A stretch of 53,184 nucleotides of DNA, counting the filler, from Jimgerdemannia flammicorona (taxonomy: Eukaryota): assembly GCA_003990765.1 (NCBI GenBank). It is 3 parts of 3 records of this genome, joined end to end, with 100 filler letters (N's around TTAATTAATTAA, not from the genome) between each part and the next. Parts side by side here need not be neighbours in the genome. Positions count along the whole stretch, not along the records: positions 17,767 to 35,427 come from RBNJ01002459.1; 2 more parts are not named here. One strand, written 5' to 3'. The notes under the pieces were generated by a model that saw only the letters and a program-made list of their open reading frames with translations, was not told where the DNA came from and made no database searches. The position numbers and the translations under genes are program-made. Shown piece by piece: positions 1 to 53,184 of this stretch. Each line of letters begins with the position of its first letter. Within the stretch, counting starts at the first letter, position 1.

Positions 1-3000
1 TTTATAGTCCCTTGGACTCCATCTTTATTACCAGTCTATGAATAAGTATACAATATCCCCACCCACTAACCGATCCCCATCAGGGGGCCCCACCCCACCT
101 CTTCACGTATAAAGACCACCCTCTCACTAATAACTCCAACTCTCCCACCACTCTGACCACAGATTTTCACCACCAAGTGGTGCCTCCAACCCCCCTGCAG
201 CCCCCAACCACGCCACCAGCCTGTCAAGGTATCCTCCATAAGGAACTGCCATCTTGCTAACCGGCTCCCCAAGCTCTATCGCTCTCCCTCCTCAAATACA
301 AATAGCCAGTGGCCAGCCAGTCCAACCCAAATAGCCAACGCCCAGCCTAACGTAATCCACTCCTCCCCTATCCCTCCTATCAATTGATCTCTCAGGTCCT
401 CCCACCTCCCCCGTACATCATCACCCCTACACCTTACCCCCAAGTGGACCCCAATGGCCTGCCAAAAGTCCCCCAACACCTCACACTCCCCTAGCCAATG
501 TTCTGGCGTCTATACCAATCCCCCTTCCTGCCCTACATTATGGTACTCCTCGCAGTCAAAGCAGCCCCTGACAACAAGGTGACCTGAGCAGAAGTTAAGC
601 ATCACATTCCTCCTCAGCACACACCACCAGACTACCCAGTACTTCGGCGGCATCCAATTTTTCACTGTGGCACTCCAGGTCCAAACTCCATGCCAGTCCC
701 ACTCCTCACCAATTCCAACTCGTTGCCAACCACTAGGCCACAGATCCTGGCCCGGTCCCCTTTGGCATTTGATGCCATCATGGATGTTGAACTCTAGTAA
801 AGGCATGCCTCCCAGAAGAATGCTATCCCATCTCCACATCACCGGGCCCCAAGCCCTCTCCCCCTCATCCCCTCTCCAGCGAATACCAATGTGGCATGCC
901 CCCTCGGCTATACCCTACCAAAAGCCTTTAAATCTCAGTTGCACAGTGTTCTGAAGCCCAACTAATAAAAGAAGATCACCAGTCAAGCCTCTAGGTGATG
1001 TCCTCCTCTCCCATATCCTCTACAGCAAGGGGACCCAGCCCCCTCCATGCAATGCCACCGCCCTCCTCAGCCATCAAGCCCGCAAGCAGTGTAGTCTCTT
1101 GGGGAAGTCCACCAGCCCAAGACCACCTCTTGCCACTGGTAGGGACAGAGTCTCCCAACCAATCTGACTCCGTCTGCCAGCCCAAATCCATCCTTTGGCC
1201 ACCTTCACCAATCTCTTCACCACTCAGGCTGGGAAGTCCAGATGATAGGCCAAATACCACAGCTTCGGCAGCCAGTAAACATTCAAAATCGAGATCCTTC
1301 CTGCCAGAGAGAAGTGTCTACCCCCCCAACCCTGCAGGTCCTCCTCCCAAATTTCAATCCTCTGCTCCCACTACAGCTTGGGCAAAACAGACCCATAGAT
1401 CGACAAATAGATGCCCAAGTACCGCACTGCCTCTCCGGTAGGGACAATTGTTCCAATAACTTCTCCGCTCACCAAGCCATTGCCCAGCACCATTGTTTCG
1501 CACTTGTGCCAATTCAGCTTTGCCCCAGAGTTCGCCTCATACCACTCCACTGTCTTCTGGAGCTCCTCAACATCCACAGTCACTCCCAAACCAACCACCA
1601 TGTCATCTGCAAAGGCTCCAACCTTCCAGCCAACTCCATAGATAGAGAGCCCCATGATCTTCTGCCGAATCCTGTCCATGAGAGGTTCCAAGGAAAGAGC
1701 ATATAAAATGGGGGACAGTGGGTCCCCCTGGGGCACTCCCCTACCCAGAGGGAAAGCCACCCCTCAATGCCCATTGCACACGAGCGCAGCCCTACTCCTT
1801 TCCAGTAGGCTGACCATCGCCGACCGAAATGGGGCCGGAACTCCAATTCTATCTAATACTTTCGCCAGCCAGACTCGCTGCACCTGGTCATAAGCCTTCT
1901 CCTGATCCAAGAAGACAAGACACCCATCCAGTCCACAGGCTCGAGCACCTTCAATAACTCCATGTACCCAGGCCGTGTTATCTCTAATGAGCTGACCCCC
2001 TATGAAGCCCCTCTGTTCAACACCTACAATTTGCTGGGCCACCTTCTGTAGCCTTGTGACCACCACCTTAGTCACCAACTTCCTGTCCATATCTAGCAAC
2101 ATTATTGGCCACCAGTTCTTCCAATCCTCTCGCCTTCCCTTATTCTTATAGAGCAGCATCACCAGCCCAAGGTCTTGCTCCCCCACCCATCTCTCTGACT
2201 GCAATATAGAGTCACACAGTGCTGTCAGCTCCCCCAATATGTCCAGGACTCCAACCATTCGCTTCCAGAAATCCCAGGAGAGGCCATCCTCCCCAGGCGC
2301 CGTGCCCGAGGCTGTCGCGGCAAGAACCTGATGTATCTTGTCCTCCTTTACAGGCATCACCAGGTCACCTAGTCCCTCAGCTCGTGGTGGGTGCCAATCT
2401 TCTAATGTTTGGTCAATGGCTGTAGCATCCACCCCACCCTCCTCCTCACTCCATAATCCACTCCATTGTGCCTTCAGTGTTCCAAGGATGCCCTGTACAC
2501 CATACACTAGTACATCATCCGAATCAAGTACCCCTTCCCACCACTGCTGTACTCTTCTCGCTCGAAGTATCCTTGTGAGAAACTTGGAAGGCCTTTCCCC
2601 TTCCTCCACCCCCTGCCACTGAAGCCGTGCCACCAGGCCTTGCACTCTTACCTCTTCCTCTTCCCGCAGTACCTGTTGCAGTTCCCCAACCTCCATCCTC
2701 ACCCTCGTAATTCTCCAATCCTCTTCTCCCTCCACTGCAGCCAGTCTCGCCCACTCCTCCAGGAGCCTAGCCAATCTAGTAGAAGCCCAATGCACTTTCT
2801 GCCTTCACTGCCTCTCAGCCACTCTGCCAACCTCACTCCAATACATCCTGGCCATCTCTTTCATCCTCATCTACCGAACCCCAATTGCGGCCCCTTCCTG
2901 CTGCCAATTCACCACCTTCAGCTGAATGTCTTTTGCCCACTCCTCCCACCGGACCTCATCATCCAACAAGGAGGAATTCAGGCGCCAATGTCCAGGCCCA

Positions 3001-3711
3001 TCTCTACTTCCCCCAAAACACCCCTGTCCCAAGAGGCCCCAGTGATCTGACCATGGACACCATTCTACCTCTATCACCTTCCAGACATCATGGCTCCAAC
3101 AGTCGGCCATCAGAATCCAATCAATCCTTGTCCCCAGACCTCCAGCCCAATGCGTATAAACTCTCCTGTCCCTCCAGTGCTCCCTACCCGCATCCACCAG
3201 TGCTCCTAGTCTTTCAATCTCCTCCCATGTCGCTAACCCTCCACTTCTGCTCTCCGCACCCCATCCTCCATCAGTTCTATCCAGCTACACATCTCGAACC
3301 ATATTGAAATCTCCTCCAAGCATATTCAACCCAGCTTCAGTAAGGATCCCACTCTCCAGGAGCCCTTTCACCCAATCCACATGCTCCCCCCACACTGCAG
3401 GGCAGTAATAGGAGTCAACTGTAACCGGCTCCCAACCTGCTCGAATCCACTCACCCCAGACCAGTCTCTCCCCCCAGCTCCTTACATCCTTTATCTCCCC
3501 TCTGCTTTTCCGAACCAGAATCTCAACCTTGCTGTTTTAAATCACCATACCACCCCATTCCTTAGTCCATTCCATCCTATCAGCGTCATCCTCGCACCTG
3601 ACATCCTGCAAGAGGAAGAGATCGGCCTCCAATCCCTTCAACCAAAGAAAAATGTTCCTGCGTCTAACTGCACCCCTTAGCCCATTCACGTTCAAAGAAA
3701 AAATGTTGGTT

Positions 3712-4634
3712 GACGACCTTTCACTCGGACCAAACAGTTGGCTCCGTGTCTAAGCCACCAGGATGGTGAGCTTCTCAAGTTTTGGAGGCCACAAATATAG
3801 GCTCCAAGGAGCACTGACAGGTGTACCTCATCTCTTAGGTATAGGAGTCCCACCTGGTCTTTTCGGCATAGCCATAGCTTCTAGTTTCAGCAAGTTACAA
3901 GGATTTCAAGAATTTCGGGGCAAGACAGGCAAAATGACACAGGCAACATGGGCAACATGGGCAACACGGGCAACATGGGCAACATGGGCAAGATGGGCAA
4001 GACAGGCAAGATGGCAAGACGGGCGACATGGGCAAGACGGGCAAAACCGGCAAAACGACACAGGCAAGACGGGCAAGATGGGCAAGATGGGCAAGATGAG
4101 TAAGACGGGCAAAATGGGCAAAACGGGCAAGATGGGCAACATGGGCAAGATGGCAAGACGGGTGACATGGGCAAGATGGGCGACATGGGCAAGATGGGCA
4201 AAACGGGCAAAATAACACGGGCAAGACCGGCAAAATGGGCAAGATGGGCAACATGGGCAAGACAGTAAGATGGGTGACATGGGCAAGATGGGCAAAATGG
4301 GTAAAACAACAGGGCAAGACCGGCAAAGTGGGCAAGATGGGCAACACAGGCAAGACAAGATGGGCGATATGGGCAAGATAGGCAAAATGGGCAAAACAAC
4401 AGACAAGATGGGCAAGACGGGCAAGATGGGCAAGACGGGCAAGATGGGCAAGATGGGCAAGATGGGTAACACGGGCAAGACAGGCAAGACAGGCAAGATG
4501 GCAAGATGGGCGATATGGGCAAGACGGGCAAAACGGGCAAAATAACATGGGCAAGACGGGCAAAATGGGCAAAATGACATGGGCAAGATGGGCAAAATGG
4601 GCAAAATGACATGGGCAAGATGGGCAAAACGGGC
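3712..4634. mobile_element. 923-bp insertion (about 205 bp unique + about 720 bp minisatellite) flanked by a 17-bp target-site duplication
   Basis: AAGAAAAAATGTTGGTT occurs at 3695-3711 and 4635-4651. Removing the insert and one copy restores the ORF2 start seen in copy C. Confidence 0.9.
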
Positions 4635-4637
4635 AAG
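3916..4637 (+). repeat. Degenerate ~9-bp minisatellite (GGGCAAGAT / GGGCAAAAT / GGGCAACAT variants)
   Basis: Directly visible. Recurring GGCAAAATGACAC-type punctuation units suggest block-wise duplication. Confidence 0.97.
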
Positions 4638-4693
4638 AAAAAATGTTGGTTATACTGTTCATGATAAAAATACAGTTGGTTCTCAATCAATCC

Positions 4694-6699
4694 CTACTGC
4701 TCCATGCCCCTCTCCTCCTGTGCCGTGTCCAGATTATGTTCAGCCATCACCTCCTCCTCTTCAGCCCTCTGAGTCTCCAGCCCAGCCAACAGCTCATTTA
4801 TCTCCTCATCAGCCTTCTCCTCAAACTCCTCTCGGTACTCGATGCAAGCCTCCTGCCAAAGCTGTAACCCATGACACCTGTTCCAACAGTACTCAGCCTT
4901 CTCCCCAGTGACCACCGCCAACTCCACCTCCCTCTCCTTATCTACCTCATACCCTTCCTCCTCCAGATACACTGTGAGAATTTCCACCTTCAGTGCCATC
5001 ACCACTCCTTCCCCCTGCAAAATTCTTGTCCAGTACTCGTCACCCATCCCACGCAAATCCACCTCCCCCAGCTCTTCTGCCACCAGATTATTCATTATCT
5101 GGCACATCCAAAGTAGGTTCCCCACCTCCTTTCCACCAGGGGTCGCCGGCCTCCCTCCATCCAGCATCGTGGTGTCCGCTCCCACACTCGCGTCCTCATC
5201 CCATACCTCCGGGACATCCACCAGTTCCTCCCCATCCAACACCTCTGGAATGCTGAATTTCACCTGCTGGGTTCCCAGCATCATCACGTCCTCCCCAGGC
5301 TTATTCCTGGAAGCCGGGCCCTGCCTGATTAGAGGGGAAGGGGTGGGGGAGTTCTCCCAGCCATCATCCCAAATCTCTAAGGTGCCATCAGCATATAGGT
5401 CTCTAATCTGCACCTCCTTAGCCTGCCCTGACCCTGCCCCTTCATTCCCACTCCTCTCACCAGCCCAGACACTTGCTCCGGCCCCTTCTGTACCCGTCTT
5501 CATGCTCACATCCTTCTGTGGTCCACCCCCCAGCTTAGGCAGCAAATCCTTCTGTCTCTTCCGCCCCTGAGCCCTTTCCCACTGCACCTTGTCCACTCGA
5601 ATCCTCTTTCCATCCACCACCTCCAGGAGCGTCGACTCCTCGAAAGTCTTCCAGGCCTTAGCTCGCCTTTCCACTGCCCCATCCAGCTCCTCCAGCGCTT
5701 CCAATAAATCTTCCTCCTCTTCTTCACTTCCTTTCACCCACATCACCTTGCACAGGAAAGCCCTTCAGACCAACACCAAAGGCCAGTCCCTTGTCTTCCC
5801 AGTAGCCTCTTTCCCAGCCAGCCGAATCCTCACATCCACATCCCCAGTCCTGAGCGTGGTCCCTTCCCAGACCCTGAATCCGATATCCACCACCTCTCCA
5901 TACTCCACCATGACATCCTCCACTCTCTTCCTCATCTCCATCACTGTCACCATGGGTACTCCTTTCACCAGCAGTTGGACCACCCTTGGATCCCATTTCA
6001 AATACCTTGCCATCGGAATGTACACCTCCCCAACCACTAACCCAACCTTCAGCGCCTCCTCCAACAGTTCTACCTCCTCAAATCCCACCTCCACCCCCTC
6101 CAGTCCCTTCAGAAACTTCACTGAAGCCGCTCCCGCTACCTGCTTAGTGATAAGCCCCAATACTATTTTTGCTGTCACTGCTAAGCCCTGGAAGCACAGC
6201 ATGACTGCAAATACCGAGATCGACTTCTTGAGTAACAGGGCCACTGCCAGTCCCATTATACCATCCGCCAGGTCCCCGGGCCTCGTGCCCTTCCCACAGC
6301 TTGGCTCACCATCAGCAGTCCTATCTAGATTTTTTTCCAGATCACCCATCATGCCCCCATCAGCAGTCCCCGCCCCAGCCGCTACCCCTCCAGCTCCACT
6401 CCTATGGCCCTCCAGAGAGGCACCCCCAAGAGGTTGCTGCCTGGAAGCTATCACCAGTATCTTCCCCCCTCTCAGCCAGCTCTCCAGTCCTGCTCCCTGC
6501 CGACCCCCCTTCATCTTCTCTGCAAAGCTCACCCTGCCAGACCTTTGACCTCCAGCTCTGCCCCCTCTTCCACCATGGCCCCCTGCCAGCAGGCCCCTCA
6601 TACTCCCCCCAAGCTGGGGCCTCTCCCCACTTACTGCCAATCAAATGCTCCAGGGCCACCCTGCCCAGTACACATCTCCAGATACTCATTGGTCGCCAT
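4694..6699 (-). pseudogene. Family L ORF1 (gag-like position; Gly-rich N-terminus, acidic C-terminus), with stops/frameshift
   Basis: ORF pieces 5765-6640 and 4694-5746 are collinear with ORF1 of copies B and C. It ends MEQ* about 30 nt before the ORF2 ATG. Confidence 0.8.
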
Positions 6700-6780
6700 G
6701 ATACTAGTAGCTTTTCTCCAGAAACTGTGTCGAAAGTGTTGCCAAAGGGTTGTGTAACCTGAATATTACCGGAGAAAGAT

Positions 6781-7720
6781 GTTCAAGTCCATCTTCTATC
6801 ACTATGGTCTACTATGAGTAATTGTTAGTGATCATAACCCCAAGTTCACCAGTCACTTCTGGCAAACTCTCTTTAAGACTCTGGGAACCCAATTGACTAT
6901 GTCTACTACTTTTTACCCACAAACTAATGGACAAGCCAAGTGCATGAATAGAACTCTAGAACAAATGCTTAGAAACTATATTTCTTATAAGTAAGATGAT
7001 TGAGACATCTACCTGACTTATATAGAGTTTGTATATAACAATGCTGTCTAATTATCTACTGGTCTTTCCCCTTTCCAGTTACTCTATAATCAAGATCCTG
7101 AGACCTCTGTAAGTCTATTCTCTTTCAAGAAAACCAGTCAAATACAAGTTCCAACTGTCAAGAACCTTATAGACAAAATGGATGAACTACTCAAGATTGC
7201 TACTGTGAATCTTCAGAAGACTCAACAGCATCAAGCTAAGTATGCTAATAAGAAATACTATGATGTCACTTATACTATTAGAGATCAAGTCCTACTATCT
7301 ACCAAGAACCTTAAGATATAATCTCAAGTCAACCACCCTTCAAACAAGTTTCAACCCAAGTATATCAGACCTTTTGAGATCACTGAACAAGTCTCTACAT
7401 TCTCCTACTGTCTCAAGCTATCTGAAACCATGAGAGTATATCCAGTCTTTCATATGTCATACCTTAAGACCTGAAACTAGTCACAACCCTATTCTGGTCA
7501 AATTCCTAAGCCTTCTATCTCTGTGATTATTGAAGACCATATCAAGTATAAAGCTGAGAAAATCCTTAATAAATGAATCTACTACTGCTATCCTGAATAT
7601 CTAGTCAAGTGGATGGGTTATTCTGAATATGATGTTACCTGGGAACTACTGGTCAATCTCAAGAACTCTCAAGATCTAGTTCAAGACTTTGAAGTAAAAT
7701 ATATTGCTCAATTCCTGTAG
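6781..7720 (+). pseudogene. Ty3/gypsy chromovirus integrase core + GPY/F region + chromodomain, decayed
   Basis: Translates as IVSDHNPKFTSHFWQTL...MSTTFYPQTNGQ...NRTLEQMLRNY, PKYIRPFEI, YPVFHMSYLK and EYLVKWMGYSEYDVTWE. Cut at 6780 by LINE copy A. Confidence 0.9.
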
Positions 7721-8025
7721 TGACTTCTTTGGATTATTGATAATCTATGGTAATGACCAGTACTTTATGCATCAGAAGTTTACTTTGAGACCCCAGAACT
7801 AGCAGAATATTTAATGAACAAGAAGTTTACTAAAATAAAGCTACTAGCTGGATTTGAACCTCTCCCAGTTGGTTAGTCTGATACATAATAGACCCTCTGC
7901 CCTATATAAGGATGGCCAATCTCCACCAATATACTAATTTAAGTTTGAGAAATTTTGGTTAAGTATATCTAGTCTTGTGTTATCTAAGAACTCAATAAGG
8001 ATATTAGTTCTTAAGGAGAGAGAGA

Positions 8026-8489
8026 TGTAACAATTTCATAGTTATATTTAGTCTTAGTATATTTTCATGTCTTTTAGTTAGTCTTTTCTTGTCATTTATT
8101 GAACATTCTATTATATTCTATCACCTTCTACTTGCTTAGAAATTTTCTCTTGGTGCCCAGACACCACTAGAATATTCTTATCTTTCCTTGATGCCAAGCA
8201 TCTTATCTTAGCTAGTTATGGAATCTTTTGGAATATTATAGAATAGTATTAGTCAGCTTTACTAAGAACCTATTTCTTGGTATTTCTCTTTCTTTCCAAG
8301 ATCCTTCCAGATCTTTCTTTCAGATTATATATAAATATCTTTGTTCTCTATCTGAATAAAGCTCAGAATATTTTCTCCCAGAAATCCTTCAAGAATACTT
8401 GAACCTTTAAGTATCTCTTTAAGCTACTTTAGACTAATCAGAACTTTCAGATTTAGCTGCTTCCTCTTAAAGAAACTAGAACTGTTATA
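8026..8489 (+). repeat. 3' LTR of the chromovirus (TGTAACA...TGTTATA)
   Basis: Polypurine tract AAGGAGAGAGAGA (8013-8025) immediately before TG. The end TGTTATA is TGTTACA with a C>T change. Internal AATAAA at ~8355. Confidence 0.8.
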
Positions 8490-10783
8490 AGTATATTGCT
8501 ATAAGAACTCTGACAGCAGCATAGTAAGTAGCCCTCATGCTCTTCAGTCTATAAGGTTCTATAAGAGCAGTATTTACAGCTGCAACCTATATAGGAAATA
8601 ATATTGATGCTATACTGATAGCACAGAAGGCCTGGCTCTAAACTATATACTATATAGATGAGATCAAGTAAGCTCTGAAAGATCAGCTCAATATAACTTA
8701 TTAAGGAATAAGTGAGAATCCAAACATATTCTACACTAGAATTTAATATTAGATAATTCTAATATATTATACTGCTGCTATATGAGATCAAGTAGCTGAG
8801 GCAATCTTTATAAAGAGAGTCCACCCAGAGATAGCTCTGGCTATCTGCTCATCATCAGTAGTTCTGGATCTAGTATAAAAGATTACCTATATCTAGTAAT
8901 ATTAGATAGCTAGATATCTACAAGATCATATAATAGAAAGAGTTACTGAAGTTAGAATTGAAATACCTAAGATAATTAGTATAATCTCTATCATAGTGAT
9001 CAATTGAAACACATTTCAGCCAAGAGCTACTAAGTAGCAGAGAAACAGTAACTCAATGGAGGAACTTGCTAAGAAGTTTGCTGCCATCTCAGACAAAAAG
9101 AGAGATATCTGCTACACCTATAGAGAAGAAGGCTACTTCTTATATGAATATATATATGAGTAAAACTAAATACAAGACCCAGCCAAGCAATACTACTTGA
9201 AACAAGAAATAGGCCAACACTATCACCTTTAAGAAGATTGGAAATTCAGATAAAGAAGAATAAAAAGTCTACTCTACTAAGACTGTCAAGAAGGATGTTT
9301 ACAAGTAATCCTATAAGAGATCACTAGAAAGACTCAAGAAGAATCCTATGGGAAAATATATAGAAACTGCTATAAAAAGTCAAGGTAAAGAAATAGATTA
9401 AGATATAGAACTGGAATAGGCTGTTCAAGATATCATTTGAGAAACTACCCCAGTCAGTAAAGGAGAAAAGAAGAAATAGCTTTATAAGATCAAGACTTTT
9501 AAGTATAATATCTTCAAGGACCTCAGTCAATAAAAGGTCAATATAACTTTTAGCCAGCTAGTAGAAATACTCATGTTTAGACAGCAAATGAGATATGGAC
9601 TTACTGAGATAACTAAGAAGTAAGGATGGAAGATAACTAAGGCCAACAATATTCAAGAAGACTCTAGAGAAAAAAGTAAAGATAATTGCAAGATATCTAC
9701 CTATATAACCTGTCAAATTGAAGATAGAATCTTTGAGACTATTATTAATACTAGAGTAGAAAAATGCCTCTTCAGCAAGAAAGTAGCAGATCACCTAGGT
9801 TGAGAGATTAAAGAAGTAATTAAATTGGTATTTATCACAGCAGATGGTATAAGAGCCACACCTCTAGGAAAGATTTGAGATGTTCCTATCAAGTTTGGAG
9901 GAGCAACTATCTTAGTAGATGTGATTATAACTAATACTACCAACTATGTCATCCTCATTAGCAATCAGTGGCTTCATAAAGCTAGAGCAATAATTGACCT
10001 CAATATCCAGAAGATGTAAATTATCTACTAAGGTCAGAAGATGCAAATTTCCATCAATATCAACAAAAGAGTACTGCCTGAGATAGAGGAAAAAAAAGTA
10101 AGCAAGAAGAAGTCTACATGGTAACTACTTAGAAAAAGAAGAAGAAAGTTAGATAGATCAGTAAGAAAGAATGGTACAAAAGAATTATTGAAAGATATGT
10201 ATGTACCACAAGGAGTCTGCTCTCATAGAATCAAGATGTACTATATGAAATATATTGATAATTATCATTAGTATATCAGTGGAATCAAGAAAATCTATCA
10301 TAAAAGAAGACAGAAGGCCCTTGTGAAATAGGTAAGATAAGAAAAGAAGGAGAAAGAGGATGATAAACTATCAGCCCTCCTAGAGGACAGTAATAATAAA
10401 GAAGAAATTAAGGTCAGGATTCAGAAAATTCATCCTAATGTAGTTTTACCAGAATATAAGTCAGAGAATACAGTTAGAATAGATATTACCATAGTAGAAA
10501 AAACTGTACTAGAGCTCTAGACAACTACCCTGCTTGTAACTGATCTAGAAATAACCATTCTAAAGGACTATATTGGGATTCTCAAGACAAAAAGCAGCTT
10601 GACCAAGAGTAAGATTACTATTGAAGGAGGAGTCATCAATTCAGACTATATTGGGAAAATACTACTTATTGCTAGAAACTATAATCCCACAATTCTATTT
10701 CTAATTAAAAAGAAAGACTGATTAGTACAGATATTGATTTTTTCAGTTCTTTAGTCAAAGATTATAGAAGTCAAGAAGTTGGT
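8490..10783 (+). mobile_element. Second gypsy-like LTR element (family G2), internal part: gag - Zn knuckle - aspartic protease - dUTPase, heavily decayed
   Basis: YYIDEIK*ALKDQLN...ENPNIFYT matches the gag at 52826-53149. CYTYREEGYFLYEY (9110-9151) becomes CX2CX4HX4C when transitions are reversed. IINTRV at ~9740 fits a decayed DTG active site, followed by VILISNQWL. Confidence 0.8.
10405..10783 (+). pseudogene. Retroelement-encoded trimeric-type dUTPase domain, decayed
   Basis: KIHPNVVLPEYKSENTVRIDI (motif 1), KTKSSL (motif 2, RSSL-like), GGVINSDYIGKI (motif 3, GVIDxDYxG), KD*LVQIL (motif 4). Confidence 0.8.
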
Positions 10784-12090
10784 ATCTTTCTCTAGTATCA
10801 CTCAGGTTACACAATATTTGGAAAGTAATTATAACATCATTTTTGGAGAAAAGAGACTAGCAATATAGTGACTGACAGGCAATCTGAGGTATATACTGGG
10901 TAGGGTAGCCCAAGTATATTCAACTGGCAGTAGGTGGAGAGAGGCCCTAGCCTAGGGGGGGGGTATGAGAGGGCTACTGGTGGGAGAATGCAGAAGGAGA
11001 GGAGGTAGTGGTGGAGGACAGGAGTCTGGAAGGACAAGCTTTGTAGAGATGGTAAAGGGGAGACAGTAGATATTGGGGCTAGAGGGTTGGCTGAGGAAAG
11101 ACAGGGAGATGAAGAAGGCAATAGTATATAGAGGAGTAGTGCTTGGCAGGGGGGGTAGTGGAGCTGGAGGTATAGTGGCTGAGGAGAGTATGATAGCTGA
11201 TGGTAACAGAACTACTAATCTGGAAAAAAAAATCCAGATATGACTGCTGGTGGTGCAGCTGAGCAGCTGGGGCTTGGAAGATAAGGGGATTTGACAGATA
11301 GTGTAATGGGCCTAGTAGTGGTACCATTACTCAAGAAATCAATCTTAGCATTTGTAGTGACATTGTGCTTCTGAGGTTTAGCAGTAATAGCAAAAATGGT
11401 GCTGGGGCTTATTGCTAAGCAGGTGGCTGGAGCAGTATCAGTAAAGTTTCTGAAGAGTCTGGAGAGAGTGGAGGTGGGCTTTGAGGAGGCTGAGCCTTTG
11501 GAGGAAGTGCTAAAGGTTGGATTGATAGTTGGGGAGGTGTGTGTTCCAATGATACACTGTCTAAAATGGGATCCCAGGGTGGTCTAACTGCTGGTGAAAG
11601 GAGTGCCCATAGTGATAGTAGTGGAGATAAGAAAGAGAGTCAAGGAGGTTATAGTGGAGTATAGAGAGGTGATGGATATTGGATTCCAAGTCTGGGAAGA
11701 GACATCACTCAGGACTAGAGATATGGATGTAAGAATTCAGCTAGCAGGGAAAGAAGCTACTGGAAAGACAAGAAACTGGCCTTTGGAGATGGTCTGAGGA
11801 GCAATCTTATATAAGGTAACAAGGGTGAAGGAGAGTGAGAAGGAGGAAGAGGACTTATTGGAAGTACTGGAAGAGCTGAGTGGTGCTGTGGAGCAGTGAG
11901 CAAAGGCTTAAAAGGCTTTTGAGGAGTTGACACACTTGGAGGTGATGGATGAGAAGTAGATTTGAGTAGACAAGGAGCAGTGGGAAAGAGATCAGAGACA
12001 TAAGAGGCAGAAGGAACTACTGACTAAGATGGAAGGCAGATCTCTGAAGGATACAAGTAGAATGGTGAGTATGGGGGATACCAAAGCACA
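10784..12090 (+). mobile_element. Family L copy E: older 5' end + ORF1 fragment
   Basis: Family 5' terminus at 10784. ORF1 remnants 11396-11797 match copies A and C. Interrupted where copy B begins. Confidence 0.85.
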
Positions 12091-12104
12091 GGACCAACCT
12101 ACGC

Positions 12105-15100
12105 CTCTTTCACCAGTAACATTCGGGTGACACAAGACTTAGACAACACTTTTTACAACATTTTTGGTGTCCGATGACTAACAGCATGGACAGCAATGAT
12201 TGAACTAGTGAGTGTACTGGCCAGGGGGGTAATGGTACCTTTGGCTGATAGCAGGTGGGGAGGAGAGGAGATGGTTTGGGGATGCCAGGGGTCTCGATGG
12301 CTAGCCGAGGCCCTGGTGGTAGAGGGAGGAGCAGTCTGAGGCAGAGAGGAGGGGAGAGGTTGACCTTTGCTGACAAGGTCAGAATGGGGAAGATGGCTTC
12401 TAGACTAGATGGTTGGCTGGGCCTGGGGAAGGCATCGATGGCTACTGCTGGGGGTCAGGGAGGTGTACCCCGAGGTACTTCTGGTAGTAAGGAAGAGGCC
12501 AGAGTAGGGGCTAGAGATGTGACTGTTGATGGGACTGTGACTGGGGATCTGGCAAAAAATCCAGATGTGATGGCAGTTGGCAATTCGGGACTTGGAGTGG
12601 GCACGAGGCCCGGGGACCTGGCGGATGGGGTGACGGGCATGGTGTCGGCCCCATTACTCAAGAAGTCGAGGTCAGAATTCGTGATCATGATGTGCTTCTG
12701 GGGCTTGGCAGTGATGACAAGGATGATTTTGGGGCTGGTGGTGCAGGAGGCTAAGGGAGCAGCATCGGTGAAGTTCTTGAGGGAAAAGGAAGGGGTGGAG
12801 GTAGAGTTTGAGAAGGAAGACGCCTTGTTGGCAGCCATGGAGAAGGGGGTGATGGTTGGCGGAGTTGTGGTACCTATGGCCCAGTGCATGCACTGAGACC
12901 CCCAAGTGGTACAGTTGACAGTGTTGGACCTCCTGACTGTGTCAAAGGAAAGGACCAGGGAGTTGGTTGTGGAGGCAGTCAAGGAGTATGGTGAGATTGT
13001 GGATATTGGGTTCAAGGTCTGGGAGGGCATGGAGCTTAGAACTGGTGATGTCAATGTCAGAGTGAGGCTGGCTGGGAAGGAGAATACGGGAAAGTCAAGA
13101 GACTGGCTAGTGACACTGAGGTGGAGACCAGTGGAGTGTAAGGTCACCAGGGTGAAGGGGACTCCGGAGGAGGAAGAGGACCTGTTGGAGGCTCTGGAGG
13201 ACCTGGAAGGGGCAGTGGTGAGGAGGAAATTGGCCTGGAAGGAGTTTGAGGCCAGGACGGTGGTTGGGGAGGTAGATGGGAAGAGGGTCCGGATGGAGAA
13301 GGGGGCCTGGGAAAAGATGCAGGGGAGAAGGATCCAGAAGGAGCTATTGGTGAAGTTGGGCGAGGGTGGGGCTGGTGGAAGCTCAGGGGAGGGAGTTGCA
13401 GGGTTGTGGGAGAGTGCCTGGGCTGAGGGGGGAGAGATGGCCCAGGGCGGAGTTCGAATTGGTGGTGGGGAGGGGAGGGAGGGCAATTTGGAGGTGGATG
13501 CTGAAATGGGTGAGGGTGTGTACCTTCAGTATGGTGTTCCAGATGGGGCAGAGGGAGAGGAGGAGCTGATAGATGTACCAGATGAGAAGTGGGATAAGTT
13601 GGTGAGAAGGAGCATGCTGGTGGACCCCGAGGTGGATGGAGAACAAATCGCCCAGAGGGCGGTGGAGGCAGTGGATGAGGAGAAGTGGATGTGGAAGACC
13701 TTGGAAGGGATAGTGGCTGAAGAGCTGGGGGGTGAGGACTTCAGGGTGTTGGAGGAGAAGCATTGGGAGGAGATCCTACAGGGGGAGGAGGTGCCAAGGA
13801 AGATGAGGAATGAGATCCTAGCAGTCCTCCTGGAGTCGGTTGAGTATCAGATTGATGATCAGAGGGAGGAGGAACTTAGGAGGATTGCGAGTGACAGAGC
13901 AACTTTCTTGTGGAATTCGAGAAAGGGACTAGAGAAGTGGCATGCTGTCTGCTTGGACTACAGGGCTAATATGGAGGAAGTGGACAGGGTGGAATGTCAG
14001 GAAATCTTGAGAGCACTGGATGCTCAGGATAATGCAGAGGGTGAAGTAGAAGCTGAGCGGTGCTTGGATCTGGCGGGAGATAAGATGAGCATGGAATTAT
14101 AGGTTGGGGTCTCTATTACAACATTTCTTCAATATGAACAGTACAACTAGGATTTTCTCATTGAACGTTAATGGCTACGGGGGTCGGTTAGGAGGAAGTA
14201 TATATTTGGTTGGCTTAAGGGACTGGATGCAGACCTCTTCTTACTGCAGGATGTTCGTTATGAGGCAGATGTGGACTTAGAGGATTGGACTAAGGAGTGG
14301 GGGGGTGCAGCAGTTTGGAGGGGGAAAGTGTGTATTCTCATTCGGAAAGGTATGGGGAATATTGGGAACATTGGACATTGGGGGTCTCGGGTGGTGTGGA
14401 GAGTGTGAAAGAGGCCTGGATGGGGCCCGCTGATGGTTGGGTCCTATTACTGCCCTGCTGAGAGAGGGGAGAGGGTGGAATGGATCTGCAGATTGAAAGA
14501 GACTGGTGTGTTGGGAGAAGTTGGGCTAGACTGTATGGGGGGTGACTTCAATATGGTACAGGATAAGGAGTTGGACAGAATTGATGGAGGGAGAGGCATG
14601 CGGAGTAAAAGTAGTGGGTTGGGTGACTGGTTGGAGATAGAGAGGTTGTGTTCTCTAGTAGACTCAGGAAGACATTTTTGGGCTGATCAGCAGATGTACA
14701 CCCACTGGATGGCAGGACTGGGCTCTAGGATTGACTGGGTTCTAATGGCAGAGTGTTGGGGAATGGATGTCTGGTCAGTGCTGGAAGTCATATGGTGTCC
14801 GTGGTCTGATCACTGGGGGCTGCTTGGAGGGGGGAGGTTTGGGGGAAATGAGGATGGGCCTGGACATTGGTGACTAAATTCTTCCCTGTTGGAGGATAGG
14901 GTGTTGTGGGAGAGATGGGAATCGGAGGTGGTTGGAAATATTGGCAGGTGGTGGGAACAAGGACTGGAGATTGGGGACTACTGGAGAAGGCTGAAGGTGA
15001 AGACTCAGGAGTATTGGAGGGAGGCAGGGAAAGAGAAGTGTGCCCAGTGAAGGCAGTAAGTGCTGTGGGCCTCGCGGCATCTAGCAGCACTCATGGAGAG

Positions 15101-17666
15101 ATGGGCAGGTATGCTGGAGGATGGGGCCATGACTGATTGGCATATTGCGAGGATCTGGCAGGAGGTGGAGGAGCTCAAAGGGGTACTATACAGGGAGGAG
15201 GAGGAGTAGTTGCAGGGAATGGTGGCCTGCCTGTGGTGGCAGGGACTTGAGGAGGGGGAGAGGCCTACCAGATTCTTGTCATGGTTGTTACAAGCACAAC
15301 GAATGAGGTAGCGGTGGGAAGGAGTTTTGGACAAGAATGGTGAGCTGGTGGTGGGGATGCCGGCGATTCTGGACCTACTGCGAACCCGGTGGAGGAATCT
15401 TTGGAGTGAGGAGGATGGGAGATTGGATGCCCTGAACATTGAAAGACAGCTGGGGGATTGGCACCCAGACCCTATGATGGGACTTGGGGCATTGGGGGAC
15501 CCAGTGAGTGGTGAGGAGATCTGCAGGGTTGTGGCCTCTACGAGTAAGGAGACAGCTCCAGGAGAGGATGGGCTTCTCTGGGATTTTTGGCAGAAGATGA
15601 CTGGGGTGGGTGAGGTGCTAGAGGAAATGACTGCAATGTATGATAGGGTTCTTCAGTCTGGTGCCTAGATTGGGGGACAGCACCTAGGGCTGGTCTCTTT
15701 GCTCTTTAAGGACAAGGGTAGGTGAGAGGACTGGAAGAACTGGCAGCTGATTATGCTTCTCAATATGGATCGCAAATTAGTGATGAAAATCTTGGTGATG
15801 AGGTTGCAAGGCATTGCTCAGCAGGTTCTTGGTGTGGAGCAATGTGGGTTTGTCGGTGGTCAGTTGATTTGAGATGGGACAGCCTGGGTTCATGGAGTAA
15901 TTGAAGATGCCCGGGTGACAGGGGTGGATGGCAGATTGGTATTTCTGGACCAAGAGAAGGCTTATGATAGAGTGCGAAGAATGTGGCTGGAGGGAGTGCT
16001 GAAGCAGATTGGCATCCCACCAGGGGTCCGAAGATCATTAATCAGCCTCTTGGAGGACAGCCAGGCAGCATTGGTCATCAATGGCCACCAGGGGGTGACC
16101 TTTCCCCTGGGGCGCAGGGTACCACAAGGGGACCCCTTGTCATCCATATTGTATGCTCTTTCCCTGGAGCCACTACTAGACAGGATTTGGCATAAGATTG
16201 GAGGCTTAGACATTTTAGGGGTAAACTGGAAGGTGGGGGCCTTTGCTGATGATATGGTGGTCGGGCTGGGCTCCTTGGGAGATGTGGAAGAGTTACAGAG
16301 GACTGTGGAATGGTATGAGCGGAGTTCTGGTGCTAAACTTAACTGGCACAAATGTGAGATACTGGTGCTGGGCCCTGGAATTGTTGGTGGCGATGTTATT
16401 GGGACAGTGGTACTGGTGGGTGAACCAGTGCACTACTTGGGGATCTACTTCTTGGTGTTTGGATCCCTTCTTCCCTGGGCATGGTGGGACCATAAACTAC
16501 TAGAGTGGGGTAATGTTTTGCTGAGATGGGGAGGCCGGCATATGTCTCTTGCCAGAAGGGTGATGGTGTTGAATGTGTACTGAATGTCGAAGCTGTGGTA
16601 TGTTGGATGTCATTTGGATTTCCCAACCTGAGTGGTTAAGGAGTTGTTGAAGATGGCAAGGTCATGGATCTGGGGAGGACGGCAAAGCCAGGTTGGTTGG
16701 GAGGTGCTCACACTGCCCTTGGAAAGAGGTGGGCTGGGCCTAGTAGACTTTACTAAGTGACTTCTATGTCTGAGAGCCTGGTGGCTGTAAAGGGCAAGCA
16801 AGCTCAGGGGGCGGGAGTGGGTGCCCCTCATGCAGAGGTTGTGGGAGGTTTGGTACTCCCCATGTGGTGGCTCTGGGGATCTGCTTGCGATAGTGGCCAT
16901 GGAAGGAAGCAGGAAGATGCGGTTTACAGGCTTTTGGTGGGGGGTGGTGGATGGTGCTAAGAAGATTGAACTTAGGTGGCAAGGTGATGAAGCTGAGGAG
17001 GTTTGGGGACCGCAGATGTGGCAGTGGGACAGGCTTCTATTGGGTGGGGTCCTGGTGGAGGACTTTCAGCTTGGCAAGGGTCTGGAGTATCTGCGGGGCC
17101 TCGGTGGGAACCTGTGGCCAGAAGCCTGGCAGAGGGTTGGAATTGGGGAGGAGTGGGATTGGAATGGACTCTGGCTTTGGAGCAAATGGGTGTGGCAGTG
17201 ACTGCCCCCCAAGTTCTGGGTAGTGTGGTGGCGGGTCCTATGGTGGAATGTGATATTGAACTATCGGTCTGGACACTTGGTGGATGGTGGGGTATTCGAG
17301 TGTGAGGATTGTTTCAATGTTGGTCAGGAGGGAGGAGTGATACATACAAATGCCTGAATATTGGCTTAGTGAATGCGAGGTTTTGGGAGAGTTTTGGAGG
17401 GGTATTATGGACAGGGTAGGACAGAGTGCCAGGGAGGGAGAGGAAGGGGGGAGATGGGGAGAGCTCTACTGGTGACTGGTGGGTAGAGTTGGGGATGAAT
17501 GGCTGACCCTTAGTTGGGTTTTGGCTATGTGGGTTGGACTGGCAGGGCATTGGGTTTATGTATTTGAGGAAGGGCACTGAGTCGGGATTGGTGGTAAGAT
17601 AGCTAGGTGGGAATGGTTGATGTTGGACATTTTGAATAGCTGGTGGTGGGGTTGGGGGATGAGTGG
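12105..17666 (+). mobile_element. Family L copy B (divergent subfamily): ORF1 ~12186-14102, ORF2 from 14134, 3' end lost in the gap
   Basis: 5' end CTCTTTCACCAGTAACATTCGGGTGACAC. APE SLNVNG/GGDFN/SDH; RT LDQEKAYD, QGDPLS, FADD. Confidence 0.92.
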
Positions 17667-17766
17667 NNNNNNNNNNNNNNNNNNNNNNNNNNNNNNNNNN
17701 NNNNNNNNNNTTAATTAATTAANNNNNNNNNNNNNNNNNNNNNNNNNNNNNNNNNNNNNNNNNNNN
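17667..17766. other. Artificial assembly spacer (N44-TTAATTAATTAA-N44)
   Basis: Identical 100-bp structure at 35428-35527; the 12-mer is a palindromic all-frame stop linker. Confidence 0.97.
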
Positions 17767-17946
17767 CCCCAACCCCTTCTCTGTGAAAGACCACTTTGTC
17801 GAACACTATCCCCACCCTCCCACCACTATGCTTACAGATCTTCATCACCAAACCTCAATGTCATCCCCCCTGAGGTCCCCAACCCATCCACCATCCTGTC
17901 AGCAGATCCCCCACCAGCTCCTCCCACCGTAACACCTTCTCACGTA
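17767..17946 (-). mobile_element. Family L 3'-terminal ORF2 fragment abutting element T1
   Basis: Minus strand reads LLTGWWMGWGPQGG...VMKICKHSGGRVGIVFDKVVF, homologous to ORF 66-272. Confidence 0.8.
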
Positions 17947-20900
17947 ATCCGGAAGAACTTGTATAACGTCCATATGATGTTGTCAAAAGTTCTCAACATG
18001 TTGTATATCTCGGTGTCGAGCATCAAATTCCTGCTCCGCCTCGATTATGTCACAGCATTCCAAAAGAAGATGAAGGCGCTCAGGTTCTCAGTGCTGTCGG
18101 CCTAGGACCCTGCGCTCCCACGCAACAAGAATGCCATGGAGGCCGTGAAGACACGGGTACTCCAATCATTCCATGCTTAGGTCCGGCAGTTGACAGATGA
18201 AGCCACTGCAAAGAGGCCCAAAGTGCAGACCTTCTACCGAGCTTGGGCCACAGAACTTGGCCTCACTCTCCCTCCCCTGCCTCTCTGTCAGCCAGCCCTG
18301 CTTCAAAGGTAGGTGGTACTGTAGCCATGACAGGTGATATGGCGATGGATTTGGAAGCTGAAGCTTCTACCTCAGGTGCTTCCCATGTTGTTGGTGCTAA
18401 TGCACCCAGCCCACAATGAGAGTCGGGTTCCTCAATGCACATGGACTACCCCAGGACAAGTTCGATGTGCTCAGTCAGTTGATTGGTCCTGCCCTCAACA
18501 TTCTTTTTATATGTGAAATGTGGCACATTCTGCTGCATCCCTCTCTGCTCATTCACATGTCCTCTCCTCTGGCGTTGTACAGGATCATGGGTCACCAGAA
18601 CGGTAATCTTGTGGTCCTTGTGTCAAACCATTTTGCTTCTCTTATTTCTGAGTCCTCCGCTGACCCCTTCCATATCTAGCTCATGTTCCAGGGCCTGACT
18701 TTGGTTGGGGTTTATGCCCCACCCTCTCTTCCCATTGATGGCTTTCGTGATCTTGTGTCTGGCCCATTCATGGGTAAGACCCTCCTGATTGGTGACATTA
18801 ATACCCACTTCGGTGCTCACCTTGGTGATGTCAACTCTGGCCCTCGTGACTGGATGGATGTCATTGACACTTCCTTGATGATGTGATCATTGAACCACCT
18901 GATCCCAGTGGCTGGATCCACACACGTTGATCACATGTTCGCCACCATGTCCCTCCACATGTCCCTCACCTGCTCCACCCCCCCTGTCGCTACTGACCAC
19001 CCCTCCCTCCTCACTATCTCCTTTCCCTTCTCCCCCTTGCCGGTTGCTGCCTTGGCTGGCATCCGTCATTACTCTGCGAGATATCTAACCAACCTGGTTG
19101 TCCAAGCTCAACTTCGGGAATCAGCTGATATCATTTGCGATACGGTTGTCAGATCCATCTACTCTGTCCAAGATCACATCGCTGGCTTTCACTCTGTGGA
19201 AGATCGCCAACAGTTCGTGGATTCTCTGGATGCCCTTTTGACCTCTGGTCTACAGTCAGTTTGTGAGAACATTCTTGGCTCGTATGACGTAAGAGAAATT
19301 AGGGCCACACTGCTCCCCCAGTGGGACCTCCTTCACAGTACATCTTTAGTCTCTGATGCTATTCGTGGTTTCAAGCAAGTGTACTGCTCCACCCCCCTTA
19401 CTCCCCTCCAATCCCACTCCCCTAATGTCTCGGTGTTCGATGACATGGTTGCTCACATTACCACTATCTTTGGCCAGCCGAACATCTCCCTCCGCCTCAA
19501 TGACTCTGAGGATGTCTTCCCCCTCATTGTGGGTACTCTTGGACTACAGTCTTAGTTTGACCAACCTGCGGTTTGGAGGGCTATCTGTAGCTACCCCCTC
19601 TCCATGGCCTGTAGCGCTGACTCCTTACATGTCTGGATCCTTCAGGTGATGGCAGGTGAGAAGGACGCTCCCTGTAGCCTGTCGAAAGCCTTGTCCTTTT
19701 TCTTCCAGATGTGCATGGTTTGGGGGCTCACTCCCCGCCGCTGGAACTCTGCCATCATCACCCTGGTTCCTAAGAAGGAGGAATCATATACGATTGATGG
19801 ATTTCGCCCTATCGCTCTGACTGAAATGTTTTCTAGACTCTTCGAGCAGTGTTTGAAAGGTTATGTCAAGAGCTGAAGTGGCCTGACAGAAATGTTACGC
19901 TGCCAAGGTGGCTTCCGAACCTGCTTCTCGTCCCTCTCTCATGTCTTGTTATCACATGAGATGTGAGCTAAGGGATGGAGCTGCCATGTCTTTTTTTACC
20001 TCTGGCAGGTATATGATCGAGTCCCCCTCAGGCTTATTCTTTCCTGGCTTGAGGCAAGAGGTGCTGATGCAGCCCTCCTTAGCATTATCCGAAGCTTATT
20101 CAACCACTGTTCTTATCAGGTGGTTGTTAACGGCCTCGTCACCCCTTAGGTCCCCACTGAGCGTTACCTCTTCCAGGGCTCTCTGCTCTCCCCTTGGCTT
20201 TTTGATATCTTTATCGACCCTCTTGCCTCCTTCTTTGATGAATAATTCGAGGAGTATAACTTCCCCCTCGGGCTCTTCTTTGCAGACGACATCACCCTCA
20301 CCCCCTGCACTGCCACGGAAGGGCAAAGGATGATTGACTTTTGTAAAAAATGGCTTCTAGAGAACGGTATAGAGCTCAACCCCAAGAAGTGCAGTTACGT
20401 TGGCCCGGCTGACTGTATCATGCGGATTGAGGCCCGCGACCCCCCTCTTATGTGTACCTGGGTGTGCTGTATACTAACAAAGGGTTTGACTTTGTCAGCC
20501 TTATGTTATAGAATGCAGTGTAGGCAGACCAAACTCTTGGGTTCTGCCATGCCTGTGGTCCTCTCTGGTCACCAATGGTCAAGCTGGCCATCCTTCGTAC
20601 ATTCATCAGGCCCCAGCTGGAATATGGCCTTCCCCTTCTACAAGTTTCCTACCTGGCAACTATCATGGAGCTTCAGGTGTTGAAGCATCCCAAGCAGGTC
20701 TTTGATGATGCTGTCACTTAGGTGGTTGGATTTTCTAGCCATCCCTTGCTTGGTAGTTCGATTCTCGGCCTCTCTTCCTTCCTTCGTCATATATCTGACC
20801 TCTGCTGCATGTTCCAAGCCCACCTGAATTGGTGTAGCAAGTCGGGCAACAACCCCATCAGCCTCCTTAGCGAGCACTTTGTCACGCATCCCCCAGGTTC

Positions 20901-21860
20901 TATCATTGACAAGTTCCGGCGTTAGACCTCTTGGCTTGACTTCCTCGACTAGTACTGGGACCTTCATCCCCAGGTCCACAAGACTCGCTCGCTCTGCTCC
21001 TTCCTTCAGTCCTTCCTTCGGGACCAGCTGCTACAGGAATGGGCCTCCTCCTCTCAGGCTCTCATTCAGTATATCACCCCCAAAGGCCGCTTGCGGTCGC
21101 GGAGCACTGACCATGTCCTCTCCTTCCCCCCCTGGCTTGTATGTTCTGCCCTTGCCTGGCATTATGGCTACTTTGGCCAACCCCGCCCCTGCCCCTGTGG
21201 AGATAAGTTTCATCATGGCCATCTCCTCAGATGCGGTCTTCTTGATGGTTCCCATTCTACTTTCTGAGGTTCTTCTGATCGTGATGAACAACTCGATTGG
21301 TTTTCCAATGACAAATGGCAGGAGGAGCTTCATGCCTACCATCTTCATGCTCTTCACAAGACAGCCTATCATGCTATAGACACTATGTGTAATTCTGGTG
21401 GCCACCTCACGGTCGGGTTCTACCTGACCGAGATTACGAAGATGCTTGGGTGATCGAGCAATCGCACATTTTCTTTACTTCTTTCTTTCCCCTCATTTGC
21501 CTTGGTTGGTTCCCCTGTTATTGAGAATGCATTGAGTTATTCATCTCATGTCAGTCATTTGGTGTTTAGTTGTCGATACAGTTCATGTAGCAGGTGCCGG
21601 GTGAATGTGTATTATATCTTAGCCTTTCTTTTCTTTGCTTCTTGCATTTATTATTTTTACGGCCATGACAAAATGGTTTTATCCAGCCCGTCCATAGGGT
21701 GGTCACCTCTCTGGCCTTTGATTTTGTACTTCTTAGCTAGTTGTTTACTTCACTGGCCTTGTTTTGCTTTTCTTATCTTAGGAGTCTTTATTTTTGTTGC
21801 TCCGATATACCTTATCTTCTCTACAATGAATAAATTCTTACTTGAAGCCTAACCCTAGCC
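17947..21860 (+). mobile_element. Non-LTR retrotransposon family T, copy T1 (5' part missing), ending in CCTAACCCTAGCC
   Basis: Collinear with 23094-27010. APE (GFLNAHGL, CE-WH, IGDIN, TDH), RT (FRPIAL, FQGSLLSP, FADD), C-terminal CPCG-x4-GH-x3-C. T-rich 3' UTR with AATAAA at 21829 and no poly(A). Confidence 0.9.
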
Positions 21861-21960
21861 ACTCACGTGATTTCCTCATTTGGCTAGACTCGGGTTTACA
21901 GCCCGAAGCTATTCCAAATTAAGAAAGCAGTCACTTTGATTAGCTAAGCCTCTCATCGGG

Positions 21961-21968
21961 TATAAATA
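21961..21968 (+). promoter_or_regulatory. Candidate TATA box in the T2 5' region
   Basis: TATAAATA 110 nt upstream of the ORF1 ATG; CACGTG at ~21864. Motif match only. Confidence 0.35.
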
Positions 21969-22070
21969 CCCCCCTTCACCATTATTTTTTCATTGTACAA
22001 ACAAAGGTCACATGACCCGCATTTCACAATTTCACAAATACAAATAAACACACCTCTACCTATTTCGGCA

Positions 22071-23567
22071 ATGTTGGCCACCTCTTCCATTGTTGGTGAT
22101 GACGGCAATGTCACCCATCTCTTTGCGTGCTTCGGCGCCTCTCTCCACTGTGCTGAATGTTACAGCGTCGGTCTTCTCTCCCTCAGTTTTGGCAAGGGTA
22201 GTCTTATGGTGATGTGTAGGTCGTGTGGGGATATATGACTAATATCGGCATATTTATCTCCCCTGCACAATGCGGAAGATGATGAAGAGATTGCAATCTC
22301 TTCTGATTTGAACCATGATGCTCAGTGCCCCCCCTTTTCTCCCACGCCACTGCCCCTTAATTGGAATAAGCGTGGTTGCCCGAACACTAGTTTGGGCATG
22401 ACCCCGAGTGCCGGTCATGCGGGCCCCTCAGCCGACCCTGATCTGGTTACGGAGATGGCCATGATGAGGAAGCAGATTTTAGATCTGCTGACTCAAGTGG
22501 CCAAACTGACTAAGATCAACATCCAGCTGATGGCGCAGCTTGCTGCGTGGTCTGTACCCACCACCCCCTCATCATCTGGTGCTCCTTTGGGAAGTACCCC
22601 CGCTGCCTCTTCCACATCCGCCCCCCCCAAGTCCTTGGTCCCCCCTCCTACTGGTCTTACCACTAACATGCGGTTGAAGGCCCAGAAGCAAGCAGACAAG
22701 CGGGCTGCTAAAGCCACTGCATCGCAGTCTGGTGCACTGCCAAAGGAGGCAACTCCCATGGCTGTGCCCTCAGCCGCTAAAGCCGTGCCCCTAAAAAGGG
22801 TAAGGCCAAGGCTCCTGAACCAGTGCCCCAGGTTACGCCTGTGGGACCCAGCACCGCCAGTCCATCTTTGTCCCATGCTTCGACCCCCACCCCCACAAAT
22901 TGTACACCACCGTGACCAAAAAGGTTTCTATCAAAGATAGAACCCAGGCCTACCCTGAGACAGAAAGGACAGCTGCCGCTGCCATTCTTTCACGCATGAC
23001 TGCAAGCCAACCTCTCATTTGTCACCGACTGAGAAGGGCGCTAGGCTGCAGCATGTTTATGTCGATGGATTTGCCCATCTCAAGATTGGGCAGATCTAGA
23101 AAAACTTGTACGACGTCCATGTGATGTTATCAAAAGTTCTCAACATATCGTATGTCTCAGCGTCGACCATTGAATTCCTTCTCTGCCCTGATTATGTCAC
23201 GGTGTTCCAAAAGAAGATAAAGATGCTTGGGTTCCTGGTGCTGTTGGCCTGGGACCCTGTGCTCCCATGCAACAAGAATGCCATGGAGGCCGTGAAAACA
23301 TGGGTACTCCAATCCTTCCATGCTTGGGTCTGGCAATTGGCAGGTGAAGCCACTGCGAAGAGGCCTGAGGTGCAGACCTTTTACTGAGCTTGGGCCATGG
23401 AACTTGGCCTCACTCTCCCCTCCCCTGCCTCCCCATTGGCTGGCCCTGCTTCGAAGACAGGTAGTACTGTGGCTATGACTGGTGATATGGTGATGGATCT
23501 GGAAGCTGAAGCTTCCTCCTCAGGTGCTTCTCACGCTGTTGACGCTAATGCGCCTGGCCCACAATGA
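22071..23567 (+). pseudogene. Family T ORF1 (N-terminal CxxC...CxxC, short coiled-coil-like segment, Pro/Ser/Ala linker, C-terminal globular part)
   Basis: ORF pieces 21993-22238 and 22308-22940 are in one frame across a TGA; 23106-23387 follows. The terminal TGA overlaps the ORF2 ATG. Confidence 0.7.
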
Positions 23568-26500
23568 GAGTTGGGTTCCTCAATGCACACAGACTACCCC
23601 AGGACAAGTTCGATGTACTCAGTCAGTTGATTGGTCCTGCCCTCAACATTCTTTTCGTATGTGAAACATGGCACATTCCGCTGCATCTCTCTCCGCTCAT
23701 TCACATGTCCTCTCCTCCGGTATCATACAGGATCATGGGTTACCAGAATGGTGGTCTTATGGTCCTTGTGTCAAACCATTTTGCCCCCCTCATTTTCGGG
23801 TCCTCTGCCGACCCCTTCCATATCCGACTCATGTTCCAGGGCCTGGCTTTGGTCAGGGTTTACGCCCCCCCCTCTCTTCCTATTGGTGGCTTTCGTGATC
23901 TTGTGTCTGGCCCATTCATGGGTAAGACCCTCTTGATTGATGATATCAATACCTGCTTTGGTGCTCACCTTGGTGACATCAACTCTGGCCCTCGTGACTG
24001 GATGGATGTTATTGATACTTTCTTAATGACATGGTCATTGAACCACCTGACCCTGGTGGCTGGATCTACGCACATTGACCACGCATTTGCCACCACATCT
24101 CTCCACATATCCCTCATCTACTCCACCCCCCCTGTTGCTACCGACCACCTCTCCCTCCTCACTGTCTCCTTCCCCTTCTCCCCCTCACCGGTTACTGCCT
24201 TGGCTGGCATTTATCATTACTCTGCGAGATATCTAACCGACCCGGTTGTCCAAGCTCACCTCCGGGAATCAGCCAATATCGTTTGCGATATAGTTGTCAG
24301 GTCCATCTACTCTGTCCGGGATCACATAACTGGCTTTCGCTCTGTGGAAGATTGCCAACAGTTCGTGGATTCCCTGGACGTCCTTTTGACCTCTGGTCTA
24401 TAGTCAGTTTGTGAGGACATTCTTGACTCATATGATGCAAGAGAAATCAGGGCTGTGCCGCTCCCCCAGCGGGACCTCCTTCGCAGTGCATCTTCAGTCT
24501 CTGATACTATTCGTGGTTTCAAGTGAGTGTACCACTCCACCCCCCTTGCTTCTCTCCAATTCCGCTCCCCCAATGTCTTGGTGTTCGACGATGTGGTTGC
24601 TCACTTCACCACCATCTTCAGCCAACCGAACGTCTCCCTCCACCTCAATGACTCTGAGGATGTCTTCCCTCTCAGCATGGGTGCTCTTGGACTGCAGTCT
24701 TGGTTTGATCAACCTACGGTTTGGAGGACTATCCACAGCTACCCCCTCTCTAAGGCCTGTGGCGCTGACTCCTTGCATGTCCGAATCCTTCGGATAATGG
24801 CAGGCGAGAAGGATGCTCCCTGTAGCCTGTCGAAAGCCTTGTCCTTTTTCTTCCAGATGTGCCTGGTTTGGGGGCTCACTCCCCACTGCTGGAACTCTGC
24901 CATCATCACCCTGGTTCCTTAGAGGGAGGAATCACGTACGATTGATGGATTTCGCCCTATTGCTCTGACTGAAATGTTTCATAGACTCTTCGAGCAGTGT
25001 TTGGAAGGTTACGTCAAGAGCCAAAGTGGCCTGACAGAAATGTCGCACTGCCAAGATGGCTTCCGAACCTGCTTCTCATCCCTCTCTCATGTCTTGTTAT
25101 CGCACGAGACGTGGGCTAAGGGATGGGGCTGCCATGTCTTTCTTGACCTCTGGCAGGCATACAATCGAGTCCCCCTCAAGCTTATTCTTTCCCGGCTTGA
25201 GGTGAGAGATACTGATATAGCCCTCCTTAGCATTATCTGAAGCTTATTCAACCACTGTTCTTATCAAGTGGTTGTAACGGCCTCATCACCCCTTCGGTCC
25301 CCACTGAGCATGACCTCTTCCAGGGCTCTCTCCTCTCTCCTTGGCTCTTTGACGTCTTTATTGACCCTCTTGCCTCCTCCTTTGATGAATAATTCAAGGA
25401 GTACGACTTCCCCCTCAGGCTCTTCTTTGCAGACAACATCGCTCTCACCCCCCACACTGCCACGGAAGGGCAAAGGATGATCAACTTTTGTGAAGAATGG
25501 CTTCTGGAGAATGGTATGGAGCTCAACCCCAAGAAGTGTGGTTACGTTGGCCTGGCTGACTATACCATGCAGATTGGGGGAGAACCCTGCCCACAACCCC
25601 CCTCTTACGTATACCTGGGTGTGCTGTATACTAACAAAGAGTTTGACTTTGTTAGCCTTGTATTACAGAATGCAGCAAAGGTGGAATGAACTCTTGGATT
25701 CTGCCATACCCGTGGTCCTCTCTGGTCGCCAATGGTCAAGCTGGCCATCCTACATATGTTCATCAGGCCTCAGCTGGAATATGGCCTCTCCCTTCTACGA
25801 GCTTCCTGCCCAGCAACTACCACAGGGCTTCAGGTGTTGAAGCGTCCCGAGCAGGTCTTTGATGATACTGTTGCTTGGTTGGTTGGATTTTCCAGCTGAC
25901 CCTTGCTTGGCAGTTCGATTCTCAGCCTCCCCTCCTTTCTTCGTTGTACGTTCAACCTCTGCTACATATTCCAAGCCTATCTGGATTGGTGTAGCAAGTC
26001 TGGCAACAACCCCATCGGTCCCCTTAGCAAGCGCTTTATCACGCATCCCCCAGGTTCTATCATTGACAAGTTCCGGCATTGGATCTCTTGGCTTGACTTC
26101 CTCGACTGGTACTAGGACCTTCGTCCCCAGGTCCACAAGACTTGCTCGCTCCGCTCCTTCCTACAATCCTTTCTTTGGGATCAGTTGCTGCAGGAATGGG
26201 CCTCCTCCTCACAGGCTCTCATTTGGTATATCACCCCCAAAGGCCACTTGCGGTCGCGGGGCGCCAACTGCATCCTTTCCTTCCCCCCCTGGCTTATGCA
26301 TTCTGCCCTTGCCTGGCACTATGGCTACTTTGGCCAACCCCACCCCTGCCCCTGTGGAGATAAGTTTCATCGTGGCCATCTCCTCAGGTGTGGTCTTCTT
26401 GATGGTTCATATTCTGCATTCCGAGGTACTTCTGATCGTGATGAATAGCTCAATTGGTTTACCAGTGATGAATGGCAGAAAGAACTTCACGCCTACTCCC

Positions 26501-26600
26501 TTCACACTCTTCACAAGATAGCCTACCATGCTATTGATACCATGTGTAATTCTGGTAGCCACCTTGTGGTCAGGTTCTGCTTGGCCAAGATTACGAAGAT
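23564..26600 (+). pseudogene. Family T ORF2 (APE endonuclease - reverse transcriptase - Cys/His motif)
   Basis: MRVGFLNAH...CETWH; WNSAIITLVP; FLDL-QAY; FQGSLLSPWLF; CPCGDKFHRGHLLRC. 3' end is approximate. Confidence 0.88.
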
Positions 26601-27009
26601 GCTTGGGTGATCAAGCAATCATACATTTTCTTTACTTCTTTCTCTCCCCTCATTTGCCTTGGTTGGTTCTCTCCATTGTTGAGGGCATATTGAGTTATTC
26701 ATCTCATATTAGTCATTTGGTGTTTAGTTGACGATTCAGTTCATATAGTTGGTACCAGGTGAATGTGTATCATATCTTAGCCTTCCCTTTTCTCTGCTTT
26801 TTTTGCATTCTATTATCTTTACAGCCATGAAAAAATGGTTTTTATCCAGCCTATCCATAGGGTGGTCACCTCTCTGGCCTTTGTTTTGTTCTTCTTAGCT
26901 AGTTGTTACTTCACTGGCCTCGTTTTGCTTTTCTCATCTTAGGAGTCTTTGCCTTTTGTTGCTCCGATGTACCCTATCTTCTCTACAATGAATAAATCCT
27001 TTCTTGAAG

Positions 27010-27046
27010 CCTAGCCCTAACCTAACCCTAACCCTAACCCTAACCC
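27010..27046 (+). repeat. Interstitial telomeric repeat tract (CCCTAA)n
   Basis: CCTAG CCCTAA CCTAA CCCTAA CCCTAA CCCTAA CCC directly after the T2 3' UTR. A shorter tract lies at 21848-21860. Confidence 0.93.
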
Positions 27047-30000
27047 ATTGGCTGATAATTTAAAATAAATCCTCACTTTTAAGCTAAAAAATAAACAACT
27101 ACCAGACTGCTATATAGACTATTATGTCATACATAGTATTTGTCTATACCATCTACTATTAATTACTTATTTTGGTTGTCAGCCTCATTCTGTGAATCAT
27201 TAGTATTAAACAATAGATACTCTGCAAAGAACTACATTATTGAGTTAATAGCTGGATCACTCTCTAGTTTGAGGAATAACATTATAAGAATTAATCACTA
27301 AAAATGCTAAATAAACCACTATGCTAAATAGACTACTGTATAGACCACCACTGCAACCTAATTTTGAAAAAAGATAAATAAACTACTGTACAGACTGCCA
27401 CTGCTATCCAATTTTTGAAGATATTATTTATCTGTATCATCTGCTATTAATTGCTTATTCTGATTATTAGTCTTATTTCTGTGAACCATCAGTATTGAAC
27501 AATAGATACTCTACAAAGAACTATATCATTGAGTTAATAACTGGGTCACTCCTTAGTTTAAGAAATAACATTATAAGAATTAATTACTAAAATATCTTCC
27601 AATATATGAATGGACTACTATAGAGAATTAAAAGATGTTATATATGAACCACTTAAGTAAAGAATACCATTATATGTCTTTTGATAATATACAAATATCT
27701 CCTGACATATAAATAGACCACTATAGAGAATTAAAAGATATTATATACAAACTGCTTGAGTGAAGAATACTATCTGATATATGAATAGACTACTATAGAG
27801 AATTAAAAGACATTATATACAAATCTCTCAAGATAATATATAAATGGAATGAACTGCTCTAGAGAACTAAAGATACTATTACTCTGACTTTTGAAGATAT
27901 AAACATTACCTATTGCAAATAAACTAGTATCCTATTGAAGACATTATATATAAACCCCTTAAGTAAAGAATGCCATCATATAACTTTTGATGATATACAA
28001 ATACCTCATAATATACAAATATCTTATAATATATAAATATCTTCTATCATTCAAATGGACTGCCATAGAGAATTAAAAGACATCATATATAAACTACCTA
28101 AGTGAAGAATACTACCTGATCTTAGAAGATACTGTCACTTACTAGATACTAATACCCAATTTTTGTAGACACCATTACCTGACTTTTGTCCAAACTACTG
28201 CCTGAATTAAAACTTTTAGGATCTCAAAAAATATTCTGATAATCACTTAGATATAATATTATAAACAAGTCTATATAGGGAGAACAAACATATAAATATT
28301 ATAATATAAGAATTTAAATAAGTATTTTTGTATTAAAAATAATCTATTCAGGAGAAAGATATGATTTATAGTATGAAATAGAAATAAGAATTAGGAGAAT
28401 GAATATTTGATTGTGATACCTAAATCTGATTTCCTGATTTATTATAGTATAGAAATTATCTTTACTATAGATACTATATCTAAAATATTATCAGTGAAAC
28501 TCTTGTTACTTTTACAAAATTTAGATAGGATTTCACATAAGATTATATCTGAGATATAGATGGAAATTTTACATGAAAAGACTTATTACTTAGCTGCATA
28601 TTTAGTAGTGCAAACTTATATAAATAATCCAGTATCTTAGAGTAAATAAACCTCAGATTGAACCAGTTTAATTCAAAGGTCTTCTTTATATACCCTTTCT
28701 CTCCATTTTAAAATACTATTAATTTACTAAGTTTCACATCTACAATGTTATACTATATAATCCTCTCTCTGAGCTATATATAGTATATTTGTAATCTTTG
28801 AATAAATCAGTATAGTGTTTTCTATATTAATATTATAATAGTAGTATTGTATCTATCTCTTGATATTCTTTAAATTAATAATAAGAATATTCTCAAATTT
28901 ATAAAGTAGCTTCTTTAGTTTCTTATTGAGTAGAAATTTATTTTTAATAAATAGCTATACTTATCTATGATTTTCTTCTCCTTATAGTCTAATTTTATAA
29001 TCTTAATACTAATATAGACTCTTCTTTTTATAGATTTAAATATTCTTTATATTTTATCTAATATTTTGACTTTTAGAATCTTAGATTATAATACTAAAAA
29101 AATAAGTATCTGTATTATTAAATTCTTTTTGTTAACTGTAAAAAAAAATTTCAAAAATCTAATTTCTAACAATAATGAGAATTTTTCCAGTATAGTTTAA
29201 ATTAATAACTCATATTTTAATTGAGATTTCACTCTTAGCTAAACTACTTTTTGTTTTGAGAATTCTGATAATATTATTTAGAATAATTATTTTTAGATTA
29301 GTTATAAGTAAAGTTATTATTTAAAGTTTAAAAACTATCTCTATAACCATAATAATATCTAGTTTAAATATATTTTTTTATTTAAATTCTAATAAAAGTA
29401 TATCTAGATATATATATCCTCCAAATATTGATCTTATTTTTTCTTTATTATTACTATTTTCTAAGAGAGCTAAATACTCATCTTCTTAGTCTTTCTTTTT
29501 TTACCTCTTCTGTTTTGTTTTTTATTTTTACTTTTCTGAGATAATTTATATCTTTTTCAAGAATCTTTTTAGCAAATTAATAGTATTTTTTATAAATATT
29601 AATAATATATAGTAGTTATAAATATATATATTATATCTAAAATCTATATTGACTAATTTCTTGAAAAAAGTAGTATTGAGTAATCTTTTAATATTAATCT
29701 TTTTTAATGATCTAACTAATCATTTTCTTCTTCTTATTTATTAATTTCATTCTCTATTATAGAAAGTTTCTTTATTAATATTGATTGAAATTTACATCTT
29801 TTAAATATTTATATCAATTATTGTCTTGGTTTTGTAAAGCTACTGATTACTAATAAAGATATCATATTTGGTAATACTGATTATAATTATATCTACTGAA
29901 ATAGTTACTCTTCTGAACTTAATGAAAATATCTCAGATCTTTCTCAAAAATATAACTCTAATATTATCTACTATAACAAATATCAGTTTTGTGGAATTTT

Positions 30001-30332
30001 TGATCTTTCAACCTAGGTAGTCTACAGTCTTCTTGCTAAGGAGCCATTCTTCAGCTTTTATATCAATAATGGTTCAATGATCCTGTCTTCTATTTGGCAA
30101 GTTGCATACAACTGCTGACTTGAATTAACCAACCAGAGTGTGGAATACACTCAGGTAGACAGAGACAAGTAGAGCAGATGCATTTCCTAATCAGAGAGGG
30201 GAGTACACTGAGACAGACAGAGATACAGAGGGTAGGGGTGCGTTTCCCAACCAGCGAGGGGGATACACTCAGACTAACAGAGAGAAAGAGTGGGCAGGCG
30301 CGTTTCCCTACAACTTTATTATAGAGTAAAGA
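27047..30332. repeat. Very AT-rich decayed repeat block of unclear class, with internal direct repeats
   Basis: ~165-bp direct repeat at ~27141-27303 and ~27429-27592. GACTACTATAGAGAATTAAAAGA-like unit about 5 times (27613-28080). Three ~60-bp tandem units at 30131-30308. No ORFs, strong TpA excess. Confidence 0.6.
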
Positions 30333-30715
30333 ACAACCGGTTGAGCCTGATTATTATTCTATTATAGGCATGTTCCTTGGAAAGAGTGCTTCTTCGGAAT
30401 TCTAAATTAAATAAACAATCTTTGCAGGCTTTACGAGGGAAGACCTTGTTCTTGTGGCATGCGTCTTGTCGTTGTGCGATGAGCATGGGAATAAGGGGTG
30501 GCGTAATCGCAACTGTTAAAGATCCGATTGGGACGGAATTGAACCGAAATGGATCGAACGGAGTATTAGCGTAACCTTAGACAGGGCAACGATTGGAGTG
30601 CACATGACAATCGGGTTTGACCCGAAATGGATGAACCCGGCCAATCGGTTTTGCATCTCCGAATGTGTCAAACGCAAGCGCGAATTCTTGACTTCAATAC
30701 CCACCAACTCACAAC

Positions 30716-33700
30716 ATGCAAATATCTTTATCAAAGGATACCAACAGCGACGGCTCTAAAGAAACCAGGGTCCTCGTTGAGGTTGCCATCGCTGATGATG
30801 AGCAAGCAGAATTCCGTTACAGCCATTTCTTTGACCTTCAACATATTGAAGCTGGTCGATCCATCGCCGTCGAAGTCTTCGACAAGGAGCCCAAGTCTGC
30901 GGATCTTAGAAAATATGGAAAGTTGTTATTTAGAGCCCTCTTCTCGAAAGATAATGCCAGTCCTGCTCGGCAATTACTTGATGAAATATTGCTGCCTCGC
31001 CCACCCGGTCGAATTTTACTTAAGCTCAACCATGACACTGACCTTGACATCATCCCCTGGGAGTACACGTGGGGCAACAATGCATATTTGATCAGTCACT
31101 GTATATTTGTACGCTTGCACAAACTAAAGGGCCCTCAGCAATCGAAACTTTCGCACAATCCCAAGGTCTCTCAAATATCGTATAATCCGAAGTTCCCTAA
31201 GACATCGCATAATCCGAAGGGTATCCAGCCATCGCACAATCTGAAGATCTCTCAGCCGAAGGGGCCTCAGACATCGCGCAATCCGGAAGAGACTGAGCCA
31301 TTGCAACGTCCGACGGGGAGCCAGGCAACGCACAATCCGAAGGTCCCTCAGCCATCGCACAGGCCGAATGGGCCGCAGACATCGTGCAATCCGAAGGGAT
31401 CTCTACCTTCGCGTAATCTGAAGGGGTCGATGCCATCGTACAGTCCGAAGGGGCCTCAGCCATCGCACAATCCGAGGGGGTTTGAGCCGTCGCACAGTCC
31501 GAAGGGGCCTCAGCCATCGCGCAACCCAAAGGGGTCTGAGACATCGCACAGTCCTCAGCCATTGCGTAATCCGAAGGGGTCTCAGCAATCGCGCAATCTG
31601 AAGGGGCCTCAGCCATCGAAACTTCCGCAGCTTCCGCTCCGCATTGTCACCGTTGTACCAAACCCCATACTCCCGCCAAACGATCCCAACGTGAATAGTT
31701 TTCCGGATCTGCATTTGACCGATCAATTTCAGACATTATTCGATGAGTATAACAAAAACAATCAAAGAGTGTTACTGCACCGTGTGTTCCCGCCGACCGT
31801 CGAAAGAATGTACTCTTCACTTATGATGAAGCCCGAAATGGCCACAGTGCTTCATTTCATGGGACACTGCGGCTCGCAGAGCGATCGTACAAGGGCCCTC
31901 ATCTTCGAAGATAACGACACGGGTAATCTCGACTTTGTTGACACACTGCGCCTCGGCAACATGGTGAAGAACTTGCGATTGGCATTTCTATCTGCCTGCG
32001 ATACACGTGTTGTCGCCCGAGTCCTGGCGGAACAAGAAATTCCATATACTATCGGTTCATACTGTCGCCTGCCAGACGACCTCGCTCGCAAGTTCGAGTA
32101 TAAATTCTACCAGTTCCTTGCCAGCGGCAAAACGGTGGAAATAGCGATGTTGGAAGCGCGTGTGTTTATGCAACACTCGAATATCATTCGACAACGCGAC
32201 TACTTCCCCGGTGCTATGGTGCTTTACTCATCCACGTTTTCAGAAGAGGATGGTGTGTTTAAGTACGAGGATGGCAAGCCCACGGTCGAACCCCACATGC
32301 CCGTCAACAATCTCGAAGTGATCTCCATCACACCAATTTTTTGCGGACGGAAGAACGAAATAATTGAGTTGGCTCGCGTTTTGAGGAGCATGGCGAAGCA
32401 AGGGGCACAGACTTGTCGCATATACACTATTGAGGGCATTGTCGGCCAGGGGAAAACAGCGTTGGCCGAGAAGGCGGCCAGATGGACGGCGCATCTTTTC
32501 CCTGGTGGAATTTTTGTTTGGCGGTTCGATCCTTCGCGCGCAGTATCGGTTATGGACTATTTGCAGCACCTGAGTCAGGTCATATTCCAGGAAGCCCTGA
32601 CTGGTGATTTGGACATGCTGGAACGGGACCTTATCAAGAAATTGGAGTCTCGTCCGACGAGTTTGCTTATCCTCGATCAAGTCGATATATTGAAACATGC
32701 ACAAGTCATGGGCAATGGCGAGGCTGTATCCTTGGTGAACTGGCTTCGGAAGGTGGTATCGGTACCTGATCTCGCAGTAAGAATTCTTGCAACGTCGAAT
32801 CAACGTTTGAACTGGACAGCACAGGAGGAAGTGATGCATCTCAATGGTTTAACTGATTTTGATATTGAGAGTGGCGTCGAGATGTTTATTCGAAATCTCG
32901 ACTCAGAAGTAAGGAGGAGGATGGAGAAGGAGGAAAATACAGCTCAGTTATTGCGCGACCTCATCAGGCTCCTAGACGGACATCCGCTGTCTCTGAAATC
33001 CCTTGCCCGAACGGTTTGCCTACCGCAACATTCTGATACGTCGCTTCAAGAACTCATCCAAGAACACTACAGTATAATGCTGGCGAATGACTCGGATTTG
33101 AGTACAAAACTCAGAAGTCATTTCCGATCAACGATCGAAACACTTCTACCTTTGGAGTGCCAATTTATATTTATGTGTTCTCTCTTCATCGGACCAATCA
33201 CAGAAGAAGTGCTAGAATTCGTCCGTCATTTTGTTGAGTGCGTCGATGGATCCAAAAATGGGATCGATTCTAGAGCGACGATCACGAAGAACCTTCAACA
33301 ACTTTACCGTCGCGGGTTATTGTCCAATCGAAATGAGGAATACAGTATGCAATTCGCACTTAGGGAAGGCGCCAGGCTCTGTAACTCCCTGTGGAAATTC
33401 CGCCTGCACTTGCCGATCCCAGGTTTGATCAATGACACATTTGTAATTGGTGTGGTCGGACCATCTCAACGTGGTGAGTAATATACTGGAGCAAGATCAT
33501 TCATATGTCTCCTATCCACTTGTTCTAAATCTATTGTCCATCATAACAGTGAATTCCATGGTGTTGGGATGGCAACTCCGAAGAATTCAAGCCAATGCTC
33601 ATAGGGTACTGAAGACCAGGGGTTTTGGCATACACTACTACTCCATCGGAAATGAAGGACTTCGAATTTTCAAAATTGATGGCATGGCCAGCGACAGTAT

Positions 33701-35427
33701 CGACGGTGACAGTTTCGACGATGACAGTATCGACGGTGACAGTATCGACGGTGACAGTATCGTCGATGACAGTATCGTCGATGACAGTATCGACGATGAC
33801 AGTATCGACGGTGACAGTATTGACGATGACAGTATCGACGATGACAGCCTAGCCAAAGTCGTACCACGGGAAGATGCATTATATAGTCGGTTGGTGGTGT
33901 TCATATACAACATCTCTGAATGCAGCCATGACAGCCTCGTTCGATTTTCCAAAGAGCAAATTATACCACTTGTTCAAGAAAAACGAATGGCTTTTATTCT
34001 TTGCTTGAACCATACCGATAACGAGTTTGTGGAACGATCAAAGGCTGCTTCAGTTCTGACTATGAAAGCCGCAGAAATCCTTCAAACAAGCCTGAAGGAG
34101 TCGCACTGGATAATTAGAACAGAAGCTTCTCGCAGTAGGTTTAAAATTTCGTACCACTGTCATTGCATATATTAAATACTTTGTATTGTTAATTTTACTA
34201 ATACAAATGTTATCCAATATATATATTCTGACAGAGTTTATGCAACCCAACGGGGACTCAGGTGAAAAAATTTCTGTATTAAAATAAATCAATGTGATTG
34301 GTCATACTTTCTGGCTGACCTAGCTGCTTTCAATCCACCTACAGCGATGAATGAAAATTTTGACAACAAAACAACGGAGATGATTCACCGTAAACGTAAC
34401 GACAATGTCCACATGGAGGGAGATTTCGTTGGACGCACAAAAGATCTCAATGAGTTAAATGAACTTCTCAAAGGCCCTAAGCGTTTTATTACCATCAAAG
34501 GATTTGGTGGGATTGGAAAAACGGCATTGGCACTTCAAGCTTTCAACAGCTACAACTCTGGTAGCGCTCTTGCGCTATCTCTTACTGGAGTACCAAAATC
34601 AAATCAAGTGATCCTGAAGATTGCAGAGTTTTCTGCTGTAGACACCAAAGGTTTGGAAGATCAAGAACAACAGCCCAAAGTGCTTGAGGCATTGAAAGGG
34701 GAAGAGACAATTTTACTCTATCTTGACAACATGGAAGACATCAAACTTGCAATTTGTGGAAAAAACTCTGAGATGAAAAAGGAGGCAAAGTCATTGTTTA
34801 CCTTTTTCAAAATATTACCAAAAAATGTCAAAATTCTTGCTACATCACGAATCGCACTAGATTGGCCTAATGAACAGTTTTTCGATGTAACTGGTTTGAC
34901 ACCACACGACGGCATGCAGGTCTTTCGTCAATGGATCCCCCAGCGCTTGCAAGCAGAGAATATAGACGATGAGAGCGGAATGGAGCTTAGTCGTGTAGTT
35001 GATGGTCATCCATTGTCTATTCGCCTTCTAGGAGGAATGTTTGACAATTGCAAGGAACCGATCCAACAATTCATCAACAAGGTTCATGAACGACTTCCTA
35101 CAGCTGTGAATGACGAATCCATTAATGAGCGACACGAATCGATAGACGCCTGCATCGACTACAGTTTTTGTAACTTGGACGATGAACTCAAGAAGTTTTT
35201 GTGTCTGTTGAATGGCTGGAACATTCCATTTACACCAAAACTCATCTTGCGCTCTTTTCAAGATGACCCTGTTGCTCTATCAGCATCGCCTATCTCAACC
35301 AATTTGCACAAACTTTGGCAAAGAAGCTGGCTAAACCGACGAAAATACGAGGTCGACCCAATGCTCGGTGACTGGCGCCCCAACATTATCTCGAATGAAA
35401 CCGAGTTTTATAGCCTGCATCCACGCC
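30716..35427 (+). CDS. NLR-like protein: CHAT protease - STAND/NB-ARC - degenerate Ras-like GTPase - second STAND/NB-ARC; 3' partial. Predicted exons 30716-33473, 33550-34134, 34235-34261, 34324->35427
   Basis: CHAT: IPWE, LHFMGH, FLSAC. STAND1: FCGR, GIVGQGKT, LLILDQVD, ILATS, GHPLSL. STAND2: FVGR, GFGGIGKT, LLYLDNMED, ILATSR, GHPLSI, YSLHP. Three phase-1 introns (GTGAGT..CAG, GTAGGT..CAG, GTGAAA..GCTGACCTAG) join all ORFs in frame. CpG-rich and free of stops, unlike the flanking TEs. Confidence 0.85.
31124..31635 (+). repeat. Coding 27-bp minisatellite, about 18 degenerate units of PKGPQPSHN, inside the CHAT region
   Basis: Consensus CCGAAGGGGCCTCAGCCATCGCACAAT visible in both DNA and protein. 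Confidence 0.95.
33693..33848 (+). repeat. Coding 15-bp minisatellite, 10 full units of DSID(G/D)
   Basis: GACAGTATCGACG(G/A)T x10 plus a partial unit. Confidence 0.97.
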
Positions 35428-35527
35428 NNNNNNNNNNNNNNNNNNNNNNNNNNNNNNNNNNNNNNNNNNNNTTAATTAATTAANNNNNNNNNNNNNNNNN
35501 NNNNNNNNNNNNNNNNNNNNNNNNNNN
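35428..35527. other. Artificial assembly spacer
   Basis: Same N44-TTAATTAATTAA-N44 structure as 17667-17766. Confidence 0.97.
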
Positions 35528-36195
35528 TTTTTTTTTTTTTTTTTTTATAGTCACTTAGACTTCCACTTTATTACCAAACTATCTATGACATAATACTAAT
35601 ACAAATATGCTCCTTGCCCAATTCTACTTAGAATATCTCTCTCTCTCTTCTCACTATTCTTCCAAAATACTGTCATTCTCTCTACCACCCCAATTCTCCC
35701 CCCACTCTTCCTACAGATTGTCTCTACTAATCACCACTGATATCCCCCACCTATATCTCCATTCTCCCACCACCCATTCAACATATCTGTCATCAGCCAC
35801 TTCTATCTAATCACTCTCACCCCCAATGTCAAATAATAGCCCTCCTCAAATATATAGAGCCAATGTCCTGCCAGTCTAATCCAAATTGCTAACATCCATC
35901 CTAATGTCAGCCACTTATCTCCTAACCCTCCCCCACCAGTCTCCTCCAGAGGCCACCCCACCTCTCTCTTGCTGCTAGCTCTGATGAGTATACCCCTAAC
36001 TGTATCTCAACTGTTTTTCAAAAGTCCTCTATCACCTCATACTCCCCCAGCCAATGTTCAGACATCTGTATCACTTCTCCCTTCTGTCTGACATTTAGGC
36101 ACTTCTTACACTCCTGAGCACCCCCTTCTACCAAGTGGTCTGTCCAGTAGTTCAATATAACATTATGCTGTAAAACTCTTCACCACACTACTTTG
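35528..36195 (-). mobile_element. Family L-related 3' fragment with poly(A) tail, old
   Basis: Poly(T) followed by ATAGTCACTTAGACTTCCACTTTATTACC, similar to window positions 1-32; homology continues into the ORF2 C-terminus. Confidence 0.8.
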
Positions 36196-36719
36196 AGACA
36201 AGTGATTAACTATTGGATAAGTACTGGCTATTTGGATTGAACTTGCTAGATATTGATTATATGTGTTTGAGAATAGTCAGCAGTTGGCACTTGAAGTATA
36301 GTTGTGAGATAGGAATGATTATTATTGGACCTTTTGAATAGTTGGTGGCAGGAGTGGGGACTGGAGGGGGGCTCCATAGGTAGTACTCTGCAAATCCAAC
36401 CCAATTAATCTGAAATCTGACCCATAAAACAGCCAACTCTGAATTAGACATCACCTGTCTTTAATCCAATCCAGAATTATATATTACCCATCTTTAACCT
36501 GATCCAGAATTATATGTCACCCATCTTTAACCTGATCTGAAAATGTATATCACCTGACCTATTATTTACCCTTAACCCAAACCTGAATCTAACTCCTGAA
36601 CCTGACTCTGAGTCCAACTCCTAAACCCAACCCTGAACCCAACCCTCTGAACTCTGCCCTGAAAAAATGATTCAAATAATATTTGGATAATATTCAGAGT
36701 AATTGGAAGTGAAAAATAT

Positions 36720-39050
36720 CTGAAGACTATTAAGAATCTAAATACATATATACACAAATTGTATTTACATATAAGCTGTTTTGACATTCAGTCACCAGCT
36801 CACCAGTAATAAAAAAAATACATTCAGATGGAACAGATATTGCTGAAATAGCAAGATAATCATGAGCCATTCATGAAAGATTAGGATATATTGACTGATT
36901 TCACTACCACCAATCTAGTATATCTATATGAGGATCAGCTAAATTCTCTGACAAATAACTGAAACAGAGAAATATGAGTGAAAATTAACCAATCAACCAA
37001 AAAACATAAAAACAATACCCACCATTCAAGCTCATTATCTATATTGATATGCTGTTTCTTCTCATATATTGAGTTGATAAAATCATCAGCATCATGGGAT
37101 ATTGAGGATATAATGATAGTATTAACAGACTTATACTCCTTTTCCCAGATATGTTCTATCTGATTCTTCTATTCATCAATTAAGGATTTTTTCTATTGCT
37201 TATGATGGAAATAATATATATTGATATATAGATCTAAGGCTAAAGCTATGCTATATAATAGTGTTATCTTGCAGTAATACTTTAGAAATTTCATATATAT
37301 ATTCTCAGCAATAGTAAGCATTATCTATAAAAAATAAAAAATAAATGGAAATATATACATATTACTTCCTAATTACTTACTAAATTAGTTCCTAAATTCA
37401 CAAATAAAATTACTTTTAAAATCATATATATACCTGATTAAAATGTTCACCAGTTTGATATGTATTGATGATATCTTCAAGATGATCACATAGCTAATTA
37501 AATAGTGGGATAACAGCCACTATTGTAGGATATTTCAAAGCTAATATCATAGTTGTCACTTTGGCAAAAGACTTGAAAAATTGGCAAATCAATTCAAATT
37601 GTTTCTATGCATCTTCAAATATATTGCTCATTTGCTTATCCATGACATACAATATATCTAAGTCCTATTTGGATATAATATCAATTTATTTAGTACTAAA
37701 ATACTTCTGAATTATATTTCAAAATCTATACAAATAGATTCAAAATCTTATCTTATAAATCTCCAGAGTATGTACTAACATTTTATATATAGAACTCTAT
37801 TTCATCATAACATCTAAGAGAGGCTTCAAAATGAGAATTCTGGAGAATTCACAGACCTTTACCAGTTGTGCTTATCATTGTGCTGAATTTTTGATCTTCT
37901 TTATCAACTCTCATAGCTTTCCAATGGACTTACTAAGAGAACTAAGAGTATCATGAACAATGAGATTCAATACATACCCAAAACAGCATATATAAGCAAG
38001 CAGATAATAGAGATTCTTAAACAGAGTATTGTTATTACTGGCATTATCATACACAATAGCAATGATTTGATTATCACTAGGCAATAAATTATCTATTACT
38101 AGCTCTAGACTTTTTACAAAATTGGCACCCATGTGTATTATTTCACTGATATTTACAAAGTCTAAGATAATGACATACATCTTCCAATCACTGTCAATCC
38201 AATGGGCTATTATTCTAAAGAAGGCCTTAATATTAATGTCTGATGTCTAACAATCAAGTGTAAGTGACACCTTTGACTTGAGCCCTGCTAGTCTTGCTTT
38301 TACTTGAGTCTGCAATAGTTTGAATTCCTTTTGAATAACTCACAAAATTGTATCAGCTGATGGAAGGGCCAGATCAGGGCATAATATGTGAAGGAGATAC
38401 TTAAAGCCAGTATTTTCGATAGTAGAGAATGACTAATATCTAGTGACAATGAAGTTGGCAATTAATCAACAGAAATTTTCATCACTTAAAGTCTTACTAG
38501 TGTGTTCCTATTTGTAATAATAAAATTTAATAAATTATTTTTCTAATAACCTCCTATATACTTCCTGAATTCTATTTTATCCATACTTATAATATTATCT
38601 TTCTTAGACCAGTGAGGATTCTCAGTATGCTGAAGAGGTAAGAGCATGGCATTGTAATGCTTCCAGAGATATTGTTTAGGATTGTTGATATTGCTATCCT
38701 TTGATATATAGCTCCAAGTCATGCAATAGTTATAACTGATGAGCTTACTTTGTAAATTCTATTTGAATAGAGAGATATGAGACTATATTAGAACCTCAAC
38801 TACTTACAACTGATTACCCACCCTTATGACTGATGAGACCAACTATCTCTATAAATACAACCATTAGTATAATATATAAAACTACCTTTGTGGCATGATT
38901 CCACATCCAGCTATTACCAGGTTTTGTTTTTATTTTTATTTTCATGCTCATTAGTAATAATAAACTGGTAGAGATATCTGATACATATATTCTCCAATAT
39001 ATCATCTAATATATCATCTGATGGTTCTAAGATTTCTCCTAAATGTACTT
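36720..39050 (-). pseudogene. hAT transposase (probably intron-containing), decayed; ends approximate
   Basis: SWMWNH (BED-like), LPSADTI, VSLTLDC*TS, IVYDNASNN, CFGYVLNL, and the dimerisation domain LDWW..YPNLS*MAHDYLAISAISVPSECIF. Confidence 0.88.
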
Positions 39051-39419
39051 CTTAATCTTTAAATATTTCGAAAAGTATTTGATGATAGCAGGGACTGGGA
39101 GCTTGAGTGGGAGGCTGAGAGCTGGAAAGTGGCTAGGAAGTAGTAAGCTAGGGAGTAGCAAACTGGGAAACAAGCTGGGGGAGCATTGAACTAGGGGGTG
39201 GGGAGTGGGGGAAGGTAGCAAGCAGCAGAGAAAGCCAGGAACTGTGGAGCCTGGAACAGAAGTTAGTGAGCTAGGGTACAGCAAGATAAAGAGCAGTGAG
39301 GTGGCAGTGTAAGGTACAATAGCCAATGATTGATTGTAGACAGAGAATGGATGAATAAATATATATGAGTAGTGAACTGGTACCCATCACACAACTGCAA
39401 ACAGCAAACATACTTTGGA

Positions 39420-40057
39420 GATTCAGCATGTTCTGCATAAGCTCTGATTGAGTAAGATTTATAACAATATTTGAGTGAGGTTTGTGGTGCATTTGAGTAA
39501 GATTTGCAGTGAGGTTTGAGTAAGATTTGCAAGCAAGATTAAAGTGAGATTTACAAGTAAGATTAAAGTGAGATTTGCATCTAAGATTAAAGTGAGATTT
39601 GCATAAACCAGGCTTTACAAGCCTTGTACTTATAAGCCTGGACAAGCTCAGTTACAAGCTGATATGATGTATATATAAGTTGATATCATGTGATATCAGC
39701 TATCAGCTGAGCTTGTAAGTACAAGGCTTACAAAGCCTGGCTTATGCAAATCTTGCTTGAACCTCACTGCAAATCTCACTGCAAATCTTGCTCAAACATA
39801 CTACAAATCTCACTCAATTAGAGCTTATACAGAACTCACTGAATCATATAGAGAAGAGTAGAATGCAGTAAGAAAAGCTCCAGATTGTAAGTATAAGCAA
39901 AAGTATAAGCATAAGCTTTGCTCTGCTCAGTCTGACAAGCTGATAATAAGCTAATATTATATGATATCAGCTATCAGCTGAGTGGAGCAAAGCTTGTGCT
40001 TATACTTATACTTATACTTGTAATCTGGAGCTTTTCTTACTGTGTTCTGCTCCTCTT
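39420..40057. repeat. Two adjacent long imperfect palindromes inside the hAT element (39420-39845 and 39854-40057)
   Basis: Arms such as GATTTGCATAAACCAGGCTTTACAAGCCTTGTACTTA / TAAGTACAAGGCTTACAAAGCCTGGCTTATGCAAATC and GTAAGAAAAGCTCCAGATT / AATCTGGAGCTTTTCTTAC. Both centres contain TGATATCAGCTATCAGCTGAG. Confidence 0.9.
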
Positions 40058-40385
40058 GTGTTCCACTCCTCTTATACAACTCTTATGTATTCCTCTACCT
40101 CCCTCACTCTTATTTCTCAGATTACAAACAATATGCAATTTATAAATAAGTTTTGAAAGAGATTTCAAAGAGATTCCAAAAGAGATTTCAAAGAGATTCT
40201 GAAAGAGCTTTTGAAAGAGATTTTGGAGAGATTCTGAAAGAGCTTCTGAAAGATGTTATAGCTTTTAAACATTTAAGATATTGAAAGCTTACTTTCATCC
40301 CTCATTCTTTTCATCTTATCCTTTGCTTCACCTCATCCTTTGCTTCACCTTACTTAATTTATCACTATGTTGAGAAAATGTAGAT

Positions 40386-40697
40386 ATGACTACCCAGCCA
40401 ATAAGTATTTACTTGGCTTCCCCCAAGCTCAATGTACTTCAGCTTGCCATTCCAAAGCTTGGTGCCCTAAAGATGCCCAGCTTGCCAATACCTAGTCTGC
40501 TGAGCTTGTCAATACCCAGTCTGCTAAACTTGCTGACACCCAGCCTGCCAAGCTTACCAACACCCAGGTTGCTGAGCTTACCAACTCCCAGCTTACTGAC
40601 CCTCAGCTCCCTGATCTCCAGCTTGACCACCAGCTTGCTGCTGGTCTGCAAGCACAAGGTCTCCTACCAGATCCCAATAATGTAGTTCAAAAAAGTT

Positions 40698-40732
<35 letters not shown>

Positions 40733-41579
40733 TTAATTTTTAAAGTTTTTTTCCTAATAATATTCGAAATATATATATCCTCCAGCTTCTAATCCTGGGC
40801 CAGAGTGCAAATATTACTACAATTGCCATTTTTTCCATCAAGTTTGCCCAAGTACTATCTGGAAGTATTGTCAAACCAATTTTCCAGATATCCCAAACTT
40901 CATAGAGAAAAGACCTTATAAATTGGACATTAGACATGCTTTCACTGCAGCCAATAAATGTATTAAGAAAGTATATGACAACTAACTGAGGCAAGAAGTT
41001 ATAAGAGTAATGGAAAACAGTGCAAAAATTATAGAACATTTGTCATACTATACTGGCTTTAAGGTGAATACCAAAGCATGGAATAAGCAAGGTTATCCAG
41101 ATGAAATTGTCATCATAGATGAACATGAAAAACTGCTGGCCATATTTGAATGAGTACCAGTGAAGAATGACAAAATGCTTTATATGTGACTGATAGATAG
41201 CAGACTTGTACATTTTGTTGAAAAGAATAGTGGTAGAGAAGATAGAGAGATGGGAGAAGTCAGTACCAGTGAAGGGGTCAGCACTGGTGGAGAGGTCGGT
41301 AGAGAGGTCAGTATAGGGAAGGTCAGTATAGGAGAGGTTAGCACAGGGAAATATGGAGAGGTCAGCATGGAGAAACATAGAGAGGTTGGTACAGAGGATG
41401 AAATAAAGGTTAGTATAGAGAAGGTCAACACAGAAGAGGATATAGAGGAGGAGAATATAGAGGAAAGCAGTTCAGAATATATAGAGAAAGGTGGTTTGGA
41501 ATATGAGAAGGAGGAGGATCAGTTGATTTATAGTGATGAAGAGAAGGAGGATCAGTTGGTTTATAGTGATGAAGAGTAA
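40386..41579 (+). pseudogene. Second, divergently oriented gene inside the hAT element (unknown function)
   Basis: Pro/Ser/Leu repeat exon 40386-40698, probable intron ~40699-40785, then a continuous frame to 41579 broken only by TAA/TGA/TGA (each one C>T from CAA/CGA); Glu-rich tail. Confidence 0.55.
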
Positions 41580-42420
41580 GATCTGTTCATATCAGTAAGT
41601 TTTTTATTTTTCTGATTTACTTCCTATTTATTTCTGATTTTATTTTGATTTCTGATTCCTAATTATATTTCTGTTTATTTATTCTAAATATATATCTTAG
41701 ATATGTAATATATTTTTTTTGATATCTTGTAGCTTAAAAGCAGATTAAAGGCAGGTCTATATCAGTTAAATATGAGTCAGGGGTTGGGTCATATATATTT
41801 CTTGGGTTGGGTCACATATATTTCTCAGGTTGAGTTAAAGATAGGTTATGTATAATTTCAGGTCAGGTTAAAGACAGGTGATATGTGTTTCCAGGTCAGG
41901 TTAAAGATGGGTGATATTTAATTTTGAATTAGATTAAAGATGGGTAATGTATAATTCTGGGTCAAATTAAAGACAAGTGATATATATTTCCAGGTCAGGT
42001 TAAAAATAGGTGATGTATAATTCTGGGTCAGGTTAAATATGTACACAGGTTGGCTTGGGTTGCAATATACTATCCATAGGAAGCTTGTAGAGAAGATTTG
42101 CAGATAGAGTAGAGAGAGGATTTGGGTTGTAGAGGAGATAGTATATTTTTAGAGAAATAGAAAGAAAGGAGGGGGGAGAAGACTTCTTGTGAGATTGAGT
42201 AAGAGGTTTGTTATACATCTATATTAGTATAATATAGATTGGAAGATAATAAAGTGAAAGTCCAAGTAACTATAAAAAAAATAAAAAAAAAATAAAAAAA
42301 AAAAACCAATATAGAATATCTATCTCTAAGAAAAAATTGAAAAAAATTCTGTCAAAGTCCTTATTAACAGTAGAGTAAGTAAATGCTACCTTGATAAAGA
42401 AACTACTAATAAACAATGAC

Positions 42421-45400
42421 CTCTCTCTGTTATAAATTATATTATATAAACTTTTAACAATACTTTTGATATAGTTTTTAGAGCAAAGATAATAATAACA
42501 TAGTAACCAACAAGAGATTAGAGGAGTATGCTAGATAGAGTAGCTCTAGTACATTTGACTAGCAGTATATAGAGAGGAGTTATGACTTGGAGGGAAGTAT
42601 GAGGAACTTGCTAGCTGGAGGACATGGAAGAGAAGGTAGCAGTACTAGAAGGTAGAGGACTGAAAGAGTGAGCTTTGCTAATAAGACCAAGGCTGAGCAC
42701 TCATTGACAGTCTTGGAGACCTGGTTGCAGAGTGATAAGGAGAAGAAGAGAGATATAGGAGCTAATAGAGAGACTCCTGGGAGTAGTGGTGGTAGGGCTG
42801 GGAGAGTTGTGGCTTAGAGGAGTGAGACTGCTAATAGAGGGAGAATTGCTAATTTGAAAAAAAATCCAGATATAACAGCTGATGGTAGGGCTGGACAGGA
42901 GCAAGACATGAGGCCTAGAGATCTAGCTGATAATATAATGGGCCTGATGGCAGTACTGTTACTCAAGAAATCAGTGTCCAAATTTACTATTATATTATAC
43001 TTCTAGGGTCTAATAGTCATAACAAGGATGGTTCTAAGGTTGCTGACCTAGGAGGTGAAAGGGGCTGCCTTGGTGAAGTTCTTGAAGGGTCTAGAGAGGA
43101 TTGAGATAGGGTTTGAGAAGGAGAAGTTAATGCTGGAGATATTGAAGAAAGAGGTAGTTGAAGAAAGAGGTAGTGGTAGCAACATTCAGGTTACATGATC
43201 CTTTGACAATACTTTCGATACAGTTTCTGGAGAAAAGCTACTAGTATTATGGTGACCAATGAGCATCCTGAGGTGCAGACTGGGCAGGGTGGCCCTGGAG
43301 CATTTGAATGGCAGCAAGTGGGGAGAGGCCCTGGCTTGAGGGGAAGTATGAGGGGCCTGCTGATAGGAGGCCGTGGTGGAGGAGAGGGCAGAGCTGGAGG
43401 TCAAGGGTCTGGCAGGGTGAGCTTTGCAGAGAAGGTGAAGGGGAGTCGGCAGGGAGCTGGGCTGGAGAGCTGACTGAGAGGGGGGAAGGTACCAGTGAAG
43501 ACTACCAGGCAGCAACCTCTTAGGGGTACCTCTCTGGAGGGCCATAGGGGTGGAGCTAGGGGGGTAGTGGCTGGGGTGGAGACTGCTGATGGGGGTGTGA
43601 TGGGTGATCTGGAAAAAAATCTAGATGGGACTACTGATGGTGAGCCAAGCAGTGGGAAGAGCATGAGGCCCGGAGATCTGGTGGATGGTGTAATGGGACT
43701 GGCAGTGGCTCCATTACTCAAGAAGTCAATCTCAGTATTTGCAGTCACACTGTGCTTCCAGGGCTTAGCAGTGATGGCAAAAATGGTGTTGGGGCTTATC
43801 GCTAAGCAGGTGGCAGGAGTGGCTTCAGTGAAGTTTCTGAAGGGACTAGAGGGGGTGGAGGTGGGTTTTGAGGAGGTTGAACTGCTGGAGGAAGCACTGA
43901 AGGTTGGGCTGGTGGTTGGGGAGGTGTGTGTTCCAATGGCAAGGTATTTGAAATGGGATCCGAGGGTGGTCCAACTGCTGGTAAAAGGAGTACCCATGGT
44001 GACAGTGATGGAGATGAGGAAGAGAGTGGAGGATGTCATGGCAGAGTACGGAGAGGTGGTGGATATCGGATTCAGGGTCTGGGAAGGGACCATGCTCAGG
44101 ACTGGGGATGTGGATGTGAGGATTCGGCTGGCTGGGAAAGAGGCTACTGGGAAGGCGAGGGACTGGCCTTTGGTGATGGTTTGGGGAGCATTTCTGTGCA
44201 AGGTGACATGGGTGAAAGGAAGTGAAGAAGAGGAGGAAGATTTATTGGAAGCGCTGGAAGAACTGGATGGGGCTGTGGAGTGGCAAGCTAAGGCCTGGAA
44301 GAATTTTGAGGAGTTGATACACCTGGAGGTGGTGGATGGAAAGAGGATTTGAGTGGACAAGGTGCAGTAGGAAAGGACTCAGGGGCAGAAGAGGCAGAAG
44401 GATCTGCTGGCTAAACTGGGGAGTGGACTACAGAAGGATGAGAGTATGAAGCTGGGTGCAGAAGGGGCTGGAGCGAGTGTCTGGGTGGGTGAGAGGAGTG
44501 GGAATGATAGGGCAAAGACAGGGAAGGCAAAAGAGGTGAAGACTAGTGACCCATATGCTGATGGCACCTTGGAGGTTTGGGATGAAGTCTGAGAGAACTC
44601 CCCCACCCCTTCCCCTCTTATCAGGTATGGCCCAGCTTTCAGGAACAAGTCTGGGGAGGACATGACAATGCTGGGGACCCAGCAGGTGAAATTCAGTGTT
44701 CCGGAGATAATGAATGGGGACCGAGTAGTGGCGGCTGGGGAGGAGGAACTGGTGGATGTCTCGGAGGTGTGGGATGAGGATGCAAGTGCCAGAGCTGACA
44801 CCATGATGCTGGATAGAGGGAGGCCAGCGACCCCTGGTGGGAAGGAGGTGGGGAACCTACTTTGGATGTGCTGGATGATGAATAACCTAGCAGCAGAAGA
44901 GCTGGGGGAGGTGGACTTGTATGGCATGGGTGATAAGTACTGGACAAGAATTTTGCAGGGGGAAGGAGTGGCAATGGCACTGAAGGCAGAAATTCTCATG
45001 GTGTATCTGGAGGAGAAAGGGTATGAGGTAGACAAGGAGAGGAAGGCAGAGTTGGTGGTCATTGCTGGGGAGAAGGCTGAGTACTATTGGAACAGGCATC
45101 ATAGGTTGCAGCTTTGGCAGGAGGCTTGTATTGAGTACAGAGAGGAGTTTGAGGAGAAGGCAGATGAGGAGATGAATGAGCTGTTGGCTGGATTGGAGGC
45201 TCAGAGGGCTGAAGAGGAGGTGATGGCTGAATATAATCTGGACAGGGCACAGGAGGAGATGGGCATGGAGCAGTAGGGATTGATTGAGAACAAACCGTAT
45301 TTCATTATGAACAGTATAACCAATATTTTTCTTTGAATGTAAATGGGCTAAGGGGTGCAGTTAGATGCAGGAACATTTTTATTTGATTGAAGGGATTAGA

Positions 45401-48400
45401 GGCCAATCTCTTCCTCTTGCAGGATGTCAGGTGCGAGGATGATTCTGATAGGATGGAATGGACTAAGGAATGGAGTGGCATGGCAATTTGGAACAGCAAG
45501 GTCAGGATTCTGGTTCGGAAAGGCAGAGGGGAGATAAGGGATATAAGGAGACTGGTCTAGGGTGAGTGGATTTGTGCAGGTTGGGAGTCAGTCACAGTTG
45601 GCTCCTGTTACTGCTCTGCTGTGCAGGGGGAGCATGTGGATTGGGTGAAAGGGCTCCTGGAGAGTGGAATCCTTGCTGAAGCTGGATTGGATATGCTTGG
45701 AGGAGATTTCAATATGGTTCAGGATATACAGCTGAATAGAACTGATAGAGGACGGGGTGCTGAGAGCAGGAGTGGGGGGCTGGCGATGTGGGAGGAGGTC
45801 GAAAGGCTAGGAGTACTGGTGGATGCTAGTAGAGAGTACTGGGGGGACAAGAGGGTATATACATATTGGGCTGGAGGGCTGGAGACAAGGATTGACTGGA
45901 TTCTGATGGCTGACTGTTGGGGCCGCAATATTTGGAAGGTGCTAGAGGTAAAATGGTGTCCATGGTCAGATCACTGGGGCCTTTTGGGACAGGGGTGTTT
46001 TGGGGGAAGTGGCGATGGGCCTGGACATTGGCACCTAAATTCCTCCTTGTTGGATGATGAGTCCTGGTGGGAGGAGTGGGTGAAAGACATTCAGCTGAAG
46101 GTGGAGAATTGGCAGCAGGAAGGGGCCACAATTGGGGTTCAGTAGATGAGGATGAAAGAGATGGCCAGGTTGTACTGGAGCAAGGTGGACAGAGTGGCTG
46201 GAAAGCAGCGAAGGCAGAGAGTGCATTGGGCTTCTACTAGATTGGCTAGGCTCCTGGAGGAGTAGGTGAGACTGGCAGCAGTGGAGGGAGAAGAGGATTG
46301 GAGAATAACGAGGGTGAAGATGGAGGTTGAGGAACTACAACAAGTGCTGCAGGAAGAGGAAGAGTCAAGGATGCAAGGCCTGGTGGCACAGCTTCGTTGG
46401 CAGGGGCTGGAGGAAGGGGAGAGGCCTTCTAAGTTTCTCATGAGGACAGTTTGAGCGAGAAGGGTACAGCAGCAGTAGGAAGGGGTACTTGACTCAGATG
46501 GTATACTAGTGTATGGTGTACAGGATATCCTTGGAACACTGAAGGCATGATGGAGTAGATTGTGGAGTAAGGAGGAGGGTAGGGCAGATGCTACAGCTAT
46601 TGATCAAACATTAGAAGATTGGCACCCACTATAAGCTGAGAGATTAGGTGACCTGGTGATGCCTGTAAAGGAGGACAAGATCCACCAGGTTCTTGCTGCG
46701 ACAGCCTCGGGTATGGCACCTGGGGAGGATGGCCTACCCTGGGACTTCTGGAAGTGAATGGTTGGAGTCCTGGATATGTTGGGGGAGTTGACAGCACTGT
46801 GTGACTTTATATTGCAGTCAGGGAGATGGGTGGGGGAACAGGATCTTGGGCTGGTGATACTGCTTTATAAGAACAAAGGAAGGTGAGAGGATTGGAAGAA
46901 CTGGCAGCTGATAATGTTGTTAGACATGGACAGAAAGTTGGTGACTAAGGTAGTGGTTGCAAGGCTACAGAAGGTAGCCCAGCAAATTGTAGGTATTGAG
47001 CAGAGGGGCTTCATAGGGGGTTGGCTTATTAGAGATGGCACAGCCTGGATACATAGAGTTATTGAAGGTGCTTGAGCCTGTGGACTGGATGGACATCTTG
47101 TCTTCTTGGACCAGGAGAAGGCCTATGACCAGGTGCAGTGAGTCTGGCTGGTGAAAGTATTAGATAGAATTGGGGTTCCAGTCCCATTTCGGTTGGTGAT
47201 GGTCAGCCTACTGGAAAGGAGTAGGGCTGTGCTCATGTGTAATGGGCATAGAGGGGTAGCATTCCCTCTGGGTAGGGGAGTGCCCCAGGGGGACCCACTG
47301 TCCCCCATTTTGTATGCTCTTTCTTTGAAACCTCTAATAGACAGGATTCAGCAGAGGATAGTGGGGCTCTCTGTCTATGGAGTTGGCTGGAAAGTTGGAG
47401 TCTTTGCAGATGATATGGTAGTTGGTTTGGGAGTGACTGCTGATGTCGAGGAGCTCAAGAAGACAGTGGAGTGGTATGAGGAGAACTCTGGGGCAAAGCT
47501 GAATTGGCATAAGTGCGAAACAATAGTGCTGGGCAATGGCCTGGTGGGTGGAGAGGTTATTGGAACAATTGTCCCTACCAGAGAGGCAGTGAGGTACTTG
47601 GGTATCTATTTGTCAGTCTATGGGTCTATTCTGCCCAGGCTGTGGTGGGAGCAGAGGATTGGAATTTGAGAGGAGAACCTGTGGAGTTGGGGGGGAAGAC
47701 ACTTCTCTCTAGCAGGAAGGATCTTGATTTTGAATGTATACTGGCTGCCAAAGCTATGATATTTGGCTTATCATCTAGACTTCCCAGTCTGGGTGGTGAA
47801 GAGATTGATAAAGGTGGCCAAGAGATGGATTTGGGCTAGCAGACAGAGTCAGATTGGTTGGGAGACTTTGTCCCTACTGGTGGCGAGAGGTGGTCTTGGG
47901 CTGGTGGACTTCTCCAAACGACTACACTGCTTGAGGGCATGGTGGCTTAAGAGGGTGGTGGAGTTGTATAGAGGGGGCTAGGTTCCCCTGCTGCAGAAGG
48001 TCTGGGAGAGGCAGTCATCACCAAGAGGCTCGACTGGTGATCTTCTTTCATTAGTTGGGCTTTGGAACACTGTACAACTGAGATATAAAGACTTCTGGTG
48101 GGGGATAGCTGAGGGGGTACACCATATTGGTATTCGCTGGTAAGGGGATGAGGGGGAGAGAGCTTGGGGCCCGACGATGTGGAGATGGAATGGCATTCTT
48201 CTGGGAGGTGTGCCTTTACTTGAGTTCAACATTGGTGATGGAATCGAATACCAAAGGGGACCAGGCCAGGATCTGTAGCCTAGTGGTTGGCAAGAAGTTA
48301 GAATTGGTGAGGAGTGGGACTGGCATGGGGTTTGGACCTGGAGTGCTACAGTGAAAAATTGGATGCCACCGAAGTACTAGGTAGTCTGGTGGCATATGCT

Positions 48401-49012
48401 GAGGAGGAATATGATGCTTAACTTCCGCTCAGGACACCTTGTTGTAGGGGGCTGCTTTGACTGTGAGGAGTGCCATAATGTAGGGTGGAAAGGGGGATTT
48501 GTACAGATGCCAGAACATTGGCTAGGGGAGTGTGAGGTGTTGAGAGACTTTTGGCAGACCATTGGGGACTGCCTGGGGGTGAGGCATAGGGGAGATGATG
48601 TACAGGAGAGGTGGGAGGACCTGAGGGATCAATTGGTAGAAGGGGTAGGGGAGGAGTAGATTACTTTAGGCTGGGCATTGGCTATTTGGGTTGGGCTGGC
48701 CAGTCACTGGCTATTTGTATTTGAGGAGAAGAGGTGACAGAACTTGGGAAGCTGGTTATCATAGTGGCAGTGCCTTATGGAGGATACCTTGACAGGCTGG
48801 TAGCTTGGTTGGAGGCTGCAGGGGGGTCAGAGGCGCTGCTTGGTAGTAAAAATCTATGGTCAGAGTGGTGGGAGAGTTGGAGTTGTTAGTGAGAGGATAG
48901 TCTTTATATGTGAAGAGGTGGGGAGGGGCCCCCCGATGGGGATCAGATAGTGAGTGGTGATATTGTATACTTATTCTTAGACTGGTAATAAAGACGGAGT
49001 CCAAGGGACTAT

Positions 49013-49043
<31 letters not shown>

Positions 49044-50940
49044 TAGTGGTAGGAGAGATAGTAATCTCTATAATATAGTACTTATGCTAAGATCTCAGAA
49101 TGATATAGCTGGTGATGTCAAATGTCCTAACAGTGAAGAAGAAGATAGCCAGGGGGCTAATTGTTGATATTATCAAGGAGTATAGATATGTAGTAGATGT
49201 GGACTTCTGGGTCTGAGAGGGTACAGAGTTCAGAACTAGAGATGTAGATATTAGGGTAAGACTGGTAGATAAGAAGAATACTGAAAGGAGAGTAATTAAC
49301 TGGTAGTACTTAAGTGGAGACCAGTGGAGTGCAAGGTCTTAAGGATCAAGAGGATGTCAGAGGAGAAAAAAGACTTACTAGAGATATTATAGGACTTGGC
49401 TGGAACTATTGAGAAGAAGAGACTAGTCTAAAAGAAGTATGAGGCTAAGACAGTAGTAGAGATAGTAAATGGCAAGCAAGATTGAGCTACCTGGGAGAGG
49501 GTGTAGGAGAGGCAGTATCAGAAGGATTTACTGATAAAGTTGGGTAGATAGTCAGAGGGGGGAAAAGCTGCTGATGAAGTCAGATAAAGGGTCAGTACTT
49601 AGATAGAGGAGGAGAAGATAGTAGTAAAGGTGACCTTAGCAGAAGAGAGAGATCTAGAGCAAAGGGTAGTGGTGGTGGATGAGGTGATAGTAGAGGTGAC
49701 TCAAGTTCAGTATGATGTACCTGTAGTAGATGAAGGAAATGATGAGCTATAGGATATGCTGAAGGAGGACTGAGATGAGTCGATAAGGGCAGATGCTGAT
49801 GATGGTCAAGTGGCTAGAGAACAGAAGGTGGGCTAAGGAGTAGATGAGGTCATTAGAGAGAAGAGATAGTTGTGGATAATATTGATAAATATCACAGCTG
49901 ATGAGTTGGGTGAGGTAGACTTCAGAGTGATCAGTGAGAGATACTAGAGAGAGGTTCTGTGAGGTAAAGAAGTAGTATAGAAAATTCAAGATGAGCTGAT
50001 AGCAGGTCTGCTGGAGACAGAGGAGTATAAAGTCAATAGAGACAGAGAGGCAGAGTTGATGGCAATTGTGAATAACTAGATAACCTATCTCTAGGGCTCT
50101 AAAAAGGGGTTGTAAAGTAGCAGATAGTATGTGAGGAGTACTGATCTAATATAGAGACTGTAGATGGTGAGAACTATTAGGAGATCTTAGTGGCTCTGAA
50201 TGCCCAACAGGAAGAGACTGAGGAGCTTGAAGCAGAAAGGAACTTAGATATCACTAGGAATATAGTAAGTATAGAACTATAGAGTGAGCAACCTTCTTAA
50301 TAATATTTATTCAATATAAATAATATAATCAGTATTTTATCTTTAAATATCAATAGGTTATAGGGTGTGGTGAGGCAGTAGAATATTTTCTGCTGGTTGA
50401 AGGGACTGAATATAGATCTATTTCTACTACAGGATATTGAATGTAATGTAGACTTGAATGTGCTGAACTGGAGGAGAGAATGGGGTAAAGCAGCTGTTTA
50501 GCAGAGCCAAGTGGGCATTTTGGTTAAGAAAGATAAAATATTATTAGAGACATTGGACATTGAGAAGACAGAGTAATGTGGGGGATATAGCAGAGGCTAG
50601 GCAGGAGCCCCTTGACTGTTGGATCTGTTTATTGTCCAGCAGAAAGGAGAGAGTGAGTAAAGTAGATAAGAGAACTTTATGAGACAGAAGTATTGATAGA
50701 GATAAAGATTGACTGTTTATATGGAGACTTTAACATAATTCAAGATAGGCTGTTAAATAGAACTGATGGGGGGAGAGAGATACTGGCAGGAGTAGGAGTG
50801 TTAAAGGCTAGGAAGAGATTGAGAGATTGAGCTCTTAATAGATGTGGGATAATTTGGATAGAGGAATCACAGGATCTATACTCACTGAGTAGCAGGGTTA
50901 GGCTCAAGAATTGATTGAATGTTAACTATAGAGTACTAGA
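42421..50940 (+). mobile_element. Family L copy D, old (about 42421-43179 and 49040-50940), split by copy C
   Basis: Decayed ORF1 (LLKKSVSKF...GAALVKFLKGLE) resumes after the copy C poly(A) and runs into the APE domain (ILSLNINRL, GDFN, RID). Confidence 0.82.
43180..49039 (+). mobile_element. Family L copy C, near full length, with poly(A) and 16-bp TSD; ORF1 43249-45276, ORF2 45307-~48953, both with stops
   Basis: AAAGAGGTAGTGGTAG at 43164-43179 and 49037-49052. AATAAA at ~48987 followed by an A-tract. APE, RT and Zn motifs as in copy A. Confidence 0.95.
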
Positions 50941-51359
50941 AGCCCTTAGCTATTCTTCTTCTAACTTATGACAAGAGTAGATACTAATTTTCAAAATAAC
51001 AAAAAGTCAATAATTAAAAACTGTATTTTTGAGCAATAAGATATTATAATTATGAAAAATATCCAGATTGCCAAGACTTCTATATCAGAAGATTTACCTC
51101 AATTAAGATATTACTATTGTAACAGTGACCCCAGAATGATGACATCAGCACAGGAGACAGCCTTTCTTTACAAGCCACCAGATCAGAGTATAAGAAGATC
51201 ATACGGCATAAGAGATAAGCAATGATGACCAACTGTGAGTCATTGTGACCACAGCACAAGTATCCTGAAGAATATAAAAGAAGGATCAAGGAACCGCAGT
51301 AGTAGCAACCAACAAGAACCACCAATCCCAAAATAGCTCAAAGACTTACCACAAACAAA

Positions 51360-52187
51360 ATGCCTGCTGCCCACCAAACCTCAAGGTCAAGGAATCATCA
51401 AGGTATCTCGGTCGAGGAAAGGATGTTTCAAGACATCAGAAGAGCTGTGAGGACCCACTCAAGAAGGACTCCTAGTGTCAACCTGGGTACTGCAGACCCC
51501 TACCACTTTATTCTCTACCACTGCGAAATGGAAACAAGGATCACCATTGCTACCGAATGCCTCCAAATATGGCAGGAGTACGAAATAGGAAACCTCCTCT
51601 GCCAGGAGTTCCCACAGGCCAGCCCTCAAGAGCTACAAGATACCACCCCCATAAACCTACGTGAGGCAAGGACAGCAAAGAAGATCCATTAGATCTTTAG
51701 GCATGCATCATGGTCGATCCCCAACTTGGAGTATGTTAGAGTCTCAGACTTCAGAGACCTGTCATCCCGCTGTATCAATGCACTAGAAGCCAGGGTAGCT
51801 ACAGAAGCCCAGTCTACCATCACCCTCAATAGTAAAGAAGTAGAAGACTTCTGGCACCCTATCCTTCAGGACAACCCAGACCAATTCCTGCAAGGATTGA
51901 TCTCAGTATTCCAAGGCCCAAGCATCCAGGTTAGATCTCCCCAAGACCCCACATTTGTCCCCTATTTTGTGGAAGAGAACCTCATAGACTGGAGAGCTCC
52001 AGACCTTGTTCCCGATTTTCCCGCCACACCTGAATGTGATGACGTCATCAATGACATCATCCCACATGACATACCCGAAGCATGCGAAATGCGTGACCTA
52101 TATGATGAATTCGCAGACCTCATCTCCTTCAGTGATGATGATGATGATGATGATAAAGCTCCCATGATCCTGAACTTTCTGCTCTAA
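51360..52187 (+). pseudogene. ~275-codon ORF of unknown function with an acidic C-terminus and one in-frame TAG (51690-51692)
   Basis: ORFs 51360-51692 and 51726-52187 are in the same frame, separated only by a TAG (plausibly from CAG). Confidence 0.6.
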
Positions 52188-52193
52188 GTTCTT

Positions 52194-52400
52194 TGTTACA
52201 CTGGATAATACCAGCACTGGTATTCTCATGTAACACTAGATAATGCCAGCACCGGTATTCTCATGTAATACTGGATAATGCCAGCACTGATATTCTCATG
52301 TAACACTGGATAATGCCAGCACCGGTATTCTGAGGTGACGCGAAATTATTCCAGCACCGGTATTTTGATGTGGTACTAAATAATGCTAGCCCTGGAACTT
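52194..52400 (+). repeat. 35-bp tandem repeat, 4 good + 2 degenerate units
   Basis: Consensus TGTAACACTGGATAATGCCAGCACCGGTATTCTCA; units start at 52194, 52229, 52264 and 52299. Confidence 0.93.
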
Positions 52401-52708
52401 AGTAGTTTTAGTTATTGGAATTTATATTTAGCTTTATATCTTAGCAACCATTGAATTATATTTTGTATAAATACCTCTCTTATTTCCTCTGAAATAAAGT
52501 CAGTTCCTCTCAGTGCAATACACATACTTCCTTGCAAGCAATCTAAGAGATAACAAGACAGTTAAAGATAAGAAGTTTGAGGACTATAAGATCTTAGGAA
52601 GGCACTCCAATAAGAACTTGCTTATAACAAACTTGAGTTAGTCTAAGAGATATACCTTGAAGAGAATCTGGCATATTTGAAGGACTCAGCGACCACTATG
52701 TGACAACT

Positions 52709-52725
52709 TGGTGCCTATTGGCTGG
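52709..52725 (+). promoter_or_regulatory. Putative primer-binding site
   Basis: TGGTGCCTATTGGCTGG starts 3 nt after the LTR-terminal CA. The cognate tRNA was not identified. Confidence 0.5.
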
Positions 52726-52825
52726 TGATTCAAGACAAATCCCTCACTTTCAAGCTGAAAAATGAACAACTTCCACAACAACTACCCTGACTACAAGAGT
52801 CACCCCTGCAAGAATTCAAGACAAG

Positions 52826-53184
52826 ATGGAAATGCATCCCCCCACATTCTATGGATATATTACTGAAGAGTCAATTCTGACCTTCATTGAAGACTTTGAA
52901 CAATTCGCTGCCGTACGAGCTCTTGGTGTGGATGCTCAATTGGCCCTTCTACCAGTCAGCCTCAGAGGACCTGCTAGAGACAAGTTTAATGCAGCCACCA
53001 TTGCTGATGCTGGTGCAGCCAAACTTACCAACATGAAGGCCTTCCTCAGAACAACATATTATACTGAAGAGATCAAGCAAGCTCTCAAGGATCAACTCAA
53101 TACTATCTGCCAGGGACTTAGTGAAGATCCCAACTCATTCTATACCTGAATTTGCCACCAGATTGTCTTGGCTGGCTATGATGA
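52826..53184 (+). pseudogene. Family G2 gag, N-terminal part (runs off the window; TGA at 53147)
   Basis: PPTFYG...FIEDFE...LRGPARDKF...ICQGLSEDPNSFY is retrotransposon-gag-like and homologous to 8490-8750. Confidence 0.8.

Follow-up and report, generated by a model that had tools for sequence, protein, structure and literature searches.

A gene lies on the plus strand at positions 30716 to 35427 of the window, that is, the whole 53,184-nucleotide stretch of DNA analyzed here, and its 3′ end is cut by a contig joint. The ORF reading of the window gave three open frames (30692-33481, 33447-34175, and 34266-35483). The ATG at 30716 was assigned as the start codon, in agreement with the N-termini of the relatives (MR[VI]SL...). 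Exon 1 (30716-33473, 919 codons plus one nucleotide) was defined by its ORF, Pfam, and relatives, and encodes a CHAT protease domain and a first NOD (NOD1). Its 3′ part encodes the first strand (FVIGV) of an alpha/beta domain, here called domain X, which continues in exon 2 (33550-34134). The last exon in the window (34345-35427), cut by the contig end, encodes a linker and a second NOD (NOD2) of the NB-ARC type. The coding sequence of about 4.4 kb contains neither a stop codon nor a frameshift, and, depending on the splice variant, 1475, 1482, or 1491 residues are encoded before the gap; the preliminary description of this locus gave at least about 1,490 residues. The relatives of exon 1, P0001 to P0011, have E-values of 5e-179 to 6e-88. 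The frames, the profile matches, and the relatives are far beyond chance.

CHAT protease domain and two NODs

The caspase-like core of the CHAT domain (Pfam PF12770) is encoded on the plus strand at 31754-32188, corresponding to amino acid residues 347-491. Its Pfam score of 46.2 bits (E 5.5e-12) is above the gathering score of 24. His384 (31865-31867, in HFMGH) and Cys428 (31997-31999, in LSAC), which I take from the caspase/CHAT literature to be the catalytic dyad, occupy columns of a 12-sequence alignment (A3) whose conservation is complete or at least 90%. By these residues, the domain is a putative caspase-like protease with an intact dyad. An in-frame minisatellite with a 27-nt unit (31151-31618, plus strand; about 18 copies, the unit reading roughly PKGPQPSHN) sits between the N-terminal part of the CHAT domain and the caspase-like core. 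It consists of two TRF arrays with 65-72% matches and is absent from P0001 to P0007. The matched positions of the CHAT profile are 119-272 here, versus the whole profile (2-271) in P0001.

NOD1 (32339-33430, plus strand) is an NB-ARC-like STAND NTPase having Walker A at 32435-32458 (GQGKT), the Walker B Asp at 32675-32677 (LLILD), a GHPLS motif, and a winged-helix end. NOD2 likewise combines a GHPLS motif with a winged helix; its Walker A is at 34500-34523 (GIGKT) and its Walker B Asp at 34725-34727 (LLYLD). In Pfam, NOD2 passed the gathering score of NB-ARC (39.7 versus 23.5 bits, E 4.4e-10). The only family passing for NOD1 was AAA_22 (27.9 bits versus a cut-off of 27), NB-ARC (17.2 versus 23.5 bits) and NACHT (19.2 versus 26.7 bits) being below their gathering scores. 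Despite these sub-threshold scores, the homology of NOD1 to NOD2 is clear from direct comparison (27% identity over 231 residues, E 3e-12), and on this sequence comparison the two NODs are paralogues. The His/Cys dyad and both Walker A/B sets, reported as intact in the preliminary description, are indeed intact and also conserved, and its CHAT and STAND assignments were borne out by the residues, profile scores, and comparison given above.

Splice junctions

The exons can be joined in one reading frame through GT-AG boundaries at 33474/33549, 34135/34234, and 34262/34323, all in phase 1. Intron 1 (33474-33549, plus strand, 76 nt, GTGAGT..AG) was the top-scoring of all in-frame GT..AG pairs when compared with P0189 and P0150, two relatives whose frame is continuous from the end of NOD1 into domain X. 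By tblastn, the halves of P0189 and P0150 were placed at 33329-33478 plus 33555-33677, and at 33122-33478 plus 33852-34124. The G+C content of intron 1 is 0.355, versus 0.49 and 0.45 for the exons on either side. At this junction, all four unspliced relative ORFs end with G-[E/K], which corresponds to read-through of G|GTRAGT.

Intron 2 (34135-34344, plus strand, phase 1) has the donor GTAGGT and an acceptor at either 34323 or 34344, making it 189 or 210 nt long. The scores against P0148 and P0150 were 511 and 514, and the 210-nt form makes the alignment to P0148 gap-free in the linker. The frame of P0148 and P0150 is unbroken across the boundary between domain X and NOD2. P0148 shares 59% identity with the X-only ORF P0152 until the two diverge right after TEVPS, and 59% identity with the start of P0016, an NB-ARC-Sel1-ankyrin protein. 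In 27 of 29 unspliced relative X ORFs, the split codon of junction 2 is G/S/R/C (NGT), and K/R/E follows in 22 of those 27, as expected from N|GT-RAG read-through. Through this conserved phase-1 N|GTRAGT donor, the relatives support both of the predicted domain-boundary introns. The continuous frames of P0148, P0150, and P0189 could be those of intron-less paralogues instead of spliced mRNAs.

The preliminary description had proposed three short introns. Intron 1 stands among them, but the division of intron 2 by a candidate micro-exon (34235-34261, plus strand, 27 nt, in frame and flanked by AG and GT) fared less well. The G+C content of the micro-exon (0.52, versus 0.30 for the full 34135-34323 stretch) counts in its favor. 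On the other side, the frame is preserved when it is skipped, and the micro-exon variant scored 341 against P0148, versus 350 and 353 for the single-intron variants. A single intron (34135-34323 or 34135-34344) thus appears to match a relative slightly better than the micro-exon reading.

As for transcripts, the one sequencing run listed, X1, is not on record as RNA and can only be presumed to be so. One of its contigs has, directly before the position matching 33554, 30 letters of which 19 agree with the final part of exon 1, with the intron absent; this is a weak hint at splicing. Many pieces of this run are 90-95% alike. Eight joints were seen among them and none was counted as a splice joint, their ends being of a non-splice kind or their sides being at most 44 letters long (shorter than 30 in five of the eight).

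Are there two adjacent genes instead of one? A CHAT-NOD1-X gene might end at the stop codon at 34173-34175, and a NOD2-(Sel1-ankyrin) gene might start from the ATG at 34347, so that the two would form a linked pair and not one chain. The stop codon, an AATAAA at 34283-34288, and the ATG are suitably placed for this, the ATG lies exactly where homology to the NOD2 relatives begins, and the ORF-level relatives P0014 to P0016 start nearby. However, the spacer between the stop codon and the ATG is merely 171 nt, the end of domain X coincides with the donor conserved in the relatives, the X ORFs have no conserved C-terminal tail past that donor, and P0148 and P0150 run continuously across the boundary. 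I regard two genes as improbable, with about one chance in eight. An assembly chimera was ruled out, since the gene lies inside one contig (17767-35427) and the domain order is the same in relatives. The claim of one spliced gene in the order CHAT, STAND, small domain, and STAND is supported by the three frames, the phase-1 GT-AG boundaries, and the continuous relatives.

Domain X

Domain X is an alpha/beta domain of about 150 residues, and no Pfam family matched it. In a protein library search, 34 of the 100 matches listed were true relatives. The other 66, which involve the Asp/Ser-rich insert or, in the case of P0223, a repeat protein judged unrelated, were dropped as low-complexity or chance matches; the sequences inspected among them were P0170, P0195, P0200, and P0223. 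There are at least 34 cluster representatives of domain X, none longer than 284 residues and all seen solely as exon-level ORFs or short fragments. In an AlphaFold2 (AF2) model, the core of the domain has a pLDDT of 84-93. A second in-frame minisatellite (33693-33847, plus strand, 15-nt unit, 10.3 copies, TRF 92% matches) encodes an Asp/Ser/Ile-rich loop of domain X with a pLDDT below 56, and this array is absent from the relatives. The two in-frame minisatellites, one of them within the CHAT domain, might impair function.

Domain X had been called a pseudo-GTPase, which proved to be an overstatement. The P-loop motif G1, GxxxxGK[S/T], lacks GK[S/T] after the FVIGV strand, and the site varies among the relatives. 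For G4, [N/T]KxD, the residues here are N-H-T-D, and this column lacks conservation across the 22 rows of the alignment. No GTPase family of Pfam was found in any of the 22 members of this alignment (A1). At E ≤ 0.001, its members matched only AAA_16, ATPase_2, and NB-ARC, each in one member, and P0148 alone gives the same three; the remaining 17 listed Pfam families are weaker, single-member matches. The best PDB sequence matches had E-values of only 0.27 to 1.1. Among them, GPN-loop GTPase 1 (E 0.77), which aligns with the strand-helix-strand and N-K-x-D region of domain X, is a lone sequence hint.

The structural models have no properly supported strand 1, which is disordered in the P0150 model and missing from the exon-2 model; any fold match of domain X is therefore lowered. 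With these models, Foldseek, a check suggested in the preliminary description, returned nothing at E ≤ 0.001. VIA matched domain X with LokiRagM, a Rag-like GTPase, at Z 7.0 (rmsd 2.9, 95 residues aligned), but this maximum was tied with unrelated folds, namely IF3-C, chitinases, and AAA+. Other G domains followed: LRRK1 ROC (Z 6.3), LokiRagO (6.1), Gtr (5.8), Rag (5.7), G-alpha (5.7, 5.2, and 5.1), 9edr_G (5.4), and Hbs1l (5.2). Because Pfam and PDB gave no sequence match, G1 and G4 are not conserved, and the Z-scores do not exceed 7.0 and are shared with unrelated folds, the GTPase ancestry suggested by the models is a lead only. The same results would also agree with an unrelated alpha/beta domain of an adaptor or effector type, N-terminal to the second NLR unit, whose GTPase matches reflect a common three-layer arrangement. 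Against this, G domains recur among the full-domain fold matches, the GPN-loop GTPase 1 alignment points the other way, and strand 1 is unfolded in both models. I give this origin outside the GTPases a substantial chance, somewhat short of even.

Missing 3′ end and surroundings

The contig joint lies at 35428-35527 (no strand assigned) and has the structure N44-TTAATTAATTAA-N44, in which the 12-mer contains stop codons in all frames. A joint of the same structure is present at 17667-17766. The closest relatives of NOD2, P0014 to P0016 (45-56% identity, E 4e-114 to 2e-98), consist of NB-ARC followed by Sel1 and ankyrin repeats. A tblastn search with P0014 found its ankyrin part nowhere in the window; the cut at 35427 accounts for the lack of repeats here. 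By analogy with these relatives, the gene probably continues past the contig end into a repeat sensor. The earlier idea that a non-repeat domain takes the place of the sensor was thus a misreading of a truncated gene.

The DNA upstream of the gene contains retroelement remnants and AT-rich sequence, the G+C content of the 1-kb windows between 27001 and 30000 being 0.18-0.28. Might the gene then be a non-functional copy that is decaying amid abundant transposons, open by chance, its CHAT domain and domain X disrupted by minisatellite expansions? These surroundings, the 27-nt array that splits the CHAT profile match, and the absence of both arrays from the relatives would fit such decay. However, the long coding sequence is uninterrupted, both arrays are in frame, the catalytic and Walker residues are all kept, and the splice sites are intact. 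About one chance in ten seems appropriate for decay.

Among 34 other ORFs of at least 150 codons in the window, Pfam revealed no gasdermin-like or other candidate substrate gene, although small spliced genes could escape this search. Four of these ORFs had retroelement matches (three to RVT_1 and one, weak, to Exo_endo_phos), one weakly matched collagen, and 29 had no match. The linked gasdermin gene sought after the preliminary description, expected within about 10 kb, was therefore not seen in the DNA present, which on this contig is the upstream side of the gene.

Discussion

With a probability of roughly 0.7, the locus contains one spliced gene whose product is a compound NLR-like STAND protein composed of CHAT, NB-ARC-like NOD1, domain X, and NOD2, followed after the gap, by analogy, by Sel1 and ankyrin repeats, and a cell-death switch is its proposed role. 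NLRs that carry a CHAT domain are regarded as contracted pyroptosis-like pathways, with the caspase built into the receptor. If the gene is expressed and spliced in the source organism as predicted, the C-terminal repeats would keep the adjacent NOD2 off. Ligand binding would lead to nucleotide exchange and oligomerization via the NODs, and the CHAT domains would be brought together and activated. The protease might then cut a downstream executioner, for example a gasdermin-like protein, resulting in regulated cell death or non-self recognition. This function as an immune or cell-death switch is inferred by analogy.

P0001 and P0002 have CHAT, NOD, and ankyrin in one ORF, as found by Pfam for P0001 and by a precomputed Pfam list and the sequence for P0002. 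Since the two NODs are paralogous and such simpler single-ORF relatives exist, a CHAT-NOD1 executor seems to have been fused here to a sensor unit made up of X-NOD2-Sel1-ankyrin, which would in effect give a single-chain NLR pair. Speculatively, and with distinctly less confidence than in the gene itself, it may represent a paralogue family of natural single-chain NLR pairs from a eukaryotic (probably fungal) lineage with poor annotation, in which the executor is permanently fused to the sensor via a new GTPase-derived, nucleotide-blind adaptor, domain X; I consider this rather doubtful. If true, the roles would be divided, NOD2 being the regulated switch and NOD1 the oligomerization platform for the protease, and the protein would offer a compact model for sensor-helper NLR communication.

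Relatives of all exons were seen only as ORF-level calls, and thus such spliced genes are invisible to ORF-based catalogues. Three annotated proteins of 1610-4595 residues matched; by precomputed Pfam lists, all are CHAT/NB-ARC or AAA-type NTPase/TPR proteins, and no ankyrin family is in those lists. Two of them are named TPR proteins by the source, and P0235 is bacterial. In a metagenome scan, one of 161 pattern matches was confirmed, a 1501-nt contig with the CHAT part only. The CHAT-NOD-X-NOD combination was found neither in literature searches nor among annotated proteins, in line with the preliminary description, which did not recognize this architecture. Fungal CHAT-NLRs and plant NLRs with tandem NB-ARC domains have already been published.

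Fungal CHAT proteases, some of them NLR-like, adjoin gasdermin genes, and one cleaves its own gasdermin (PMC8851545, PMC10197012). The HET-Q2-like CHAT proteases and CHAT-NLRs of fungi (Clave et al. 2022, PMC8851545; review PMC10197012) resemble the present gene in the N-terminal caspase-like CHAT domain plus NOD, in the ankyrin repeats (here in relatives), and in the expected proteolytic cell-death switch. Unlike them, the present gene carries domain X and a further NOD between NOD1 and the sensor, and no gasdermin neighbor was seen. Among named sequences, the closest relatives of the present gene are of a bacterial type and not annotated proteins of fungi. Bacterial CHAT-NB-ARC-TPR proteins (P0017; P0235, from Ktedonospora formicarum according to NCBI) share the pairing of CHAT with NB-ARC; the identity is 33% between NOD2 and P0017, and 28-29% between the exon 1 region and P0234 or P0235. 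In contrast to the present gene, the bacterial proteins contain only one NOD and neither domain X nor introns, and their repeats are TPR, not Sel1/ankyrin. ROCO proteins (LRRK1/2, with repeats, ROC GTPase, COR, and kinase) are similar in having a GTPase-like domain inside a large repeat-containing signaling protein, but the LRRK1 ROC match is weak, domain X has no GTPase motifs, and there is no COR or kinase here. Wheat WTN1 is a plant NLR with tandem NB-ARC domains (bioRxiv 10.1101/2024.08.30.610185), and thus has two NB-ARC modules per chain like the present protein. It belongs to another kingdom, with another effector and sensor, and its summary mentions no protease or intervening alpha/beta domain. 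Domain X defines a new domain family, and two intact NODs on one chain with this unclassified domain between them make it testable how two nucleotide switches cooperate in one receptor, the same question that plant paired and tandem-NB-ARC NLRs pose.

Conserved junctions and a probable single gene

Three long plus-strand open frames lie within 30692-35483 (929, 242, and 405 codons from stop to stop), and the third enters the filler. The preliminary description joined them into one gene at 30716..35427 (+), and this was borne out at both junctions, at the sequence level, by comparison with relatives. The closest relatives are ORF-level protein calls from assemblies (sources lgn and jgi). At junction 1, between NOD1 (the NB-ARC-like module of exon 1) and domain X (an alpha/beta domain mostly in exon 2), the window frame and the relatives P0005, P0006, and P0007 each terminate in ..G-[E/K] with a stop or Leu directly after (4/4), the pattern given by read-through of G|GT[G/A]AGT. 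In two other relatives, P0189 and P0150, an unbroken frame leads from the winged-helix end of NOD1 directly into X. The intron proposed earlier, 33474-33549, has the top score (310) of all in-frame GT..AG pairs against these two proteins. The continuous relatives could be intron-less paralogues.

At junction 2, I examined 29 X-domain ORFs that run beyond the end of X without joining NOD2, the NB-ARC module of the last exon. The fifth residue past a conserved Thr is G, S, R, or C in 27 of the 29, exactly the set that NGT codons specify; K, R, or E comes next in 22 of those 27. The window's own read-through is S-R-F (A|GT AGG TTT). In the relative P0148, X is followed by the start of an NB-ARC. 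Its identity to P0152, an X-only ORF, is 59% up to a divergence right after TEVPS; to the NB-ARC-Sel1-ankyrin protein P0016, over residues 6-99 of the latter, it is again 59%. P0150 seems to cross both junctions, as judged by eye on its last residues. The spacer between the stop codon at 34173-34175 and the ATG at 34347 is just 171 nt. Together, the relatives argue strongly that this is a single gene in which a phase-1 intron is conserved at each of the two domain boundaries. In one contig of the sequencing run X1, which is only guessed to be RNA, the 30 letters just before 33554 match the exon 1 end at 19/30 in a by-eye reading.

The candidate 27-nt micro-exon at 34235..34261 fared less clearly. 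Flanked by AG and GT, it preserves the frame and has a G+C of 0.52 versus 0.30 for the whole 34135-34323 region, but its omission also keeps the frame, and its alignment score to P0148 (341) is below those of the single-intron forms with the acceptor at 34323 (350) or 34344 (353). With the acceptor at 34344, the linker aligns to P0148 without a gap. The score differences are small. Depending on the splice variant, 1475, 1482, or 1491 residues are predicted before the gap.

Domains of the predicted protein

A Pfam profile search was run on the three exon translations. Exon 1 has a CHAT match at residues 347-491 (E 5.5e-12; 46.2 bits vs a cut-off of 24), followed at residues 542-765 by a P-loop NTPase (AAA_22, 27.9 bits vs 27); for this NOD1, NACHT (19.2 bits) and NB-ARC (17.2 bits) were both under their cut-offs. 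The last exon has an NB-ARC match (E 4.4e-10; 39.7 bits vs 23.5), while exon 2 has no credible Pfam match. NOD1 and NOD2 are homologous (27% identity over 231 residues, E 3e-12) and have in common a GR..EL lead-in, G.GKTALA, an LL.LD Walker B, ILATS, and a GHPLS motif. The His/Cys dyad reported earlier holds in a 12-sequence alignment, where His384 (31865-67) and Cys428 (31997-99) occupy invariant or at least 90%-conserved columns; the relative P0007 has Ser in place of the dyad Cys.

X had been labelled a pseudo-GTPase, which was not demonstrated. Among the 100 matches listed from a library of 1.8 billion proteins, at least 34 are true X relatives, all of 284 residues or fewer. The other 66 fall on an Asp/Ser-rich insert or, in the case of P0223, on a repeat protein judged unrelated; of these, the sequences of P0170, P0195, P0200, and P0223 were inspected. 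None of 22 members has a GTPase family match in Pfam. In a PDB sequence search, the best E values were 0.27 to 1.1, and these weak matches include GPN-loop GTPase 1, aligned over a strand-helix-strand and the N-K-x-D region. The AF2 model of the window exon 2 has a mean pLDDT of 71.1 (core 84-93; minisatellite loop <56), and that of P0150 has 60.6 (X core 78-94; strand 1 disordered). Foldseek with these models gave no match at E <= 0.001. With VIA-align against 48,161 chains, a Rag-like GTPase scored Z 7.0 (rmsd 2.9, 95 aligned) and several other G domains 5.1-6.3, tied with IF3-C (7.1), chitinases, and AAA+ folds, all under the tool's caution line of 8. The P-loop of X is degenerate, without GK[S/T], and N-x-x-D is not conserved. 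On these sequences and models, X is therefore an alpha/beta domain that forms a new family and leans towards GTPases.

The preliminary description also placed a non-repeat domain where the sensor should be. This fails, since in the three proteins most similar to the last exon (P0014, P0015, and P0016; E 4e-114 to 2e-98, 45-56% identity) the NB-ARC and winged helix lead into a region of Sel1 repeats, with ankyrin repeats after it. By analogy, a complete product would have a repeat sensor and a length of about 2,100 residues. P0001 and P0002 are simpler relatives, with CHAT-NOD1-ankyrin in a single ORF (Pfam was run here on P0001 only). Six relatives reach the end of NOD1; two continue into ankyrin repeats, three stop at the intron-1 donor before X, and P0004 differs.

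Two in-frame minisatellites are missing from the relatives and peculiar to the window copy. One, at 31151-31618, consists of roughly 18 diverged copies of a 27-nt unit; it lies inside CHAT and interrupts the Pfam match. The other, a 15-nt array of 10.3 copies with 92% matches (33693-33847), lies in a loop of X. Run X1 compared with 30500-35427 gave 192 records, 130 at 90-95% likeness and just 21 at 99% or above, which together cover 26 of 30 bins along the gene. Depth is lacking at 31160-31324 and 31490-31654 (27-nt array), 33800-33964 (the 15-nt array end and X core start), and 34130-34294 (around the second intron). X1 appears to represent a multi-copy family of the gene and not the exact window copy.

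Genomic setting

The gene lies on the contig 17767-35427 and is cut off at 35427 by two N44 runs around a 12-mer that has stops in every frame, so that its 3′ end is missing. The joints at 17667-17766 and 35428-35527 are identical (N44, TTAATTAATTAA, N44). The window thus strings together separate contigs, and genes flanking a joint need not be genomic neighbours. A tblastn search of the whole window with full-length P0014, one of the last-exon relatives, found no ankyrin part. Immediately past the joint, 35560-36100 is very G-poor and C/T-rich (GC skew -0.40 for 35001-36000).

G+C is about 0.40-0.53 over the gene and 0.18-0.28 in the 1-kb windows spanning 27001-30000, which end a few hundred bases before the gene starts. 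A tandem repeat with a 60-nt unit (3 copies, 70% matches) at 30129-30308, about 400 nt upstream of the start codon, likely falls in the promoter or 5′ region.

Pfam assigned RVT_1 to three of the 34 other ORFs of at least 150 residues, and weak Exo_endo_phos and collagen matches to one each; 29 had no match. None of these 34 ORFs looked like a gasdermin gene; the window lacks the downstream side of the gene. Retroelement-like stretches at 1-7000 (-), 11000-17000 (+), and 43000-49000 (+) show very strong asymmetry between the strands (GC skew +/-0.3 to 0.58) at a G+C of about 0.5, and their ORFs include the RVT_1 matches (E 1e-19, 5e-16, and 6e-10) and the weak endonuclease/exonuclease/phosphatase match. 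At 18-27 kb, there are two degenerate copies of one long element (18887-19555 vs 24150-24900; 20246-21379 vs 25481-26521), whose translations are clearly alike by eye and whose ORFs have no Pfam family.

Comparison with known systems

The earlier remark that the architecture was not recognised as described is consistent with the searches: neither a fungal or CHAT-linked double-NOD description in literature full text nor an annotated protein with the CHAT-NOD1-X-NOD2 order was found, a weak negative because the searches rely on shared exact words and ORF-level calls. In fungi, CHAT protease genes adjoin 19% of 1,884 gasdermin genes; NLR-like forms occur among these proteases, and cleavage of its own gasdermin has been demonstrated for one CHAT domain (PMC8851545; PMC10197012). 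Plant NLRs with tandem NB-ARC, such as WTN1, are described in a preprint (bioRxiv 10.1101/2024.08.30.610185). The short GT-AG introns and the gene family suggest a fungal source. The gene is real and probably intact, its compound architecture is unusual and recurs among relatives, and its predicted function is an NLR-type protease switch. Among named proteins, those most similar to it (28-33% identity) are CHAT-NB-ARC-TPR proteins of bacterial type, and the CHAT - double-NOD gene is a variation on known CHAT and NLR themes.
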